In this document: positions 1 to 64,000 of the stretch, in pieces | Position numbering within the stretch: position 1 is the stretch's first letter | Layout: each line of letters opens with the position of its first letter | Origin: Frisingicoccus sp. | Lineage (GTDB): Bacteria; Bacillota; Clostridia; Lachnospirales; Lachnospiraceae | Length of the DNA: 64,000 nt | Assembly: GCF_047030795.1 (NCBI RefSeq) | Contig: NZ_JBKYIC010000001.1 | Strand: one strand, 5' to 3' | Program-made: the position numbers and the translations under genes | Notes under the pieces: generated by a model | Told to the model about the DNA's origin: nothing | Databases searched by the model: none | Seen by the model: only the letters and a program-made list of their open reading frames with translations

Positions 1-504
1 AATAAAAATAATACCAAACCATTTTAAAGTCATCTCCAGAGCTTCTTTATTCACAGTAAAGTTAAATCCAACCGTACTGTTTAAAATCCTGGATACAAAA
101 AGTTCTGCAGCCTTTGAAAAGAGAACACCGCAGCCAAGCCCCAGGACAATCGAGGTCACAGCGATGATGAAACTTTCCCAGATAATGACTCTCGAAAGAT
201 TTCCCTTACTCATACCCAGAATATTATATAAACCAAATTCCTTTTTTCTACGTCGAATCAGAAAAGAATTCGTATAGAATAAAAGAATGGTTGAAAAAAT
301 ACCGATAACTCCGATTCCCATACTCAGGAATCCCTGGACGCTTGTTCCGCCCGGCATATTGGCCACTGCCTCATTTTTAGATAAAAAAGTGACAATATAA
401 AACATCATGACCATGCCAATACCTGTCAATATATAAGGAATATAAGTTTTCTTATTTTTAGCAATGCCTGTTAATGCCAACTTCGGATAAAATCCCAGTC
501 TCAT
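1..504 (-). CDS. BceB-type ABC transporter permease (FtsX-domain), N-terminal part only; the gene runs off the window start
   Basis: Minus-strand translation from ATG at 504 reads MRLGFYPKLALTGIAKNKKTYIPYILTG..., a BceB/FtsX-type N-terminus. Its ATG overlaps the TGA stop of the upstream ATPase (ATGA). The gene sits directly downstream of the BceA-like ATPase. Confidence 0.75.
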   Translation of the reverse strand, partial: MRLGFYPKLALTGIAKNKKTYIPYILTGIGMVMMFYIVTFLSKNEAVANMPGGTSVQGFLSMGIGVIGIFSTILLFYTNSFLIRRRKKEFGLYNILGMSKGNLSRVIIWESFIIAVTSIVLGLGCGVLFSKAAELFVSRILNSTVGFNFTVNKEALEMTLKWFGIIFI

Positions 505-1265
505 CGCCGCTCACCACCTGTCATTAAAATGGTCAGTGTATCTGAAATCTTCTGATACAGCGCTTCATTGGAACTATTGCCGCGGTAAATCTGATGAAAT
601 ACTTCGCCGTCTTTAATAAATAATACCCGGCTTGCATGGCTGGCCGCTTTCACTGAATGGGTAACCATCAGAATGGTCTGCCCCTCCTGATTAATTTTGC
701 CAAACAACTCCAACAATTCATCGGTGGACTTGGAATCCAGAGCTCCCGTCGGCTCATCCGCCAGAATCAGTTTCGGATGGGTGATAAGGGCCCGGGCTAC
801 TGCCGCCCGCTGCTTCTGACCGCCGGACACTTCATAAGGATATTTGCCCATCAGACCTTCAATCCCCAGTTTCTGCACGATCGGCGTCAGTCTTGCCCGC
901 ATTTCGCCATAATGCTTTCCAGCCAAAACCAGTGGAAGCATAATATTATCTTTCAACGTAAATGTATCCAGCAGATTAAAATCCTGGAAAACAAAACCCA
1001 GGTTATCCCGACGAAATTCGGCAATCTTCGACTCCCGAATCTGTGAAAGCTCATGCCCATCCAGACAGACGCTTCCGGAAGTCGGCCGGTCTAACGCCGC
1101 CAAAATATTCAGCAGGGTTGTTTTTCCTGAACCGGATTCTCCCATGATTGCTACATATTCGCCTTTTTCCACGCTGAAAGACACATCTGAAAGGGCCTGC
1201 ACTTTATTGGCTCCAAATCGTGTCGTATAAATTTTTTTAATATTATTGACTTCCAAAATTGCCAT
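501..1265 (-). CDS. ABC transporter ATP-binding protein, BceA/MacB-like
   Basis: 254-aa ORF with Walker A (GESGSGKTT), ABC signature (SGGQKQR) and Walker B (LILADEPTGALD). Confidence 0.9.
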   Translation of the reverse strand: MAILEVNNIKKIYTTRFGANKVQALSDVSFSVEKGEYVAIMGESGSGKTTLLNILAALDRPTSGSVCLDGHELSQIRESKIAEFRRDNLGFVFQDFNLLDTFTLKDNIMLPLVLAGKHYGEMRARLTPIVQKLGIEGLMGKYPYEVSGGQKQRAAVARALITHPKLILADEPTGALDSKSTDELLELFGKINQEGQTILMVTHSVKAASHASRVLFIKDGEVFHQIYRGNSSNEALYQKISDTLTILMTGGERR

Positions 1266-1378
1266 TTGGAATCCCTCCTTCTTATCTTTTACGAATACAT
1301 TGTAGCAAAACAGGGAAATGTACTGCCATCGCTTTGGCTTACATTTCCCCGGTCCAACCTTACATTTTTGAAATATTC

Positions 1379-2368
1379 TTACTCAACTTCCAATGCTCTT
1401 CTGTCCAGATCAATCCGAACCTCTGTGCCCACATCTACTTTTGAAGTGACAATCAGCTTATGATTTAAACGGCCGCAGATTCTTCGGCACAGATATAACC
1501 CAATACCGCTGGCCTTCTTATCACTCCGGCCATTATATCCGGTAAAGCCCTTTTCAAAAATCCGCGGCAGATCCTCCGGTGCAATTCCGATGCCCGTATC
1601 CCGGATACAAAGGGTTTTCGGAGCTTCCAAAGTTATAAAAATCTCACCGGAACGGGTATATTTCAGCGCATTTGACAATATCTGCTCGATGACAAACAGG
1701 AGCCATTTTTCATCCGTCAGCACCTCGCAGGAAAGAGGTTCATAATTCAGACGAATCTTTTTGCGGATAAACTGGGAAGCATACTTCCTCACCGCCTGTC
1801 GGACGATGGCATCCAGATCATACTTTTTCAAAACGTAGTCCGTGGAGCCGGAATCCAGCCGCAGGTAGGTAAGCACCATCTCCACATATTGTTCAATTCG
1901 CTGCAATTCTTCTAAAAGCTCCCGGCTGCTCTCACTCTCCTGGCCCTGGAGCTGCAGCCGCATAGCTGAAATCGGCGTTTTGATCTGATGGACCCAGATG
2001 GTATAATATTCTATCATATCCGTATATTGATAATTCATATGATTCGTTATCTTCTGCTTTTCCTCATAAAGGGATTGTATCACTTCCTGATAATCCATCT
2101 CAATCTGTCCATCCGCATCCGGAAAATGTCTGTCGGTCACTTTAATCTCTTCGACCATCGATTGAAGCTGTATATGTTTTTTACAGAAGCGGGCGTAATC
2201 CCGGCCGCATACGATAAATGCAGCGAATATTCCAAGCACTGTCCCGTAGAGCACCGGAATCACCGGCAGCTGCCACAGTGCAAATATCACCGCAAAAATC
2301 AAGGCAAACAGAAAATACACACCGATCGCCTTCCTGTGAAGTTTTAAATATTCCACCAGCATTTTCAT
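1379..2368 (-). CDS. Intramembrane-sensing histidine kinase (BceS-like)
   Basis: 329 aa with two N-terminal TM helices and almost no extracellular loop, followed by HisKA/HATPase_c motifs (DTGIGI, GxGLGLY). It lies in an operon with an OmpR-type regulator and a Bce-type ABC transporter. Confidence 0.85.
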   Translation of the reverse strand: MKMLVEYLKLHRKAIGVYFLFALIFAVIFALWQLPVIPVLYGTVLGIFAAFIVCGRDYARFCKKHIQLQSMVEEIKVTDRHFPDADGQIEMDYQEVIQSLYEEKQKITNHMNYQYTDMIEYYTIWVHQIKTPISAMRLQLQGQESESSRELLEELQRIEQYVEMVLTYLRLDSGSTDYVLKKYDLDAIVRQAVRKYASQFIRKKIRLNYEPLSCEVLTDEKWLLFVIEQILSNALKYTRSGEIFITLEAPKTLCIRDTGIGIAPEDLPRIFEKGFTGYNGRSDKKASGIGLYLCRRICGRLNHKLIVTSKVDVGTEVRIDLDRRALEVE

Positions 2369-2380
2369 GATATCTACCCC

Positions 2381-3052
2381 TTATCCGATCAAATAGCCCA
2401 TACCTTTTTTGGTTAGGATAAAATCTGACAGGCCAACCTGTTCCAGTTTTTTACGAAGCCTTGCAATATTGACCGTCAGCGCATTTTCATCAACAAAGCT
2501 GTCTGTCTCCCAGAGGCGTTCCATCAATGTATCCCGGCTGACAACTTTTCCTTTATTCTCCATCAGTGTCCTTAGAATACGATAATCATTTTTCGTCAGT
2601 TCAATCCGATCTCCATTATAGGTCAGACTGGCATCCGAAGTATTCAGCATGGCGCCACGGTGCTGTAAAATCGTCATCTGTCCGCCAAAGTCGTAGGTTC
2701 TTCGCAGTATGGCCTGAATTTTCGCCGTAAGTACATTCAGGTCAAAAGGTTTTGCGATGAAATCATCTCCACCCATATTCATAGCCATGACGATATTCAT
2801 ATTATCCGAAGCCGAGGAAATAAAAATAATCGGTATTTTTGAGAACTTCCGAATCTCCGTACACCAGTAATATCCATTATAAAAAGGCAGAGAAATGTCC
2901 AAAAGCACAAGCTGAGGGTCAAATTCGGAAAATTCCTCCAGTACATTCCTGAAATTTTCCACACAGCGCACTTCCAAATCCCACATCTCTATCTGCTTTT
3001 TCATTGCAGACGCAATGCCCATATCATCTTCTACTATCAATATCCGATACAT
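2381..3052 (-). CDS. OmpR-family response regulator (BceR-like)
   Basis: 223 aa with an N-terminal receiver domain (ILIVEDD...LLDISLP) and a C-terminal winged-helix DNA-binding domain. Confidence 0.9.
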   Translation of the reverse strand: MYRILIVEDDMGIASAMKKQIEMWDLEVRCVENFRNVLEEFSEFDPQLVLLDISLPFYNGYYWCTEIRKFSKIPIIFISSASDNMNIVMAMNMGGDDFIAKPFDLNVLTAKIQAILRRTYDFGGQMTILQHRGAMLNTSDASLTYNGDRIELTKNDYRILRTLMENKGKVVSRDTLMERLWETDSFVDENALTVNIARLRKKLEQVGLSDFILTKKGMGYLIG

Positions 3053-3089
3053 CCGCTACCTCCCGTCTCATCCTCTGTCCTCTGATATA

Positions 3090-4002
3090 TCAGGTCCGTA
3101 ATTTTACCTTTGCTTTAATGGCTTTTTTATAAATCTCCATAATGTCCTGCAAAACCTCCGGGTGAGAAAAATCTTTCTGATAGATAATATTCGTCTCCCG
3201 CAGCATACTCATATTTTCAATCGGCAAAAGCGTCAGCTTTTTCTTCCGTGCCTCATCCATACAGGTACTTTTTGGCAGCACCGAAACCCCAAGATTTTTT
3301 CGGATCAAATCTTTAATCGTCGCAATATTGTCCACTTCCAGAATAATATTGAAATCGTCAATGGATTCATTAATACTCTCCAGCGTGGAAGCGAATAAGT
3401 TGACCGTGCCCGACTCCGGCAGCCGCATGATCAATTTCTGATTTTTCAGCACACTGATTGTCACCATCGGCTTTTTTGAAATCGGATTATCATTCGCCAC
3501 AGCGCAGACAAGATAGTCCGTATCCAGAAGAAGAGAACTCATTGAATTACTGTTTGGACGCCCTTCGGCGATTACTAAATCAAGCTCGTAGCTCTCCAAC
3601 ATTATATAAAGATTTTTTATAGTATCAGTGATAATCGTTATCATAATATTGGGATTATCATTGCCGTATTTTGCAAGGACCTCGACGATAATATTACTCT
3701 CCGCCGTATGCGTTATGCCGATGCGAAGCCGGGTCAGATGCCTGCCCTCGTCGGCCAGCGCTTTTTTCATACGTTCATAGGCGGACGACATCATCTTGGC
3801 GTATTTCACCACTGTTTTTCCTGATTCTGTCAATTGAAGCCGGCCTTTTCCCCGGATAAAAAGAGTCACTCCAAGCTCCTTCTCCAACTGGCTTATATGG
3901 TGGCTCACCGCCGGCTGTGTCAACGACAGGGCTTCGGCGGCTTTTGTAATATTTTTCAATTCGGCCACCGCTAATAAGGAAATCATCTTTACATCAATCA
4001 TA
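3090..4002 (-). CDS. LysR-family transcriptional regulator
   Basis: N-terminal HTH (LLAVAELKNITKAAEALSLTQPAVSHHISQLEKELG) plus a substrate-binding domain. The start was moved to an RBS-supported ATG (GGAG..ATGATTGATG) inside the longer ORF. Confidence 0.8.
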
Positions 4003-4115
4003 ACTCCGTCCCCCAACTATAAATTATTTTTATAGTTCAAAAAAATAATATAATTTCATTTTTTAATAAAAAAAGTATATCATACAAAACATGGTGTTTC
4101 AAGGAGGAATAAATT

Positions 4116-5576
4116 ATGTTAAATCAAATCTACTATCATTCAGGCAATACATCTGCCGTCACGACTGTCATCATTCCGATCGCTCTTATGCTCTTTCTGG
4201 GATTTGCAATGACGCGGATTACCAAGCAATTAAAGCTGCCGAATGTTACTGCATACATACTTACAGGGATTCTCATCGGCCCTTATTGCCTGAATCTGAT
4301 TCCCCCAAATTTTATTCAGGGAACGGATTTTCTGGCAGACATCGCTCTGGCTTTTATCGCTTTCAGTGTGGGCGAATTTTTTAAACTGTCTACTTTGAAA
4401 AAAAATGGTTTAAAATCTGCCATCATTACACTTTTCGAAGCGCTGATGGCTTCTTTGGCCGTTTTTATTATGACCTATTTTATCCTTCATTTAGATATGG
4501 CTTTTTCCATTGTGCTTGCCGCATTGGCTTCAGCCACAGCTCCGGCCTCCACAATTATGACGATTCGTCAGACCGGCGCCCATGGAGACTTTGTAGACAC
4601 CCTTTTACAGGTGGTGGCAATGGATGATGTCGTCGGCCTTGTTGCTTACAGTGTGGCTATTTCCATAGCGGTCAGCAGCCTGTCCGGTTCATCCTCCGAT
4701 AATCTTTTTAAAACCCTGCTCCTCCCGATTCTGGTCAATCTTTTCGCCTTTGTCCTCGGGGGCTCCTTCGCCTTCTTAATGAAGATACTTATTCCAACCA
4801 AACGTTCCACAGACAACCGGCTTATTATCGCCGTTGGCATTCTCTTTTTATTCTGCGGCATCTGCGCTGTCCTGGATGTTTCACCGCTGCTTGGCTGTAT
4901 GGCTATGGGGATGGTTTATACGAATATTTCAGAAGACGATAAATTGTTCAAACAACTGAATTATTTCAGCCCGCCCATTTTACTTTTGTTCTTTGTCCGC
5001 TCCGGGCTGAGTTTTAATCTGAGTATTTTAACAGGCCATGGGAATCTTGTTGGAAATGTCTCTGTTTTAACAGTAGGCGTCCTTTATTTCATCACCCGGA
5101 TTATTGGTAAATATGCCGGAGCCTTTTTAGGCTGCCTTATCACTAAAAAGCCCGCCAAAGTCCGGAATTACCTTGGCCTTGCACTGATTCCTCAGGCTGG
5201 TGTCGCCATCGGTCTGGCCTCCTTGTGCGTGCGTTCCCTTGGCCCTGGCGTCGGTGGCAGTCTCCAGACAATCATTCTGGCCTCCAGTGTCCTCTATGAA
5301 TTAATCGGCCCGGGCTGTGCCAAGCTGTCTCTTTATCTTTCCCATTCCTATTCGGATGTCTTGGAAAATCTGACGGATGTGTCCGAAACAACAGAGCTCG
5401 GAATGCCAAAAACCCAGGTTGAAATATTGATTGAACGGCTCCAGCAAATCCAGGAGCAGCTGCCATCCCATATGATGATTGAAACCGATGCGGAACAGGC
5501 ATTTACACAGGCAGCCGAAGAACAGTATGAAGCCTACGGCGTTTACAGCAAAGGCCACTTTTTAAATCGAAAATAA
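4116..5576 (+). CDS. Cation:proton antiporter (CPA/NapA-KefB type) with C-terminal soluble extension
   Basis: 486 aa with roughly 11-12 TM helices and typical Na+/H+ exchanger motifs. A strong RBS (AAGGAGG) precedes the ATG. Confidence 0.8.
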   Translation: MLNQIYYHSGNTSAVTTVIIPIALMLFLGFAMTRITKQLKLPNVTAYILTGILIGPYCLNLIPPNFIQGTDFLADIALAFIAFSVGEFFKLSTLKKNGLKSAIITLFEALMASLAVFIMTYFILHLDMAFSIVLAALASATAPASTIMTIRQTGAHGDFVDTLLQVVAMDDVVGLVAYSVAISIAVSSLSGSSSDNLFKTLLLPILVNLFAFVLGGSFAFLMKILIPTKRSTDNRLIIAVGILFLFCGICAVLDVSPLLGCMAMGMVYTNISEDDKLFKQLNYFSPPILLLFFVRSGLSFNLSILTGHGNLVGNVSVLTVGVLYFITRIIGKYAGAFLGCLITKKPAKVRNYLGLALIPQAGVAIGLASLCVRSLGPGVGGSLQTIILASSVLYELIGPGCAKLSLYLSHSYSDVLENLTDVSETTELGMPKTQVEILIERLQQIQEQLPSHMMIETDAEQAFTQAAEEQYEAYGVYSKGHFLNRK

Positions 5577-5597
5577 TTCTGAGGAGGTTTTTATATT

Positions 5598-6329
5598 ATG
5601 AATGCGATCACCTATGCGGACCCTATTGCAAGTCTTCTTGGCCAATGGGCCTCCGGTTTAAATCTTTATTCCATACTTTTTCGGCTCGCTCTGGCTTTTG
5701 TATGTGCCACGGTCATCGGCTGTGAACGGGCCCATAAGCGTCATTCTGCCGGACTACGGACATTTATCATTGTTTATACTGCCTCTGCCTCAGCGATGAT
5801 GCTGGATAATTATTGCCATGCGGTCAATGGACTGGCGCTTCCGATTATATCTGCCGCCTCCATCATCAGTATTGCTATCATCAGCGAAAATTCTTTCTGG
5901 TACAGTTCCAGAAACCAGATTAAAGGGCTGACCACCGGATTTGCCCTGTGGGCCAGCGGTTTTATCGGATTGTCCATCGGCGGCGGGTTTTATACGGCGG
6001 CCCTTTTAAGCTTTGTCGCTACCATGCTCTGTCTTTCCGTACTTCCGTCTGCGGAACGTTACTTAAAGGATAAATCCAATCATTTTGAAGTTCATCTGGA
6101 ATTAAAAAACAAAAGTAATCTTCAAGACTTTATTACAACAATCCGCCGTCTTGGTATGACCATTGATGACATTGAAATCAATCCGGCCTATATCAATTCC
6201 GGTTTAAGCGTCTATTCCGTATCCTTTACAATTACTAAGGAAGAATTAAAGAAATATAAGAAACATCATGAAATTATTGAAGCGCTCTCCACTCTGGAAT
6301 ATGTTTCTCATATTGAAGAAATGATGTAA
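5598..6329 (+). CDS. MgtC/SapB family protein
   Basis: 243 aa containing the MgtC signature (CERAHKRHSAGLRT) and a C-terminal ACT-like domain. An RBS (GAGGAGG) precedes it. Confidence 0.8.
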   Translation: MNAITYADPIASLLGQWASGLNLYSILFRLALAFVCATVIGCERAHKRHSAGLRTFIIVYTASASAMMLDNYCHAVNGLALPIISAASIISIAIISENSFWYSSRNQIKGLTTGFALWASGFIGLSIGGGFYTAALLSFVATMLCLSVLPSAERYLKDKSNHFEVHLELKNKSNLQDFITTIRRLGMTIDDIEINPAYINSGLSVYSVSFTITKEELKKYKKHHEIIEALSTLEYVSHIEEMM

Positions 6330-6343
6330 CTTTTACATAAAAA

Positions 6344-6410
6344 CGTCCGGGATTTTTTCCTGACAGCCATAAGGCCGTGCAGAAAAATTCTCCGGACGCT
6401 TTTTATTTTT
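6344..6410. terminator. Bidirectional rho-independent terminator between mgtC-like (+) and nagA (-)
   Basis: Hairpin CGTCCGGGA...TCCGGACG followed by TTTTTATTTTT, with an A-run on the other side. Confidence 0.55.
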
Positions 6411-6415
6411 AAATG

Positions 6416-7573
6416 TTAGAACATAAAACGTTTTTCCCGAAATTCAATGCCCCGACAATAGGTCTGAATGACATTGTAATCTCTGTCCAGAACTACCAGG
6501 TCCGCATCATAGCCGGCGCAGATTTTACCTTTCCGGTCATCTACCCCCAAACATCGTGCCGGATTCAGCGTACAGGCATTAATCGCCGTATCTACGGGAA
6601 CGCCTGCTTCCTCGATCAGAATCTGAAGCCCTCTGTTCATCTGCAGCGTGCTTCCTGCAATGGTATCCGTTCCCTTGAGCCTTGCCAGTCCGTCTTCGCC
6701 GATTTCGATATCATGACCGCCAAGCTGGTAATTGCCTCCCGGCGGGCAATGTTTCGCCCGCAAAGAATCGGTAATCAGGATTCCCCGTTCCCGGCCCTTC
6801 GTCTGAAAGAATATATTCAAAGCCCCAACATGGGAATGATGTCCGTCACCGATTATCTCACCGTAGATATCCCGAATACGGAAGGCTGCTCCGACAAGTC
6901 CCGGATTCCGGTGGTGCAGCGGCGTCATGCCATTATAGACATGGGTCATGGAAGTGGCGCCGTTGGCTACCGCCATCAGGGCCTCTTCGTAAGTTGCGGA
7001 AGAATGCCCCATGCTGACAACCACACCATTAGCTGCACAATATCGAATCAATTCAAAATCGTCATCATGTTCCGGACTGATGGTAATGTATTTAATCCAT
7101 CCTTTTGCCGCTTCCTGATACATTTTGAACTGTTCCACCGAAGGCTTCGCAATAGCTTCCGGCGGCTGAGCCCCCTTGTACTCCATATCCAGATAAGGCC
7201 CCTCAAAATGGATGCCCAGAATCTCCGCGCCTTCATAACCTTCTTCGATGACATTGGCCACATTGGCCACCGCCTTCGTCAAAACGTCCGGCATCTGTGT
7301 CACCGTCGTCGGCAGAATAGCTGTTACTCCCTCTTCAGGAATCCGTTCCATCCAGTCCCGAAGCCCCGACGGCTCCGCATCATTTGTATCAAATCCATAA
7401 GAGCCATGGGTATGAACATCGATAAATCCCGGAAGTATAGCCAGATTTTCATAATCCACATCCACAGGCTGTGTTCCCCAGATATAAATTCTTTCAATCT
7501 TCCCCTCTGAAATTTCTATCTGAGCCGGCAGAAACTGGCCGCCGATCCAGACTCTTTTGCTCTGAATAATCAT
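6416..7573 (-). CDS. nagA: N-acetylglucosamine-6-phosphate deacetylase
   Basis: 385 aa with the amidohydrolase motifs DVHTHGSYGFD and HFEGPY. Confidence 0.9.
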   Translation of the reverse strand: MIIQSKRVWIGGQFLPAQIEISEGKIERIYIWGTQPVDVDYENLAILPGFIDVHTHGSYGFDTNDAEPSGLRDWMERIPEEGVTAILPTTVTQMPDVLTKAVANVANVIEEGYEGAEILGIHFEGPYLDMEYKGAQPPEAIAKPSVEQFKMYQEAAKGWIKYITISPEHDDDFELIRYCAANGVVVSMGHSSATYEEALMAVANGATSMTHVYNGMTPLHHRNPGLVGAAFRIRDIYGEIIGDGHHSHVGALNIFFQTKGRERGILITDSLRAKHCPPGGNYQLGGHDIEIGEDGLARLKGTDTIAGSTLQMNRGLQILIEEAGVPVDTAINACTLNPARCLGVDDRKGKICAGYDADLVVLDRDYNVIQTYCRGIEFREKRFMF

Positions 7574-9084
7574 TAAAATCCCTCGTTTTCCATATCGGCG
7601 CCTTCCCAGAGGCGGTGCCCATCCAGGCAGATATCTCCCCGCACTGCCCAGATTTTCAGATTTTTAAATTTCAATTTTATACAGCCGCTTGTTCCGGCAA
7701 GACTTTCCAATCCCTGCGTCCACTCGATTCGTTTCCATCCGCCCTCCATTTCCGACACTCTGCTCTCCTCATAGGAAAAGCCTGAAATCGGCGCTTCTGT
7801 CCACACTCGGTGAATCTGGGCTTCCAGATAAATCGGCACTGAAGGTTCGACCGCTTCTGCCAGAATTTCCAAAGATGGTCCCTGAAATTTTAATTTACAG
7901 GAAGTCAACAGACTGTTTTCCTCCTCACGTTTAGGCACCATAGACGCAAAACGATCCGCTTTCCACCGGGCCCTTGCCAGTGACGACTCACGGAAATTGG
8001 TATGACGTCCATTGCCTCCCATATAATAGATCCACAAACTGCCATCAAGCCCCTTGACCGGCTGCGACGCATAAATACAGCCGCAGTCAAAATCTCCCGT
8101 CGGATAAGTTCCCGCACCCCTCGGGATGACTGACTGTCCCGGTGCCACAAAATCAAAATGCTCCGGAGACACGGCCCAGGTCAGTTCACAGTCTACCGTA
8201 TCAAAATCTACATCCGTCCGATCCCCTTCGTGGATGATCGATGCCAGTCCAAGATAAAGATTGTTCCAGAAAAATACAGGCATGGAATAAATCTGATTTT
8301 CAAATCCACGTCCCCGAAGTGTCTCTTTAGGCTCACTCCAATGAATAAAATCATCACTCCGGCTCAAAGTCGTCATGCGGATACCATCTTTCCATATCCG
8401 CGACAGCAACATGTAGCAGCCTTCCTCTTCATTCCAAAAAGGAAGATTATGACTATCTGCCGGCGGATTATATTCCGGCCACGGAATCAGGTCAGACCAG
8501 TTAACGCCATCCGGCGAAAAAGCCACTGCCATGTAAGCTCCATGCCCCGGAATATCCACCTTTGTGACCATTTTATATTTTGTGGCAGAATCAGAGCCAT
8601 GGTGATCCACCATGACTCCGGTCCCGTGTGCAAATAAAAAGAGAATGTTATTTTCTTTACTACCGCGCCATTCTACCCGGCCTAAAGCCGGCTTCTCCCA
8701 ATGGATACCATCCCTGCTCTCTGCATAAGCCAGAGAAGTAACCCGGTCCATTCTCGGAAGATAGTCTCTGGATGTCCGTTCTGCAAGGGTTGTCCCTTCT
8801 GTATCCAGATCATCTGTAAATAATGTATAATAACAACGGAAAATCTGTGCCTGTTCATCATAAATAACGTTCGGATAGCCATTATCGATGCGTATCTCCC
8901 ATGGCTGATCCTGTATAAACAGCGGATTATTCGCCTGGTCCTTTTCCGGCGGCGTTATCCGAAGTGCAACATTTTCCATTGCCTGCGGATTCAGAAACCT
9001 TCGGTCAAGCATTAAATACTTTGCCAAAGAATCATCTCCATTTCCTGACAATATCTTAGCAATAGGCCTTGATTGCATCGTCAA
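7573..9084 (-). CDS. BNR/Asp-box repeat beta-propeller protein, putative glycoside hydrolase (sialidase-like?) of the nan cluster
   Basis: 503 aa with three Asp-box-like motifs (SRDGIHW, SPDGVNW, SRSDDFIHW). No RIP motif was recognised. It sits between nagA and nanA. Confidence 0.45.
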   Translation of the reverse strand: MTMQSRPIAKILSGNGDDSLAKYLMLDRRFLNPQAMENVALRITPPEKDQANNPLFIQDQPWEIRIDNGYPNVIYDEQAQIFRCYYTLFTDDLDTEGTTLAERTSRDYLPRMDRVTSLAYAESRDGIHWEKPALGRVEWRGSKENNILFLFAHGTGVMVDHHGSDSATKYKMVTKVDIPGHGAYMAVAFSPDGVNWSDLIPWPEYNPPADSHNLPFWNEEEGCYMLLSRIWKDGIRMTTLSRSDDFIHWSEPKETLRGRGFENQIYSMPVFFWNNLYLGLASIIHEGDRTDVDFDTVDCELTWAVSPEHFDFVAPGQSVIPRGAGTYPTGDFDCGCIYASQPVKGLDGSLWIYYMGGNGRHTNFRESSLARARWKADRFASMVPKREEENSLLTSCKLKFQGPSLEILAEAVEPSVPIYLEAQIHRVWTEAPISGFSYEESRVSEMEGGWKRIEWTQGLESLAGTSGCIKLKFKNLKIWAVRGDICLDGHRLWEGADMENEGF

Positions 9085-9973
9085 TCATAGCAGCACATTT
9101 CTTTACCTGTTCCATATCCTCAGGAATCAACTCAGGCAGAGGTTTACGAACACCTCCGATATCCAAGCCTTCACGGATTCTTAAAATCTCTTTCATAACA
9201 GCATAGAGATTTCCGTGGCATTCGCACATCGCATAAATGATAGCGTCTGCCGCATACTGAATCTTCTGAGCCTCTGCGATATTTCCGGCTTCAACGTATT
9301 CTTTAATCTTTAAGTAAAGTTCCGGCATTACTGCATAGGTTCCGCCGATACCGCCATCGGCGCCCATAGCCAGACCGGAGACGAGCTGCTCATCCGGACC
9401 GTTGAATACAACAAATCCTTCGCCGCCTTCCATCTTGAACATCTGGATATCCTGAACCGGCATAGAGCTGTTCTTTACAGCCGCAACCTGCGGATTTTTA
9501 CGCATTTCTTTAAATAAAGGCATTGTCAGTGCAACTCCTGCCAGCTGCGGAATGTTGTAAATGACAAAATCTGTATTCGGCGCTGCGGAAGAAATATCAT
9601 TCCAATACTGGGCAATGGCATGCTCCGGTAAGTGGAAATAAATCGGAGGAATGGCAGCAATGGCATCTACGCCAAGGCTTTCCGCATGTGCAGCCAGTTC
9701 CATACTGTCTGCCGTATTATTACAGGCAACATGAGCGATCACCGTCAGTTTTCCTTCTGCGGCTTTCATAACATGCTCCAGAACCAATTTACGTTCTGCA
9801 ACACTCTGGTAGATACATTCACCGGAAGAACCGCCAACATAAACACCTTTAACACCTTTTTTAATCATATACTTTGTAAGTGCCTCCACCCGTTCCGGGC
9901 TGACAGCTCCCTGATCATCATAACATGCGTAAAATGCTGGAATAATTCCCTGATACTTCGAAATATTTTTCAT
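9056..9973 (-). CDS. nanA: N-acetylneuraminate lyase (DapA/DHDPS family)
   Basis: 305 aa with a DHDPS-family fold (GVYVGGSSGE...) and the Schiff-base lysine region, located in the nan cluster. Confidence 0.85.
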   Translation of the reverse strand: MKNISKYQGIIPAFYACYDDQGAVSPERVEALTKYMIKKGVKGVYVGGSSGECIYQSVAERKLVLEHVMKAAEGKLTVIAHVACNNTADSMELAAHAESLGVDAIAAIPPIYFHLPEHAIAQYWNDISSAAPNTDFVIYNIPQLAGVALTMPLFKEMRKNPQVAAVKNSSMPVQDIQMFKMEGGEGFVVFNGPDEQLVSGLAMGADGGIGGTYAVMPELYLKIKEYVEAGNIAEAQKIQYAADAIIYAMCECHGNLYAVMKEILRIREGLDIGGVRKPLPELIPEDMEQVKKCAAMIDDAIKAYC

Positions 9974-10002
9974 AATTCTCGCTTTCCTTTCAATTCTGTC
10001 TA

Positions 10003-10455
10003 CTATTTCATCTGTACTTTTACTACTGCCTTCTCAACCCGTTCCGGGCCGTCTACGGCAATCTTAACCTTATGCGCATCCTCAGGAAGGACGATCAACA
10101 CCTTCCCCGGAGCCATATAAAGCCGGTTTTCCACCGGACCATCACAGTCCACTGAATCTGTCACTTTATCTATGGCAGTGACGGTCATCTTCTCCATGTC
10201 CGTCACGCCAATCCACTCCTGTCCAGATAATACCAGATGAATATCCGCATAAAATTCATGGGCCTCAAAAGCAGCCGCTTCCTCAGCCATCGTCTCATAA
10301 CCGAAACGATTGATAAATACATTCTCGCCGTCCACATCATTTCTTCCGGCCTTAAGCTCGGTAAGGGCATGACTTTTTAAAAAATCAATGGCCGTATCCA
10401 GATGCGGCGCCATGCCGCGATAATGCTCCAAATTGTTCATGTCAGTATAAATCAT
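10003..10455 (-). CDS. nanQ: YhcH/YjgK/YiaL (DUF386) family protein, N-acetylneuraminate anomerase-like
   Basis: 150 aa of the cupin-like YhcH family, a standard companion of nan operons. Confidence 0.75.
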   Translation of the reverse strand: MIYTDMNNLEHYRGMAPHLDTAIDFLKSHALTELKAGRNDVDGENVFINRFGYETMAEEAAAFEAHEFYADIHLVLSGQEWIGVTDMEKMTVTAIDKVTDSVDCDGPVENRLYMAPGKVLIVLPEDAHKVKIAVDGPERVEKAVVKVQMK

Positions 10456-11471
10456 TCGCTGTCTCCACTTTCTTTCCCATCATATAAGTGACAGGCCACC
10501 ATATGGCCCTCTTTTCCATGATACCGAAGTGCCGGGTCCTGTTCCTTACAGATGTCCATGCAATGCGGACAACGATTACGGAACGCACAGCCGCTCGGTT
10601 TATGGATTGGGCTTGGAACTTCACCTTCCAGAATCTGACGCTGTTTCTTATTATGTATATCCGCTACAGGAATTGCGGAAAGCAATGCCTTTGTATACGG
10701 ATGCAGCGGCTCTTCATAAAGCGCTCTGGAATCTGCAACTTCCACAATCTTTCCAAGATACATAACCATGATACGGTCAGACATGTACTGAACAACCGAA
10801 AGGTCATGGGCAATGAAAAGATAAGTCAGATTCAGTTCCTGCTGAATCTCTTTCATCAGGTTCAGTACCTGAGCCTGAATGGATACGTCCAGCGCAGATA
10901 CCGGTTCGTCACAGATCAATACTTCCGGCATAACCTCCAGTGCTCTGGCAATACAGAGACGCTGACGCTGTCCACCGGAAAATTCGTGCGGGTAACGCAT
11001 CAGATAATCCGGCTGGATATTTACCATCTTTAATACTCTCTGCATCATCTTTTCCCGCTCTTCCTGGGACGTAATGCCGTGGGTCTTTAACGGTTCTTCA
11101 AAAGAAGAATAAATCTTCTTCTGTGGGTTTAATGCGGAATATGGGTCCTGGAAAACCATCTGAACCTTTTTACGGAATTCAAACATTTCCTCTTTATTAA
11201 ACTTGGTAATATCTTTATATTCACCGTCATAATTAAACATAACCTGTCCGCCGGTCGGCTTTTCAAGCATCATGACAGTTTTTCCAAAGGTTGACTTACC
11301 ACAGCCGGACTCACCAACGATTCCCAAAGTTTCACCCTTATAAACATCCAGACTGACGTCATCCACCGCTTTTACGTGACCGACTACTTTTTTCATAAAA
11401 CCTTTTGTAATCGGAAACCATGTCTGCAAATTCCGGATCTTAAAGATAATTTCTTTATTTTCTGTACTCAT
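10452..11471 (-). CDS. Peptide-type ABC transporter ATP-binding protein (OppF/SatD-like)
   Basis: Walker A GESGCGKST, a C-terminal Opp-type Cys-containing extension. The start was set to the ATG overlapping the upstream stop (ATGA). Confidence 0.85.
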   Translation of the reverse strand: MSTENKEIIFKIRNLQTWFPITKGFMKKVVGHVKAVDDVSLDVYKGETLGIVGESGCGKSTFGKTVMMLEKPTGGQVMFNYDGEYKDITKFNKEEMFEFRKKVQMVFQDPYSALNPQKKIYSSFEEPLKTHGITSQEEREKMMQRVLKMVNIQPDYLMRYPHEFSGGQRQRLCIARALEVMPEVLICDEPVSALDVSIQAQVLNLMKEIQQELNLTYLFIAHDLSVVQYMSDRIMVMYLGKIVEVADSRALYEEPLHPYTKALLSAIPVADIHNKKQRQILEGEVPSPIHKPSGCAFRNRCPHCMDICKEQDPALRYHGKEGHMVACHLYDGKESGDSE

Positions 11472-11472
11472 A

Positions 11473-12501
11473 TCAGTCCACCTCCGGATAAGAATCAAAT
11501 TTCAGGCAGCGTACCCGGTGTCCCGGGGCAATTTCAAACATTGGTATCGTTTTTTCACGGCACCGGTCCATACATTCGGAACAACGGTCTGCAAATTCAC
11601 ATCCGCCCTTCAGATCTGCCGGATTCGGTGTGGCTCCAGGAATTGTCTCCAGCTTCTGTCCGTCAGCCAGACCAAGCACAGGAACGCTTCGGAGCAATGC
11701 CCGCGTATATGGATGACTTGTGCGGTCAAAAAGATCTTCCAGACTTCCGAACTCAACCACACGACCCATGTACATAACACAGACTTCGTCGGCCATCTCG
11801 GCTACAAGCCCCATGTTATGAGTAATCAGAATAATGGATTTGCCTTCCTTCAGCTGAAGCTCTTTCAACAGATCCATAATCTGAGCCTGAATCGTAACAT
11901 CCAGCGCCGTTGTCGGCTCATCACAGATGATCAGTTCCGGATTGCAGATCATAGCGATGGCAATAACCACACGCTGTTTCATACCGCCGGAAAACTGATG
12001 CGGATAACAATCGATACGTTCTTCCGGATCCGGAATACCAAGCTTCTTGAACATTTCAAGAACCAGTTTGCGGGCCTCATCCTTTTTCATTCCCTTATTG
12101 TGCTGAAGAAGTCCCTCAGCTACCTGATCGCCAACCTTATATACCGGATTCAAACTGGACATCGGGTCCTGGAATACCATAGACATGTCCGGTCCGCGCA
12201 GCGCCCGCATCTCAGGACCGTTCGGCTCCTTGATGCTTTCCAGATGATATTCGGTGACTTTTCCATCCCGAAGTGCATTATACTGGATATTCTCTGCTTT
12301 GACAATGGCATCCTTTCCGGTAAACCGCATAATGGAGTTCATGGTAACACTCTTGCCGCAGCCGGATTCGCCAACAACAGCCAGTGTTTTTCCACGGCGT
12401 ACCTGGAAAGATACATCTTTAACAATTTTAATTTCTTTTCTATCCGAGATAAATGTAGTATTTAATTTCTCGACATTTAAAATAATTTCTTTATTATCCA
12501 T
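11473..12501 (-). CDS. Peptide-type ABC transporter ATP-binding protein (OppD/SatC-like)
   Basis: 342 aa with Walker A GESGCGKSV and LSGGMKQR, preceded by an RBS (AGGAGG). Confidence 0.85.
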   Translation of the reverse strand: MDNKEIILNVEKLNTTFISDRKEIKIVKDVSFQVRRGKTLAVVGESGCGKSVTMNSIMRFTGKDAIVKAENIQYNALRDGKVTEYHLESIKEPNGPEMRALRGPDMSMVFQDPMSSLNPVYKVGDQVAEGLLQHNKGMKKDEARKLVLEMFKKLGIPDPEERIDCYPHQFSGGMKQRVVIAIAMICNPELIICDEPTTALDVTIQAQIMDLLKELQLKEGKSIILITHNMGLVAEMADEVCVMYMGRVVEFGSLEDLFDRTSHPYTRALLRSVPVLGLADGQKLETIPGATPNPADLKGGCEFADRCSECMDRCREKTIPMFEIAPGHRVRCLKFDSYPEVD

Positions 12502-12512
12502 GAGGCCCCTCC

Positions 12513-13400
12513 TTACTGCTGTTTAGCATCCAGCACATCACGCAGACCGTCGCCGAAGAAGTTGATTGCCAGGACAAAAAGACTGATGGCAAGACCCGGG
12601 AATACCCAAATCCACCACTGGTTAGTAACAACGGATACGGATTTCGCCGCATTTAAAATATTTCCCCAGGTCGGTGTACTGTCGGCGACACCAAGACCGA
12701 TAAAGGAAAGTGCTGCTTCCTGAAGAATGAAGAAGGCAACGTTTGTCGTTGTGGAAACGATAATCGGGCTCATAACATTCGGAAGAATCTGCTTAAACAT
12801 AATATTGCTCTTCTTCATACCGAAGGCTTCACATACTTTAACGTAAGTCTCATTTTTCAAACTCATAAATTCATTGCGGACCATACGGAAAGTCGTCATC
12901 CATCCGGTAAATACGAAGATAAACAACAGGTTGCCAAGGCCTCGTTTATTTACGATAGCCACAAGCATCATGACAAGTACGAGCTGTGGGAATGCCTGGA
13001 ATATTTCGGAAACACGGATAAGGATCATATCTACCTTTCCTCCAAAATAACCGGCCAGAGCGCCTAAGATGGCGCCGATCACGGAACTCATGACCGCACA
13101 GAATGCACCGATCAGGATAGAATAACATCCGCCGACAAGAACACGGGCAAACAAGTCACGTCCAATAGTGTCCGTGCCAAAAAGATGTCCGTTTCCCGGC
13201 GCCTGTTTCATATCGGTTAAAACCGGTGTGCCGTAGTCTACACCGACGATCATGCCGATCACACAGGCAACCGTAATAACCACAATAATAACCAGACCGA
13301 GAACGGCCAGCTTATTATTCATAAACTTTCGTACATTTCGTTTAAATAAAGAAGAAGATGCACTTTTATTCGAATCTTTTATACTCGTTGTTTCACCCAT
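12513..13400 (-). CDS. ABC transporter permease (OppC/DppC-like)
   Basis: 295 aa with six TM helices and a BPD-transporter EAA-like loop. Confidence 0.85.
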   Translation of the reverse strand: MGETTSIKDSNKSASSSLFKRNVRKFMNNKLAVLGLVIIVVITVACVIGMIVGVDYGTPVLTDMKQAPGNGHLFGTDTIGRDLFARVLVGGCYSILIGAFCAVMSSVIGAILGALAGYFGGKVDMILIRVSEIFQAFPQLVLVMMLVAIVNKRGLGNLLFIFVFTGWMTTFRMVRNEFMSLKNETYVKVCEAFGMKKSNIMFKQILPNVMSPIIVSTTTNVAFFILQEAALSFIGLGVADSTPTWGNILNAAKSVSVVTNQWWIWVFPGLAISLFVLAINFFGDGLRDVLDAKQQ

Positions 13401-13417
13401 AACTTCTTCCTCCTTCT

Positions 13418-14377
13418 TTATTCACCAAGACGTACACGCGGATCTAACAATGCGTTGAATACATCGACCATGAAAGAACAGATCAACATGGTAGCCGCGA
13501 TAATTAACGTTGTTACAAGAACGACCGGATAATCACCGGATACGATAGCATTTGTCATCGTCAGACCGATTCCAGGATACGAGAATACAGTCTCAATAAC
13601 AACGGAACCGCCGATCAATGCCGGAATACGGAATACCAGAATGACCAGAACCGGTTTCATGGCATTTCTGAATCCATGTTTTAAATAAACCTTCCACTCC
13701 GGAATACCTTTCGAACGTGCTGTTTTAATATAATCACTGTTCAGTACATCCAGCATGGTATTTCGTGCATAACGCATCAATACGGCTACCATACCGATGG
13801 TCAGTGTAAGAACCGGAAGGAACAAATGGAAAAAGGCATCTGCAAAGGCGCTTGTTGCATCCGGACTGACACGGTTACTTGCCGGGAACCATCCAAGTTT
13901 AATTGAGAAAATCTGAATCAATATAATACCAACAAGGAACTGAGGAACGGCCTGTCCCAAAACGGCCAGAACACGACCTACATAATCGATGATACCATTC
14001 TGACGTACGGCAGAAATAATACCAATGCCGATACCGATGATGGTGGAAAAAAGAAGTGAATATCCAGCCAGTTCAAAGGTATACGGAAGTCTCACTGCGA
14101 TAACGGAAGCGATGGATGAACCATCAAAGGAATATCCAAGGTCACCGTGAAGAATATTTCCCAACCAGCGGAAATACTGAACGATCAACGGGTCATTCAA
14201 TCCAAGGGATTCTCTCAGTGCCTCTACATTTTCTTTATTTGAAGAAAGCATCTCCGGGCTGACCATAAAGTTGATCGGGTCGATACCTGTCAGCTGCAAA
14301 CCATAATACACAATAAAACTGATAACCAAAAGCATCGGAATCATCATGAGCAGCTTTTTAATGATGAATTTTAACAT
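13418..14377 (-). CDS. ABC transporter permease (OppB/DppB-like)
   Basis: 319-aa BPD_transp_1 permease. Confidence 0.85.
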   Translation of the reverse strand: MLKFIIKKLLMMIPMLLVISFIVYYGLQLTGIDPINFMVSPEMLSSNKENVEALRESLGLNDPLIVQYFRWLGNILHGDLGYSFDGSSIASVIAVRLPYTFELAGYSLLFSTIIGIGIGIISAVRQNGIIDYVGRVLAVLGQAVPQFLVGIILIQIFSIKLGWFPASNRVSPDATSAFADAFFHLFLPVLTLTIGMVAVLMRYARNTMLDVLNSDYIKTARSKGIPEWKVYLKHGFRNAMKPVLVILVFRIPALIGGSVVIETVFSYPGIGLTMTNAIVSGDYPVVLVTTLIIAATMLICSFMVDVFNALLDPRVRLGE

Positions 14378-14510
14378 TCTATCACCCCATTCTTAAAGCA
14401 ACATCAAACAAAGATTCTTAACCTCCCAAAGCCAAGGGGAGACTTTCGAAAAATCTCTCCCGTCTCCCCCTTTAATCACTGAATCATTGTTTGATTTCTA
14501 AATAAATATC

Positions 14511-16118
14511 TTACTGAGCCATTTCCCAGTTAGCGAAATCCAGATCACACATATACAGTGGATTACAGAATGTTACGCCTTCCGGAATGACAACTTTGTC
14601 ACTGGTGAATACATATGTACCAACGGTGAATACAGGAACTTTATAAACAACTTCCTGTTCTTTTTCCTGAAGAGCCTTCAGAGCTTCGTTTCTTGCTGCG
14701 GAATCTGTAGCTTTGAACAGGTTGTTAACCAGTTCGTCAAATTCATCTGTTCCGCCGAATACGTTAGCAAAGAGAGCGTCTGTACTCTGATATTCGGTAT
14801 ACCATTCGTCGATGGAGAATGCACTCTTACCTTTGAAACCGATATCATAGTTACGTGTTGTAAACAGGTCTGTTGTACCATCGTTGGACAATGTAGCTTC
14901 AACTGTCAGACCAGTCTGTTCAAGGTAATGAACAACTGTCTGAATCAGGTCGATAGATGTCTGGTCGTTGTTGTAGTAGCAGATTTTCAGTGTACGGCTC
15001 ATATCATAGCCGGCAGCTACGAGGTCTGCTTTTGCTTTTTCAGCATCGAAGGTATATTCAAAACCGTTATAAGCTTCGTTGCTGTTTGGAACACCACTGT
15101 TCAGAACAGTTGCTGTCGGGTAAAGTGTTGCCAGAGTTGCACGGTCAATAGCTTCGATCAGAGCTTTACGAACTTCTACGCTCTGCATAGCTTCGTTTTC
15201 ATTGCCGTCAGCACCCTTCATGTTGAACAGGAAGTATTTGTAGAATAATACATCAACTTCATGTTCTGTGTAATTTGGCATACCTTCAAGTGCTTCTACG
15301 AGGTCAGCTGCGTTACCGAATACATAATCAGCCTGTCCAGCCTGTGCTGCTGTAATGTAATCCTGTACAAAGTAGCAGATAATAGACTGAATCTTTGGTG
15401 CTGTACCTTCATAGTTTTCATTTACTTTCAAAGTAAAGTAGTTACCAACATTCAATTCATCCAGTGTGTACATACCGGAGCAAACTGGATTTGTCCAGAA
15501 CGCATCAGATTCCAGAGTCAGAGGATCTGCGTTTTCAAGAGTGTGTTTTGGTAAGATCGCGAACTGAGCAAGTACGTCTTTCATTGCTGCGTATGGCTCG
15601 GTCAGTGTCATTGTGATCGTGCTGCCATCAACAGCCATGTTGTCGATCTTTTTGAAAGCAGATGTATAAATGGAGTTACATGTTGCAGCCTGTAATGCTG
15701 TTTCGATGGACCACTGAACATCTTCTGCTGTCAGAGCTTCGCCATCGGACCATTTCAGGCCTTCTTTCATTTTGATGGTGTACACAAGACCATCTTCACT
15801 GACTTCTACAGATTCGGCCAGATCCGGCTGTGGATTTGTCAGATCACTGTCTGCAATAAGTAAGGCACGGAACATCAGATTTGTTGCCATGATACGGTTA
15901 TACCATGGGGTTGGAATCTTGTCATCTGTTGTAGAACCATCACCTGTTGTTACAGACAATTTTAAAGTTCCGCCGTCAACGTTTGCTGCTTCTGCAGTGC
16001 TCTCTGCCGTTGTTTCGTCGGACTTTGCTGCTGTTGTCTCTTTATTACCGGAACCACATCCTACTAAAGAAGCGACAACCAGCGTTGTTGCCAATAAGGC
16101 GGCCAACATTTTTTTCAT
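14511..16118 (-). CDS. ABC transporter substrate-binding lipoprotein, SBP family 5 (peptide/opine/sialic-acid SatA-like)
   Basis: Lipoprotein signal (LVGCGSG) and a family-5 SBP fold. The start was set at the RBS-supported ATG (AAGGAGG ...ATGAAAAAAATG). Confidence 0.8.
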   Translation of the reverse strand: MKKMLAALLATTLVVASLVGCGSGNKETTAAKSDETTAESTAEAANVDGGTLKLSVTTGDGSTTDDKIPTPWYNRIMATNLMFRALLIADSDLTNPQPDLAESVEVSEDGLVYTIKMKEGLKWSDGEALTAEDVQWSIETALQAATCNSIYTSAFKKIDNMAVDGSTITMTLTEPYAAMKDVLAQFAILPKHTLENADPLTLESDAFWTNPVCSGMYTLDELNVGNYFTLKVNENYEGTAPKIQSIICYFVQDYITAAQAGQADYVFGNAADLVEALEGMPNYTEHEVDVLFYKYFLFNMKGADGNENEAMQSVEVRKALIEAIDRATLATLYPTATVLNSGVPNSNEAYNGFEYTFDAEKAKADLVAAGYDMSRTLKICYYNNDQTSIDLIQTVVHYLEQTGLTVEATLSNDGTTDLFTTRNYDIGFKGKSAFSIDEWYTEYQSTDALFANVFGGTDEFDELVNNLFKATDSAARNEALKALQEKEQEVVYKVPVFTVGTYVFTSDKVVIPEGVTFCNPLYMCDLDFANWEMAQ

Positions 16119-16348
16119 AGTAACATCCTCCTTTTTGCACAAGCATTTACAATGCTTATCGTTATATCTATAATACTATTCCTGAAAATAATTTTCAATG
16201 TCTCATTTACATGAAAATTTCTTGATTTTTTGTACAAAGTGCACAATATGGTTTTGTTTTTTTCTTTTCCGATTAAGCAAAAAGAATATCCTTTATGTCG
16301 AAATTTAAAATTATATTCAATAAAATGTAAATTTTTATCATTATTTTC

Positions 16349-16369
16349 GAAAAGTTTTTGAAACTTTTC
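16349..16369. promoter_or_regulatory. Perfect 9-bp inverted repeat GAAAAGTTT-ttg-AAACTTTTC (candidate operator) in the divergent nan promoter region
   Basis: The palindrome is read directly from the sequence and abuts or overlaps the -35 of the rpiR-like promoter. Confidence 0.5.
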
Positions 16370-16398
16370 TTGCTTTCAAAATCAAATTGTTCTATAAT
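16370..16398 (+). promoter_or_regulatory. Sigma-A type promoter for the rpiR-like regulator
   Basis: -35 TTGCTT, 17-nt spacer, consensus -10 TATAAT, about 38 nt upstream of the GTG start with its GGAGG RBS. Confidence 0.5.
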
Positions 16399-16436
16399 CA
16401 AACTGTATGCAGATTATTATGTAAGGAGGCGGTGTT

Positions 16437-17294
16437 GTGGCCGGAAATATTCTTGACTCAATAACAAAACAATATAACTCTTTGACCCGATCCGGAAAGA
16501 AACTGGCGGACTATATATTTACCAATACAGCCAGTGCACAATATATGTCCATCACCTCCCTGGCAGAAAGCTGTGGTGTATCAGAGGCGACCATTACACG
16601 TTTCTGCCGCGGTCTCGGTCTTTCCGGTTATAACGACTTCAAACTGGCTCTGGCCAAATGCGAACGCATCAGCAACCTGGGAGACCCATCGGATATTCCC
16701 CAGACGATCAATGCAGAAGACGACTTTGACACCATGTGCCATAAGCTGTACGCTTCTAATATTGTCTCTTTAAATGAAACACTGGAACATTTGAACGAAA
16801 AAACATTGAATCAGGCTGTCGATTTATTATCCACTGCCCGGCATGTATACTGCTTCGGTCAGGGTGGCAGTATGGTCATGGCGATGGAAGCATGGGCGCG
16901 CTTTTCTACAACCACTTCAAATTTTATCCATATTGAAGATTCTCATATGCAGACCATGGCCGCAGCTCTGGCTTCTCCGCAGGATGTGATTCTCTTTTTC
17001 TCTTATTCAGGTTCCACAAAAGATATGGAAGAGGTTTTAGAGCTGGCCGAGGAACAGAAAACACCGATCATCCTCGTGACCCACTTTCCAAAATCACGTG
17101 CTGCCGAGTTTGCCAATGTCATTCTCCAGTGTGGTTACAGTGAAAGCCCGCTTCAATCCGGCTCAATTGCCGCCAAGGTTGGACAGCTTTTTCTAATTGA
17201 ATGTCTGTTTTACGGTTACTGCCGTAAAAATCCTGAAGTACGTGCAGCCGCCCGTTCAGCGACGGCCCAGGCCATTGCAAAAAAATTACTTTAA
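16437..17294 (+). CDS. RpiR/MurR-family transcriptional regulator (HTH + SIS domain), likely NanR-type regulator of the sialic acid cluster
   Basis: 285 aa with an N-terminal HTH_6 domain and a C-terminal SIS domain. It starts at a GTG with a GGAGG RBS and is divergent from the transporter operon. Confidence 0.8.
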   Translation: MAGNILDSITKQYNSLTRSGKKLADYIFTNTASAQYMSITSLAESCGVSEATITRFCRGLGLSGYNDFKLALAKCERISNLGDPSDIPQTINAEDDFDTMCHKLYASNIVSLNETLEHLNEKTLNQAVDLLSTARHVYCFGQGGSMVMAMEAWARFSTTTSNFIHIEDSHMQTMAAALASPQDVILFFSYSGSTKDMEEVLELAEEQKTPIILVTHFPKSRAAEFANVILQCGYSESPLQSGSIAAKVGQLFLIECLFYGYCRKNPEVRAAARSATAQAIAKKLL

Positions 17295-17360
17295 ATAAAA
17301 AACAGCCGTTTTCCTGCCGCTATATAGCAGATAAAACAGCTGTTTTATTTATAAAGATTT

Positions 17361-18242
17361 TTACTTTTCTAAAAGTCCGCTGGCCAGCCAGGCTGCTCCC
17401 AAAAGCCCTGCCTGATTGCCAAGTCCCGTCTGTCTCAAACGCGTTCCCCGAAATCCTTCGGAGATTCCCTCGTTTACCCGCCGACCTACTTCTTCAATAA
17501 TATATTTCTGAGCGAGAATTCCACCGCCCAACAGGATATCTGAAGGATTAAATATGTGAATCAGCGTAATCAGCCCATAGACGATTTCATCAATCCAGCC
17601 ATCAATCTCCGCCCGTATTTCCGGACGTTCAAAAGCCTCGAAAATCTTTCGGCCGTTATCCAGAGATCTATCCACCGCCATCACCCGCTTGACAAGGGCT
17701 GTGGTAGACGCATATTTCTCGTAACATCCGCTGAACTCTACATCTTTTGTGATTGCCTCCGGATGGACAACAATACCGCCAAAGCTGGCGCCTGAAAATG
17801 TATTGCCTGTGTAAATGCTGCCATTCAACACGATGGCTCCACCAACGCCGGTACCATAGGTAAGGCAGAGAAAATTTTTGCTTCCCTTTGCCGCTCCAAA
17901 ATAGAGTTCTCCGAGTGCCGCCGCGTTGACATCATTTTCCACGGCAACAGGAACACCGAATTCCTTTTCTAAAATAGCGCGGATTTCCATCCCTGTATAA
18001 TTCGGAATATTGTCGTTGGCATAATGAATCTTTCCATTTTCAGAATCCACCTGCCCGGCCGTACTGATACCAATGGCGTCAAAAGTCCCATAAGTATGTA
18101 AAATTTCTTTTGCACGTTCCATCAGGTATTCGCCGCCCCGGCTCGCATTCGTATCCCATTCTTTTAATTCGCTGGCCTGGCATCCATCCCAGATACCCGA
18201 TTTGATCGATGTACCTCCAATATCCAGTGCTGCTATTCTCAT
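17361..18242 (-). CDS. nanK: ROK-family sugar kinase, probable N-acetylmannosamine kinase
   Basis: 293 aa with the ROK N-terminal motif (IAALDIGGTSIK), located in a nanE-nanK-nagB arrangement. Confidence 0.8.
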   Translation of the reverse strand: MRIAALDIGGTSIKSGIWDGCQASELKEWDTNASRGGEYLMERAKEILHTYGTFDAIGISTAGQVDSENGKIHYANDNIPNYTGMEIRAILEKEFGVPVAVENDVNAAALGELYFGAAKGSKNFLCLTYGTGVGGAIVLNGSIYTGNTFSGASFGGIVVHPEAITKDVEFSGCYEKYASTTALVKRVMAVDRSLDNGRKIFEAFERPEIRAEIDGWIDEIVYGLITLIHIFNPSDILLGGGILAQKYIIEEVGRRVNEGISEGFRGTRLRQTGLGNQAGLLGAAWLASGLLEK

Positions 18243-18955
18243 TATTTCACGCCCTCATCAATCGCTTTCATAAACCGCTGAGCAATTTCCAGCGGACGAG
18301 TGATCGCTCCGCCGACAACGATGGACCATACCCCTGTCTGAAGGGCTTTTACAGCCTGATCCGGATAGTGGATTTTTCCTTCTCCGATCACCGGAATATC
18401 AATATCTGCAGCCAGACGGGTCATCAGTTCATAATCCGGCTCATCCTTCTTGGATGTATAGTCTGTATAACCACTCATGGTTGTACCCACAATATCCACG
18501 CCGCATTTCCATGCGTTGATGCCTTCTTCATAATTGGAAATATCCGCCATCAAAATAATATCCGGATATTTTTCACGAATCTGAGCGATAAACTCATTGA
18601 TTGTCGTACCGTCGCCGCGTTTACGGAGTGTACAGTCCAGAGCGACCACATCCGAACCGACAGCTACCAGATCATCCACTTCTTTCATTGTCGGTGTGAT
18701 ATAGCTGTCATATCCCGGATAATTAATCTTTACCAGGCCGATAACAGGAAGACCGGTTTCCTTTTTAATAGCTACAACATCCCGGATACTGCTTGTGCGG
18801 ATTGCCGGTGTGCCTGCTCTTTTGGCCGCCCGTGCCATCAAATACATAACGGAATCATCTTCCAGGTATAATGGTTCTCCCGGAATTGCCTGACATGAAA
18901 TGATCATTTTACCATGAATCGCATCTAAAATTTCCTGCTTTGTCACAATCGCCAC
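18242..18955 (-). CDS. nanE: N-acetylmannosamine-6-phosphate 2-epimerase
   Basis: 237-aa NanE-family TIM barrel (MIISCQA...). Its stop overlaps the nanK start (TAATG). Confidence 0.85.
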   Translation of the reverse strand: MAIVTKQEILDAIHGKMIISCQAIPGEPLYLEDDSVMYLMARAAKRAGTPAIRTSSIRDVVAIKKETGLPVIGLVKINYPGYDSYITPTMKEVDDLVAVGSDVVALDCTLRKRGDGTTINEFIAQIREKYPDIILMADISNYEEGINAWKCGVDIVGTTMSGYTDYTSKKDEPDYELMTRLAADIDIPVIGEGKIHYPDQAVKALQTGVWSIVVGGAITRPLEIAQRFMKAIDEGVK

Positions 18956-18962
18956 ACTCCTT

Positions 18963-19691
18963 TTATTTAATCAAACTCAACGCTGCTTCATCAGCCACAA
19001 CGGTCACATCATTATGCATCTGCAGAATAGAAGCCGGTACATTTGATGTCACGGCACCATATAATGAATCTCTCAAAATCTGTGCTTTATCTTCTCCGCT
19101 GACAACAAGAAGAATCTTTTTCGCCTGCATGATAGTCTTGATACCCATCGTGTAAGCCTGACGCGGCACATCATCGGCAGAAGCAAAGAAACGCTTATTT
19201 GCTTCAATCGTACTCTCTGTCAGATCCACACAGTGGGTCATTTTCTCAAAAACTGCGCCCGGCTCATTGAATCCGATATGTCCATTATGTCCAAGACCTA
19301 AAAGCTGCATATCAATACCGCCGACTTTCTCGATCACATGATTATAACGTTCACATTCCTTCTCACTGTCCATCTCCATACCGTTTGGAATATTTGTGTT
19401 CGCCATATCAATATTGATGTCTTTAAAGAAATTTGTATACATAAAGTAATAATAGCTCTGATCATGGTCCTTTGGAAGTCCCTTATATTCATCAAGGTTT
19501 ACCGATTTCACCTCAGAGAAATCCAGATCCCCTTTCCGATACCACTCAATCAGCTGTTTGTAAACACCGATCGGTGTGGAACCTGTAGCCAGTCCCAGAA
19601 CGCAGTTCGGCTTCATGATAACCTGTGCAGAAATAATATTCGCTGCTTTCCGGCTCATGTCCTGATAATCTTTTGCTTTGTAAATACGCAT
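18963..19691 (-). CDS. nagB: Glucosamine-6-phosphate deaminase
   Basis: 242 aa with NagB family motifs (GLATGSTP, GLGHNGHIGFNEPG). Confidence 0.9.
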   Translation of the reverse strand: MRIYKAKDYQDMSRKAANIISAQVIMKPNCVLGLATGSTPIGVYKQLIEWYRKGDLDFSEVKSVNLDEYKGLPKDHDQSYYYFMYTNFFKDINIDMANTNIPNGMEMDSEKECERYNHVIEKVGGIDMQLLGLGHNGHIGFNEPGAVFEKMTHCVDLTESTIEANKRFFASADDVPRQAYTMGIKTIMQAKKILLVVSGEDKAQILRDSLYGAVTSNVPASILQMHNDVTVVADEAALSLIK

Positions 19692-20080
19692 ATGTAACTC
19701 CCCCTTTTATTATAATCATTCACTATCTATCCTCATTATAACATAGTGAAAATTATTTTCAATATTTGTTTTAAATTAAAATAATCTCCGTGTGAATATC
19801 TAACGCATCCACATAGATTTCAAGCATATGTCTATAGACAGTCAAGGCTTGTTCCATCTCCTCCCTACTTCCATCGAAAGAATAAATGGTGCTAAGGATC
19901 CTATGCTCTCCTTTTCATAATTTCAGACAAAAATTTCCTGTCAGCTGCTCCACATCATAAGAGCCAATAGACTGCCCGGTGGTCACCAAAATCAGATTAT
20001 TTATTTCCACCACATTATTAATCGATACAAACCATTCCCTTTGATAATCTGCCGGAGCATGTCTTCGGAAACTATACAAA

Positions 20081-21046
20081 CTATCTTTTTTCACAACGAT
20101 ATTTTACAGGCGTCATTCCATAAATTTTCTTGAAATACTTTATATAGGCGCTGACGGAATGAAATCCGACATTCATGGCAATCTCTGTGACCGTATCGTC
20201 GGAATTTCTCAGCATCACCGCACTCCTGTCCAGACGATACCGCATCAGATATTTATAAGGCGAACACTGGACATAGGTCCGAAAACACCGCTGACATTCC
20301 GTGGCGCTGATATTGGCGGCTCCTGCAATATCTTTCAGAGAAATATCTTTTCCATAATTCTCATGAACAAAAGAAAGCAATGTTCGAATCCGTTTATGAC
20401 TTCGCACATTTTCGCAGCACCCAGGCGTCATATTTTTCAATCCATCCGTCCATTCTTCCGGCACTTCTCCTTCCTTTTCAGAGATATTCGAAAACTGTTC
20501 AAGAAATGCCAGCCAGACCTTTACCAATTGTATAGATATCCGATACTCCAGATAGTCTGCATGTGCAGATTTGTTAAAATATATCCGGTCCAGTTCCCGA
20601 ACTGCTTCCAGTACATCTGTGCATCTTTCATCCTCTTCCCGCATTGCAAAATGGGTAAAAAAAGGATGATTGACCACTGTCCCTACATTCCTCTCTTCCA
20701 TAATACTTCCCGGAAAAAATGAAAGCATTCTCAGCGGAATAATATAGCTGTGATATTGGCAGTCTTCCTTTTCCATAATCTGATGCAGCGCTGCCCGATT
20801 AATAAACATACAGTCGCCTGCTCTCAAATCCACTTCCTCATCATAAATACGAAAATGGACGATTCCCTGTAAAATATAGACGAACTGTACCTCTTCATGC
20901 CAGTGAAATACCCGAAAGCCTTCATTGTAAGGCCTGCATACCTGCCGTTTCACATCCAGAACAAGAAGCGGAAACCGGGTGGCATCATAGGGGTTATGGG
21001 AATAAACAGGTATTACATCTTTCTCGCTGTCTTTTTCAACAAACAT
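20081..21046 (-). CDS. AraC-family transcriptional regulator (cupin + HTH)
   Basis: 321 aa with an N-terminal cupin-like sensing domain and a C-terminal AraC-type HTH. Confidence 0.8.
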   Translation of the reverse strand: MFVEKDSEKDVIPVYSHNPYDATRFPLLVLDVKRQVCRPYNEGFRVFHWHEEVQFVYILQGIVHFRIYDEEVDLRAGDCMFINRAALHQIMEKEDCQYHSYIIPLRMLSFFPGSIMEERNVGTVVNHPFFTHFAMREEDERCTDVLEAVRELDRIYFNKSAHADYLEYRISIQLVKVWLAFLEQFSNISEKEGEVPEEWTDGLKNMTPGCCENVRSHKRIRTLLSFVHENYGKDISLKDIAGAANISATECQRCFRTYVQCSPYKYLMRYRLDRSAVMLRNSDDTVTEIAMNVGFHSVSAYIKYFKKIYGMTPVKYRCEKR

Positions 21047-21167
21047 CCCGATACACCTTTCCCTTATATTTGGTTATTTATTTATAAATTATAGGTAAAA
21101 ATCGACTATTATTCAAGGACTTTGTGTCATATAATTCTATTTGTTCAAAGCAAAGGAGGAATTCCCG

Positions 21168-21494
21168 ATGATTATTGAAGAAAATCCAATTGAAAAACAG
21201 GCCATGAAAGCTTTTCACACCGGCCGTCGGGAGGAAGGCCTGAAAATTCAGGAAGAATTTGCTTCCAGATTTCGCCTGGAATACGCAGAAAAAGATCACT
21301 GTCCATGTAAAAAGGCCTGCCGCTATCATGGCAACTGCAAAGAATGTGTGGCAATTCACCGGGCCCATGGTGAACATGTGCCGAACTGTATGCGCCCTCT
21401 CATCAATAACAAACTCAAAATTTTGTCGGAATTGACAGAACATACGCTGGCTTATGAAATTGAACCACCAAAAGAAATTCTTTGCAAAAAATAG
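21168..21494 (+). CDS. Small Cys/His-rich hypothetical protein
   Basis: RBS AAGGAGG precedes the ATG at 21168. It contains the cluster CPCKKACRYHGNCKECVAIHRAHGEHVPNC. I recognised no characterised family. Confidence 0.5.
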   Translation: MIIEENPIEKQAMKAFHTGRREEGLKIQEEFASRFRLEYAEKDHCPCKKACRYHGNCKECVAIHRAHGEHVPNCMRPLINNKLKILSELTEHTLAYEIEPPKEILCKK

Positions 21495-21570
21495 AAATGG
21501 GCGTGGTCGCAGCCTTGTAAAAAACAAAACTGCCGGATATCGTCTTGTCCGGCAGTTTACGCTGTAAAAT

Positions 21571-22554
21571 TTATTTTTCTCTATTCTCTTCCCACACCAT
21601 TAATAATTCAATCTCTCCGGTGTTTTCATCTGTCTGCTCATACCCAATCTGAAAACCCTCACGAAGATAAAAATGTAACGCTTTTTCATTCTTTTGATAA
21701 ACATGCAGTGTCAGACGTTTTTTCATCTGTTTTGCATGATTCAAAAGCACCTTGCCAATCCCCTGCGATCGTTTCGCGGCATCCACAAATATTCCCGCAA
21801 TATAATCATCTGTCAGCCCGATAAATCCGGTCACCTGTTGATTCTCTTTGCAGACATAAACCTCTGATGCCGGTATCATCTGACGGACCGCTTTCGCATT
21901 AGACTCCCAATAATCTGCCGAGATAAATTCATGCGCCTGCATATTGGCCTGAAGCCAAATTGCCATCACCTGGTCCAAATCATCCTCAGAAAATTTCTGT
22001 GCCAGCGGCCGAATTACCCGACATGGATTCCCTCCGGCCAGCACATGATCCGGAATATCTCTCGTAACAATACTGCCTCCCGCAATCACCGTGTCATTAC
22101 CAATCGTCACTCCCGGCATTACATGTACGCCTCCGCCAATCCACACATTATCCCCAACGGTAATTGGGCGGGCATATTCCAGACCCTGATTTCTTCGTTC
22201 CGCATCCATCGGATGTCCCGCTGTATAAAATCCACAATCCGGAGCAATAAAAACATTATCTCCAAAGGTAACCTTCGCACAATCCAGAATGACACAATTG
22301 TGATTCATGAAAAAATTTTCTCCAATCTCGATATTATATCCGTAATCGCACCAGAATGGCGACAATACATAAAAGGATTCTTTCGTCTTTCCGAATATTT
22401 CTCGAATTAACTGTGTTTGTTCCTTGATTTGAGACGGACGCAATTGATTAAATTCATAACATAAATCTTTACACTTTAGCCGCTCCTGAATCAAATTCTT
22501 ATCATAATTGGCGTCATAAATCATTCCGGCCAGCATCTTCTCTTTTTCTGTCAT
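21571..22554 (-). CDS. Maltose/galactoside O-acetyltransferase (left-handed beta-helix) fused to a C-terminal GNAT N-acetyltransferase domain
   Basis: The N-terminal ~190 aa match the Maa/LacA family (hexapeptide repeats, the MLAGMIYDANYDKN... N-terminus). The C-terminal ~140 aa have GNAT motifs (QGIGKVLLNHA). The start was set at the ATG with a GAGGA RBS rather than the upstream GTG. Confidence 0.75.
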   Translation of the reverse strand: MTEKEKMLAGMIYDANYDKNLIQERLKCKDLCYEFNQLRPSQIKEQTQLIREIFGKTKESFYVLSPFWCDYGYNIEIGENFFMNHNCVILDCAKVTFGDNVFIAPDCGFYTAGHPMDAERRNQGLEYARPITVGDNVWIGGGVHVMPGVTIGNDTVIAGGSIVTRDIPDHVLAGGNPCRVIRPLAQKFSEDDLDQVMAIWLQANMQAHEFISADYWESNAKAVRQMIPASEVYVCKENQQVTGFIGLTDDYIAGIFVDAAKRSQGIGKVLLNHAKQMKKRLTLHVYQKNEKALHFYLREGFQIGYEQTDENTGEIELLMVWEENREK

Positions 22555-22627
22555 TGGTTCATCCTCTTCCACTCCATACCTGCTATTTCATTTTTATATA
22601 AATGCAACCATGGTCATCTCTCATATA

Positions 22628-23416
22628 TTAAATAAAATATTCCGAATTCATGAAGGGAATCACAAGTTCGCATACCTCATCCTCCGAGTTCAGTCCCCAA
22701 AAGCCTGTGTAAAAGCCATCGCCCAGTCCACTGGCAAACATGGAAAAGCTATGACCTGTTCCGGGAACTTCCCATGTTATAAAATCGCCGCCTTCCCGCT
22801 GTACCTGCGGCCACTCTTGATAGCTTTCCGCAAAAAGTTCTGCAAAATAATCATCATAGAGATTCCCTTCCGGACGCTCCTGATGCCATTTTGATTGGAA
22901 TGTATCATATTCTCCGGCCACGGCTCCATCACAAAAACAGGCGAGACCTGCATCCACGCCAAAACCTGCCAAAATGCCCGGTTCATTTATCTGTTCGATA
23001 GTCGTTCCTTTTGGCATGGCCACTTCATAACGACAGACATCCTCTTCCCGCACTTTTAACCTGGCCGCAGCAATCCGAACTCCGGCAATCGGCGAATGAC
23101 AAACCGCCAGTTCTATCGGATAAGCCCCGACCGGTATTTTACGATTCAGCAAGTGTGTATATCTTTCATTCCCCAGGTATACCAGCGGATCCGCAATCAC
23201 AATCTCCCCACTCGGGAAATCCGTCATTCCTATTCGAATGGTTTCCATTCGGCCCTGATTTTTAAAAAGATTGCGCACCGTTTCTACGTCCAATGCATTT
23301 CTTTTTAAGAATTCTAAATTTCTCTCAAATGCCACCTGAATCGGTGGTTTTGTCTCAACATTTTTCTTCTCTTCTGTTGCGGAAACTTTATTTTTCTTCT
23401 TTAAAAAACCAAACAT
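22628..23416 (-). CDS. Hypothetical protein (possibly DUF4241-like)
   Basis: 262-aa ORF with coding-like composition and no motif I can assign confidently. Confidence 0.5.
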   Translation of the reverse strand: MFGFLKKKNKVSATEEKKNVETKPPIQVAFERNLEFLKRNALDVETVRNLFKNQGRMETIRIGMTDFPSGEIVIADPLVYLGNERYTHLLNRKIPVGAYPIELAVCHSPIAGVRIAAARLKVREEDVCRYEVAMPKGTTIEQINEPGILAGFGVDAGLACFCDGAVAGEYDTFQSKWHQERPEGNLYDDYFAELFAESYQEWPQVQREGGDFITWEVPGTGHSFSMFASGLGDGFYTGFWGLNSEDEVCELVIPFMNSEYFI

Positions 23417-23417
23417 A

Positions 23418-23885
23418 TCACATCAACGCCTCCACCTGTGACAAAGGCAACTGGGTCTTTTTTGCCGTCTGCTCCGCCGTCATCCCCTGTCTTAAAAATC
23501 TCCGTGCAACATATTCCATTTCTTCCCCGACTTCAATGATATGTCTGTCCGGATCATAAAGCCGAATCACCCGCTGACCCCAATCATGCTCCTTACAGCG
23601 ATTCACATATTCTATGTCAAATGTACTGTCATCCAGTTTTTTCAAAAATGCATCAATGTCATTTTCCTCGAAATAAAGTTCCGCATCATTGCCGCCTTCA
23701 ATAGCTTTTTTCTCAATAAATGTCTCCCAGAGATTCTTTTCCTGAAGAGCAAGTCCTTCGGTGAGCACAACATTCTCTCCGAAATCAGCCACTACTTCCA
23801 GGCCAAACAACTCTTTATAAAATCTTTTTGATTTTTCAATGTCCTTTACAACGATCAATATATTTTTTAGACGCATAAATTTCAT
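23418..23885 (-). CDS. VOC (glyoxalase/bleomycin-resistance) family protein
   Basis: 155 aa with the VOC beta-alpha-beta-beta-beta signature (KNILIVVKDIEKSKRFYKELFG). Confidence 0.7.
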   Translation of the reverse strand: MKFMRLKNILIVVKDIEKSKRFYKELFGLEVVADFGENVVLTEGLALQEKNLWETFIEKKAIEGGNDAELYFEENDIDAFLKKLDDSTFDIEYVNRCKEHDWGQRVIRLYDPDRHIIEVGEEMEYVARRFLRQGMTAEQTAKKTQLPLSQVEALM

Positions 23886-23971
23886 TCCTTTCCAGAACTC
23901 TGATTTCGAATCTTATTTACTGCTTCTATTATATCAAAAGATTACTCAAAATGACAGCTATCTCAAAGACA

Positions 23972-24415
23972 TCATTTCCAATGTTTCAATTGTGAAAGAT
24001 AGGAATCAAATTGACTACGCCGCTCTTCATCTTTCAAATTTTCAGGATTAGGCATATTACCAACAAGATAATCGAGTAAACCTTCTTTTGATTTATATGC
24101 AAATTCACCTTCTTCATAACACCATTTACAATAATCCTCATTATAACTGCCATCCTTCTCTCGACTGATTATGCTATCTTCGTTTAAAGGCATCCCACAG
24201 CATTGGCAAATAAGCTGCCGTGGAGAACCAAGAAGCGTATTAATTGACACATTAAATTCCCTCGACAGCAATTTTAATGTTTCAGTATTTGGCTGTGTCT
24301 CTCCATTTTCCCAACGACTAATGGCCTGTCTGGTAACCATCAAACGCTCTGCCATTTGTTCCTGTGTAAGATTATTATTTTCACGCAACTTTTTAAGCAT
24401 CTCTTGCATCTCCAT
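23972..24415 (-). CDS. XRE-family HTH transcriptional regulator with C-terminal zinc-ribbon domain
   Basis: HTH_3 motif (LTQEQMAERLMVTRQAISRWENG) plus a CxxC...C..C C-terminal module, preceded by an RBS (GGAGG). Confidence 0.75.
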   Translation of the reverse strand: MEMQEMLKKLRENNNLTQEQMAERLMVTRQAISRWENGETQPNTETLKLLSREFNVSINTLLGSPRQLICQCCGMPLNEDSIISREKDGSYNEDYCKWCYEEGEFAYKSKEGLLDYLVGNMPNPENLKDEERRSQFDSYLSQLKHWK

Positions 24416-24494
24416 ATCTATTCCTCCTCACATAATATACTGTCATTATGACCTTATACTTCAACTTTAGCAAGCAACCCGCTGTTGCTGTCAA

Positions 24495-24532
24495 TAAAAA
24501 AATGGCGCAGATAATGTCTCCACTACCTGCGC
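24495..24532 (-). terminator. Rho-independent terminator of leuS
   Basis: Hairpin GCGCAGGTAGTGGAGACATTATCTGCGC followed by CATTTTTTT on the minus strand, just after the leuS stop. Confidence 0.7.
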
Positions 24533-24544
24533 TATTTTTCATTA

Positions 24545-26956
24545 TTATTTCTGAACAATATTTACGATCTTGCCCGGCACATAGATTTCTTTCACAATGT
24601 TGCCATTCAGGCGGTCGCCAAGAACTTCTTTGGCTTTGGCAATGACCACATCTTTTGCTTCATCAGCTGAAATGTTGATGACGGCTTTTGTTTTTCCGTT
24701 AATCTGAACCGGAATTTCCACTTCATCATCTTTCATAGCTTCTTCATCAGCAGACGGCCATGTATTCTTAAATACAGATGTCTCATGACCTAACTGCTGC
24801 CACAGTTCCTCAGCTATATGCGGAGCAAATGGAGCCATCAGGATAACGGCTGTTTCCAGTGTTTCCTTATCTACGCCGCCTTTTTTGGTCATTTCCATTA
24901 ACTTATTGTTGTATTCCATAAAGCCGGAAATAACCGTATTTAAACTAAAGGATTCAAGACGACTTGTGATATCATAAACCATCTTGTGGCGGAGTTTCAC
25001 AAGTTCTTTTGTCTCTCTAACGTTCTTATCTTTGTTCTGAAGAACCATGTTCCAGAAACGATTGAGGAAACGATATACACCGTCGATACCCCGGTCGTCC
25101 CATTCGGAATCCAGTTCCGGCGGACCTACAAACAGCTCGTACATTCTCAGAGAATCACAGCCGTAGTCGCGTACCAGATCATCCGGTGAAATAACGTTGC
25201 CTTTGGATTTGCTCATCTTGATACCGTTTTTACCAGTAATCATACCCTGATTGAACAGTTTATGGAACGGCTCATCAAAGTCAATCACACCGATATCATA
25301 GAGGAATTTTGTATAGAAGCGTGAGTAGAGCAAATGCAGTACCGCATGTTCTACACCACCGATATACATATCTACCGGCAGATATTTGTCTGCTTTTTCT
25401 CTGGACACGAGTTCTTCATTATTATGTGAATCCACATAACGAAGGAAATACCAGGAAGAACCAGCCCACTGAGGCATGGTGTTCGTCTCTCTCTTCGCCG
25501 GAGCGCCACACTTCGGACAAGTCGTATTTACCCAGGAGTCAATGGCCGCCAATGGAGACTCACCGGTACCTGTCGGCTGATAGGATTCAACCTCCGGAAG
25601 TAATAATGGAAGTTCTTCTTCCGGTACAGGAACGCAGCCGCACTTCGGACAATGAACGATTGGAATCGGTTCACCCCAGTACCGCTGACGGCTGAATACC
25701 CAGTCACGCAATTTATAATTAACAGTCTTGCGTCCAAAACCTTTTTCTTCGATAATCATCGGAGCTTCTTTTTTCAGAACCGCCGACTCCATACCGTTCC
25801 ACTCGCCAGAATTAATCATCGTTCCTGCGGCTTCGGTATAAGCTTCGGTCATATTTTCAATTTCTTTGCCGTCTTTGGCAATAACCTGAATAATCGAAAT
25901 ATTGAATTTTGTAGCAAATTCAAAGTCACGGTCATCATGGGCAGGTACACACATGATTGCGCCGGTACCATAATCTGCCAATACATAATCAGAAATCCAG
26001 ATTGGTGTCTTTGCACCGTTCAGCGGATTGATCGCATAGCTTCCGGTAAATACGCCGGTCTTTTCTTTATCCTGCAGACGATCCACGTTGGATTTCATGG
26101 AAGCTTCATAAATATATTTATCCACAGCTTCTTTATTCTCCGGTGTTGCCAGAGATGCGGCCAGAGCATGCTCCGGCGCCAGTACCATAAATGTCGCACC
26201 GTAAAGTGTATCCGGACGGGTTGTATAAACTGTAATCTTTTCGTCTCTTCCGTCAACCGGGAAATCTACTTCCGCGCCATAGGATTTTCCAATCCAGTCG
26301 GTCTGCATCTTTTTAACCTTTTCCGGCCAATCCAGCTTATTCAAATCTTCCAGCAGACGATCCGCATATTTTGTAATCCGAAGCATCCACTGTTTTAAGT
26401 TTTTCTTTGTTACAGGGGAACCGCAGCGCTCGCAGTTACCATTGACAACTTCCTCATTTGCCAGACCTGTCTTACAGGAAGGACACCAGTTGATCGGCAT
26501 CTCTTTTTCATAAGCCAGACCTTCTTTGAACATCTTTACAAAAATCCACTGGGTCCATTTATAGAAATCCGGATCGGTTGTATTTACTTCCATATCCCAG
26601 TCATAAATAGCAGCGATTTCATTAATCTGGCGTTTAATATTCGCCACATTCTCTGCGGTGGATTTTGCCGGATGAACACCCATCTTAATGGCATAGTTTT
26701 CAGCCGGAAGGCCAAAAGCATCCCATCCCATCGGATGAATCAGATAGTATCCCTGAAGCATTTTATAACGGCTCCATACATCAGAAATAACATAGCCTCT
26801 CCAATGTCCGACATGCAGACCATTTCCTGATGGATATGGGAACATGTCCAGGCAGTAATATTTCGGTTTCTTGCCATCATTGACGTTTACCGGATTCTTT
26901 TCCCAGTTCTGACGCCATTTTTTCTCAATCTCCTTATGATTATAAGGTGTTGCCAT
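24545..26956 (-). CDS. leuS: Leucine--tRNA ligase
   Basis: 803 aa with the HIGH-type motif (GNGLHVGH), KMSKS and the class-I LeuS editing domain. Confidence 0.95.
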   Translation of the reverse strand: MATPYNHKEIEKKWRQNWEKNPVNVNDGKKPKYYCLDMFPYPSGNGLHVGHWRGYVISDVWSRYKMLQGYYLIHPMGWDAFGLPAENYAIKMGVHPAKSTAENVANIKRQINEIAAIYDWDMEVNTTDPDFYKWTQWIFVKMFKEGLAYEKEMPINWCPSCKTGLANEEVVNGNCERCGSPVTKKNLKQWMLRITKYADRLLEDLNKLDWPEKVKKMQTDWIGKSYGAEVDFPVDGRDEKITVYTTRPDTLYGATFMVLAPEHALAASLATPENKEAVDKYIYEASMKSNVDRLQDKEKTGVFTGSYAINPLNGAKTPIWISDYVLADYGTGAIMCVPAHDDRDFEFATKFNISIIQVIAKDGKEIENMTEAYTEAAGTMINSGEWNGMESAVLKKEAPMIIEEKGFGRKTVNYKLRDWVFSRQRYWGEPIPIVHCPKCGCVPVPEEELPLLLPEVESYQPTGTGESPLAAIDSWVNTTCPKCGAPAKRETNTMPQWAGSSWYFLRYVDSHNNEELVSREKADKYLPVDMYIGGVEHAVLHLLYSRFYTKFLYDIGVIDFDEPFHKLFNQGMITGKNGIKMSKSKGNVISPDDLVRDYGCDSLRMYELFVGPPELDSEWDDRGIDGVYRFLNRFWNMVLQNKDKNVRETKELVKLRHKMVYDITSRLESFSLNTVISGFMEYNNKLMEMTKKGGVDKETLETAVILMAPFAPHIAEELWQQLGHETSVFKNTWPSADEEAMKDDEVEIPVQINGKTKAVINISADEAKDVVIAKAKEVLGDRLNGNIVKEIYVPGKIVNIVQK

Positions 26957-26999
26957 AATTTAAACATCCTCTCTGTATCTCTATTTCGAACTAACCTTT

Positions 27000-27027
27000 A
27001 TTCTATCATATTCCGGCCAAAATTCAA
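27000..27027 (-). promoter_or_regulatory. Sigma-A type promoter for leuS (no T-box leader)
   Basis: Minus strand shows -35 TTGAAT, a 16-nt spacer and -10 TAGAAT, about 44 nt upstream of the leuS ATG. Confidence 0.45.
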
Positions 27028-27042
27028 CGTTTTTGTTTGATT

Positions 27043-28284
27043 TTAAGCATTTTTCATTGCTTTCAAAATCGTACTGATTTTCGGTGTCGTGCCGTAAAGC
27101 AGAACACCAACCCGGTAAATTTTTGCTGAAAGAACACCAATTCCAAAAACGGAAACAATTAAAATAACGATCGAGATGATGATTTCATATACAGGTACCG
27201 TACTCATGGCTATTCGGGTAAACATAGCGATTGGTGATGTAAATGGGATAAATGAACAAACCTTCATTGCTACATTTTCCACAGTTCCGCTGGACATGGA
27301 AATAACCACAATGACAAAGGCGGCAATAAATAAAAATGTCAGCGGCATGACCGATGTGTTAATATCTTCGACTTTGGACGCTGTTGAACCGATAGCTCCA
27401 TACAAAAAGGCATAGATAAAAAATCCCAGGACAAAGAAAATCAACATATAGCCTAAAAGATGGAGGGGCACATTAAATATGGACTTGATCATATAATTAT
27501 CGCCCCAATAGTCCGCATTCATATTATAGAACAGTGCGGAAGCGCCGAAAACCAGAACCAACTGGGTCAGACCGGCCAGACCCGAACCAATGACCTTTCC
27601 AAACATCATGCTTGAAGGTTTCGCGCTGGTAATGAGCACTTCCATCGCTCTGGAACTCTTTTCTGTCGCTACGTTGGTCGCCACCATCTGACCATAAAGC
27701 AAAATAACCATATATAATGCAAAAATCATAATATACGTATAAAAGAAATTCTGCATCTGGTCTTTTCCAAGGCTTTCAACATCGTGTTCTATCTGTACAG
27801 ATAAAATATTTCCCGCCTCCTGAGGTGGGATTCCTCCATCAATCATTGCGTTCATACGATAAACATTCTGAAGGATTTCATCGGCAATGGATGTATTGGC
27901 ATCGTACATTGAAAGGTTGTTCACATAGTAAGTATAAGACACATCTCCAGTAATGATAAAGGCGCACTCGGCTTCACCGGACAATATCTGTTGCTTAATC
28001 GCCTCTGCACCTTCGGTTGTTGCTTTCACATCGTAATCTTCAAAGGCAGCGCCAAAAACCTGTCCTATGATTTCTATTTTCTCCGAATCTTCTGCAGACA
28101 CAAGCATCACGGCACGTTCTCCCGGTTCCGGAGATTCAGACTCATGTTTAAAAAGACCGGACACCCGGGGAAAAAACATTACAGCGCCAATCGCCAGTAC
28201 AAGAAAAATGGTAATACCTGCAAAAATCTTATTTTTAAAATAATGTTGCAGTTCAAACTTCAGTATGATCAAAAATTGTTTCAT
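27043..28284 (-). CDS. ABC-2 family transporter permease (NatB-like)
   Basis: 413 aa with an N-terminal TM helix, a large extracytoplasmic loop and a C-terminal cluster of five TM helices. Confidence 0.75.
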   Translation of the reverse strand: MKQFLIILKFELQHYFKNKIFAGITIFLVLAIGAVMFFPRVSGLFKHESESPEPGERAVMLVSAEDSEKIEIIGQVFGAAFEDYDVKATTEGAEAIKQQILSGEAECAFIITGDVSYTYYVNNLSMYDANTSIADEILQNVYRMNAMIDGGIPPQEAGNILSVQIEHDVESLGKDQMQNFFYTYIMIFALYMVILLYGQMVATNVATEKSSRAMEVLITSAKPSSMMFGKVIGSGLAGLTQLVLVFGASALFYNMNADYWGDNYMIKSIFNVPLHLLGYMLIFFVLGFFIYAFLYGAIGSTASKVEDINTSVMPLTFLFIAAFVIVVISMSSGTVENVAMKVCSFIPFTSPIAMFTRIAMSTVPVYEIIISIVILIVSVFGIGVLSAKIYRVGVLLYGTTPKISTILKAMKNA

Positions 28285-28302
28285 AATTCTATCCTTTCTC
28301 CC

Positions 28303-29190
28303 CTATTTTCCTGCATACTCGACAAAAATATCACTCAAAGAAGGCTCATATACACGGATTTCGTCAACATCATAATTTTCAATAAGCTGACGCATCACCG
28401 GCCGCTTTTCTTCCGGAGATTTTAATCGTATAATAAGTTCCTCCCTGTCATTCTCCACACAGCAGTCTGCAAAATCCTTTTTAATTACCGCATTTTTATC
28501 CGAGCGTACCACCAGGCTGTCCCGTGCATGACTTCTTTTTATTTCATTTAGATTTCCCTGTAAAACAATCTCTCCATTATTCAAAATAGCGATATGGTCA
28601 CAAAACTCTTCAATATAGTTCATCTGATGACTGGAAAATAATACGATCTTCCCTTTGGCGATTTCTTCTTTGACCACATCCTTCAAAAGCATGGCGTTGA
28701 CCGGATCCAGCCCTGAAAAAGGCTCATCCAAAATGACAATCTGTGGATCATGAACCAATGCCGTGATGAGCTGGATTTTCTGCTGATTTCCCTTGGAGAG
28801 CGTGTCCAGCCGCTTATTTCTGTACTCTGCCATTCCAAGATGCTCCAGCCAGTAATCCACAGCCCGCACCGCCTCTTTTTTACTCAGGCCTTTTAACTGG
28901 GCAAAATAAATCAGCTGGTCGATGATTTTCTTCTTCGGATACAGGCCCCTCTCCTCCGGAAGATAGCCGATCTGCACCTTTTCATAATTAATCGGCTGAC
29001 CATCAAGTAAAATTTCTCCGCCATCCGCCGGAAATACATTCATCAATATACGGATTGTCGTCGTTTTTCCGGCGCCATTACGACCAAGCAGGCCAAAGGC
29101 CTTGCCTCCAACGGCCCGAAAAGAAATTCCCTTTAAAACCTTCTTTTCACCAAAATTTTTTTTGATTTCCTGTATAACCAGTTCCATCAT
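28303..29190 (-). CDS. ABC transporter ATP-binding protein (NatA-like)
   Basis: 295 aa with Walker A GRNGAGKTT, signature LSKGNQQK and Walker B ILDEPFSGLD. Confidence 0.9.
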   Translation of the reverse strand: MMELVIQEIKKNFGEKKVLKGISFRAVGGKAFGLLGRNGAGKTTTIRILMNVFPADGGEILLDGQPINYEKVQIGYLPEERGLYPKKKIIDQLIYFAQLKGLSKKEAVRAVDYWLEHLGMAEYRNKRLDTLSKGNQQKIQLITALVHDPQIVILDEPFSGLDPVNAMLLKDVVKEEIAKGKIVLFSSHQMNYIEEFCDHIAILNNGEIVLQGNLNEIKRSHARDSLVVRSDKNAVIKKDFADCCVENDREELIIRLKSPEEKRPVMRQLIENYDVDEIRVYEPSLSDIFVEYAGK

Positions 29191-29293
29191 TTTCTCCTTT
29201 AACAGACTATATTTTTCATTTTTACGATAGCACGATTGGATGGAGATAACAACTTAATTTTTTCTTACTATAAAACCAGCCGCACTAATTATA

Positions 29294-29325
29294 AATAGCC
29301 CCTTGTCAATTAACAAGAGGCTATT
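29294..29325 (-). terminator. Hairpin downstream of the TIR-domain gene (putative terminator of the SPFH-TIR unit)
   Basis: AATAGCCTCTTGTTAATTGACAAGGGGCTATT followed by TATAATT on the minus strand, which gives only a moderate U-run. Confidence 0.4.
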
Positions 29326-29334
29326 CGCTGCTTC

Positions 29335-31407
29335 CTAATCCGTATTTTTTAACTGAAAACTTGTCACATAATTATCATCTATAAGCTTAAGTACATATTC
29401 AACTGTTACTGCACTATAATATATTTTAAGTATGTATTCCCCTTCTTCTGAGATAACAACTTCATACTCATATTCAGTCGTAACCATATTCTTTGTGTAA
29501 TTTACTTTATTATCACTCAGAAACTCCCATTTTTCATTGTACCTCTCTCCATTTTCAGCAACACCTGTTCTTGAAAAAGGAGCCAATTGCAAATTACTCT
29601 CAATTTCAGTTATACGTTTTTCATTTTCAAGTTCAATACTTTCTGCAATTTCTTTTTGTTTCTTTTCAATATTACGGCACACAGTAATTAAACCAATAAT
29701 AATTGGGATAAGAACAATCACAGTAATAAAAAATTTTCTTGTCTCTTTACGTTCCGCACATTTAATATCTTTTTCAAGATTCTCTAATTGACTCGATGCA
29801 TCTTTAAAATCTGGTATGGTTTGAAGCAATTTTAAAGCTTCTTTCAAGGTTTCGGCCTTTCCTATTTTAATTTTTTCTTGTGCCTGATTGTATCTTTCCT
29901 CTTTAAGTTTCTTCAATAATTCGGCTGAACCTGTAAAATCTGGTATGGTTTCAAGCAATTTCATGGCCTCACTAATAGCTTTCGGTGTTCCTATTTTAAT
30001 TTTTTCTTCTGCTTTATCATATACTATTTGCTCAGCTTTTTTTTCGCATTCTAATTTATAGTCGTCAGCTTTTTTATATCCTTTCACTCTGGAAAACAAC
30101 TCTGCCGCTTTGAGATAGGATTCCTTATCTGTGGCCAGACGCTGTGCCTTCAAGGCGTGTTGAAATATATTTTCATTCCGGTATTCGACTAAGGTCTTCC
30201 GATAATCCCCTCTGGCAAAAAGCAACGCTTTTTTAAAATATCTATTGTCGCCCAACATAATCCCATAAAACTTACCCCCATATTCAGGAATCTGTGATGT
30301 TCTGGACATTCTCTGTGAAGCCATCAGCTTTCCTATATAGGCCTGCGCATTTTTAGGTTCCATATCCAGTACTCGCTCACAATACTCATCGGCTTTCTGC
30401 CACTCGCCATCCTTTAAAAACATCCAAACTCTTTCCAAAAGTGGAGAAACATTGTCCGTGACCACTGTTGTTGCCACTGTTTCTTTTACCACCTCTTGCA
30501 CCGGTTCCTTTTTATCAACAAGAATCTTTTTTATTCCTCGAACCATATCCTGCATAGAGCCCAACTTTGACATGTCTTGGGCCTGCAGGTAAGCGAAACT
30601 TTCCGGCAAATCATACGGATCCATATCAATATACGCTGGCACAAGCGTCTTATCTGCGCCATTCTGAATTAAGGAAAGATAACGATTCCATTCATTTTTT
30701 ACCCATACCGAATCAAAATTCTCGGCGCTGCTTCCTAAAACTACCATCACTCTGGCACTGTTTAAGGCTGCAAAGATATAAGGTTCATAGGCTGTCCCTA
30801 GCTTGTCTTCCAAAGTAACCCTTGAGAAAAAAACTCTAAATCCCTCTTCTGTCAATTCTTCATATAAATCATAGGCCAAAACGGAATCTTTCGTTCGATT
30901 TCCAAGATTATCTGTTTCTTTATAACAAATGAATACATCATAATCTTCTTCATTTTTAGAAATATTCAAAATTTCTTTTTGTATCTCATCAATACTTTTT
31001 GCTTCCGATTCATAAATTATCCGCTGACGCTCATCAGCATACTCAATAGCAGACTGATAATCGGTATCTTTAAAAATAGACTGGCTCTGAGTTCGATGAA
31101 TCGTCGGAATTCTGCGCTGTGTTTCCGGGTCTTCCACATACTCGACACCGTATCTGCATAACACCAGAGACCAATATGCTTCCGCATCTGTTTTGTCTTC
31201 ACTCAATATCTGTTCATAAACGCCGGCAGCTTTATCAAAATCGTTATGCCTGCGATAATGATTTGCACGGTCGTACATGTTTGCACGCCGTTCATCGTCC
31301 AGTTTTGGCAATGTCTGCTTTGTACCGCAGTATTCACACACAACCACCGATTCTCCCTCTTTAATTTCCAAACCGCCACCGCACATCTTACATTTAAAAA
31401 TCGTCAT
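29335..31407 (-). CDS. TIR-domain protein: N-terminal zinc ribbon, helical region, TIR domain, 2x 43-aa repeats, single TM helix, C-terminal extracytoplasmic beta-rich domain
   Basis: The start was set at the ATG with a strong RBS (TAGGAGG-N9-ATGACGATT...), 14 nt after the upstream gene stop. It has a zinc ribbon (C-x2-C-x14-C-x2-C) and TIR box 1 (YDVFICYKETD). The alphaC motif SVWVKNEW matches S-x-W-C-x-x-E, with Glu in the NADase position. The TM segment is FFITVIVLIPIIIGLITV. The gene ends with TAG. Confidence 0.75.
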   Translation of the reverse strand: MTIFKCKMCGGGLEIKEGESVVVCEYCGTKQTLPKLDDERRANMYDRANHYRRHNDFDKAAGVYEQILSEDKTDAEAYWSLVLCRYGVEYVEDPETQRRIPTIHRTQSQSIFKDTDYQSAIEYADERQRIIYESEAKSIDEIQKEILNISKNEEDYDVFICYKETDNLGNRTKDSVLAYDLYEELTEEGFRVFFSRVTLEDKLGTAYEPYIFAALNSARVMVVLGSSAENFDSVWVKNEWNRYLSLIQNGADKTLVPAYIDMDPYDLPESFAYLQAQDMSKLGSMQDMVRGIKKILVDKKEPVQEVVKETVATTVVTDNVSPLLERVWMFLKDGEWQKADEYCERVLDMEPKNAQAYIGKLMASQRMSRTSQIPEYGGKFYGIMLGDNRYFKKALLFARGDYRKTLVEYRNENIFQHALKAQRLATDKESYLKAAELFSRVKGYKKADDYKLECEKKAEQIVYDKAEEKIKIGTPKAISEAMKLLETIPDFTGSAELLKKLKEERYNQAQEKIKIGKAETLKEALKLLQTIPDFKDASSQLENLEKDIKCAERKETRKFFITVIVLIPIIIGLITVCRNIEKKQKEIAESIELENEKRITEIESNLQLAPFSRTGVAENGERYNEKWEFLSDNKVNYTKNMVTTEYEYEVVISEEGEYILKIYYSAVTVEYVLKLIDDNYVTSFQLKNTD
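29770..30030 (-). repeat. Tandem direct repeat (about 129 nt x2) inside the TIR gene, encoding two 43-aa EKIKIG...LK(E)ALKLL(E/Q)TIPDF repeats
   Basis: A near-identical DNA stretch (aaaatctggtatggttt[g/c]aagcaattt ... cctattttaattttttcttc) is seen twice, back to back. Confidence 0.7.
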
Positions 31408-31421
31408 AGCACACTTGCCTC

Positions 31422-32579
31422 CTAAAGTTTTGTACCACATTCCAGGCAGAATTTTCCACCAACAGGCACATCTGCCCCGCAATTTGCACATTTTCTAGGC
31501 ATTGCCGCGCCGCATTCCATACAGAATTTTGCATTAGACGGTAATACCGCACCGCAATTTGCACATTGAATCGTATCTTTTTTCGTTGATTGAATCGCAG
31601 AACTTAATGCATCTCCCACTACGTTCCCGACAGTACTTCCGACTGCACTACCAATGCCCGCCATAGTTCCAAACCCTATCCCCATATTCGTATACTGACC
31701 TACAGATTCATTTTGCGCTGCTTTCTCTGCAACATCAAACCCTCTTTCCTGCTGATAGCTATATCCTTCCTGAGCTCTTTTCACAGCCATCGCCTGTGAA
31801 GCAATCGTTGTTTTTTGGGCCTCTGTTTGGGCATTAATCACATCAACTTGCTGTTTCAGTTTTGCCTCTGCAATATCTGCGTACTGACGAAAATGAAGCT
31901 CTTTAAATCGCTCATACTGTCTATCACCATCCGGCTTTGCAATATTTGTGACAAAAAACTGTTCCAGTGCAATTCCATAGTCATCAAAATCTGCATCCAA
32001 CATGGCTTTAATCTGGCTTGAAAACATTGTAAGATTTTCATCAATTTCAAAAATACTTATAGCATTTGTTTTCATAACCTGGGCAATATAAGTTTTTACC
32101 CGAGTCATCAAAAATGCTCTAAAAAAATTTTTTACTTTTTCCTGGTCTAATATTTCTTCGGTTCCGACCATTTTCATAAGTAGTTTACTAGAGTCTTCGA
32201 CTCTTAAGTTCATTTCCCCACTGGCCCCAATAGAAATCGGAAAGCCATAGGTTGGTTCCAGATACTGAACCTTGCTGTCTGTCCCCCACTTCATCGGCAT
32301 ATGTACAGATTTATTAACAAAATAAACCTCACAATGAAATGGTGACTGGCTGCCAAAGGGCAAATTTAACACCTTCCCTAATATCGGTATGTTTTCTGTT
32401 TCCAAAGTATAACGTCCGGCCTGAAATGTGTCCAAAGCCTGTCCATCTTTAAAAAATACTGCCTCCTGAGAATCATGTACAATCAACTGAGTCATATAAT
32501 TAAAATCTTCCGAAGGATGCTTCCATACGAATGTACTGTTATCTCCTTCGTATTTAATAATATCTGCTATTTTTACCAT
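31422..32579 (-). CDS. SPFH/band-7 domain protein with C-terminal double zinc ribbon (COG4260-like, 'putative virion core protein' family)
   Basis: 385 aa with an N-terminal SPFH-like domain, a coiled-coil, a Gly-rich segment (MGIGFGTMAGIGSAVG...) and two CxxC-x11-CxxC ribbons. A GGAGG RBS precedes it. It lies 14 nt upstream of the TIR gene. Confidence 0.6.
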   Translation of the reverse strand: MVKIADIIKYEGDNSTFVWKHPSEDFNYMTQLIVHDSQEAVFFKDGQALDTFQAGRYTLETENIPILGKVLNLPFGSQSPFHCEVYFVNKSVHMPMKWGTDSKVQYLEPTYGFPISIGASGEMNLRVEDSSKLLMKMVGTEEILDQEKVKNFFRAFLMTRVKTYIAQVMKTNAISIFEIDENLTMFSSQIKAMLDADFDDYGIALEQFFVTNIAKPDGDRQYERFKELHFRQYADIAEAKLKQQVDVINAQTEAQKTTIASQAMAVKRAQEGYSYQQERGFDVAEKAAQNESVGQYTNMGIGFGTMAGIGSAVGSTVGNVVGDALSSAIQSTKKDTIQCANCGAVLPSNAKFCMECGAAMPRKCANCGADVPVGGKFCLECGTKL

Positions 32580-32608
32580 TCTATTTTCCTCCGATAATCA
32601 AAAGCAAA

Positions 32609-32633
32609 GGCGGTCTATTGTCGCAAGACCGCC
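32609..32633 (-). terminator. Rho-independent terminator after the EF-G paralog, immediately upstream of the SPFH RBS
   Basis: GGCGGTCTTGCGACAATAGACCGCC followed by TTTGCTTTTGATT on the minus strand. Confidence 0.6.
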
Positions 32634-32663
32634 CATGTTTAAAAAATTGGATTCTCTATTCAA

Positions 32664-34748
32664 TTACTGTTCTACTTTCGCATTATCCGCAATAACTTTC
32701 TCCTGAACATCACTCGGAGCCTGTTCATATCTGCTGAAGGAGTATGCATAGCTTCCCCGTCCACCAGTCATGGAACGAAGGTTTGTAGAATATCCATAAA
32801 GTTCAGATAACGGAATATCTGCAACGATTTCTGTCTTTCCGCCTTCAGTTGGATTCATACCAAGTACACGGCCGCGTTTCTTATTCAAGTCGCCCATGAT
32901 ATCGCCGGTATAGCTGTCCGGAACGATAACACTTAAGGAAACGATCGGCTCAAGGATAACAGGATTTGCCTGCATAAATGCGCTCTTGAACGCCTGACGT
33001 GCTGCGGTCTTAAATGCCATTTCAGAGGAGTCTACCGGATGGTAGGAACCATCGAACAATGTGGCTTTTACGCCGACAACCGGATATCCGGCCATAGGTC
33101 CTTTAAGAACGGAATCCTGAATACCTTTTTCAACAGCCGGGAAGTAGTTCTTTGGTACGGCACCGCCGACAACCCGCTCTGCAAATACATATGGTGTTTC
33201 CAGATCGCCGGATGGCTCAAATTCCATAGCAACATCACCGTACTGACCATGTCCGCCGGACTGTTTTTTATATTTTTCACGTACGGAAACTTTCTTACGA
33301 ATCGTTTCACGATACGGAACTCTCGGTTTGGAAAGGTTGATCTTAACTTTATATTTTGCTTCCAGCTTGCTTACAACAACGTCCAGATGCTGGTCGCCCA
33401 TGCCATAAAGGAGAGACTGACGGTTTTCTTTGTCATTGAAAGCTCTCAGCGTCAGATCTTCTTCCATCATCTTCTGAAGGGCCTGGGAAACTTTATCTTC
33501 ATCACCCTTATTCTCAGCTTCATAACGCATATATGTATATGGAGATTCCACTTCAAATTTCTCAAATACCAACGGATCAGCCTTTAAGGATAATGTATCA
33601 CCGGTAGCCGTATTGGATAATTTAGCAATAGCGCCAATGTCACCAGCTTTTAATTCCGGCATTTCGATAGCTTCCTTACCTCTTAAAATGTAAATCCTGG
33701 AAAGCTTTTCTTCTGTCTCTTTTTCATAATTGTAGATAACAGAATCGGATTTCAATTCACCGGAGCAAACCTTAATTAAGGAATAACGGCCGATGAACGG
33801 GTCAACGATGGTCTTAAATACATAAGCGGAGAACGGACGACGGGAGTCATAATCCACGTTATATTCTTTATCTGTCCGAGGGTCTTTACCAAAAATCTTA
33901 ATATTATCACGGATTGGTGAAGGAAGGAATTCCACACATGTTTCGATCAAACCTTCGATACCATAAGCCAGTGTACCGGAACCGCACTGTACCGGAACAA
34001 CAGAACCTTCATTAACATTCACACGAAGGGCATCGATAATCTCGTCTACAGTAAATTCGTCGCCATCAAAATAGCGTTCCATATATTCTTCACTTGTTTC
34101 AGCAACTGCTTCCATCAATGCTTCACGGCATGGTTCAAGATCATCCTGTACATCATCCGGAACATCTCTCTCTTCCCATTTGCCGCCGCCGGTAAAACGA
34201 CGTCCTTTTAAGGTAACCACATTGACAACACCGGTAAATGTATGGTCTTCACGAATTGGCAGATGGAATGGTGCAATGCGCTTACCATAGAGTTCACGGA
34301 GCTGCTCAACAACCTTCATGTAATCTGCATGTTCATCATCCATGTTTGTTACAAAGAAAACTCTTGGAATATCATATTTTTCACAGTAAGCCCATGCTTT
34401 CTCCGTACCGGCTTCCACACCGGCCTTACCATTGATCACGATGATCGCGCCGTCAGCTGCTGCCAAAGCTTCATCTACTTCTCCGGCAAAATCCAAATAT
34501 CCCGGTGTATCTAAAAGGTTAATCTTCCAGAACTTCCATTCAATCGGTACAACAGATGTGCTGATTGAGAATTTACGACGGATTTCTTCTTTATCATAAT
34601 CGCTGATGGTATTTCCATCCTCAATGCGTCCCTGACGTGTTGTAACTCCTGTGACATGCGCCATTGCTTCTACAAGTGATGTTTTTCCGCAGCCGCCGTG
34701 GCCTAAAATTGCAACGTTACGTATGTCCTGTGTTTTATAAACCTTCAT
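32664..34748 (-). CDS. Elongation factor G family GTPase (EF-G paralog)
   Basis: 694 aa. It has the G domain (GHGGCGKTS, DTPG, NMDD) and EF-G domains II-V. It is too long for a Tet(M)/Tet(O)-type ribosomal protection protein, and its P-loop is atypical. Confidence 0.75.
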   Translation of the reverse strand: MKVYKTQDIRNVAILGHGGCGKTSLVEAMAHVTGVTTRQGRIEDGNTISDYDKEEIRRKFSISTSVVPIEWKFWKINLLDTPGYLDFAGEVDEALAAADGAIIVINGKAGVEAGTEKAWAYCEKYDIPRVFFVTNMDDEHADYMKVVEQLRELYGKRIAPFHLPIREDHTFTGVVNVVTLKGRRFTGGGKWEERDVPDDVQDDLEPCREALMEAVAETSEEYMERYFDGDEFTVDEIIDALRVNVNEGSVVPVQCGSGTLAYGIEGLIETCVEFLPSPIRDNIKIFGKDPRTDKEYNVDYDSRRPFSAYVFKTIVDPFIGRYSLIKVCSGELKSDSVIYNYEKETEEKLSRIYILRGKEAIEMPELKAGDIGAIAKLSNTATGDTLSLKADPLVFEKFEVESPYTYMRYEAENKGDEDKVSQALQKMMEEDLTLRAFNDKENRQSLLYGMGDQHLDVVVSKLEAKYKVKINLSKPRVPYRETIRKKVSVREKYKKQSGGHGQYGDVAMEFEPSGDLETPYVFAERVVGGAVPKNYFPAVEKGIQDSVLKGPMAGYPVVGVKATLFDGSYHPVDSSEMAFKTAARQAFKSAFMQANPVILEPIVSLSVIVPDSYTGDIMGDLNKKRGRVLGMNPTEGGKTEIVADIPLSELYGYSTNLRSMTGGRGSYAYSFSRYEQAPSDVQEKVIADNAKVEQ

Positions 34749-34934
34749 GTCCTATTCCTCCAATACGTTTTTAAGTACTATGGATATATTTTACTAAAAA
34801 ATCTGTCTATCTTCAAGAGTTTTATAGAAATTATACAACTTTTTCCTGTTTTTTCTCAATTTTCTTTTTAAAATGATACTGTAGAAAAAAAGCTTGATTT
34901 TTTTTTTTAATAATGCTATCATTAGGACTAACGA

Positions 34935-35210
34935 AAAAAGCTGTGATGGGAACGAGTAAGGATTCTTTGGTTTATACAGAAAGTTACCGGTTGATGAGAG
35001 GTGCATAAAACAGATTTCTGAATACATCCCTGAGCTGCAGGCTGAACCCGTTGGCAGTAGGCTGTGCCGGTTGCAACCGTTATATTGCCGGAGTATAATC
35101 AGTATGACTGACGTACTCTATAAGATTTGTACAGCGATGTACAGATGAATAAAGGTGGTACCACGGAAGGTTTCGCTTTCGTCCTTTACAGCGGGGACGG
35201 AAGCTTTTTT
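34935..35210 (+). ncRNA. T-box riboswitch leader (probably Tyr-specific) controlling tyrA-aroA
   Basis: Stem I GA-motif (GCTGTGATGGGAACGAGTA), a candidate specifier region (TTATACAGAAAG) containing UAC, the T-box sequence AAAGGTGGTACCACGGAAGG, then a terminator hairpin (GTCCTTTACAGCGGGGAC + TTTTTTT), all upstream of tyrA. Confidence 0.6.
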
Positions 35211-35329
35211 TGTGCGAAGACATGAGTCAAGCGAGATTACTTGTAGTATCCGCGAAGGCACAAGTCAAACGAAAGCGCTTTCAAAACTCTGTCCCAACAT
35301 TATAACGAACATTTCAGGAGGACATTGCA

Positions 35330-36433
35330 ATGAGTAAACAAACTATCGGATTTATCGGACTTGGCTTAATCGGCGGTTCCATCGCCAAGGCTCTGCGTGC
35401 AAAACACCCGGACCTAACTTTAATCGCTTATAACCGAAGCAAGGACAGCCTGATTGAAGCTATGGCCGACGGAACAATCAATCAGGCCATGGATACCATT
35501 GGCCCGGGATTTTCCGAATGTGATATTATCTTTTTGTGCGCACCGGTCAGCGTAAATATCCGCTGTCTGGAACAATTAAAACCAATCATCAAGCCGGACT
35601 GTATCCTGACCGATGTGGGCAGCGTGAAAACGACCATTCATGAAGCTGTTGCCAGACTGGGTATGACAGAACATTTTATCGGCGGACATCCGATGGCTGG
35701 TTCGGAAAAAACAAAATACAGCAGTGCCAAAGTACATCTGCTTGAAAATGCCTATTACATTTTAACCCCGGGAGAAGGAACCACTGATGAAATGATTTCT
35801 GAAATGGTCCGCATTGCAAAGGATATTAATGCGATTCCTGTGACCCTGAATTACCACGAGCATGACCGGGTCACTGCTGCTATTTCTCATCTGCCTCATA
35901 TTATCGCCTATACCCTTGTCAATCTGGTCAAAGATTCGGACAACCCGGATGGCATGATGCGGATGCTGGCCGCCGGAGGATTTAAAGACATCACCCGAAT
36001 CGCTTCCTCATCACCGGAAATGTGGCAGCAAATCTGTGCCGAAAACCAGACACAGATTCTGAATATGCTGCACCTTTACATAGACCGGATGACAGAAATC
36101 GGAGAGGCAATTCAGGATAACAACGCCGAGAAGCTCCTTGATACTTTTGCATCCGCAAAAGAATACAGAGATGATATTCCTCAGAGCCATGCAAAAAGTC
36201 TTCTTCCGCCAACCTATGAAATTTTTGTGGATTTGGTCGACGAATCCGGCGCTATCGCCACGATTGCGACGATTCTGGCAACGAACGGAATCAGCATTCG
36301 AAACATAGGCATTGTTCATAACCGGGAATTCCAAGAAGGTGTGCTCCACATTGAATTTTATGATGGAGAATCTGCTGAAAAAGCAACGGAGCTTTTAAAC
36401 CGTTTCCACTACGTCATTCATCTGCGCAAATAA
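35330..36433 (+). CDS. tyrA: Prephenate dehydrogenase with C-terminal ACT domain
   Basis: 367 aa with an NAD-binding GxGxxG (IGFIGLGLIGGS) and the PDH fold, preceded by an RBS (AGGAGG). Confidence 0.85.
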   Translation: MSKQTIGFIGLGLIGGSIAKALRAKHPDLTLIAYNRSKDSLIEAMADGTINQAMDTIGPGFSECDIIFLCAPVSVNIRCLEQLKPIIKPDCILTDVGSVKTTIHEAVARLGMTEHFIGGHPMAGSEKTKYSSAKVHLLENAYYILTPGEGTTDEMISEMVRIAKDINAIPVTLNYHEHDRVTAAISHLPHIIAYTLVNLVKDSDNPDGMMRMLAAGGFKDITRIASSSPEMWQQICAENQTQILNMLHLYIDRMTEIGEAIQDNNAEKLLDTFASAKEYRDDIPQSHAKSLLPPTYEIFVDLVDESGAIATIATILATNGISIRNIGIVHNREFQEGVLHIEFYDGESAEKATELLNRFHYVIHLRK

Positions 36434-36451
36434 TATACAGGAGATATAACT

Positions 36452-37729
36452 ATGAAAATAAAACGAGTCAATGGATTAAGGGGAACCGTATCTGTTCCCG
36501 GAGACAAATCCATTTCCCACCGCAGTATCATGCTTGGCTCTATTGCCGAAGGCACAACGGAAGTTCACAATTTTCTTCAGGGAGCAGACTGCCTCTCTTC
36601 CATCGCATGCTTTCGACAAATGGGCATTTATATTGAAAACAATGGAGATATTGTCCGCATCCATGGACAGGGACTTCATGGGTTAAAACGCCCGGAAAAC
36701 ACCCTTGACACAGGAAACAGCGGAACAACGACCCGACTCATGTCAGGTATTCTCGCCGGACAAAATTTTGATTGCATCGTCAATGGCGATGCCTCGATTC
36801 AGTCCCGCCCAATGCGTCGGATTATGACGCCCCTTTCCATGATGGGCGCCTCCATCGAAAGCATCCGGGGCAATGATTGTGCTCCGTTAAAAATCACAGG
36901 ACAGAAACTTCACGGCATTCACTACGATTCGCCGGTATCCTCTGCCCAGGTAAAATCTGCCATTCTTCTGGCAGGCCTTTATGCCGATGGAGAGACAAGT
37001 GTAACTGAACCGGTACTTTCAAGAAATCATACAGAACTGATGCTTGGCGCCTGCGGCGGTGATATTCGTTCCGAAGGAACGACAGCCACGCTTCATCCGG
37101 TCAAACGGCTGGAAGCCCAGAACATCATTGTTCCCGGCGATATTTCCTCCGCTGCCTACTTTATGGCTGCCGGTCTTATCGTTCCCGGCTCAGAAATTTA
37201 TATTGAAAATGTGGGCATCAATCCGACACGAGATGGTATGGTCAAAGTATGTCAGGCGATGGGCGGAAATATTTCTCTTGAAAACGTTCGGGATGTCTGC
37301 GGTGAGCCGGTAGCCGACATTGTTGTCCGCCATTCCTCACTGCATGGAACTATCGTCGAAGGTGATATTATTCCGACCCTTATCGATGAACTGCCGATTA
37401 TTGCTGTCATGGCTGCCTTTGCCGAAGGTCAGACCATCATCCGGGATGCTGCCGAGCTGAAGGTTAAAGAATCTGACCGTATCGCTGTCATGGCTGAAAA
37501 CCTCAGCGCCATGGGCGTGGACATCACCCCGACGGCCGACGGCATGATCATCAACGGTGGCAGCACACCTCACGGTGCCCGGATTCAAAGCCATCTGGAT
37601 CACCGAATCGCCATGTCCTTTGCTGTAGCTGCTCTGGCCAGCGATGGCGAAACAGAAATCATTGGCAGCGATTGTGTCAATATTTCCTATCCGACATTCT
37701 ACCAGGATTTATTTAATTTGGCTGAATAA
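36452..37729 (+). CDS. aroA: 3-phosphoshikimate 1-carboxyvinyltransferase (EPSP synthase)
   Basis: 425-aa EPSP synthase family (LRGTVSVPGDKSISHR...). Confidence 0.9.
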   Translation: MKIKRVNGLRGTVSVPGDKSISHRSIMLGSIAEGTTEVHNFLQGADCLSSIACFRQMGIYIENNGDIVRIHGQGLHGLKRPENTLDTGNSGTTTRLMSGILAGQNFDCIVNGDASIQSRPMRRIMTPLSMMGASIESIRGNDCAPLKITGQKLHGIHYDSPVSSAQVKSAILLAGLYADGETSVTEPVLSRNHTELMLGACGGDIRSEGTTATLHPVKRLEAQNIIVPGDISSAAYFMAAGLIVPGSEIYIENVGINPTRDGMVKVCQAMGGNISLENVRDVCGEPVADIVVRHSSLHGTIVEGDIIPTLIDELPIIAVMAAFAEGQTIIRDAAELKVKESDRIAVMAENLSAMGVDITPTADGMIINGGSTPHGARIQSHLDHRIAMSFAVAALASDGETEIIGSDCVNISYPTFYQDLFNLAE

Positions 37730-37732
37730 TAC

Positions 37733-37790
37733 AAAAAAGTATTCTCCTTGAGCACCTTGAAACGGTGCCTTTCGGAGAATACTTTTTCTA
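37733..37790. terminator. Bidirectional terminator between aroA (+) and the FGGY kinase gene (-)
   Basis: Hairpin GTATTCTCC..(inner GCACC/GGTGC)..GGAGAATAC flanked by an A-run and TTTTTC. Confidence 0.6.
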
Positions 37791-37795
37791 TTCTG

Positions 37796-39303
37796 TTATC
37801 TGTTCCAAAATGTTGTCAATACATCTGTTAATTCCACCCATTTCTCATATTTATTTCTCCGTTCAATATCATATGACCCGCTTCCCGGCTGATGAATATC
37901 CGCTATATGTATACATTCATCGAAGGCCTGTGAATAAGATGTATACACTCCAGCTCCGACACCGGCAGCTATCGCAGCCCCATGGGCTCCGGTTTCATCA
38001 CATGCTACAATCTCTACAGGCACTTCCAAAATGCGGGCAAATAACTCGACCCACGCAGGACTTTTACCGATTCCTCCGGTCAACCTTACCTTCTCAATCC
38101 GAAATCCGGCTTTTTTAAAATAATCCATATGATATTTATGTATGAACACAATTCCCTCAGCGACAGAAGCTATCATATCTTCTATCGTTGTATTCAAATC
38201 TATTCCCACAAATCCGGCCTTCGCATTGGGATGAATGCTTGGCTGTGCAACAAATGGAAGATAATAAAGCTCAGGTGAAAACACATCTTTTGATATTATA
38301 TGATTCACCTTCTGATACAAATCTGACGCTTCATAAGTACCGCACCCCATAATGGAATTTCCACAGGTCTTATACAACCATTCCAGGTTATTGGCCGAAG
38401 CTCCGCTCCATGAACAATTCAAATATTTTCCCGGATCAATATAAAACATATTCGCTGAGGCGCCGGGAACAATGTTTTCTGAAGTCATCTGATTCACACA
38501 CCAACTGCCGGCAATCATATTTATAGTTCCTGATGCATCCGCACCGCTTCCAACAAAACAGGCCATATTGTCCATCATTCCGGCGGTCACCGGCGTTCCT
38601 TCACACAGACCGGTTTCCACCGAAGCAGCTTTACTGACGCCACCAACAATATCACTGCCTCTTTCCTTTAACCCAGGAAGACACCCAAACATTTCTTCAA
38701 TTCCATACATACGCATCAGCTTTTCCGAGTAATCTCCTGTCTGCATATCCAGAAGAGCCGAACCGCCCATACTATTTTTATTTCCGATACAGCATCCTGT
38801 CAAACGATATACAATATAACCGCCAAACAAAAGAATATGTCTTATATTCTTATAAATTTCCTGACGATATGTTTTATACCATCGAAGCAATATGGCAGGC
38901 TGTCCTCCCCACAGATCTCCCCCGGTCATACGTTGGATCACCGGACCAATATCACTGTTTTTAAGCTCATCTGCCAAAAGATTTGCCCGATAATCATTCG
39001 AATAAATTCCCGGTGCGATCAACTGCCCATTTTCGCCCAGAAAGATAATACCATTCCCGTAGGTTGAAATGCCAATTCCCCGTATCTGTTCTGCCGGAAT
39101 AGCTGAAGATGCCAAAAGCCTTCGTATACTCTGACTTATCCTTCTCCATAAATCTTCAGCATCATATTCTTCAAACCCTGTACCTGCCGGTTCCAGATGA
39201 ACACTTGGACAGGTTTCCATCCCGATTTTACATCCAGAACGATCAAATAAAACTATTTTTATACTTGTATTTCCCCCATCGATACCCAATAAATATTCAG
39301 ACA
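37796..39303 (-). CDS. FGGY-family carbohydrate kinase (LsrK-like / xylulokinase-like)
   Basis: 502 aa from the RBS-supported start (GGAGG..ATGTCTGAATATTTATTGGG). It carries the FGGY N- and C-domains (LLGIDGGNTSIK...). Confidence 0.8.
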
Positions 39304-39324
39304 TTGAACCTCCTTCCCATTCCC

Positions 39325-39364
39325 CTTTATATAAAAACGGACACTGCATCCAGGCAATGTCCGT
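39325..39364 (-). terminator. Intra-cluster rho-independent terminator/attenuator between the pfkB-like gene and the FGGY kinase gene
   Basis: ACGGACATTGCCTGGATGCAGTGTCCGT followed by TTTTTATAT on the minus strand. Confidence 0.55.
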
Positions 39365-39399
39365 TATATAAAAAGGAGAATTAAAAAATGAAAAATCTT

Positions 39400-40356
39400 C
39401 TATTTCATGTTCATGCAGGCTTCAATTTCACTCAGTTCTGGCATCACTGTCATCGCACCTTTTCTGGATGTTATTATAGCCGCCCCCACATTGGCATATT
39501 CTAAAATGTTTTTTAGGATATCCCGATTCAGATTTTCCATGCCGATATCCAGAACTTTACTCAGTGCGATTCCAAAAAAAGTATCTCCAGCTCCAGTTGT
39601 CTCAATTGTTTCCCATTGATGACAGGCTGCCACTTCAATCGACTCTTTTTTATAATAACATCGGCTTCCTTTGATTCCCATCGTCAGAAATATCAAGGGA
39701 ATTGAATAGATTGTCCTGAGTTTTAAAATTCCCAGTTCCAAATCCTTTTCCCCCGTAATCCACCGGAGTTCCGAGTCCGATATTTTTAAAATATCACACA
39801 TTTGAAGTCCATAGGTAATCTGCCTCCAGAGCAATTCCTCTGAATCCCATAGATTTTCCCGGATATTTGGATCAAAACTAATCTGCGCACCGTTCGCCTT
39901 TGCTATAGATACGGCCATCTTTGTCGCCTCTCGATTCTTTTCATGAGTCATCGACAATGTGCCAAAATGAAATAACCTTGTATTTTTAAGCAGCGACTGA
40001 TGTACATCAGAAAATTCAAGCATCATATCTGCTCCCGGATTTCTGTAAAAAGAAAAACATCGATCACCTTCTGGTGTTTTTGAAACAAAAGCAAGCGTTG
40101 TCGGCACCTTATCATCAAAGCAAAGATTTTCCACGCTGATCTGAGCCGACATTAAAGCATTCCGGAGCATTAAACCAAGAGGATCATTTCCCACTTTTCC
40201 GATAAAGGCTGTTTTCTTTCCCATTTTACCCATCATTGCCAGCAGATTACAGGGTGCACCACCCGGATTTGCACTATAGACAGCCGGACCGGATGCATCT
40301 GTTTCTTCCTGAATAAAGTCAACCAATAATTCACCAATAGCTACTGCATCATACAT
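39400..40356 (-). CDS. PfkB-family carbohydrate kinase (fructokinase-like)
   Basis: 318 aa with ribokinase/pfkB motifs (GGAPCN...; DTTGAGDTF). Confidence 0.8.
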   Translation of the reverse strand: MYDAVAIGELLVDFIQEETDASGPAVYSANPGGAPCNLLAMMGKMGKKTAFIGKVGNDPLGLMLRNALMSAQISVENLCFDDKVPTTLAFVSKTPEGDRCFSFYRNPGADMMLEFSDVHQSLLKNTRLFHFGTLSMTHEKNREATKMAVSIAKANGAQISFDPNIRENLWDSEELLWRQITYGLQMCDILKISDSELRWITGEKDLELGILKLRTIYSIPLIFLTMGIKGSRCYYKKESIEVAACHQWETIETTGAGDTFFGIALSKVLDIGMENLNRDILKNILEYANVGAAIITSRKGAMTVMPELSEIEACMNMK

Positions 40357-40357
40357 A

Positions 40358-41260
40358 TTATTTTACCTTCGTATCCAGATAAAATTCGTAGGCTTCATTA
40401 TCCGTATAACTTTCATGAATAACTTTAGCAACAGCCTTTGCCATAGCCTTCGGATCTTCTGCCTGGAAAATATTTCTTCCCATATCCACGCCGCGTGCAC
40501 CTTCACTGATTGCTCTATAGGCCAGAGTAAGTGCTTCTTTTGGCGGCAGCTGTTTTCCTCCTGCAACCACGATCGGCACTGGACAACCGGATGTTACTTT
40601 TTCAAAATCTTCACAGTAATAGGTTTTTACAATCTGTGCGCCTAATTCGGCCAGCACGCGTGTAGCCAGTGAAAAGAACTGAGGGCTTCTGGCCATTTGC
40701 TTACCGACAGCCACAACCCCAAGCGTAGGAATTCCATATTTAACACCAAGGTCAATTGTACGGCAAAGATTTGTAATCGTCTCTTTTTCATCTTCCGTTC
40801 CAAGGAAAGTCTGTACGGCCATCGCCGACGCATTCATTCGAATAACATCTTCAATATCCACACCGATTGTTTCAGATGTAACATCTTCTGAAAGTACCGT
40901 GCTGCCCGCCGAACATCTAAGGGCAATTGGTTTATTGAACATTGGAGGCAGGCATGTCCGAATTGCTCCTCGTGTTGCCATAACGACATCAATATCTTCC
41001 TGAAGCTCCGGAAGCAGAATGTCTAACCGTTCCAATCCTTTAGTTGCTCCTGAAATATAACCATGATCCACTGCAAGAATTAAGGCATTGCCGCTTTTGG
41101 GATTAAAAATCCGGGACATACGATCCTTCATTCCCCAACTCATGTTGTCCATTCCTTTAATGTGATAATTCGTTTTTCCAGGGGCTGTGTCCGTGTGAAA
41201 ATTTTTCGAAGGATCAATGCCCTCATGATTATTTGTTTTGATACCATCCATGTCTGCCAT
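40358..41260 (-). CDS. DeoC/FbaB (class I aldolase) family protein, LsrF-like (3-hydroxy-5-phosphonooxypentane-2,4-dione thiolase-like)
   Basis: About 300 aa from the RBS-supported ATG (AAAGGTGG..ATGGCAGACATGGAT). It has the class-I aldolase TIM-barrel fold. It sits next to an LsrACDB-like transporter and an FGGY kinase. Confidence 0.65.
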   Translation of the reverse strand: MADMDGIKTNNHEGIDPSKNFHTDTAPGKTNYHIKGMDNMSWGMKDRMSRIFNPKSGNALILAVDHGYISGATKGLERLDILLPELQEDIDVVMATRGAIRTCLPPMFNKPIALRCSAGSTVLSEDVTSETIGVDIEDVIRMNASAMAVQTFLGTEDEKETITNLCRTIDLGVKYGIPTLGVVAVGKQMARSPQFFSLATRVLAELGAQIVKTYYCEDFEKVTSGCPVPIVVAGGKQLPPKEALTLAYRAISEGARGVDMGRNIFQAEDPKAMAKAVAKVIHESYTDNEAYEFYLDTKVK

Positions 41261-41291
41261 AATGTAACCACCTTTCTTAATTATGTATTTA

Positions 41292-42278
41292 TTATTTTTT
41301 ATGGTCTGCAAGATAATTAATAATCATTACAAGGATTAAAACAAATCCCCAAATAAATGTTTTCTGATAACTACTGAATCTTAATATATTAAATCCACTG
41401 GAAAGAATCTGTAATGTGATAATGGATAAAACAATACCAACAACCTTCCCTTTTCCTCCAAAAGGACTGATGCCGCCAAGAATGGCAACGAGGAGACATT
41501 GCAAAATATAGGATGAACCGTAATCTGCCTTTGCCGACATGGCTCTGGAACACACAATAATGCCGGCCACAGCCGAAAGCATGCCGCTGATAACAAAGGT
41601 TAAAATGGTCACCCGTCCGTTATGAATTCCTGAAAATAACGATGCCTTACTGTTCGTACCAAGCATATACACATCCATGCCAAACTTTCGTTTCTGTAAT
41701 AATACACTCATCAACAGGATAATAATCAAGAACAAGATCATTATCAACGGAATTCCCAACACCTGAGCATTCCCTAAAACACCATAGGCACTGTCCATAC
41801 CGGTAACTGCCGAACCGTTGGTAATGATAATCGCTATACCCTGAAAAATCTGCATACTTCCCAAAGTCGCCAGCATCGCCGGAACACCAAGATAATGGAC
41901 GATTGCTCCATTAAGCACGCCGCACAACGCACCTATGATCAAAACAACGACATAAGATACAAGTACAGCCGCTGTGCCTCCCATAGAATCTGCAAGTCTC
42001 AAAACCAGTATCGATGAAATAATTCCGCAAAGATTACCAATACCGACAACCGATAAATCAATACCCCCAAGGAGCATGGCAAAAGTAACTGCCGTTGCAA
42101 ATATGCCGATTTCCGGCATCTGGGTCATCATCGAACTCAACATGGACATGCTCAGCATCGTGGACTTATTCGGAATGACAAATAAGATTACAAAGAAAAC
42201 AACAACCATTATGACCAGCAGACGAAATATCTCAGAATTTTCATTAATTATCTTTTTGAACTTTGTCTTTTTTACCAT
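41292..42278 (-). CDS. Sugar ABC transporter permease (LsrD/RbsC-like)
   Basis: 328-aa BPD_transp_2 permease. Confidence 0.8.
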   Translation of the reverse strand: MVKKTKFKKIINENSEIFRLLVIMVVVFFVILFVIPNKSTMLSMSMLSSMMTQMPEIGIFATAVTFAMLLGGIDLSVVGIGNLCGIISSILVLRLADSMGGTAAVLVSYVVVLIIGALCGVLNGAIVHYLGVPAMLATLGSMQIFQGIAIIITNGSAVTGMDSAYGVLGNAQVLGIPLIMILFLIIILLMSVLLQKRKFGMDVYMLGTNSKASLFSGIHNGRVTILTFVISGMLSAVAGIIVCSRAMSAKADYGSSYILQCLLVAILGGISPFGGKGKVVGIVLSIITLQILSSGFNILRFSSYQKTFIWGFVLILVMIINYLADHKK

Positions 42279-42293
42279 TATGATTTGTCCCCC

Positions 42294-43307
42294 TTATTCG
42301 TCATTTTCCAATACCGGAGCTATCTTTCTCTGATCTTTTAAAACCTGGTAGGACGATATTCCTGTACCGATCACAATGACAATTCCGATTACCAGTGTCT
42401 GCCACGTTGACGGAATACCTACCAAAATGAGACAACTCTTAACCATAGTGATCAAAAATAATCCCAGAAATGTACCAAGTACCGTCCCCCGTCCTCCACT
42501 GATTTTAGTACCACCAAGGACGACCATTGCAATAATTGTCATTTCACCGCCCATTAAGTCCGTAGGAATACAACAGCGTGTTTGAATGGAATGAGAAAGA
42601 CCAGCCAGTCCTGACACCAAACCTATGTAAGCATAAACAAATATAATAATTTTATTCACCGGGAAACCTACGCGCTCAGCGGCTATTCTGTCACCGCCAA
42701 TGGCATAAATCATTCGTCCCAACATCGTTTTGTTCAATATAAACCAGGTAAGAAGCATGATGACCAGCATAAAAATGAATGTTATCGGTATAATTGTTTG
42801 CGAGGCACCGGATGTTACCACCCACAACCGGAATTTTGAAACTTTCTCTAAAGGATCCACAAGTCGATTTACCTGTGAACCCCCAAGGACAGAAATCAAA
42901 AGGCCATAAAATGCGCTTGAGGTTCCTAATGTGACAACAAAAGCCGGAAGCTTAAACCTTGTAATCAAAAAACCATTAATTAATCCCAGGGCCAGTCCGA
43001 TTCCCATGGACATCATAAATAGTAAGATCACCGGGCCACTGTAATCTACAGACTGGGCAAATCGATTGGTTATATACATAGAACATACGGCAATAGCCGG
43101 AAAGGAAACGTCAATGCCGCCAATAATAATTCCAAGCATAATGGCATAGGCCATCATACCGTCAATTATGAGATTACGTATAATTCCGGCCAGATTCGAG
43201 GCCGTGAAGAACACCGGATTTTTAATGCCAATCAACAAAGCAATTAAAATAATAGTTAAAATCAGATAGGTTTCCTGCTTATTTTTTTTATAAAATCTTT
43301 TCATCAC
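42294..43307 (-). CDS. Sugar ABC transporter permease (LsrC/RbsC-like)
   Basis: 337-aa BPD_transp_2 permease. Confidence 0.8.
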   Translation of the reverse strand: MMKRFYKKNKQETYLILTIILIALLIGIKNPVFFTASNLAGIIRNLIIDGMMAYAIMLGIIIGGIDVSFPAIAVCSMYITNRFAQSVDYSGPVILLFMMSMGIGLALGLINGFLITRFKLPAFVVTLGTSSAFYGLLISVLGGSQVNRLVDPLEKVSKFRLWVVTSGASQTIIPITFIFMLVIMLLTWFILNKTMLGRMIYAIGGDRIAAERVGFPVNKIIIFVYAYIGLVSGLAGLSHSIQTRCCIPTDLMGGEMTIIAMVVLGGTKISGGRGTVLGTFLGLFLITMVKSCLILVGIPSTWQTLVIGIVIVIGTGISSYQVLKDQRKIAPVLENDE

Positions 43308-43315
43308 TTTTCCAC

Positions 43316-44806
43316 CTACCCTTCAACAAGCATGGCGCTTAACTGCTTGTCTGTCACATTCTGTGTTTCACAGGCATGGGTCATCCGTCCCCGATTCATG
43401 ACAAAAACTCTATTGCAATTCTGAAGCACCTCCGATATATCATCGGAAATAATGATAACTCCCATTCCATGTCCGGCCAATTTACGGGCATAAGCGTGGA
43501 TATCCGCTTTTGAACCTACATCGACACCAACTGTCGGGCTGTTCAAAATCAATATTTTCGGTTCGGTCTCAATCCATTTCGCAATGACCACCTTTTGCTG
43601 GTTCCCACCGGATAATGCCTGCACAGGCAATTCTCCTGAAGGTGTAACAATCTTCAATTCATCGATCCATTTGTTAACCTCTTCATCGATCTTTTTCTGG
43701 CTGATAAATCCATATTTATCAATCATCTTTCGATAGGATGAAACCATTACATTTTTTCCGATACTATGGGGCATAAACAGTCCTTCCGTCAACCGATCCT
43801 CCGGGACACAGGCAATACCATTTTTTATGGCATCCTGTACGCCTTTAAGTTCCGTTTTCTTTCCTTCTATGTACAGTTCACCTTCATATATAGGCACCAT
43901 ACCGAAGAGTGCCTTTGCCAGTTCAGAACGTCCTGAGCCCAAAAGTCCGGTAATACCGATAATCTCGCCGGCATACAATTCAAAACTTATATCTTTAAAA
44001 AGAGATTTTGAAGATATATTTTTTACTTCGAGTAAAAGATGCTCTTTTTTATCCGGCCCCGGGAATACGGAATTATCCAGCTTTCGTCCGGTCATATAAA
44101 AAATAAATTTTTCATTGTCAAAATCTTTCATGGCCCCGTCAATGACTTTCTTTCCATTCCGGATAATTGTCAGTTCATCTGCAATTTCAAAAACCTCTTC
44201 AAGCTTGTGACTTACAAAAAGAATCGATATTCCTTTTTTTTGAAGTTCCCGAACGATTTTAAATAGAGATGCCACTTCCTTTTTTGTCAGTGCCGTTGTT
44301 GGTTCATCCATGATCAGCAGTCTTGCATCATGAAGCAGGGCCCGGCAAATAGCCACCAACTGTTTATCCGCGACAGACAAATCGCCAAGACATGCATCCA
44401 AATCTATGTCAATGCCTACCAGAGACATTATTTTCCCGGCCTTTGTTCGGATGGAATTCCAGTCCACCAATTTCTTTTTTTCATATCTTTCTGATGTCAT
44501 TGCTATATTCTCTGCCACTGTTAAATTGGGAAAAATAGCAAAATCCTGATAAATAATCTGAATCCCGGCATCAATAGCCTGCTGCGGTGTCAGTCTGGAA
44601 AATTCTTTTCCATCAATCCTGATGGTTCCGCCATTTGGCACGTAGACACCTGCGATAATCTTAATAAGAGTTGATTTACCGCAGCCATTTTCACCGGCCA
44701 GGCAACGGGTTTCTCCTTCGTAAATCGTTAAATCTACATTCTGAAGTGCTTTGACACCGGCAAAATTTTTGGAAATTCCTTTTAATTCAATTAATGCCTT
44801 TTTCAT
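43316..44806 (-). CDS. Sugar ABC transporter ATP-binding protein with duplicated ATPase domains (LsrA/RbsA-like)
   Basis: 496 aa with two Walker A motifs (GENGCGKST; GLLGSGRSE) and two signature motifs. Confidence 0.85.
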   Translation of the reverse strand: MKKALIELKGISKNFAGVKALQNVDLTIYEGETRCLAGENGCGKSTLIKIIAGVYVPNGGTIRIDGKEFSRLTPQQAIDAGIQIIYQDFAIFPNLTVAENIAMTSERYEKKKLVDWNSIRTKAGKIMSLVGIDIDLDACLGDLSVADKQLVAICRALLHDARLLIMDEPTTALTKKEVASLFKIVRELQKKGISILFVSHKLEEVFEIADELTIIRNGKKVIDGAMKDFDNEKFIFYMTGRKLDNSVFPGPDKKEHLLLEVKNISSKSLFKDISFELYAGEIIGITGLLGSGRSELAKALFGMVPIYEGELYIEGKKTELKGVQDAIKNGIACVPEDRLTEGLFMPHSIGKNVMVSSYRKMIDKYGFISQKKIDEEVNKWIDELKIVTPSGELPVQALSGGNQQKVVIAKWIETEPKILILNSPTVGVDVGSKADIHAYARKLAGHGMGVIIISDDISEVLQNCNRVFVMNRGRMTHACETQNVTDKQLSAMLVEG

Positions 44807-44859
44807 AAAAATTTTCCTTTCAACGCATTCCGCTGTACTTTTTCATACACCTGAATTGA

Positions 44860-44888
44860 CAGGTCCGGCAAATCTGCAGCCGGACCTG
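44860..44888. other. Perfect 10-bp stem-loop in the lsrB-lsrA intergenic region
   Basis: CAGGTCCGGC-aaatctgca-GCCGGACCTG with no clear U-run. It is probably a processing or stability element or a partial attenuator. Confidence 0.45.
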
Positions 44889-44903
44889 CCTGGATTTACC
44901 AGA

Positions 44904-45965
44904 TTAGAAATCATATTCACTCATATTATCTTTATCCACATCAATCCATGCGGAACCATTAATAATATTTCCGTTTACGGTAAGATTTTTATATCCATCC
45001 GGAGTTAAGCTGACACCGTCAGATATATCTTCACCATTTAATACTTTTACACAAAGTTCAGCCAACGCATATCCTGCATCTGCCGGATCCCAAAATGTAA
45101 TTTTATCAATCGCACCAGATTCCAAATACTGCTCTGCTGTAGATACAAGGCAAGTACCAACAACGTATGTACTGTCTTCAAGTCCCTGTTCTTCAATTGC
45201 TCTTGCCACACCCGGAACATCAGCCATCGCAGATCCGAGGAAACCTTTCACATCCGGATATGTCCGCAATATTTCCTGAGTTTTCTGATACGCCACTTCC
45301 GAATCTTCAGTTGTTTCATTCTTACTGGAAACTACTTTCATATTTGGATATTTTTCTTCCTGAAGAGCTACTTCCGCATCAATCCATTCATTGTGTGATG
45401 TGGCTGTCAATGCGCCAAGGAAAGTCGTATATTCTCCTTCTTCGCCCATCATCTCTGCCAGAAGTTCCATAAGATGCTGTCCATATTCTGCATTATTAAA
45501 TGCTTCTAAATCATAATCCGCATTTTTAACATCGGTTGCTTCATGAGTAACTACAACGATGCCTTTGTCCCTTGCCTTCTGAAGAACCGTTTCCACAGCT
45601 TCCGTAGAATTCGGAATAACGACCATAGCATCTACGCCCTGTGCAATCAAATCTTCAATAACAGCAACTTGTTCGGCTGGGTCCGCTGTATCTGCACCGG
45701 TAATATAAACATCCATTCCAGTGTCAGCAACAAACTGATCAATACCCACCTGCATACGGTCATACCATGCAATACCCGTAATCTTTACAACGATAGCCAC
45801 CGTATATTTCTCATCTGTATCCGCTGATGTTTTGGTTTCTGCAGTTGTTTCTTCGGTTGTCTCAGCAGTTGTTTCTGTTTTAGTTTCCTTACTTCCTGAA
45901 CTGCATCCGGCTAGTATTCCTGCCAGCATGCTGCATGCCAATAAAACACTCAACATTTTTTTCAT
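44904..45965 (-). CDS. Periplasmic-binding-protein type I substrate-binding lipoprotein, LsrB-like (autoinducer-2 binding protein family)
   Basis: Lipoprotein signal (LAGCSSG) and a PBP1 fold. The C-terminus ...DKDNMSEYDF parallels E. coli LsrB ...DNIDKYDF. A GGGAGG RBS precedes the ATG. Confidence 0.7.
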   Translation of the reverse strand: MKKMLSVLLACSMLAGILAGCSSGSKETKTETTAETTEETTAETKTSADTDEKYTVAIVVKITGIAWYDRMQVGIDQFVADTGMDVYITGADTADPAEQVAVIEDLIAQGVDAMVVIPNSTEAVETVLQKARDKGIVVVTHEATDVKNADYDLEAFNNAEYGQHLMELLAEMMGEEGEYTTFLGALTATSHNEWIDAEVALQEEKYPNMKVVSSKNETTEDSEVAYQKTQEILRTYPDVKGFLGSAMADVPGVARAIEEQGLEDSTYVVGTCLVSTAEQYLESGAIDKITFWDPADAGYALAELCVKVLNGEDISDGVSLTPDGYKNLTVNGNIINGSAWIDVDKDNMSEYDF

Positions 45966-45994
45966 AGTAAAACCTCCCATATCCCATAAATCTA

Positions 45995-46540
45995 TTATTC
46001 TTCATCTTCATAAGGAAAAATACGAGTCATTCCCTCCGGCACTTCAATAAACGGGCAGTTTCCAAGCTCGTAAATAAATCCTACATACGGTTCTGCATTC
46101 ATATAGGCATGAATATCGGTAAAAAACTTTCCTGTCGACATGATTGGAACACCATTGTCTTCAAATTCATACATAACATCTTCCAACTTTTCATCAGCTA
46201 TCTTTTCTTTAATATGATGAAGCCCCGGGCCATGCCGATCCAACCAATCCTGATAAATTGTCGGTCCTTTTACCGGCTGAATAACCTCAATTTCAAAATC
46301 ACCGACCATGGTTATGGCAATTCGCATTTCCCATGGCTCTTCTACTTTCTTTCCTCCTCTTTTTCCATGTTCCAGATACATCCAGTCCATGTTTTCATTG
46401 TTAAAGCTTCTCACTTTCCACGGACCGATTTTCAAGCGATCCACCCATTGCTGAAGCGTAGCTTCCAAATTATCTGTAATTGCACATATCTGCCAGATTT
46501 TCCGGTTTTTATTGTACGCCTCAAGTTCTTTGTTCGTCAT
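45995..46540 (-). CDS. VOC/glyoxalase-fold protein (possible LsrG-analogous isomerase?)
   Basis: 181 aa with a glyoxalase-like beta-alpha-beta-beta-beta element (MRIAITMVGDFEIEVIQP). It lies 14 nt upstream of the lsrB-like gene. Confidence 0.5.
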   Translation of the reverse strand: MTNKELEAYNKNRKIWQICAITDNLEATLQQWVDRLKIGPWKVRSFNNENMDWMYLEHGKRGGKKVEEPWEMRIAITMVGDFEIEVIQPVKGPTIYQDWLDRHGPGLHHIKEKIADEKLEDVMYEFEDNGVPIMSTGKFFTDIHAYMNAEPYVGFIYELGNCPFIEVPEGMTRIFPYEDEE

Positions 46541-46569
46541 TGTCTCTCTACCTCCTGTTAAATATTTAT

Positions 46570-47568
46570 TTACATCTTAAAATAAGGTGTCTTACATGGT
46601 GCATTCCAGTAATTCAGCAATTCATCATCCATCCTTACCATGCACATCTGGAAACCAGCCTGTTCCTGCACAGTTAACAATTCACCTACGTGACTGCCAA
46701 CGATCTCAATTCCTTTTTCTTCAAGATATTGTTTACAACGCCGGAATACAATCAACTGTTCCATCAGTGTCGTTGCTCCTGAACCATTAATAAGCAATAG
46801 TATCTTTTCACCCGGTTGAAGCTGCAGATCCTGAATCAGCGCATCTACCATAATTTCCGCAGTTTCATTGGCCGTCTTTACCTTAGTTCGTCCACCACCG
46901 CCTTCGCCGTGCTATCCCATGCCGATTTCCATTTCATCTTCCGACAATGTTGCCAGTTCGGCACCAGTGATCGGATGAGTTGCACCTCTGAGCGCCACGG
47001 CCAGCGTTGCCATATTATCCGCAACCTTCTGGGCAATTTCCGCGACCTCTTCTACATTTTTTCCGTCTGCAGCCGCTGCACCGGCGATTTTATATACAGG
47101 AACGCATCCGACTAATCCCCGGCGATTACCTGCATCACTTCTTGGGACACTGGAAATATCTTCCTGAGTAACAACTTTGATGACCTGAATGCCATCTTTG
47201 CGAATCATTTTCATAGCCATATTTCCCGAAAGCATGTCACCTGCATGATTTAATACAATATAAACAACACCCTTGCCTTTGTCCGCTCTTCTCAGTGCAT
47301 CCGCACAAATCTGAGGTCCCGGTGCGGCAAAAATATCGCCGATCACACCAATATCGACCATTCCTTCGCCGACAAACCCGGAACAACATGGTTCATGCCC
47401 TGAGCCTCCCATCGTAACAATGGTTACCCGATCTGCCTCATCGAGCTTCCTGTTGATGACCATGTGATTTTCTTCCACCTGCAAATATTCACCATTTGCC
47501 ATCGCAAGTCCTTCAAGTAATTCCTCTGTAAGATTTTCCGGTTCATTAATGAACTTTTTCATTTTCAT
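46570..47568 (-). pseudogene. dhaK: Dihydroxyacetone kinase subunit DhaK interrupted by an in-frame TAG (amber) codon at 46912-46914
   Basis: The N-terminal part ends ...EMEIGMG, then TAG sits where the conserved Ile of the GMGIHGEPG motif is expected, and the same frame continues HGEGGGGRTKVK...MVDALIQ... to a normal end. The two ORFs (46912..47601 and 46570..46851) are in the same frame. Confidence 0.7.
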
Positions 47569-47581
47569 AATTGAAGCCTCC

Positions 47582-48217
47582 TCATACCATGTAGCCTTCA
47601 TACAGGCCTTTAAATAAATACATCATTCCCACTGCTCCTGCGTCCGGGAATCCCAAAGTCTGTTCTCCATAGGATTTTGCTCTTCCAAATTTAGCCACAT
47701 AATTTTCAGTGGCCTTCATTCCAGCCTCTGCGCCATTGGCAGCCGCTCTCAAAACCTCTTCTACATTTTTCGATTGAATTTTTCCAATATAGTCTCCGGC
47801 AAGAATGAGAGCATCCATCATGGTCTTATCTCCGACTCCGGCATTTGAAATCGTTTTCATTTCCCGAATTCCAGCCTCAATCATATCTTTTACCAAATCG
47901 CCATCTAATATGTTTTTATTTTTTACCCCTTGTCCAAAGCCCTGAAAAAGCGTTCCCCACAGCGGGCCCGCCGATCCTCCGTTGACATTCATGATTTCAA
48001 TACCAAGATTATCCAGAAAATCCCCCATATTCTCATCTGTCCAGTTATCCGTTTCTTTTCGTATACAATCTGCGATCCGATTAACCGTGATGCCGTGATC
48101 CCCGTCGCCAAATTTTGAATCAATATCAGACAGTAAATCCGTGTGCTGCTTTAATAAATCAGCGGTATAAATCAGCATTTTTTGTAATCTGTTTTTTGTA
48201 ATTTCTTTCTCACACAT
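47582..48217 (-). CDS. dhaL: Dihydroxyacetone kinase subunit DhaL (DAK2 domain)
   Basis: DAK2 domain motif DGDHG. The start was set at the RBS-supported ATG (AGGAG-N8-ATGTGTGAG) to avoid overlap with the upstream oxidoreductase gene. Confidence 0.8.
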   Translation of the reverse strand: MCEKEITKNRLQKMLIYTADLLKQHTDLLSDIDSKFGDGDHGITVNRIADCIRKETDNWTDENMGDFLDNLGIEIMNVNGGSAGPLWGTLFQGFGQGVKNKNILDGDLVKDMIEAGIREMKTISNAGVGDKTMMDALILAGDYIGKIQSKNVEEVLRAAANGAEAGMKATENYVAKFGRAKSYGEQTLGFPDAGAVGMMYLFKGLYEGYMV

Positions 48218-48243
48218 TTTTCCACTCCTGTCGTCAAATCCAA

Positions 48244-49392
48244 TTACCATTGAATTTCTTTCCACTGCCGCTCCTTCTGACTTTTCATAATGGCTTCGCA
48301 AAGTAATGCTTCTCTGAATCCGTCAGAAAATACAGGAAAACTTCTTTCTTTCGAATAATCACCATCCAGAATATACTGATAAACCTCTTTAAATAACTGT
48401 TTTGAAGTATCGGCAAATCCTTCATTATGGCCCCCGGGCAGTGTGATGATGCTTTGAGCACCCGGATATACTAACGATGGATCACGAATAATAATCTCAT
48501 TTCCCGTATCCCGACGTCCGATCATGAGCTGATTTGGATCTTCTGAATTCCATAAAACAGAACCTAAAGAGCCATTGATTTCAAAAGTAACTCTGTTTTT
48601 ATGACCACAGGCCATTTGATTTACTGTAAAAATACCTTTTTGTCCACCGTCAAAATGAAGTAATACGGAAGCATAATCTTCTGTATCGATATCCACGACT
48701 TCATAATCATCATTTTTTAAAATCTTACCTGACCATGTCTCAATGCCTTTTTTAGGCTTTTTCCTCTTTGGAAGAAATGTCCCCATATCCGCATTGACAT
48801 CCGTAATTTTTAAACCAGTAACATATTCTACTAAATCCATCCAATGGGTTCCGATATCCCCCACAGCTCTCGTTTCTCCACTCTGAGCAGATTCCAGACG
48901 CCAACTATAATCTGTATCCTTTACGAGCCAGTCCTGAAGATAAGAACCGGTAATTGAATATAGTTTTCCTATTTCCCCCTTCTCAATCATTTCTTTCGCA
49001 TGGCGTATCAGTGGATAATAACGTATATTAAAGTGAATCGCATTGACCAGATTTTTCTGTTCAGCTATGGAAATCAGATCTCTGGCTTCTTCCGAAGTCA
49101 TTGTCAAAGGTTTTTCACACACCACATGCTTTCCTGCTTCCAGTGCTTTTTTTACCATTGAGTAATGTAATAAATTCGGTGTACATATATGTATTACCTG
49201 AATTTGGGGATCTTCCAGCACATACTCGATGTCGTCATATACTTTATCAACACCTAATAGCAACGCTTTCCTTTGCGTTTTCTCCAAATCTCTTCCAACG
49301 AGCGCAACTACCCTTCCCAAATTCGTTCTGCGAATGGCTTCTACATGTTCTTCACCAATAAATCCGACACCAACCACCGCAACATTTAACAT
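48244..49392 (-). CDS. Gfo/Idh/MocA-family NAD(P)-dependent oxidoreductase
   Basis: 382 aa with an N-terminal Rossmann fold (VAVVGVGFIGEEH) and the GFO_IDH_MocA C-domain. Confidence 0.85.
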   Translation of the reverse strand: MLNVAVVGVGFIGEEHVEAIRRTNLGRVVALVGRDLEKTQRKALLLGVDKVYDDIEYVLEDPQIQVIHICTPNLLHYSMVKKALEAGKHVVCEKPLTMTSEEARDLISIAEQKNLVNAIHFNIRYYPLIRHAKEMIEKGEIGKLYSITGSYLQDWLVKDTDYSWRLESAQSGETRAVGDIGTHWMDLVEYVTGLKITDVNADMGTFLPKRKKPKKGIETWSGKILKNDDYEVVDIDTEDYASVLLHFDGGQKGIFTVNQMACGHKNRVTFEINGSLGSVLWNSEDPNQLMIGRRDTGNEIIIRDPSLVYPGAQSIITLPGGHNEGFADTSKQLFKEVYQYILDGDYSKERSFPVFSDGFREALLCEAIMKSQKERQWKEIQW

Positions 49393-49745
49393 TTTTCACC
49401 ACCCCTTTTTGTTTTGTGTAAATATATTAACATTTTGTTTTGATTAAATATTACATCTTCTACCTTTTATTGTCAATTGGTTTTGTCATTTTCTACACTA
49501 TCGCCATTTTTTGTCTTAGCATTTTGTGCATAATTTTATATTTTTTGTATTTACTTTTTCCATAATTAATATATTATATTAATATATGGTGTAAATTTTT
49601 ACATTTTTATATTAATTCTATCCATACCATTACATTTGCTACACTTTTTGTTGTCAAAAAATTTATAGCTATTTATTTTTAATTTGACAAATTCTACATT
49701 TCACGCTATTTTATTGTTAGATGATTAAACTTTAGGGGATTTTAT

Positions 49746-50699
49746 ATGGAAATTAAGCAGGAAAAAGCTGAACGACTTGTTCAGATAGCAAAGATGTACT
49801 ATGAAGAAAATTTAACACAAAGTGAGATTGCAAAAGAAATCGGTGTATCCCGTGCCCTGATCTGTCGTCTTTTAAATGAGGCAAAAAAATATGGCATTGT
49901 TACAATACAGATTCATTCACCGGAAGAGGATTATTCTCTTCTGAAAAATCAGATTCGAAACCGCTTTAAGATTGATGACGTCTTTATCGTAAATGCCCCA
50001 TTAGGACAAAAAATAACCGATGAACGCATCTCGGAAAGTTTTTCAGATGTTCTTTTGAATTTATTGCCGTCCTGCAGCAACATCGGATGTAGTTGGGGAA
50101 AGATCATTCATGAAGCTCTCGAAAGCCTTGCATCAAAAAAAATAGACTTTCAACTTTCTGCGAATGCCAGTGTCTTTCCGCTGGCCGGTAACATGATTAC
50201 AACAGGGTATTCTATTGACGCGCAAAAAATTGTCCAGACATTTTCTCTGTGTTTCAATGCGACACCAAACTTTTTATATGCGCCAGCCTTTTTAGAAAGC
50301 CCGATGGAATTGGACCTGTATCACAAAACAGAGAATTATAAAAATATTGCTCAATGCTGGAAAAACATTGATCTGGCTATCATAAAAATTGACAACTATC
50401 CAACCAGCCCAGACCTGGGTACTGCGGCCAGATATAAAGTTTTATTGAAAGAAAAGCATGCCTGCGGCAGCTTTCTCGCATATTATTACAACCTTCAAGG
50501 TGAGATTATCCGTTCGGATTTCGATTACAGTATACAGATTCCTATTGAATATTTGGCATCCTGTAAAAAGGTCATCGGTATCTGTTCATCAAATGTTATG
50601 CCAAAAAGTCTGCTTGGAGCAATGAATACCGGACTTTTTACCCATATTATTGCCTCTCAGGATTTGCTGGAATCCGTTCTTGACCTGAAACGCATATAA
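49746..50699 (+). CDS. SorC/DeoR-family sugar-binding transcriptional regulator (LsrR-like)
   Basis: 317 aa with an N-terminal HTH (LTQSEIAKEIGVSRALICRLL) and a SorC sugar-binding domain. It is divergent from the lsr-like operon. Confidence 0.8.
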   Translation: MEIKQEKAERLVQIAKMYYEENLTQSEIAKEIGVSRALICRLLNEAKKYGIVTIQIHSPEEDYSLLKNQIRNRFKIDDVFIVNAPLGQKITDERISESFSDVLLNLLPSCSNIGCSWGKIIHEALESLASKKIDFQLSANASVFPLAGNMITTGYSIDAQKIVQTFSLCFNATPNFLYAPAFLESPMELDLYHKTENYKNIAQCWKNIDLAIIKIDNYPTSPDLGTAARYKVLLKEKHACGSFLAYYYNLQGEIIRSDFDYSIQIPIEYLASCKKVIGICSSNVMPKSLLGAMNTGLFTHIIASQDLLESVLDLKRI

Positions 50700-50783
50700 A
50701 AAATCCCCCGATACAATCTAATGTATCGGGGGATTTTACAGAACACTCTGTAAAATTCAAAAACCAGCTTAAAATTTTTTATC

Positions 50784-51695
50784 TTACCCTGCGATCATCA
50801 TACAAAGCGGAATGGTCACGATTGATAACAGGGTCGTCATACCGAAAAGTTCTGTCGCATAGTAATCATCCCGGCCATAGAGAATCGCCATGGTGATGGT
50901 CATGGCTCCCGACGGACAGGCTGCTGTCACCGCCGCGACAACCCGCATCTGTTCATCAATCGGAATGAAGCGAAGCAGCAGGGCGAAGATAGCTGATGAA
51001 ACGATCAGTCGAAGGGCCACAACAAAAAACATCCGGCCTTTTTTCAATGTATCCTTAAAATTCAACTGAGCCATAATGGCACCAGACAAAAGCATGGCCA
51101 GCGGTGTATTCATATCGGCAATAGAATTCATGGCAAATGCGATGTTTGTTGGAATCTTCAGCTGAAAGATAAAGCACAGGATTCCTTCGCAGACCGCAAT
51201 CAGGCATGGATTAATCAGTTTCTTCGGCTGAAATCCACTGTTATCCAGCAAAAGAATACCGTGTGTCCAACAGAATATATGGAATGTAGCCACAAATACA
51301 GTCGCATAAATAACACCAATGCTGCCAAAAAGGGCATATCCCAACGGAACACCGATAAAACCACAGTTGGTATAGGTCACAGCAAATTTTTCAACGGCCA
51401 GGTCATACCCTTCCTTTTTATGGAGTAAAAAATGAGCCAGTGTGATTGAAATCACATAACTGATGATTGCCAGCACAAACAATAGTCCCATATTTTTCAA
51501 AAGCGCCGTATCGTATTCCATCTGGAAAGACATAAAGATCAATATAGGATTTACAATCAAAGTACTCAGTCTTGAAAGTTTTTCTTTGGTATTATTATCA
51601 ATGATGCCAACTTTATAACAGATGACTCCAACCACCATAATAATGAATATGGATACAATCTTGCCCAACACTGTGGATACAATCATCTCTGCCAA
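50784..51695 (-). CDS. AEC-family (auxin efflux carrier-like) membrane transporter
   Basis: 303-aa ten-TM Mem_trans family protein. Confidence 0.75.
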   Translation of the reverse strand: MAEMIVSTVLGKIVSIFIIMVVGVICYKVGIIDNNTKEKLSRLSTLIVNPILIFMSFQMEYDTALLKNMGLLFVLAIISYVISITLAHFLLHKKEGYDLAVEKFAVTYTNCGFIGVPLGYALFGSIGVIYATVFVATFHIFCWTHGILLLDNSGFQPKKLINPCLIAVCEGILCFIFQLKIPTNIAFAMNSIADMNTPLAMLLSGAIMAQLNFKDTLKKGRMFFVVALRLIVSSAIFALLLRFIPIDEQMRVVAAVTAACPSGAMTITMAILYGRDDYYATELFGMTTLLSIVTIPLCMMIAG

Positions 51696-51734
51696 TCTCC
51701 TTTTCTTTTGAATATGATTCTGACAATTATAGCA

Positions 51735-52913
51735 TTATCTTGCCATTTGGTAAATACGCATCATATCCTCTTTTTCCAGCTTTTTAAAGCCGCCGATATA
51801 CCGCGTTTCCATAAAACTGCATTTATAAGCAAGTGTTTCGATCTGCTCATCGGTCAATTCAATTCCCATCTCATGGACAGATGTCGGCATCTGTATATCC
51901 CGGAAAAAGCCTTCCACAGCCCGAATACCTTCCAGCGCTGTCTTCTCCGGATGATTAAAGTCCTGAGGAATACCCATAACATTCACTGCAAACTGGGCAA
52001 AACGTTTTGGGTTTTCCATGTAGACATATCTGGCCCAACTTCCCCAAATAGCCGCCAGCCCGGCGCCATGAGCCACGTCAAACATACCGCTGAGCTCGTG
52101 TTCCAGCTGATGGCTTGCCCAGTCAGAGGACAGTCCGCAGCCAGTCAGATTATTATGTGATAAACTGCTCGCCCACATCAATGATGCCCGGGCATTATAA
52201 TTTTCCGGTTCTTCCATGAGAATCCGGGCATTATGAATCACAGAAACCATCAGCCCCTCAGCAATTCGGTCTGTAATTTCGAAATCCGTCTCCGGATTAA
52301 AATACCGCTCCATTGTGTGCATTAAAATATCCACAGCACCGCACTGGGTCTGGTACATCGGCAGAGTATAAGTCAATTCCGGATTCATAATGGCAAACCG
52401 GCAACGGCTGATATCATTACTGTATCCCCGCTTGATCCAGCCGTCCTCATTTGTAATCACCGACGACCAGCTCATTTCACTGCCGGCGGCAGCAATGGTC
52501 AGCACAGCGCCGATTGGTAGGCAGGCCTCTGCCTCCCGCTTTCTGTTATAGATATCCCATACATCCCCTTCGTTGGCAACGCCGTAGCCAATTCCCTTTG
52601 CTGAATCAATGACACTGCCTCCGCCAACAGCAAGAATAAAGTCCACGCCGGCCTCTTTGCACATGCGGATACCCTCATACACAAGAGATAATCTCGGATT
52701 CGGCACTACGCCGCCCAGAGAAATATACTCGATACCAGCTTCTTTTAAGGATGCTTCGATTCGCCCTAAAAGACCGGACTTTTTCGCACTCTGTCCACCG
52801 TAATGAAGCAATACCTTCCGGCACCCCTGCTCCCTGACAAGCCGTCCAACTTCCTTTTCCGTATCTTTTCCAAAAATCACCCGCGTCGGTGTATAGTATT
52901 CAAAATTAATCAT
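51735..52913 (-). CDS. Iron-containing (group III) alcohol dehydrogenase
   Basis: 392 aa with Fe-ADH motifs (GGGSVIDSAK; HxxxH metal ligands). Confidence 0.85.
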   Translation of the reverse strand: MINFEYYTPTRVIFGKDTEKEVGRLVREQGCRKVLLHYGGQSAKKSGLLGRIEASLKEAGIEYISLGGVVPNPRLSLVYEGIRMCKEAGVDFILAVGGGSVIDSAKGIGYGVANEGDVWDIYNRKREAEACLPIGAVLTIAAAGSEMSWSSVITNEDGWIKRGYSNDISRCRFAIMNPELTYTLPMYQTQCGAVDILMHTMERYFNPETDFEITDRIAEGLMVSVIHNARILMEEPENYNARASLMWASSLSHNNLTGCGLSSDWASHQLEHELSGMFDVAHGAGLAAIWGSWARYVYMENPKRFAQFAVNVMGIPQDFNHPEKTALEGIRAVEGFFRDIQMPTSVHEMGIELTDEQIETLAYKCSFMETRYIGGFKKLEKEDMMRIYQMAR

Positions 52914-53002
52914 TTTCTTACCCCTTCCCCAAATATCATTATGAAAAAGCCCAGATATCTCTTCCGATATCTGAGCCCTTTATTTACTGTCTGACCTGAT
53001 GC

Positions 53003-53512
53003 TTATCTTCCGCAGCAGAATTTGTATTTTTTACCACTACCGCATGGACATGGTTCATTTCTTCCAATTTTTTTGCCTTTAACCACGATCATGGAACGTT
53101 TCTGAGCTTTATAAAGTTCTTTTCTCTTCTCTTCATCAAGAAGTTTATCCCACTGAGGCAGTTCATACAGCCACTCAGCCTTTGCTGCCACCATATTATA
53201 ATAAAGTTTTTCCAGATCAATATCAATTGTTACCTGGCTGTCTGCTTCAATCGTATCCACCGGGTTCGGCTCTTTTAAGCTCTCATTGATGCCATCCAGA
53301 AAACCACCGAAAAGAACAACATCCATTTCAAACTTATCAGCCAGTTCCTGAACTGTTCCTGAAATGACTTCTACAGGCTCCTCCAATAATTTTTCATAAA
53401 CACCTTTTTCCTGAAGATAATAGTCTGTCCAGAATTTCTGCTGAGCCTGTGCATTATTATTAAATACAGACACCATATCTTCCCATTGCTGCATTAAACT
53501 CATTGTATTCAC
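53003..53512 (-). CDS. SEC-C metal-binding motif protein
   Basis: 169 aa with a C-terminal [14 protein letters not shown] SecA-C-type zinc motif. Confidence 0.65.
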
Positions 53513-53668
53513 CTTATCCTTTGATTTTTTTAAGTCTTATAACAATTTTCTATTATATAGAATCCACTGATTAATGTCAAATATTGATTTTTTATCAAAA
53601 GAAAAGTCATTGAGACTTCTCCTTTTCCGGAAGATCATCCCAATGACCCACGCCTTTGATTCACTTTA

Positions 53669-54238
53669 TCAGCAGCCCATACACCGCAGCAAATGACACA
53701 TCTGCCTTATTCCACGCTCCTGAGATGTGATGATTGCTTCAAGAATCGGCCGAAGTTCCGGACAGATATGGTATCGAAGGGCATTTTTCGACATTTCTAC
53801 AGCGCCCCGATGATGGGGAATCATTTCCCACATAAAATCACAATTCACCTGATTTGTGACCCGGGCGTTTCCCATATCACAAAACATCCTCTGCATAATT
53901 TGATTTACCCGATTCTGGTAATGGCACAACTCCTGCTCGCTATTGCCGAACTTACCGCACTGACATTGAATCTGTTGCATATTTTCAATACTTTTCATCT
54001 GCTCCGAAATAATTCCGAGGGCAATCTCCTGAAGTGGAATACACGTTGTATACTTCAAAATATTCCCGGACATTTCGATGGCCGCCCGGTGATGGGGAAT
54101 CATCTGGACAATAAAATTATCTGATATGCTGCCCGTCAATTCGGCCTCCGTCATTCCCTGAATCATTTCTGAAAGAATACCCTCATATGTCTCCAAATAC
54201 ACCGTCGTCACACGACTTAATCTGCACTGTCTGTTCAT
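53669..54238 (-). CDS. DUF305-domain protein (start uncertain)
   Basis: Two MIPHHRxA(I/V)EMS motifs typical of DUF305. The long ORF overlaps the upstream gene by 64 nt, so an internal ATG was taken. Confidence 0.55.
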   Translation of the reverse strand: MNRQCRLSRVTTVYLETYEGILSEMIQGMTEAELTGSISDNFIVQMIPHHRAAIEMSGNILKYTTCIPLQEIALGIISEQMKSIENMQQIQCQCGKFGNSEQELCHYQNRVNQIMQRMFCDMGNARVTNQVNCDFMWEMIPHHRGAVEMSKNALRYHICPELRPILEAIITSQERGIRQMCHLLRCMGC

Positions 54239-54254
54239 TGCCTGCTGCCTTTTT

Positions 54255-55289
54255 TTATCTATTATATGCACCAGATGAATACTTATACCGATAAACAAAT
54301 CTCTGTATTCTTGCATCAATGCTATTCAACGGACGGGCAGCAGAGGCCTTCTCTCCATATAGAGCAGCCATGCAGCCTTTTTCCAGAATCGTTTTCACTG
54401 CCAGCGCGTCTTCTTTCGTATTGCCGGTACAAAGTGCCCCATATCCTTTAATGAAAACTGCATTTTTATGTCGAAGTTCTCTTACCATCGATTTCACATC
54501 TGAAATATCACAGCGACCAATATTTACCCCCGCGATCTGAGATAAATCGTCCAGCCAGGGTGAAAGCTTTTCACCTTTTTTGCTAAAGAAGAGGGTTGCT
54601 ACTTCTCCTGTATAAATGACATGGTTTGCGCCGCAGCCGCGTCGTATCCTGATATACAGCTCTTTCGTAAGTTCCGGCGGCCTCTTTCGGACCGAATCGC
54701 CCTCCCGAACCATACTATGATACTTTTTTTCGGCAGCAGATTCCAGTGCTTCCGCCTCCAGGAAGGCGGTTTCCAGGTCACTGCTCACAAGGAGCGCACC
54801 ATGTCTGGGAAGGAGAAATCCCCTGCTTTTGGGATAATCCGATACGGTCTTTCTGACCGCTTTTCTGAGCTTTTTCGTTCCCGGCATCCCATAGGCCGTA
54901 CAGGGCGCCATATCCCCTAACAGGGCCTTTTCTTTTTCCGATTCTATCAACAGCCCTTCCGGACATACACTAATTACGGAAGCGGCCTTCTGATGTGTAT
55001 GGATAACAGCTCCGACAGAAGGTCGAAGCTTATAAACATCTGCATGGATTCCCGCCTCACTGGAAGGTTTGACATGGCCTTCATAGGACACATCCCGGAT
55101 ATTTACCGTCACAACCTTATCCTCTGTCAGCGTATCATAGGAAAGTCCACTTGGCGTAATGACAAATTGTGTATCCGAAATTCTCGCACTGATATTGCCC
55201 CAGGTTCTCGCAACCAACCCTTTTTTAACCAGCTCCTTTGCAGCCTGTATCACGGCTCTTTTCGCTTTTTCCTCGTCAGTTGCCATCAC
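54255..55289 (-). CDS. Tandem class II aldolase/adducin-fold protein
   Basis: The N-terminal domain has class II aldolase motifs (GNISARI...; VIHTHQ), and the second half is a degenerate copy. Confidence 0.6.
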   Translation of the reverse strand: MMATDEEKAKRAVIQAAKELVKKGLVARTWGNISARISDTQFVITPSGLSYDTLTEDKVVTVNIRDVSYEGHVKPSSEAGIHADVYKLRPSVGAVIHTHQKAASVISVCPEGLLIESEKEKALLGDMAPCTAYGMPGTKKLRKAVRKTVSDYPKSRGFLLPRHGALLVSSDLETAFLEAEALESAAEKKYHSMVREGDSVRKRPPELTKELYIRIRRGCGANHVIYTGEVATLFFSKKGEKLSPWLDDLSQIAGVNIGRCDISDVKSMVRELRHKNAVFIKGYGALCTGNTKEDALAVKTILEKGCMAALYGEKASAARPLNSIDARIQRFVYRYKYSSGAYNR

Positions 55290-55659
55290 TTTTTTCCTCC
55301 CCGTCGCTAAAATAGGAATAAGTCATGTCTGAGGTGCTGATCAAATCAGCTTCTGTTCCAAAAAGATGCTTAATCAGAACTTCCCCTCTTCCCAGACGCT
55401 GCTTAACGCAAATTCCATTTAACATCTCCATGAGTTCTCCAATCTTTTCCTTTGGAATTTCCTGTGACGTCCGTACCGGAAGCACTGGAAAATCTTCAAA
55501 GGCCGTAGCCACCGTACTGCATACCGTCCTCTTTGGGCAATTCATCTCTTCTGTGGCAAACCGGATGCCTCTTTCGCATTTTGCATTATGTACATTTCCC
55601 TCATCATCTACCTGGAGACGACATCCATTCGGACATACGATACAAACAAATTCCTTCAT
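55276..55659 (-). CDS. DUF1667-domain protein (small subunit of anaerobic glycerol-3-phosphate dehydrogenase-like complex)
   Basis: 127 aa with an N-terminal CxxCxxGC motif, located downstream of the two FAD-oxidoreductase genes. Confidence 0.65.
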   Translation of the reverse strand: MKEFVCIVCPNGCRLQVDDEGNVHNAKCERGIRFATEEMNCPKRTVCSTVATAFEDFPVLPVRTSQEIPKEKIGELMEMLNGICVKQRLGRGEVLIKHLFGTEADLISTSDMTYSYFSDGEEKSDGN

Positions 55660-55663
55660 TCCT

Positions 55664-56911
55664 TTATGCCTCCTCCAAAATAATCTTTACCGTCTGATTT
55701 TTTCGGATTGAAAACCCGGAAAAATCCATCTGAAGCCGCTCCATCTCCGGTGGGCGTATCACCTGGTATTTTTTTTCAAATACAGTCTTTCCGTCAATTT
55801 TGATTTTTAATTTTGCGTTCCGCATTTCCCGGGCCGAACGAAAATACATGGTCACATTGTCAAGCGATGCTGAAAGGTTCAGCCGTTCCGGCACCACATA
55901 GGATGTTCCCTCACCGGGTAATACGGGGATTAGAATTCGTTCTTTCTTCTCATAGTGGGCGCTGTTTTTTCCGGCAGACCATGCATTTTCTGTGACATAG
56001 TCAACAAGGTCATTCACATGAAGAGCATTTCCGGCGCAAAAAATCCCCTCAACCTCTGACATATACTCCTGGTCACATACCGGACCTCTGGTCCTTTCAT
56101 CGATCGGCACATCCAGACTTTCCGCCAGCTCATTCTCCGGAATCAGCCCGACCGACAAAATCAGTCCGTCACACTCAATTCTTTCTTCCGTTCCCGGTAC
56201 CGGCTTCATGTTTTCATCCACCTTCATGACTTCTACTCCGGTCAGCCTGTCGTCGCCAAACACCCTTGTCACCGTATGGGACAGGTGAAGCGGGATATCA
56301 AAATCTTTCAGACATTGATGAATATTACGGGTCAGTCCGGAAGGCGTGGATTTCGCCTCATAAACGCCCAATACCTCGGCGCCTTCAAGGGTCAGCCGCC
56401 GCGCCATGATCAGACCGATATCCCCCGAACCGAGAATCACACATCGCTTCACCGGCATTTCGCCCATCAGATTTACATAATACTGCGCCGTCCCCGCCGT
56501 ATAGATGCCGGATGGTCTTGTCCCATGAATAAACACCTGTTTCGCCGTCCGCTCCCTGCATCCGGTAGCAAGAACAATAACTTTTGTCCTTATATGTCCG
56601 GCTCCATCCCGATTCACGTAATAAATGACAAATTCATTCTTTACTTTTTTAATCTTTGTCACAAAGGTAAGAAGTTTTTTCTCTATATCTGATGCAAGCA
56701 CCTTGTCAATAAAACGTTCACTGTATTCCGGCCCGCTCAATCTCTCTCCAAAAGTCATCAACCCGAAGCCATCGTGGATACATTGTTTCAAAATGCCGCC
56801 AAGTTTTCTCTCTCTTTCAATCAGCAGAACTTTTGCCCCTTCTTTGTCTGCCGCCAGCGCCGCCGCCAGTCCCGCCGGTCCGCCGCCGATTACCGTCACA
56901 TCATATCTCAT
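55664..56911 (-). CDS. NAD(P)/FAD-dependent oxidoreductase (pyridine nucleotide-disulfide family)
   Basis: 415 aa with two dinucleotide-binding motifs (VIGGGPAGLAAAL; ILGSGDIGL). Confidence 0.8.
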   Translation of the reverse strand: MRYDVTVIGGGPAGLAAALAADKEGAKVLLIERERKLGGILKQCIHDGFGLMTFGERLSGPEYSERFIDKVLASDIEKKLLTFVTKIKKVKNEFVIYYVNRDGAGHIRTKVIVLATGCRERTAKQVFIHGTRPSGIYTAGTAQYYVNLMGEMPVKRCVILGSGDIGLIMARRLTLEGAEVLGVYEAKSTPSGLTRNIHQCLKDFDIPLHLSHTVTRVFGDDRLTGVEVMKVDENMKPVPGTEERIECDGLILSVGLIPENELAESLDVPIDERTRGPVCDQEYMSEVEGIFCAGNALHVNDLVDYVTENAWSAGKNSAHYEKKERILIPVLPGEGTSYVVPERLNLSASLDNVTMYFRSAREMRNAKLKIKIDGKTVFEKKYQVIRPPEMERLQMDFSGFSIRKNQTVKIILEEA

Positions 56912-58680
56912 TTTCCGGCCTCCTTTGTTCTTCTGAAAAGAATCCTACTTTCCTTTGTATTCTTCTTGATATCTTCAACAGAACATCCGCATTCCTTTGC
57001 CAGAATCTGTACGACAAGCGGCGAACAGAATCCTCCCTGGCATCTTCCCATACCAGGTCTGCAGCGCCGTTTTACTGCATCCAGCGTATAAACCGGAAGC
57101 GGAGAACGAAGAACATCCAGTATCTCGCCCTTTGAAATTTCCTCACACCGGCATACAATTTCCCCATAATCCGGATTTTCTTTAATTAAAGCGTCTCTCT
57201 CTTTCTCTGAAAGTGAAGCAAGATGAGGCGTCCCTTTCCGGATTGGATTAAAATCCGTATTTCTCTTTACAGGCCCTGTTTCTCTTAAATAAGCCACCGC
57301 CCAATGAGCAAGTTTTACGCCGATGGCCGGTGCGGCTGTTGCCCCAGGTGACTGGATTCCCGCCGCCTCCAGAATATTTTTGCAGAAAATCCCCTTCCGA
57401 ACCTGAAAATCCTCTTCATATGTCGGAGCGCGCACTCCGGCAAAATAAGCAATCACATCCGATGGTTTTATTTTCTCCGCCACCTGCATCTGTTCTCTCA
57501 AAATCCGCTCTGTCGTTTCTCTGTCCGTCGTCACATCTTCCCGATCCGGAATTTCCTGAACATCCGGGCCTACGATCATATTTTTATCCACCGTATGAAT
57601 GACAGCAATTCCTTTGCTTGTATTTTCATGAGACAAAGCAAATTTTATCATCTTTATCCGTTCCGCCGCGCCGAGTTTCCTGCCCTTTCCCAGAACAGTA
57701 ATGGGCGACTTTACCTCTGTGGTACGAATGTATTTTCCAACTTTCTTATCTAAAATGATGTCTGTTCCCTTTCTTGGGTGAATGGTGAAAGTCCGGTCTC
57801 CCGCCATCTGAGCAATGACGTCCGCATATACGCCCGCCGCATTAATGACAAGCTTCGGGTAGATCGTCCCTCTGTTTGTTTTCACAGAATAGATTTTCCC
57901 ATCTTTTGTCTCCATGTCCAGAACCGCCGTATTCAGACAGATTTTCACGCCGTTGGTCACAGCGTTTTCTGCCAGCGCAACATTGACTTTATAAGGAGAT
58001 GTAAAGCCTCCCGTCGGCATATATAAAGCGCCGTAAGCCCATGACGGAGCATAGGGTTCGATTTTTAGCAATTGTTCTCTGTTTAAATATCGCACGCCCG
58101 GAATATGAAGCCGTTTTGAATTCATCACCAAAAGCTTCGGTAAAATTTTTTCCCATTTTGCTCCGATGAGCATTAAATGTCCGGTGCGCTCAAAAGGAAA
58201 ATCCAGCTCCTTTGACAATCTGGAATATATGACGTTTCCTCTGTAATTAAAATAATTTTTCTGAGACGACGGAGAATAGTTAATTCCCACATGCACCGCG
58301 CCTCCATTTCTTGAAGATTGTCCGGCAGCCACATCCGCCCCCTTCTCCACAAGCATAATATTCAAACGATAGCGGGACAACTCCCTTGCGGCGGCGCAGC
58401 CGGTTAAGCCCCCGCCGATGATCAATACATCCGGCTTCTCTCCATCATAAAGGCTATCCTTCTCACTCGGAAGTTTTTCCTTTGGCTGGTATCCCTTCAG
58501 CCGAATATCATTAATCACACCGTAATATTTCTTACGATCCACAGCGAGCCGTCCGGCTTTGACCACGGTTTCCCATTGATCCACTTCGCCCCGAAGAACA
58601 ATACACCCCTTTTCCTCAGTGACCTCAATGTTCGGCGAAAGCGCCTTGATCTTTTTTACTTTGCTTCTAAAACTGCTCAC
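56908..58680 (-). CDS. FAD-dependent glycerol-3-phosphate dehydrogenase-like oxidoreductase with BFD-like [2Fe-2S] domain
   Basis: 590 aa with a DAO-type FAD fold (VLIIGGGLTGCAAARELS) and a C-terminal CRCE...C-x-P-x-GRCQGGFC motif. Confidence 0.8.
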   Translation of the reverse strand: MSSFRSKVKKIKALSPNIEVTEEKGCIVLRGEVDQWETVVKAGRLAVDRKKYYGVINDIRLKGYQPKEKLPSEKDSLYDGEKPDVLIIGGGLTGCAAARELSRYRLNIMLVEKGADVAAGQSSRNGGAVHVGINYSPSSQKNYFNYRGNVIYSRLSKELDFPFERTGHLMLIGAKWEKILPKLLVMNSKRLHIPGVRYLNREQLLKIEPYAPSWAYGALYMPTGGFTSPYKVNVALAENAVTNGVKICLNTAVLDMETKDGKIYSVKTNRGTIYPKLVINAAGVYADVIAQMAGDRTFTIHPRKGTDIILDKKVGKYIRTTEVKSPITVLGKGRKLGAAERIKMIKFALSHENTSKGIAVIHTVDKNMIVGPDVQEIPDREDVTTDRETTERILREQMQVAEKIKPSDVIAYFAGVRAPTYEEDFQVRKGIFCKNILEAAGIQSPGATAAPAIGVKLAHWAVAYLRETGPVKRNTDFNPIRKGTPHLASLSEKERDALIKENPDYGEIVCRCEEISKGEILDVLRSPLPVYTLDAVKRRCRPGMGRCQGGFCSPLVVQILAKECGCSVEDIKKNTKESRILFRRTKEAGK

Positions 58681-58685
58681 GAACT

Positions 58686-59552
58686 CTAAACCCCCTTTAC
58701 AAAAGTGGTAATTTTCCTTTGCAGATTCTCTCGTTCATAGTCGATATTCCAGTTTCCAAGACGCAGAATATAAGCGATGATATCCCACTTATGACTTTCC
58801 GCTTCCGTGCGACCGGTCATCTTCTCATAATTTTTAATAAAACTGTTATAGATGCTTCCCCGGACCATCTGCATAAAGGCAATCTTTATTTTTGAACTGC
58901 CCGGAAACAATTCTGCTTCATGGTGTAGAAAATTCATCATGGCAACCTCCGCCAAAGGATTTCCTCTCAGTGCTGTCATCCAGTCAATGACCTGGTAATT
59001 GTCCCCATCGCATAAAATATTATCTGTATGGAAGTCCATATGGAGAATATTATTCGCTTCCGGAAGTGACAGGATATATTCTTTTAATTTTTCCTTCTCC
59101 GCTTTTGTCAAAAATTCAAAAACTTCCTCTTTTTCAAGTGTTTCTATAGCTTCCACACGTACATCCTTTAACTGAGGCGCTTCCTTTTCATGAACATTCG
59201 CATGAAGAGTCGCCAGTATTTTCCCCGCTTTAAATAAAATTAACGGATTCTTTGCCGGCATATTTGTCATGGAACATCCTTCAAGCTTCTTTAGTATCAG
59301 ACCCCTTCTTCCCTTGATTTTAACATCCCCATAACAGGCCATCGGTGTACATCCTATTTCGAAGGCCACCTTTGTATTTAAGATTTCCCTGTCTATGCTG
59401 GCGTCTTCTGTTTCCGAAAAATAAAGCTTCAACACCTTTCCTTCCCCAAGATTATAAACTTCTGATGAGCGCGCAGAAAAATCCGGTTTATCAAAATTCA
59501 CCTTTCTCAACAATTCTTCATTTGTCACTTTAAACCCTCCCCTTTTATCCAA
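58686..59552 (-). CDS. APH/choline-kinase-fold phosphotransferase family protein
   Basis: 288 aa with the catalytic-loop motif HMDFHTDNIL and IDW (DFG-equivalent). Confidence 0.7.
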   Translation of the reverse strand: MDKRGGFKVTNEELLRKVNFDKPDFSARSSEVYNLGEGKVLKLYFSETEDASIDREILNTKVAFEIGCTPMACYGDVKIKGRRGLILKKLEGCSMTNMPAKNPLILFKAGKILATLHANVHEKEAPQLKDVRVEAIETLEKEEVFEFLTKAEKEKLKEYILSLPEANNILHMDFHTDNILCDGDNYQVIDWMTALRGNPLAEVAMMNFLHHEAELFPGSSKIKIAFMQMVRGSIYNSFIKNYEKMTGRTEAESHKWDIIAYILRLGNWNIDYERENLQRKITTFVKGV

Positions 59553-59662
59553 TGATGACTAAATTGTACAATATGTATCTATCCTTATTTACATATTTTT
59601 AAGATTATTATATAATTTTTAATATAGTTCTGATTGACCATCAATAAAACGGAGATGAGAAA

Positions 59663-60406
59663 ATGAACAAAGACTGCTTACAATTCATCATGAATAACCG
59701 AATCAGCGGATTTCAGCATCCAACCCGTGAAAATATTATGGGCCTCTTTCACAAGGTTTCTCACAGTGACGGAGATGCCAAAGAACAGGTTGCCCAGTAT
59801 TTCAGAGAACTGAACGGCGAACAGGGATTTCTAAACGATAACGACCTCATGAATCTGCGTTACACCCTTGTCAATGATTGCTTTTACTTTTGTGAATATC
59901 TTCTTGGATACAATGTAGATAAAGAACTGGTTTATAACGCCTCGGACTACTATATTAATCAGATTAATAAAATCAATAAACCCGACGACGCTCTTAAATT
60001 TCTCGAAGAACTGACAGACACTTTTTTTGAATTGGCGCAAAAGAAAAGACTGGTCTCTTACTCGTTTCGCATCGAACGCAGTCTTCAATATATTGATCAA
60101 AAACTCTATTCTCCGGTTACACTGGAAGAAGTGGCCGCCGCTGTATCTGTGACGCCCCAATATCTGACCACTATTTTTCGTGAAGAGACAGGGATGACTC
60201 TCTATCAGTATATCCGAAACAGAAAAATAGACGAAGCAAAGATGCTCCTTCTCTACTCGGATGAACCCATCACCACGATTGCCAATGCCCTTGGTTTTTC
60301 CAGTAATGCGCATTTTTCCGCTTCCTTTAAATCTGTAACGGGTCATACACCGAGCAGTTTTCGCCGGAAACGAATAGATATGTTTTCTATTTCTGACCAT
60401 TTTTAA
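59663..60406 (+). CDS. AraC-family transcriptional regulator
   Basis: 247 aa with a C-terminal double HTH_18/AraC motif. Confidence 0.8.
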   Translation: MNKDCLQFIMNNRISGFQHPTRENIMGLFHKVSHSDGDAKEQVAQYFRELNGEQGFLNDNDLMNLRYTLVNDCFYFCEYLLGYNVDKELVYNASDYYINQINKINKPDDALKFLEELTDTFFELAQKKRLVSYSFRIERSLQYIDQKLYSPVTLEEVAAAVSVTPQYLTTIFREETGMTLYQYIRNRKIDEAKMLLLYSDEPITTIANALGFSSNAHFSASFKSVTGHTPSSFRRKRIDMFSISDHF

Positions 60407-60618
60407 ATTCCAATCAGCACGTCCCTTGCAAAAGCAACCAGAATAGATGCCCCAAAACGTCAGTAAGACATCTGCATTCAGTTATTGTCGATATTCCCTG
60501 ACGTACCAATTTTCTCGTTGCCCCTGTCTTTTAAAACAAAGGGAAGATCTCCTGCAGCACAGGGAATCCCTCCCATTAAACTCAGGATTCAGAATACCAT
60601 GTCCATTGTTCCGCACCA

Positions 60619-61433
60619 TCACTTTCTCATAACAACTAACTTATTAGAGATATTTTTCACCGCCGGAATCCACCCAAACAGATAATACACCGGCATGATG
60701 ACCTTCATTCCTTCCACCAGACTCACATCCTGCACCCATGTAAATTCCGGTACGATCCCTGCCAACTCTTTTCCGGACTTTATGCCCCATGTAAACTTTG
60801 CCTTCGTTGCTTCAATGGATTTTTCTTTCATATGTTCCATAACCCACGGATTCATCGTTTCCATAATGATTTCCGCGCTGCTGAAACGCCGGCTGATGAT
60901 GGAAAATATCTGCTTTACATCCTCCTCAGTCAGGTACATAACCAGTCCCTCAACGATAATCAATACTTTTCCTTTCGGTTCTTCTATTTCCTTTGCCCAC
61001 TCTTCATCCATGGCTGATCTTGCAATCATGGAAATATGTCCGTTTTCTTCAAGGAAACGACGACGCACCGTAATGGTTTCAGGCAAGTCAAGATTATACC
61101 ATCGGACTTCTCCCATCTCTTTTGCAACAGATGAATTTTTTTTCAGCCTATAAACTCTTGTATCCATTCCGCAGGCGATATTCACAACCGTACATCCCGG
61201 ATTCTTCCTGATAAAATCTGCTACCATCCGGTCAAGCAATATTGTTCTGGCGATGACTCCCTTTGACATCATCGCATCCTTCCCTGCAATAGAAAAATCA
61301 TAATCCATACGAGATACGATTTCTTCTGCCTCGTCGTCATGAAATTTTGCCTTCTTTTGTCTGGAATAGGCCGCGCGGGCATACAACGTCTGCAGCATTG
61401 TCTCCGGCACACCTTTTATATTTACTTTCTCCA
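60619..61433 (-). CDS. Class I SAM-dependent methyltransferase (LCM/TcmP-like)
   Basis: SAM-binding motif VVNIACGMDTR. The start was moved to the internal ATG (MEKVNIKG...) because the upstream 100 nt are a GC-rich palindromic leader translating to an implausible Arg-rich extension. Confidence 0.7.
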
Positions 61434-61535
61434 TACTCCTACACCCTCTCTTCCTTTCTATTCCTGCTTTCCTCCTTGTCGCGCGAAGCTTACTCTGTAC
61501 GCCTTCGGTGCGACGGAGCGCGCCCATGCGAAGCA

Positions 61536-61565
61536 TCTAAAATACGGTATGCCCGAATGGGTATA
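61536..61565. terminator. Strong stem-loop with flanking T/A runs in the long ORF-less region upstream of the methyltransferase
   Basis: GGTATGCCC-gaat-GGGTATACC followed by TTTTTAT on the plus strand, and a weaker TATTTTA on the minus strand. Confidence 0.5.
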
Positions 61566-61894
61566 CCTTTTTATCTTTGCGATCCGCTGCCAGATATCCC
61601 AGGTTTTGCCATAAATCTCTATCTTTTCTTTCAATCTGGCGCTTTCGTTTTATTTCTCCATCCAATTAATCACGGCATTGGTTAGTCATTTCTAACCCAT
61701 CTTTAAATATACATCATTTTCAGCAATAATGCCCACCTTGTTCTTCTCAAACTGGAATTTTAATGCTTGTCATTTTTCTTCATTCTTATTTTGCCTGTTA
61801 CTTTTTCTACTACCAGTTTAAAAACTTTTGTACAGGGCATTACTACCTTATTGAACGGAAATTCTTCTTGATGATAATATTAGATATGACTAAC

Positions 61895-61926
61895 TTATTA
61901 TCTCAAAGAAAGGGAATATTTCTATT
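61895..61926. terminator. Putative queA terminator hairpin
   Basis: AAAGAAAGGGAATATTTCTATTCCCCTTCTTT forms a 13-bp imperfect palindrome with U-rich arms, about 130 nt after the queA stop on the minus strand. Confidence 0.45.
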
Positions 61927-62058
61927 CCCCTTCTTTGCTGCGACAACGATTTTCTCATGACTGGCTGTTTTGCCCCGTGGCACGAAACAACCCCCTTAAG
62001 CATTTTGTTTATTAATCAGATTAGCTAACAGTATTAGCATGCATCATTATCTGGATAT

Positions 62059-63084
62059 TTATCCAATATACATAGCATCGCCAAAACTAAAGAAACGATA
62101 ACGCTCCTTCACGGCTGTTTCGTAGGCATTTAAAATATGCTCTTTTCCCGCCAGGGCAGACACGAGCATGAGCAACGTAGACTCTGGCAGATGAAAATTG
62201 GTAATCAGTGCATCGATACACTTAAACTGATATCCCGGATAAATAAAAATTTCTGTCCATCCGCTGGTCTCCCGGACAAATCCCTGTTCATCAGCCACCG
62301 ATTCCAGCGTCCGTGTGCTTGTCGTTCCAACAGAGACCACCCGTCCGCCCCGACGCTTTGTATCATTAATAATATCTGCCGCTTCCTGACTGATCATATA
62401 GAATTCGGAATGCATATGATGATCGGTCACATCTTCCACCTTCACCGGTCGGAAGGTTCCGAGACCCACATGAAGCGTTACCCGCGCAATTCGAACGCCC
62501 TTTTTTTGAATGGCATCCAAAAGCTCTTCCGTGAAATGAAGACCGGCCGTCGGCGCCGCCGCACTTCCCTCATGTTTTGCATAAACGGTCTGATACCGGT
62601 TCTTATCCTGAAGCTTATGGCTGATGTAAGGCGGCAGCGGCATCTCACCAAGTTTATCAAGGATTTCCTCAAAAATTCCGTCATACTCAAAACGAATAAG
62701 GCGGTTTCCTTCATCCACCACTTCCATAACTTCGCCCACAAGCAGACCGTCACCGAAGGAAATCCGGACACCCGGCCGGGCCTTTTTGCCCGGCTTCACT
62801 AATGTTTCCCAGACCGAATCACTCTTTCGTTTCAAAAGAAGAACTTCGATATGGGCTCCTGTATCTTCTTTTACTCCATGAAGCCTGGCCGGGATAACCT
62901 TTGTGTCATTAATCACAAGGCAGTCCTCCGGATTCAGCTCATCGATAATGTCTTTAAATATTTTATGCTGAATATCACCGGTCTTTTTGTCCAGGACCAT
63001 GAGACGGGAGCTGGAACGGTCCGTCAGCGGGTCCTGGGCAATCAGTTCTTCCGGTAAATCATAATAAAAATCTGATGTTTTCAT
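62059..63084 (-). CDS. queA: S-adenosylmethionine:tRNA ribosyltransferase-isomerase
   Basis: 341-aa QueA family ([17 protein letters not shown]...). Confidence 0.9.
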
Positions 63085-63090
63085 AGTCGA

Positions 63091-64000
63091 TTACTTTCTC
63101 AATTCAATGCCCATCTTTTCAAGTTCGGCAAGAATCTTATCCATGACCGCATTGACATCCTTATCTTCCAGCGTCCGTGTTTTATCTCGGAATACGATGG
63201 AATAAGCCACGGATTTACATCCTTCCTTAATCTGAGCGCCTTCGTAAATATCGAACAGTTCAAAGCTTTCCAGCAGCTTACCGCCCCGTTTGCGGATGAC
63301 TTCTTCCACTTCGCCGACCATAATGTCCTTGCTCATGACCATACTGATATCACGAGTGACAGCCGGATATTTGGCAATACCCTGGAATTTCCGGTCAAAG
63401 GATGCAGCCTCAACCAGATATGGCATATCGAGAACGGCAATATAGGTTCTTGCACCCAGTTTATAATTATCTGCAACTTCCGGATGAATTTCGCCCAGAT
63501 AACCAATGACCTGACCATCGTAAATAATATTGGCCTGACGTCCCGGATGGAGATAGTTCTTGCCGGCTTTCGGATCATAATTCACCTGTTTTTTCATGCC
63601 GATACGTTCCAGATATTCTTCTACAACACCTTTCATGGTGAAGAAATCGCCGGAACCATACATACCCAGAGTAAACTGTACCCGTTCATCCGGATAATCG
63701 GTCAACGGCAGTTCCTTCGGCAGATAAATTACAGCCAGTTCATAAAGTTTTGCTTCTTTATTCCGGTGGCTGTAGTTAAAAGCCAGGGATGTCAGCATAC
63801 CATTTAACGGTGTGGTACGCATAATGCTGAAATCCTCGCCTAAAGGATTCATAATGGTTACTGTCTGACGCAATGGGTCATTTTCATCTAACAAAAGTTT
63901 ATCAAATACCTTCGGGCTCTCGAAGGAATAGGTCATGCTCTCGGAGAATCCACAGAACTCAGCGGTCTCTCTTGCAACCGATTCCACACGAAGCTTGTAG
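63091..64000 (-). CDS. pheT: Phenylalanine--tRNA ligase beta subunit, C-terminal part (gene continues past the window end)
   Basis: The C-terminal B5/FDX-ACB region of PheT. The ORF is open at the window edge. Confidence 0.8.
   Translation of the reverse strand, partial: YKLRVESVARETAEFCGFSESMTYSFESPKVFDKLLLDENDPLRQTVTIMNPLGEDFSIMRTTPLNGMLTSLAFNYSHRNKEAKLYELAVIYLPKELPLTDYPDERVQFTLGMYGSGDFFTMKGVVEEYLERIGMKKQVNYDPKAGKNYLHPGRQANIIYDGQVIGYLGEIHPEVADNYKLGARTYIAVLDMPYLVEAASFDRKFQGIAKYPAVTRDISMVMSKDIMVGEVEEVIRKRGGKLLESFELFDIYEGAQIKEGCKSVAYSIVFRDKTRTLEDKDVNAVMDKILAELEKMGIELRK

Follow-up and report, generated by a model that had tools for sequence, protein, structure and literature searches.

Two adjacent genes on the minus strand, encoding an SPFH protein (hereafter S) followed by a TIR-domain protein (T), form a unit in a human-gut Lachnospiraceae bacterium (Frisingicoccus sp.), of which a stretch of 64,000 nucleotides was analysed (the window). 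This pair appears to be a reduced form of a wider cassette and not its natural compact unit. The cassette is widespread in gut Clostridia and was previously undescribed; a literature search found no paper describing an SPFH / 4-TM / TIR cassette. We give about an even chance to the pair being a two-gene, reduced version of a conserved membrane-associated conflict cassette of Clostridia, probably anti-phage and of the abortive-infection type.

The SPFH and TIR genes of the window

The S gene (31422-32579, minus strand, as for all features of the pair below) encodes a 385-aa soluble SPFH protein comprising a Band_7_1 domain, a coiled coil, a Gly-rich segment and a double zinc ribbon (ORF and Pfam), and the T gene (29335-31407) a 690-aa single-pass membrane TIR protein (ORF, Pfam TIR_2 and TPR). 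An earlier note, made from the sequence alone, had placed both genes correctly and had given the 690-aa length of T and the 14-nt spacing. The spacer (31408-31421) is 14 nt long and reads ...ctt TAG GAGGcaagtgtgct ATG, where the AGGAGG ribosome-binding site of T overlaps the stop codon of S; the two genes are translationally coupled in the window, and a matching spacing of 15 nt is found in L001-L003 and L038. The longest ORF of T begins at 31491, and the ATG at 31407, which yields the 690-aa protein, corresponds to the Met that is the start in every T homologue (alignment A1).

The pair is bracketed by two terminator-like hairpins detected by folding. The upstream one, followed by UUUGCUUUU, lies between the EF-G paralogue and S (32605-32637, minus strand; -17.3 kcal/mol, z = -3.4); its 9-nt loop kept the consensus scan from flagging it. 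The downstream one directly follows the stop codon of T (29293-29326, minus strand; -20.6 kcal/mol, z = -5.3), with 0/200 shuffles equally stable. The consensus scan showed no promoter-like site directly 5' of S. The pair had been described as a compact unit of its own, but in other genomes S is almost always followed by a gene absent here (M). The flanking genes are, as had been proposed, an EF-G paralogue (32664-34748) and an ABC ATPase with an ABC-2 permease (27043-29190), but the suggestion of an inserted accessory module has to be qualified: the copy in the window was not inserted recently, since the order EF-G / S / T / ABC / leuS is common to the window and to a relative in which T has diverged to 76% identity.

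The Band_7_1 (SPFH) domain of S (31929-32510, residues 24-217) matches Pfam PF13421 over profile positions 9-197/211 with 150.6 bits against a cut-off of 24 (E 6.1e-44). Further along S lies a Gly/Ala-rich, low-complexity and weakly hydrophobic segment (31605-31694, residues about 296-325; NMGIGFGTMAGIGSAVGSTVGNVVG), which is conserved across homologues (alignment A3) and coincides with a weak hydropathy peak at 299-313; hydropathy indicates no TM helix in S. The C-terminal double zinc ribbon (31434-31565, residues 339-382; Pfam DZR 3.7e-11, Zn_Ribbon_1 1.7e-11) consists of two CxxC...CxxC units, while homologues carry two to three, and its Cys columns are conserved (A3). These matches bear out the earlier assignment of S as a Band_7_1 SPFH protein with a double zinc ribbon. 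S is 63-84% identical to its homologues, and 63-71% across families. AF2 modelled S with a pLDDT of 47.7, too low to be of use.

T has more than 8000 homologues and is organised as a zinc ribbon, a TPR, a TIR domain, further TPR/helical repeats, one TM helix and an outer tail. The N-terminal zinc ribbon (31312-31407, residues 1-32) had been recognised from the sequence, and its C6, C9, C24 and C27 are kept wherever the N-terminus of a relative is intact (144-145 of 149 rows, with gaps in the others), with four short strands in this region of the AF2 model (pLDDT 77-86). Pfam TPR matches are located at residues 44-80 and 330-356. The first TPR unit (31153-31293, residues 39-85; TPR_2 1.5e-07, TPR_14 2e-07) is modelled as helices 39-53, 57-70 and 75-85. 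The second, whose modelled helices span residues 321-364 and whose Pfam match is weak (TPR_1/Fis1_TPR_C, 330-356), is continued by cytoplasmic helical repeats at residues 365-555 (29743-30447 for both), including two KIKIG...LL.TIPDF units seen in the sequence.

The TIR domain (30517-30942, residues about 156-297) matches TIR_2 at residues 158-282 (1e-11, 45.8 bits against a cut-off of 28), whereas a sequence-only PDB search with T found no TIR. Its AF2 model (mean pLDDT 82.5) retrieved more than 30 solved TIR domains with a Foldseek probability of 1.00, among them plant TIRs, MAL, MyD88, AbTir and the SPARTA TIR, and the TM-score on the AbTir target was 0.75. At the level of this predicted structure, the genuine TIR fold proposed by the earlier note is therefore confirmed. 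The SVWVKNEW motif that had been singled out corresponds to residues 233-240 and opens helix 234-248 of the model. Its putative catalytic Glu, E239 (codon 30691-30693), is unchanged in 148/148 relatives and aligns with the Glu four residues past the Trp in a ThsB-like TIR; S233-V-W235-V-K-N-E239 thus fits the S-x-W-x-x-x-E motif of NAD+-cleaving TIRs. T proteins are probably NAD-cleaving.

The C-proximal membrane anchor was likewise found where expected, as a single hydrophobic helix (29677-29736, residues about 558-577, FFITVIVLIPIIIGLITVC; Kyte-Doolittle peak 2.97), aligned as a hydrophobic block in all homologues (A1). The 113 residues beyond it (29338-29676) form a C-terminal tail of low GC (0.33), predicted to be extracellular, which stands where homologues have large variable ectodomains (A1) containing DUF6273, RCC1_2/WD40_RLD, LRR_5 or RHS matches in Pfam; one 569-aa relative stops directly past the TM helix. 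The heads of these proteins are nearly identical in 2530 clusters defined at 50% identity (E<=1e-30), their C-termini being diverse, and the first 365 residues of T are 66-88% identical across families.

A wider cassette in Clostridia

The distribution of the pair was analysed in a sample of 80 unrelated TIR loci from genomes, in which SPFH genes were sought within 10 kb and of which 70 were determinable. S was found within this distance in 55/80 loci, in all 55 on the same strand as T and in none on the opposite strand, and T was linked on the same strand with S and/or M in 58/70 determinable loci of other Clostridia, including three with only M before the contig end. The S-T adjacency is thus far beyond chance, and the linkage is kept in Lachnospiraceae, Oscillospiraceae, Acutalibacteraceae, Anaerovoracaceae and others.

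The canonical order is S, M (a 4-TM protein of about 232 aa without a Pfam match), an optional, variable cargo gene and one to three T paralogs with hypervariable ectodomains. S is almost always followed by M, and the two invariably lie side by side, at distances of -40 to +27 nt. The window copy has no cargo gene, and M is absent from the whole 64 kb. The S-T form without M is also found in L001-L003, L088 and L177, as well as in L011, where S and T are separated by 49 nt, while L038 and L140 present the order S-T-M-T. Compared with the cassette genes of other loci, the window S is 63-84% and the window T about 47-76% identical, which makes both clear members of their families.

Of the genes in the 80 neighbourhoods, none but S, M and T recurs, their flanks vary and their distribution is patchy; since the flanks differ and only these three genes recur, the cassette moves as a unit. 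The slot between M and T contains 31 ORFs in 18 clusters, among them a ThsB-like stand-alone TIR (four cases; PADLOC PDC-S66 8e-40, ThsB 2e-23), HEPN pEK499_p136 (four), DUF2971 (four), DUF4365 (two), SIR2_2 (two) and HEPN RiboL-PSP; in addition, an Avs5 homologue (3e-45) adjoins the cassette in L143. In related loci, recombinases are often located beside the cassettes, with relaxases nearby too, and the stretch from the recombinase gene to S contains long inverted repeats, possibly invertible promoters.

The S-M pair also occurs without any TIR, partnered with other zinc-ribbon-TPR-headed proteins. The presence of these non-TIR heads indicates that S is a general platform rather than a TIR-specific regulator, and that the platform can do without TIR activity. 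This makes the earlier proposal, in which the SPFH protein could hold a TIR NADase in check, too specific.

In searches against PADLOC-DB v2, T and S gave no significant match to any defence or candidate system, S matching only PDC-S63 at a non-significant E of 0.0059, and neither is an NCBIfam equivalog, in line with the earlier view of the pair as unassigned. M, the long S variant and the alternative zinc-ribbon-TPR proteins had no PADLOC match either. With the TIR fold, the recurrent adjacency and this unassigned status, none of the three refuting conditions set by the earlier note came true, and its interpretation is partly supported. It is corrected on four points: the absence of M from the pair, the existence of S-M without TIR, the stable location of the window copy and a close precedent for the scaffold half in B. 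subtilis YdjI.

Possible functions of the cassette

SPFH proteins form large membrane-attached oligomers, and TIR NADases are switched on by oligomerisation, using a catalytic Glu (SARM1, plant TIRs, AbTir, SPARTA). If the pair belongs to a conflict system, the zinc-ribbon-TPR head of T would bring S to the membrane, by analogy with YdjI of Bacillus subtilis, which needs YdjG and YdjH, and in most genomes M would also take part in bringing S there; we infer that S and T interact physically. At the membrane, S would form an SPFH-type oligomeric platform controlling the clustering of T. An envelope trigger, either phage adsorption/injection or membrane damage, would alter the organisation of this platform, after which the TIR domains of T would self-associate and cleave NAD+, and this depletion and/or an ADPR-type signal would arrest the infected cell. 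The window copy, which has no M and only a vestigial ectodomain, may therefore work differently or be decaying. The HEPN, SIR2, ThsB-like TIR, DUF4365 and Avs5 proteins encoded in or beside related cassettes lend indirect support to a defence or conflict role. Points against it are the absence of all core components from PADLOC, the occurrence of S-M without TIR and the lack of a promoter-like site 5' of S. Also counted against it are the conservation of S, M and T, unusually high for defence genes, and the surroundings of the window pair, where no other defence gene is found near it and the neighbours are housekeeping genes with conserved synteny.

These same traits would suit a module for envelope stress or membrane maintenance, a PspA-independent analogue of YdjGHI in which S is a sub-membrane scaffold recruited by zinc-ribbon membrane proteins, and T proteins are sensors or adaptors whose TIR domains oligomerise or signal without NADase killing. 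The housekeeping-like conservation of S and of the T head, the stable neighbourhood of the window copy, the occurrence of S-M without TIR and the parallels of S with YdjI (band-7, low-complexity region, zinc finger) and of zinc ribbons plus TM helix with YdjG all agree with it. Nevertheless, we consider such a module unlikely, as neither PspA, TPM nor any other Psp component recurs in the 80 neighbourhoods, and an invariant Glu at the catalytic position would be needless for a mere scaffold. Furthermore, the HEPN/SIR2/TIR cargo, recombinases, tandem paralogs and hypervariable ectodomains are traits of conflict systems, and the distribution is patchy, with flanks unlike between genomes. The ectodomains raise another idea, namely that T proteins are surface receptors or adhesins of the gut (for host glycans, other bacteria or contact-dependent competition) whose variable ectodomain binds a ligand and whose TIR signals a non-immune response, S organising them in membrane microdomains. 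Their layout of ectodomain, one TM helix and cytoplasmic TIR is that of Toll-like receptors; surface-binding proteins typically carry domains such as DUF6273, RCC1-like propellers, LRR_5 and RHS repeats; and the one to three paralogs per locus, together with the possible invertible promoters, which are common for surface structures of gut bacteria, point in the same direction. However, the window T and the 569-aa relative keep the whole cytoplasmic module with little or no ectodomain, no downstream signalling partner is conserved in the neighbourhoods and the embedded HEPN/SIR2/TIR cargo would be hard to explain, making a receptor function quite improbable.

A Thoeris-like system, in which T makes a cADPR-type messenger activating an effector other than T (M, S, the cargo or a protein from another locus) instead of depleting NAD+, appears very unlikely. 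The TIR of T has an intact Glu and is fused to TPR, its region shows a weak similarity to ThcB4 (Thoeris III, NCBIfam; 4.6e-05), and the effectors of many new Thoeris types are TM proteins or unknown (bioRxiv 10.64898/2025.12.03.692087). In contrast, the ThcB4 score is 22.4 bits against a cut-off of 220, PADLOC gives no Thoeris match, S is the only candidate effector in the window and SPFH-linked systems are not listed in that 2025 survey. Moreover, S-M is just as often associated with non-TIR heads and is therefore not a dedicated receptor for a TIR product. Finally, S and T could be chance neighbours without functional link in this genome, each domain being also found alone in other proteins. 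This is extremely improbable and effectively refuted by the same-strand linkage in 55/80 independent loci with different flanks, besides the 14-15-nt coupling in several lineages and the hairpins bracketing exactly S and T.

Comparison with known systems

T shares with the bacterial TIR NADases (ThsB, AbTir, SpbK, TIR-APAZ of SPARTA, Pycsar/CBASS TIR-TM) the TIR fold and the Glu four residues past the Trp, with the TIR-TM effectors of Pycsar/CBASS its membrane association, and ThsB-like TIR genes lie inside related cassettes. In contrast to these defence systems, the cassette has no cyclase, ThsA-type effector, Argonaute or STAND partner, and they have no zinc-ribbon-TPR head, C-terminal TM helix with ectodomain or SPFH partner. 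Assignment to Thoeris was rejected on the sub-threshold ThcB4 score, the lack of a PADLOC ThsB/ThsA match and the lack of an adjacent effector gene in the window; CBASS/Pycsar was rejected on neighbours that are an EF-G paralogue and an ABC transporter, the lack of a PADLOC match and a T composed only of zinc ribbon, TPR, TIR and TM. SPFH, band 7, flotillin and zinc all go unmentioned in the systematic survey of TIR defence systems from 2025 (bioRxiv 10.64898/2025.12.03.692087). The BcTir/BcTpr operon of B. cereus, a NAD+-consuming two-gene anti-phage system, also combines TIR and TPR modules; there, these are on separate soluble proteins, the NADase is the N-terminal glycosidase domain of the TPR protein and no SPFH, zinc-ribbon or membrane component is described (bioRxiv 10.1101/2023.05.26.542521).

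The likeness to animal Toll-like receptors is one of architecture only: a cytoplasmic TIR is combined with a single TM helix and a variable, ligand-binding type of ectodomain, which in some homologues contains LRR_5. The order in T is reversed (TIR N-terminal, ectodomain C-terminal), the enzymatic Glu is kept and the window T is almost without ectodomain; common descent of the whole architecture is not implied.

On the SPFH side, the coupling of S to a membrane protein that it could enclose or regulate recalls HflK/HflC-FtsH, stomatin and flotillin, and corresponds to the earlier idea of a TIR NADase held in check. Unlike these, S is a member of the Band_7_1 branch and lacks any TM helix or hairpin, and the client envisaged for it is a TIR protein instead of a protease. 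[quoted passage not shown] This only studied relative of S acts in envelope-stress repair, not immunity, which was counted against a conflict role. A YdjGHI-type operon (pspA plus a TPM protein) was rejected for the pair, whose neighbours in the window are the EF-G paralogue and the ABC ATPase/ABC-2 permease. The cassette differs from pspA-ydjGHI in having no PspA, M is a 4-TM protein whereas YdjH is a TPM-domain protein, and T carries TPR, TIR and a variable ectodomain in place of the NTF2-like domain of YdjG. Nevertheless, S, soluble and with its Gly-rich segment preceding the double zinc ribbon, has the same architecture as described for YdjI, and it lies beside a zinc-ribbon-headed membrane protein and, in most genomes, a second membrane protein, as in YdjGHI.

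Organization of the S and T genes and their products

The gene of the SPFH protein with a double zinc ribbon (S, 385 aa, 31422-32579, minus strand) and that of the TIR protein (T, 690 aa, 29335-31407, minus strand) were found where the earlier note had placed them, and ORF, Pfam and AF2/Foldseek analyses agreed with its domain description in every detail. The longest ORF of T begins at 31491, within S; all homologues begin at the Met that corresponds to the ATG at 31407. This ATG lies 14 nt from the S stop codon, which is overlapped by an AGGAGG motif, and the two genes are therefore, as judged from sequence, translationally coupled. Minus-strand hairpins on both sides delimit the pair as a unit. 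The one upstream of S (32605-32637) folds at -17.3 kcal/mol (z -3.4) and runs into a U-rich stretch, and the one that follows T (29293-29326) folds at -20.6 kcal/mol (z -5.3); both were missed by a consensus terminator scan and were shown by folding instead. A promoter scan gave no convincing sigma-70-like promoter upstream of S. In this gut Lachnospiraceae (Frisingicoccus sp.), exact-sequence look-up returned only the annotations "SPFH domain-containing protein" for S and "toll/interleukin-1 receptor domain-containing protein" for T.

Other features of the window were recorded. Adjoining leuS, a 147-aa ORF (23972-24415, minus strand) has an N-terminus of the XRE helix-turn-helix type and a C-terminal half rich in Cys (CQCCG...CKWC). 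The genes for prephenate dehydrogenase (35330-36433) and EPSP synthase (36452-37729) are preceded by a T-box leader (34934-35189, plus strand; Rfam RF00230, 114.8 bits), which represents ordinary amino-acid-responsive regulation, unrelated to S and T. A second low-GC stretch (49001-50000; GC 0.326 versus about 0.43 for the window) is comparable in composition to the 3' half of T.

S consists of a Band_7_1 domain (residues 24-217, Pfam 6.1e-44), a Gly/Ala-rich segment conserved in the homologue alignment (residues ~296-325) and a double zinc ribbon (residues 339-382, DZR 3.7e-11). Hydropathy indicated no TM helix in S, and its AF2 model, built from a 27-sequence alignment, was unusable (pLDDT 47.7).

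T begins with a CxxC...CxxC zinc ribbon (residues 1-32), whose four Cys are kept wherever a relative has an intact N-terminus, and continues with a TPR unit (39-85), a beta-hairpin with helices, the TIR domain (TIR_2 1e-11, over the Pfam cut-off), a second TPR (321-364) and helical repeats. Hydropathy places a single TM helix at ~558-577, beyond which the window protein has a 113-aa tail encoded at GC 0.33. At this position homologues hold large DUF6273, RCC1/WD40-like, LRR_5 or RHS domains, and one 569-aa relative ends directly past the TM helix. When the T profile was run against the PDB by sequence alone, it retrieved TPR matches and no TIR, so that the fold was shown by structure: in the AF2 model of residues 1-365 (mean pLDDT 82.5), the TIR part matched the solved TIRs of Roq1, L7 and L6 from plants, MAL, MyD88, AbTir and the SPARTA TIR-APAZ with Foldseek probability 1.00 (TM-score on target 0.75 for AbTir). 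The SVWVKNEW motif, in which the earlier note had seen the Glu of NAD+-cleaving TIRs, spans residues 233-240 at the start of a modelled helix (234-248), and this Glu (E239) is invariant in 148 of 148 relatives and matches, in an alignment, the equivalent residue of a ThsB-like TIR. It lies four residues past a conserved Trp, a spacing shared with plant and ThsB-type TIR enzymes.

Two kinds of shorter T were observed. An A8 homopolymer lies inside the gene (30037-30044, minus strand, codons 455-457), and a 471-aa variant (P0262) present on 7 contigs is frameshifted exactly at this tract, which could reflect slipped-strand phase variation or a sequencing artefact. Same-species annotations of 600-658 aa were considered as real N-terminal truncations, a reading rejected because the single one examined (L177, from another assembly of the species) carries single-base homopolymer deletions resembling assembly errors.

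Conservation of an S-M-T cassette

Database relatives exceed 8000 for each of S and T, almost all in gut or rumen Clostridia, and a scan with one genome per species yielded more than 595 T relatives. HMMs of the S and T families were applied to 80 T loci, each taken with flanks of up to 10 kb. An S homologue was present in 55 of the 80, on the same strand as T in all 55 and on the opposite strand in none, and in 3 further loci a third gene, M, was found alone before the contig end. The flank was too short to decide linkage in 10 loci; T was linked to S and/or M in 58 of the 70 determinable ones, leaving 12 true "orphan" T genes. The SPFH-TIR linkage is thus borne out in other genomes.

All-against-all clustering of every ORF in these 80 loci recovered T (80 loci), S (55) and M (55) as recurring families, the other recurrent clusters being shadow ORFs, an integrase (9 loci) and an ABC ATPase (9). 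S is nearly always followed directly by M, at a gap of -40 to +27 nt. M (for example L037:8803-9504, and in 60 other loci) is a protein of ~232 aa that is predicted to span the membrane with four helices and has a cytoplasmic tail of helical type. It matched nothing in Pfam or PADLOC and is apparently a family without annotation. Most often S and M precede an optional cargo gene and one to three T paralogs; T-S-M also occurs. The flanks differ between genomes, which indicates that the cassette travels as a unit. The S-M-T cassette of gut Clostridia is large and undescribed, and the window appears to contain a minimal S-T form of it.

No M homologue was found across the 64 kb of the window, and no cargo gene at its S-T pair. 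The arrangement is shared with L001-L003, a relative with identical synteny (EF-G / S / T / ABC / leuS) and 84% (S) and 76% (T) identity to the window, and with L088 and L177; L038 and L140 have S-T-M-T. An S-T pair lacking M is also present in a cultured strain, Anaerotignum sp. MSJ-24 (L011), and an S-M-T cassette in the complete genome of Hominifimenecus sp. rT4P-3 (L083). The S and T of the window are equidistant from all other clades; a distinct subfamily without M was therefore rejected, and M was probably lost in the window lineage. The window copy appears to be a reduced cassette, in a housekeeping context. The interpretation in the earlier note is partly supported and was refined: a defence or conflict role is indirectly favoured by the cargo genes of relatives, and the S-T pair is not the natural unit.

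A long SPFH variant of 605-669 aa, with Band_7_1 and weak DZR matches in Pfam, was also observed (L004:5439-7256, L008, L022, L047, L053, L054, L081). Its cassettes often have a T paralog on either side, and the surrounding elements carry DUF6550, DUF6809, DUF6076 and serine recombinase genes.

Alternative partners, cargo and mobility

In a reverse survey starting from S, covering 80 loci from metagenome contigs, the S-M pair was again nearly invariant. Where at least 3.5 kb was available downstream of S, T was present in 26 loci and absent from 18. In T-less loci, the gene after M belongs to another zinc-ribbon-then-TPR family (MKQLTCEMCGSTDL...EGTVDV) with variable C-terminal parts (L096:10651-11832, L112:6987-8354, L154:10098-11681 and others), whose zinc ribbon (MKQLTCEMCGSTDL...CQSCG) is 36% identical to that of T over 33 aa. 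Some members share a conserved Cys-rich end (GCYVATAVYGSYDCPxVWxLRRFRD...YYAISP). This family had no PADLOC match, and Pfam recognized its TPR and zinc-ribbon parts only, mostly under the curated cut-offs. Since S-M stands beside differing zinc-ribbon-TPR heads, it is a shared platform, of which T is the commonest partner and not the sole one. A small serine recombinase gene (Resolvase 1.4e-31) usually lies just upstream of S in T-less loci, relaxase-like and large-serine-recombinase-like ORFs were recognized by eye nearby, and in L143 an Avs5 SIR2-STAND gene (3e-45) is found near S-M.

The slot between M and T measures at least 240 nt in 32 loci and contains 31 co-oriented ORFs from 18 unrelated clusters. 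These encode stand-alone ThsB-like TIRs (4 ORFs; TIR_2 1.3e-20, PADLOC PDC-S66 8e-40 and ThsB 2e-23), HEPN pEK499_p136 (4), DUF2971 (4), DUF4365 (2), SIR2_2 (2), HTH_17 (2) and HEPN RiboL-PSP (1, plus 2 weak matches) proteins, the remaining clusters having no assigned family. Bacterial conflict systems have been described with such a layout, in which HEPN/TIR/SIR2-type genes are exchanged around a conserved core (e.g., PMC7159879), and the tandem paralogs with hypervariable surface domains and the mobile-element neighbours agree with it. Diversity is large: the zinc-ribbon-TPR head of T (150 residues, nearly identical) is common to 2530 clusters at 50% identity (E <= 1e-30), in proteins of 216-3073 aa among the best 150 matches.

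Among the 2.9 million contigs of IMG/VR we found 2 T and 7 S relatives, a rarity on viral contigs that rules out a phage origin and points to a cellular or mobile-element cargo. In three related loci, long inverted repeats surround a 100-250-bp segment that separates a recombinase gene from the S start: L118:7354-7635 (23 nt, perfect), L048:7355-7666 (31 nt, 94% complementary) and L128:6682-6833 (26 nt, 85%). L118 and L048 have a tyrosine recombinase there, L128 a serine recombinase. The segment looks like an invertible promoter, and thus the cassette may be phase-variable in these genomes.

Proposed function and relation to known systems

TIR domains are an immune currency common to animals, plants and bacteria, and to our knowledge the bacterial TIR systems studied so far nearly all work in the cytoplasm and detect infection from within. 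In the cassette, which is very common in gut Clostridia, hosts whose phage defences are barely explored, a conserved TIR that is probably an enzyme is coupled with a membrane anchor, hypervariable surface domains and an SPFH scaffold. What the cassette does we infer from the observed domain content, TIR fold, invariant Glu at the catalytic position, genetic linkage and conflict-type context of the relatives. The TIR would probably be an NAD+-cleaving enzyme switched on by self-association, and we lean towards a recruitment of S to the membrane by the head of T, together with M where present. An S oligomer might serve as an SPFH-type platform governing T clustering, a step that we propose tentatively. 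S might restrain or promote TIR activation; restraint, suggested in the earlier note as a possible holding in check of the NADase, is rather doubtful. The chances that the output is defence or conflict, of the abortive-infection type, are about even. If so, the cassette would represent a membrane-organised type of TIR immunity, possibly sensing at the cell surface, and would give SPFH/flotillin-like proteins a role in immunity.

In a bolder version, which we regard as improbable, S-M would be a general sub-membrane chassis on which zinc-ribbon-TPR heads dock, and the TIR proteins outside-in immune receptors in the style of Toll-like receptors, with ectodomains detecting phages or competitors and switching on the TIR NADase in an SPFH-organised microdomain. 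Bacterial innate immunity would then have a branch that senses at the surface, is abundant in the human gut microbiome and may be phase-variable. Among the alternatives, chance adjacency of S and T is scarcely credible, with S on the T strand in all 55 of the 80 T loci that have S. A Thoeris-like system, in which T generates a signal for a separate effector, is very unlikely: S-M is often paired with non-TIR heads and is thus unlikely to be a dedicated effector of a TIR-made signal. The surface domains of T relatives would also suit a non-immune receptor family, a distinctly unlikely reading beside the conflict-type cargo, and an envelope-stress module is unlikely. Even a stress or receptor module would provide a large unannotated family and testable partners for the Band_7_1 (YdjI) branch of SPFH proteins, of which little is understood. 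In the defence or conflict reading, this abundant, conserved and experimentally tractable family would link SPFH scaffolds to TIR immunity.

The pair is unassigned to any named system, as the earlier note had expected, since S, M and T have no PADLOC match and no NCBIfam equivalog; T scored 22 bits against the NCBIfam model of Thoeris III ThcB4, whose cut-off is 220. Full-text searches retrieved no paper linking SPFH/Band-7 with TIR, and literature searches on SPFH/Band-7 with anti-phage or defence islands gave no description of the cassette; an eLife paper naming TIR domain, SPFH and zinc ribbon has SPFH in its reference list only, and a 2025 systematic survey of TIR signalling systems does not mention SPFH, band 7, flotillin or zinc. 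Of the systems studied, YdjGHI of B. subtilis is the closest analogue of the scaffold half. The membrane foci of its band-7/zinc-finger protein YdjI need both YdjG, a protein with zinc ribbon and TM helix, and the membrane protein YdjH, with which YdjI interacts (PMC8581546; PMC9239133; PMC11237479). In contrast to YdjGHI, the cassette has neither PspA nor a TPM-domain protein and is therefore not a member of that system; nevertheless, by analogy, it plausibly works like YdjGHI at the recruitment step. The S-M-T combination is undescribed and built from known domains, and TIR-based membrane-associated conflict systems are a known kind.

Follow-up and report, generated by a model that had tools for sequence, protein, structure and literature searches.

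The locus considered here, at positions 37796 to 50699 of a 64,000-nucleotide stretch of Frisingicoccus sp. DNA (the window), raises the question of which compound is imported and degraded by a gene cluster that looks like an autoinducer-2 (AI-2) Lsr system with additional enzymes. The first-pass annotation had offered two answers: an AI-2 system that reaches DHAP and acetyl-CoA by another downstream route, or an Lsr-like system adapted to a different small furanose. Its gene content and coordinates were confirmed, whereas an intact dhaK, several Lsr orthology labels and the inclusion of two further kinases in the core did not hold. A SorC-family regulator is encoded on the plus strand, divergently from an operon on the minus strand with the order Gfo/Idh/MocA dehydrogenase, DhaL, DhaK, VOC-fold protein, substrate-binding protein (SBP), double ABC ATPase, two permeases, LsrF-like enzyme, PfkB kinase and FGGY kinase. 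From the dehydrogenase to the PfkB gene the intergenic gaps measure only 1–97 nt, and a ribosome-binding site (RBS) precedes every intact gene. The divergent SorC regulator, the CUT2 importer, a kinase and a terminal LsrF-type enzyme are shared with the Lsr system of E. coli and Salmonella (LsrACDB, LsrK, LsrR, LsrF, LsrG). In contrast to that system, the conserved kinase of the window is DhaKL and not an FGGY protein, the gene set is enlarged by a dehydrogenase and a VOC protein, the SBP, FGGY kinase and regulator are only 21–23% identical to their counterparts and score far under the curated cut-offs, and LsrG is lacking; the earlier statement to this effect was borne out by tblastn over the whole 64 kb (best E = 2.4).

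As far as sequence can tell, the LsrF-like gene (40358..41260, minus strand) is the only one of the putative Lsr genes that is Lsr by orthology. The deduced class-I-aldolase-fold (DeoC-fold) protein reaches 392.5 bits against NF006081, the profile for the 3-hydroxy-5-phosphonooxypentane-2,4-dione thiolase family (cut-off 297), matches PDB 3GLC with 317 bits and is 48% identical to LsrF from E. coli, which forms DHAP and acetyl-CoA from P-HPD and CoA. All residues named as catalytic or phosphate-binding, including the LsrF-specific D251, are retained (D57, H58, K203, Y205, G226, G227, D251, M252, G253 and R254; PMC2728841), and the designation of the protein as LsrF-like is thus upheld. In a neighbour-joining tree (all trees were calculated by this method, without support values), LsrF proteins from true lsr operons and from loci with DhaKL interleave, both being 55–68% identical to the window protein. 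The genuine LsrF enzyme and this interleaving speak for a system of non-orthologous components that takes up and degrades AI-2 (DPD), in which an SBP of the type of PDB 5BRA would bind a form of AI-2, DhaKL would replace LsrK, the VOC protein would replace LsrG, and LsrF would release DHAP and acetyl-CoA, so that the signal would be cleared from the gut lumen. We consider this improbable. One point against it is found in LsrF itself: the position of E. coli F61 is occupied by Ile in the window protein and in 18 of 19 LsrF sequences from DhaKL-type loci, while LsrK-type loci and E. coli have Phe, and the substrate of the LsrF enzymes in DhaKL-type loci may therefore differ from P-HPD. In L095, L101, L116 and L172, the SBPs and kinases found with LsrF homologues are unrelated ones, which means that LsrF alone does not fix the substrate.

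The transport half is predicted not to be Lsr. The lipoprotein SBP (44904..45965, minus strand; Peripla_BP_4, 208 bits) is LsrB-like at superfamily level only, with 21% identity to E. coli LsrB and 100 bits against an NCBIfam cut-off of 384. Its best PDB match is 5BRA (300 bits), followed by AauA (9I1M, 184 bits), and LsrB structures reach just 63–98 bits. Conservation of the DPD-contacting residues of LsrB, a check proposed in the first-pass annotation, was examined: K35, D116, D166, Q167, P220 and A222 correspond to K, E, S, H, S and M, i.e., five of six are changed and K35 alone is kept, while true clostridial LsrB (57% identical to the E. coli protein) retains K, D, D and Q. The C-terminus (...DKDNMSEYDF), said to mirror that of LsrB, is a subfamily trait and no LsrB signature, as the non-LsrB relative 5BRA ends with ...ENMDKYDF and AauA contains NKDNID near its C-terminus. 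On the other hand, five of the six D-ribulose contacts of AauA are kept (K37, W43, E118, H167, E196). Retention of the Glu (E225) that in AauA hydrogen-bonds the D-ribulose hydroxymethyl group argues against a methyl-terminated ligand. In the tree, the SBP falls among D-ribulose binders and binders of the L-xylulose and deoxyribose types, apart from true LsrB, and its nearest relatives by sequence are located in pentulose and deoxyribose loci: sister SBPs in L004 adjoin a gene of the L-ribulose-5-phosphate 3-epimerase family and a pentulokinase-like FGGY gene, and a relative in L009 adjoins an AraB-type ribulokinase and a KpsF-like isomerase. The CUT2-type ATPase with two ATP-binding domains (43316..44806, minus strand; ABC_tran twice) stays below all NCBIfam equivalog cut-offs, with AraG, XylG and RbsA outscoring LsrA, and the two BPD_transp_2 permeases (42294..43307 and 41292..42278, minus strand) find their top matches, both under cut-off, in ribose permease (143 bits) and AraH (150 bits), respectively. 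A true AI-2 importer was therefore rejected on the grounds of the lost LsrB contacts and the pentulose/deoxypentose clade of the SBP, the same two observations that weigh against AI-2 uptake by non-orthologous parts. What can be said in favour of the latter is that R-THMF, the AI-2 ligand, is a pentulofuranose analogue and that corresponding positions of the pocket are used in the LsrB and in the AauA clade.

D-ribulose importers are known from EHEC (AauA) and Citrobacter rodentium (Rbl), the latter working with a D-ribulokinase of the FGGY family and with a KpsF-like isomerase and feeding the pentose phosphate pathway (bioRxiv 10.1101/2025.02.06.636802). They share SBP subfamily, CUT2 ABC architecture and gut setting with the window. 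However, the window SBP is only 33% identical to AauA, its FGGY kinase scores 83 bits against a ribulokinase cut-off of 428, and its operon ends in LsrF. Alpha-proteobacterial SBPs of the 5BRA type are closer (43–50% identity, depending on protein and method); in contrast to the window SBP they have Gln for His at AauA position 167 and Asp for Glu at 196, and their loci (DeoR, deoC, a ribokinase-like kinase and a mutarotase) resemble 2-deoxyribose catabolism and lack DhaKL, VOC, dehydrogenase and LsrF genes.

The SorC regulator (49746..50699; Pfam Sugar-bind PF04198 and an N-terminal HTH) had been called LsrR-like, a label that applies to the superfamily only (23% identity to E. coli LsrR, 67 bits against an NCBIfam cut-off of 486). 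Acidic and basic residues common to E. coli and clostridial LsrR are not kept in the regulators of DhaKL-type loci, a further argument against AI-2 even though the residue list is weakly sourced. The 353-nt divergent intergenic region (49393..49745), presumably containing promoters and operators, yielded no Rfam family and several sigma-70-like matches on both strands, which are consensus matches only, such as TTGACA-17-TAATAT (49476-49448, minus strand) and TTGACA-17-TATTTT (49684-49712, plus strand).

The two kinase genes at the distal end, taken as operon members before, proved to be variable additions outside the conserved core. This core (dehydrogenase, DhaL, DhaK, VOC, SBP, ATPase, two permeases and LsrF, with or without PfkB and FGGY) recurs in the same order where SBPs are 64–97% identical to that of the window, namely in L001–L003, L011 (SBP 64–65%), L012–L016 and L094 (VOC 73%). 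PfkB (39400..40356, minus strand; PfkB, 146 bits), the gene of which is separated from the LsrF stop codon by a single nucleotide, reaches 208 bits against a fructokinase profile (cut-off 450) and is present among the relatives in L012 and L014 only. In the gap between the PfkB and FGGY genes lies a terminator-like hairpin (39336..39365, minus strand), a pattern match only, with a 12-bp stem containing six G-C pairs and followed by TTTATATAAA. The FGGY kinase (37796..39304, minus strand; FGGY_N and FGGY_C) scores 192 bits against XylB (cut-off 380) and 143 bits against LsrK (cut-off 528); at 23% identity to LsrK the label LsrK-like is justified for the superfamily and not for orthology. The FGGY gene is missing from L016, L011 and L094, and its product is just 58–71% identical in relatives whose neighbouring genes reach 85–98%. 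FGGY was therefore rejected as the pathway kinase, being absent from several conserved copies of the operon and located beyond the terminator-like hairpin.

This leaves DhaKL as the conserved kinase. DhaL (47582..48217, minus strand; Dak2, 144 bits), the ADP-binding subunit of a dihydroxyacetone-kinase-type enzyme, scores 129 against TIGR02365 (cut-off 138); its start is an internal ATG at 48217 with an RBS, and 211 aa are likewise called in relatives. DhaK, the substrate-binding subunit (46570..47568, minus strand), nests in a clade of LsrF-associated DhaK proteins (53–68% identity) with the motifs NHAGDML and GMGQHGEGGG, apart from DhaK of pentulose-type and actinobacterial clusters. Like the kinase of the DhaKLM systems of E. 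coli and Firmicutes, the enzyme has two subunits (Dak1/Dak2), and the clade has conserved the counterparts of H56, D109 and H218 of the E. coli protein. It is, however, a clade separate from theirs and altered around D109 and H218, DhaM is absent from the window, the linked gene is that of LsrF instead of glycerol dehydrogenase, and dhaK is truncated. DhaK holds the carbonyl of its substrate as a hemiaminal on a histidine, and the substrate must consequently be an open-chain hydroxy-ketone or hydroxy-aldehyde. By chemical reasoning, DPD and HPD both bear the hydroxy-carbonyl end required by such kinases, which is compatible with AI-2.

The VOC-fold protein (45995..46540, minus strand; 181 aa; Glyoxalase_4, PF13669, 49 bits) is the proposed isomerase. 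The alignment of its family shows no variation at A1, Q17, E85 and H109 and almost none at E158, and its best PDB match is 3GM5, a structure of unknown function. The gene adjoins DhaKL in several phyla; the family also occurs in many soil genomes without DhaKL or LsrF. Shifting a carbonyl via an enediolate is what glyoxalase I does, and LsrG has the same task.

A survey of 83 loci with LsrF homologues put this combination into context. LsrK-type FGGY is found in 31 and DhaK in 18 of them, never both together, and E. coli-type LsrG in none; depending on the architecture, the isomerase slot is held by VOC or mini-VOC, cupin or LsrG. The mutual exclusion of the kinases and the alternating occupants of the slot again favour AI-2. 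Clostridial Lsr operons ("type A", e.g., L096 from Geosporobacter ferrireducens, of the kind represented by PDB 6DSP, a clostridial LsrB that binds AI-2) share the LsrF subfamily, Firmicute hosts and the lack of E. coli-type LsrG with the window, but contain a true LsrB, a true LsrK (49% identical to that of E. coli) and a Cupin_2 gene beside LsrF, all of which the window lacks. In clostridial "type B" loci (SorC-DhaL-DhaK-LsrF-miniVOC, e.g., L097), for which our literature searches found no paper, the DhaK clade and the LsrF subfamily with I61 are those of the window, a VOC-fold partner is likewise present, and the SorC regulators are 32–38% identical to that of the window. A transporter is usually absent there, the Gfo/Idh/MocA gene is never present, and the conserved partner of about 107 aa, the profile of which matches VOC structures (E = 1e-5; H, E, H, E invariant), has no detectable similarity to the 181-aa VOC protein.

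The dehydrogenase, encoded by the first gene (48244..49392, minus strand; GFO_IDH_MocA and C-terminal domains), is found in all copies of the core operon, and AI-2 degradation would leave it without a role. Its best matches are levoglucosan dehydrogenase in NCBIfam (211 bits, far under the cut-off of 650) and 6A3F in the PDB (177 bits). A role would exist in a conventional pathway of the aldolase type, without thiolase chemistry, that degrades a pentulose, pentitol or tetrulose, a reading we regard as rather unlikely: the dehydrogenase would make a ketose from a polyol or aldose, VOC would epimerize or isomerize it, DhaKL would form the ketose 1-phosphate, and the LsrF-like protein would act as class I aldolase yielding DHAP and glycolaldehyde (or formaldehyde), in analogy to the E. 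coli D-arabinose/L-fucose route or mycobacterial tetritol pathways. Pentulose-type contacts and neighbours of the SBP point this way, as do the DhaK-family kinases of Mycobacterium smegmatis, which reportedly act on erythrulose, an Fe-alcohol dehydrogenase that the window encodes two genes away (and that follows DhaL in L010), and actinobacterial VOC-DhaKL clusters, which have a plain DhnA-type aldolase with V at position 251 in place of LsrF and a Zn-alcohol dehydrogenase nearby. These aldolases fail the LsrF equivalog cut-off, however, while the window enzyme passes it and keeps D251, the residue that sets LsrF apart from aldolases of the same fold. Moreover, the window DhaK falls outside the clade of pentulose-type loci, none of the RpiB, TIM or AP_endonuc_2 isomerases of tetritol routes is present, and L016 lacks the Fe-alcohol dehydrogenase. 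In a Microbacterium cluster the aldolase gene is followed, with overlapping reading frames, by one for a CoA-acylating aldehyde dehydrogenase; the net products of this sequence equal those of a dehydrogenase followed by a thiolase.

Whatever its substrate, the pathway is probably broken or inactive in this strain, or reliant on another kinase. The first-pass annotation took dhaK as intact and overlooked an in-frame TAG at 46912-46914 (minus strand; ...EIGMG*HGEGGGG), directly preceding the catalytic His, where ten of ten close relatives have Gln (CAG). It splits the gene into fragments of 218–229 aa (depending on the start) and 93 aa, to which Dak1 profile positions 1–201 and 223–312 are allotted. 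Since the segment with the catalytic His is removed, TAG is an ordinary stop codon in this window, no RBS was found before the 93-aa fragment, the allele is shared with two metagenome assemblies from other samples (L179, 100% nucleotide identity; L180, 99.98%), and tail genes are gained and lost between relatives, the locus might be a decaying remnant in which the amber codon switched the pathway off and other genes are heading for loss. Such decay would be compatible with any functional model of intact ancestors. We deem it very unlikely, as the other operon genes are full length and 79–99% identical to those of relatives, the lineage, sampled three times, has retained the amber allele, and low-level read-through or a stand-in by the FGGY or PfkB kinase is possible.

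The reading that we tentatively prefer, possible rather than probable, is that of an operon conserved in Lachnospiraceae for the catabolism of a small furanose sugar and composed of two modules of different ancestry. The first would be the ABC importer with its SBP of the AauA/Rbl-type/5BRA-type clade, accompanied by the dehydrogenase, and the second the SorC-regulated DhaL/DhaK with the VOC-fold protein and the LsrF-type enzyme, a trio that clostridia possess as an alternative to LsrK, LsrG (or cupin) and LsrF. After import, the sugar would be oxidized by the dehydrogenase to a diketone or keto-sugar with a free hydroxyacetone-like end, the VOC metalloenzyme would move the carbonyl via an enediolate, DhaKL would phosphorylate the terminal hydroxyl beside the carbonyl, and the LsrF-type enzyme would cleave the product via a Schiff base to DHAP and an acyl-CoA, PfkB and FGGY serving as strain-variable side entries. 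A methyl-terminated sugar (DPD, 1-deoxypentulose or 5-deoxyribose) would give acetyl-CoA; a true pentulose would give a C2 hydroxy-acyl unit, and its product, e.g., glycolyl-CoA or glycolaldehyde, would be unusual. Points that weigh against this model are the retained E225, the Ile in place of F61, LsrF homologues with unrelated partners, the altered residues of the regulators, VOC relatives outside DhaKL and LsrF loci, and the truncated dhaK. Each of the two initial proposals holds for one half of the operon: re-purposing for another small furanose for the transport half, with its SBP of the pentulose/deoxyribose clade, and the AI-2 type of system for the processing half, which ends in a genuine LsrF type. 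At the enzyme level, a different route to DHAP and acetyl-CoA is plausible because DhaKL and VOC are a recurrent clostridial substitute for LsrK and LsrG beside LsrF.

The operon spans positions 37796-50699 of the window and comprises 13 reading frames, two of which belong to dhaK. The gene for a SorC-family regulator (49746-50699, plus strand) diverges, across a spacer of 353 nt, from a minus-strand row that encodes, in this order, a Gfo/Idh/MocA dehydrogenase (GFO), DhaL, DhaK, a Glyoxalase_4-type VOC protein, a substrate-binding lipoprotein (SBP), an ABC ATPase with two domains, a pair of permeases, the LsrF-like enzyme and, at the end, kinases of the PfkB and FGGY families. Every intact gene has a ribosome-binding site, the intergenic gaps from the dehydrogenase through the PfkB gene amount to 1-97 nt, and the PfkB/FGGY interval holds a hairpin of 12 bp with a T-rich tail behind it. 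An Rfam search of positions 36000-53000 found no RNA family. The first-pass annotation, which had read the cluster as Lsr (autoinducer-2)-like, listed the genes correctly as regards reading frames and domain content, and its remark that LsrG is missing was borne out by tblastn across the whole 64-kb window, in which no LsrG homologue was found (best E = 2.4). The flanking genes are housekeeping genes or unrelated to the operon, with aroA, tyrA and the EF-G gene on one side and genes for an AEC-family transporter and an Fe-alcohol dehydrogenase on the other. The latter two (50784-52913) adjoin the regulator gene; the dehydrogenase is YqhD/FucO-like at scores under all cut-offs. The transporter is syntenic in the related loci L014 and L016, the dehydrogenase is missing from L016, and a link of the pair to the operon is therefore doubtful.

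The window proteins were compared with the products of the E. coli K-12 lsr genes, and orthology was judged by NCBIfam cut-offs. The sole Lsr model passed was that for LsrF (48% identity, 392.5 bits against a cut-off of 297, NF006081). The ATPase (35% identical to LsrA) and the permeases (28-32% identical to LsrC/LsrD) stayed under their cut-offs. The SBP, the FGGY kinase and the SorC regulator, previously described as 'LsrB-like', 'LsrK-like' and 'LsrR-like', deserve these names at superfamily level only: they share 21, 23 and 23% identity with LsrB, LsrK and LsrR and score 100 bits against a cut-off of 384 (NF011937), 143 against 528 (NF008187) and 67 against 486 (NF011947), respectively. 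The XylB model even outscores the LsrK model on the FGGY kinase (192 vs 143 bits). Clostridial lsr loci of the LsrK type, designated type A, served as a positive control; their SBP is 57% identical to LsrB and their kinase 49% to LsrK, so that real Firmicute orthologues are far nearer to the E. coli proteins than those of the window. Judged by its sequence, the regulator is not LsrR-like; the LsrR effector residues, taken from a secondary source whose numbering is off by one from the K-12 sequence and therefore used at shifted positions, are weak evidence. Taken at sequence level, the locus resembles Lsr in its outline and its last enzyme, and five of six testable sequence criteria for Lsr membership gave a negative result.

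The residues of LsrB in contact with AI-2 (R-THMF) are named in a docking methods section as K35, D116, D166, Q167, P220 and A222 (PMC13644630), a secondary source. The conservation of these DPD contacts had been suggested as a check, and in the alignment the window protein and the SBPs closest to it read K/E/S/H/S/M, whereas the clostridial type A LsrB controls retain K, D, D and Q. The six positions are said to agree with those of Pereira et al. 2009. When the window SBP was ranked against PDB structures, 5BRA, an Ochrobactrum SBP, came first with 300 bits, followed by AauA (9I1M), a D-ribulose importer protein of EHEC, and 3D02 at about 183 bits, and the LsrB structures reached 63-98 bits. 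The Kd of AauA for alpha-D-ribulofuranose is 2 µM, and the contacts are K37, W43, E118, H167, E196 and S223 (bioRxiv 10.1101/2025.02.06.636802). The first five of these contacts are retained in the window protein as K66, W72, E147, H196 and E225; the position of S223 falls into a loop of uncertain alignment, with a Met aligned and a Ser two residues before it. The two proteins are, however, just 33% identical. The resemblance of the SBP's C-terminus to that of LsrB, noted in the first-pass annotation, is not specific, as the 'YDF' end also occurs in 5BRA and a related motif lies near the C-terminus of AauA.

A neighbour-joining tree (calculated without support values), a phylogeny that had likewise been proposed, placed the window SBP apart from both E. 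coli and clostridial LsrB, which form a separate branch. It is sister to the SBPs of the related loci L004 and L010, and proceeding outward the SBPs of loci resembling Rbl, the D-ribulose importer of Citrobacter rodentium, the 5BRA group and AauA follow. L004 contains a gene of the L-ribulose-5-phosphate 3-epimerase family (217 bits vs a cut-off of 200) and a pentulokinase-like FGGY gene, while in L009 a ribulokinase of the AraB type (736 bits) is accompanied by a KpsF-like isomerase, a gene pair like that of the Citrobacter Rbl locus. The Rbl locus includes a dedicated FGGY D-ribulokinase; on the same ribulokinase model that gives the L009 kinase its 736 bits, the window FGGY kinase scores 83 bits, against a cut-off of 428. 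Alpha-proteobacterial loci of the 5BRA type combine DeoR and deoC with genes for a ribokinase-like kinase and a mutarotase, and look suited to the use of 2-deoxyribose. Taken together, the gene contexts of the SBP relatives fit a role in pentulose or deoxypentose uptake. Apiose was considered as ligand and rejected, since apiose-binding SBPs score just about 45 bits against the window protein.

The LsrF-type enzyme scores 317 bits against PDB 3GLC and retains D57, H58, K203, Y205, G226, G227, D251, M252, G253 and R254. Lys203, Asp57/His58, Asp251 and Gly226/Gly227/Gly253/Arg254 do not differ between the window protein and its counterparts from L001, L011 and L094. In LsrF, Lys203 forms the Schiff base, Gly226/Gly227/Gly253/Arg254 make up the phosphate site, and Asp251 stands where ordinary aldolases of the same fold have a catalytic Glu or Tyr (PMC2728841). 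These residues mark the window enzyme as a genuine LsrF type, and here the earlier assignment was upheld.

Homologues of the window LsrF with 63-80% identity are common in clostridia, and we surveyed 83 loci around them, on metagenome contigs of uneven length, scoring each against proteins from the window, from E. coli and from a reference set. Three architectures emerged. Type A combines an LsrK-type kinase, a true LsrB and SorC with a Cupin_2 gene beside lsrF (the kinase is found at 31 loci). Type B has the order SorC-DhaL-DhaK-LsrF followed by a protein of about 107 residues (DhaK at 18 loci; in addition, short contigs that carry the 107-aa gene), and type C is that of the window and its close relatives. 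An LsrK-type kinase and DhaK never occurred in the same locus (0 of 83), nor was an E. coli-type LsrG found at any of the 83. The Cupin_2 gene, about 114 codons long, lies beside lsrF in 26 of the 31 true-LsrB/LsrK loci (e.g., L096, L102, L106, L108, and L113); its product is a candidate for a non-orthologous replacement of LsrG.

The type B loci are the closest to the window locus and are uncharacterised. The compact operon is seen at L097 (8317-11223) and in about 17 alike (L101, L103, L104, L110, L116, L142, L149, L160-L165, L172, L173, and L177); only the four type B genes are conserved around these loci, and transporters occur in few of them, with unrelated SBPs. The 107-aa family has no Pfam match. 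Two structures with the glyoxalase fold, 2QH0 and 3HDP, are matched by its profile at E = 1e-5; H7, E40, H59 and E101 are invariant, so the protein looks like a minimal VOC enzyme, a fold assignment that relies solely on the PDB profile matches; a profile-profile comparison with the VOC family of the window detected no similarity. The locus L101 (1054-11338) encodes DhaK, DhaL, SorC, an ABC transporter whose SBP is unrelated, Cupin_2, LsrF and the mini-VOC protein, and thus has both candidate 'isomerase' partners, Cupin_2 and mini-VOC, together and lacks an FGGY kinase. Literature searches found no paper on LsrF together with DhaK or dihydroxyacetone kinase and nothing relevant on Oant_2843 or on P-HPD/LsrF with 5-deoxyribose or 1-deoxyxylulose.

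Within the LsrF family, types A and B interleave in a neighbour-joining tree calculated without support values, and type C forms one branch. The position of E. coli F61, three residues past the catalytic Asp-His pair, is occupied by Phe in E. coli and type A and by Ile in 18 of the 19 sequences from types B and C, including the window protein (Ile69, 41069-41071). The exchange is possibly a specificity marker. Ile is also present in L095, a locus in which this LsrF is paired with another SBP and an FGGY kinase.

The window stems from a Frisingicoccus-like lineage of gut Lachnospiraceae. The gene order GFO-DhaL-DhaK-VOC-SBP-ATPase-permease-permease-LsrF recurs in L001-L003, L012-L016, L011 and L094; the L011 SBP is 64-65% and the L094 VOC protein 73% identical to that of the window. 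Between the lsrF gene and aroA, the operon has a tail of variable content, made up of the genes for PfkB and FGGY (37796-40356). The window, L012 and L014 possess the two genes, and PfkB is limited to these three; FGGY alone occurs in L001 and L015, and neither in L016 (region compared, 16179-16273), where the lsrF gene is directly followed by aroA, so that the pair is an insertion or deletion at the operon end. FGGY is also absent from L011 and L094, a further point against an LsrK-like function, and diverges far more quickly than the adjoining genes, being 58-71% identical to its relatives where these reach 85-98%. On this comparison, the pathway kinase present in every copy is DhaKL.

Dak1 and Dak2 domains are present, and equivalents of the catalytic E. 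coli DhaK residues H56, D109 and H218 are encoded in the frame. The type B DhaK proteins are 53-68% identical to that of the window, which nests within their clade, shares with it the motifs NHAGDML and GMGQHGEGGG, and is separate from E. coli DhaK, the DhaK of pentulose-type loci and actinobacterial DhaK. No match for DhaM was found in the window; the phosphoryl donor may still be either ATP or the PTS. The dhaK frame itself reads '...EIGMG*HGEGGGG': a TAG (46912-46914, minus strand) replaces the CAG (Gln) of ten out of ten close relatives, one codon ahead of the catalytic His that corresponds to E. coli DhaK H218. A sequencing error was ruled out. Products of 218 and 93 residues are called identically in L179 and L180, which derive from two further sequencing projects (runs SRR31672475 and ERR13962155) and match the window at 100% and 99.98% identity, and the TAG must therefore be a real allele of a circulating strain. 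Recoding of TAG as pyrrolysine or by another code was dismissed as well; TAG terminates the PfkB and ATPase genes of the same operon and seven of the 47 long reading frames of the window, which makes recoding unlikely. No ribosome-binding site precedes the 93-aa fragment, and the DhaKL kinase of this strain is probably dead. The amber allele represents a natural loss-of-function strain for comparison with close CAG relatives.

Relatives of the 181-aa VOC protein with 40-55% identity occur in Actinobacteria, Alphaproteobacteria, Verrucomicrobia and Christensenella. A recurrent, uncharacterised cluster of genes for a regulator, an ABC transporter, DhaK, DhaL, VOC and a DhnA-type class I aldolase, in most cases with a Zn-ADH nearby, was seen in Streptomyces, Amycolatopsis, Thermomonospora, Streptosporangium, Microbacterium and one alphaproteobacterial MAG (L024, L026, L035, L036, L040, and L052, about 1-17 kb of each). 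The aldolases have Val at the position of LsrF Asp251 and reach 85-100 bits on the LsrF model. In Microbacterium aerolatum the aldolase gene is followed by overlapping frames for a Zn-ADH and a CoA-acylating aldehyde dehydrogenase (666 bits on the MMSDH model, cut-off 448). An aldolase followed by a CoA-acylating dehydrogenase yields DHAP, acyl-CoA and NADH. A dehydrogenase followed by an LsrF-type thiolase would give the same products, and on this basis we assign the conserved GFO, tentatively, to an oxidising step ahead of LsrF.

In the pathway that we propose, a small furanose would be imported and then oxidised by the GFO dehydrogenase, and the VOC metalloenzyme would shift the carbonyl group via an enediolate, as happens in glyoxalase I and in the LsrG step. 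The kinase DhaKL requires an open-chain hydroxy-carbonyl compound and would phosphorylate the end of the molecule, and LsrF would cleave the product to DHAP and acyl-CoA. Known LsrF chemistry needs 3-hydroxy-2,4-pentanedione 5-phosphate, the unphosphorylated form of which has the hydroxyacetone end required by DhaK. This precursor could be reached from DPD by isomerisation, from 1-deoxypentulose by one oxidation, and from 5-deoxyribose, a waste product of radical-SAM enzymes, by isomerisation and one oxidation. A true pentulose as substrate, with a hydroxylated acyl product, is an equally open reading, given that the SBP pocket is ribulose-like and retains the Glu that holds the hydroxymethyl group in AauA, that LsrF carries the F61I exchange and that the regulator does not resemble LsrR. 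Erythritol or threitol was also considered in view of DhaKL and the polyol-type dehydrogenase; this reading was rejected because the DhaK clade differs and the tetrulose-phosphate isomerases are absent: no RpiB-like, TIM-like or AP_endonuc_2 isomerases of the M. smegmatis/Brucella tetritol type were found in the cluster or its flanks. Such genes do occur in other loci of the SBP clade (L004, L010, and L093). Levoglucosan and inositol were discarded on dehydrogenase scores (211 bits vs 650 for levoglucosan dehydrogenase; 120 vs 355 for IolG).

The sequence evidence backs a conserved operon whose importer belongs to the pentulose/deoxypentose clade, together with a genuine LsrF-type enzyme and an LsrF-tied DhaKL clade complementary to LsrK, with a predicted VOC-fold partner in both DhaKL architectures. 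The complementary occurrence of LsrK and LsrF-linked DhaKL, together with the neighbour slot that rotates between LsrG, cupin, mini-VOC and VOC, leads us to hypothesise a second, unstudied clostridial way to make the LsrF substrate. The fuller reading is a doubtful one: DhaKL, the VOC isomerase and LsrF would constitute an unrecognised, LsrK/LsrG-free route for AI-2-type diketones that is widespread in clostridia and is fed here by a pentulose-family importer and a dehydrogenase, so that gut Lachnospiraceae would import AI-2, a reduced relative such as 1-deoxypentulose or 5-deoxyribose, or the host-derived 'AI-2 mimics' L-xylulose and L-xylosone, convert the compound intracellularly to the diketone by oxidation and burn it to DHAP and acyl-CoA.

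The PGAP annotation of many SBPs of this kind is 'autoinducer 2 ABC transporter substrate-binding protein'. The same name is attached to 5BRA-type SBPs in 2-deoxyribose-like loci (L006, 9878-10924; L007, 9878-10924). In a 2025 survey, Lachnospiraceae made up more than half of the Firmicute species with functional lsrB (PMC12503165). AI-2 surveys of the gut count 'LsrB' or 'lsr operons' largely from annotation, and as PGAP gives AI-2 names to proteins that fail the LsrB residue test, keyword-based LsrB counts in gut genomes may be too high. If the second-route hypothesis holds, it would change which gut bacteria can consume AI-2-like molecules and would add new substrates for DhaK-family kinases and VOC proteins. 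The fuller reading, if true, would tie the quenching of signals to the salvage of SAM by-products and to carbon gain in gut Lachnospiraceae.
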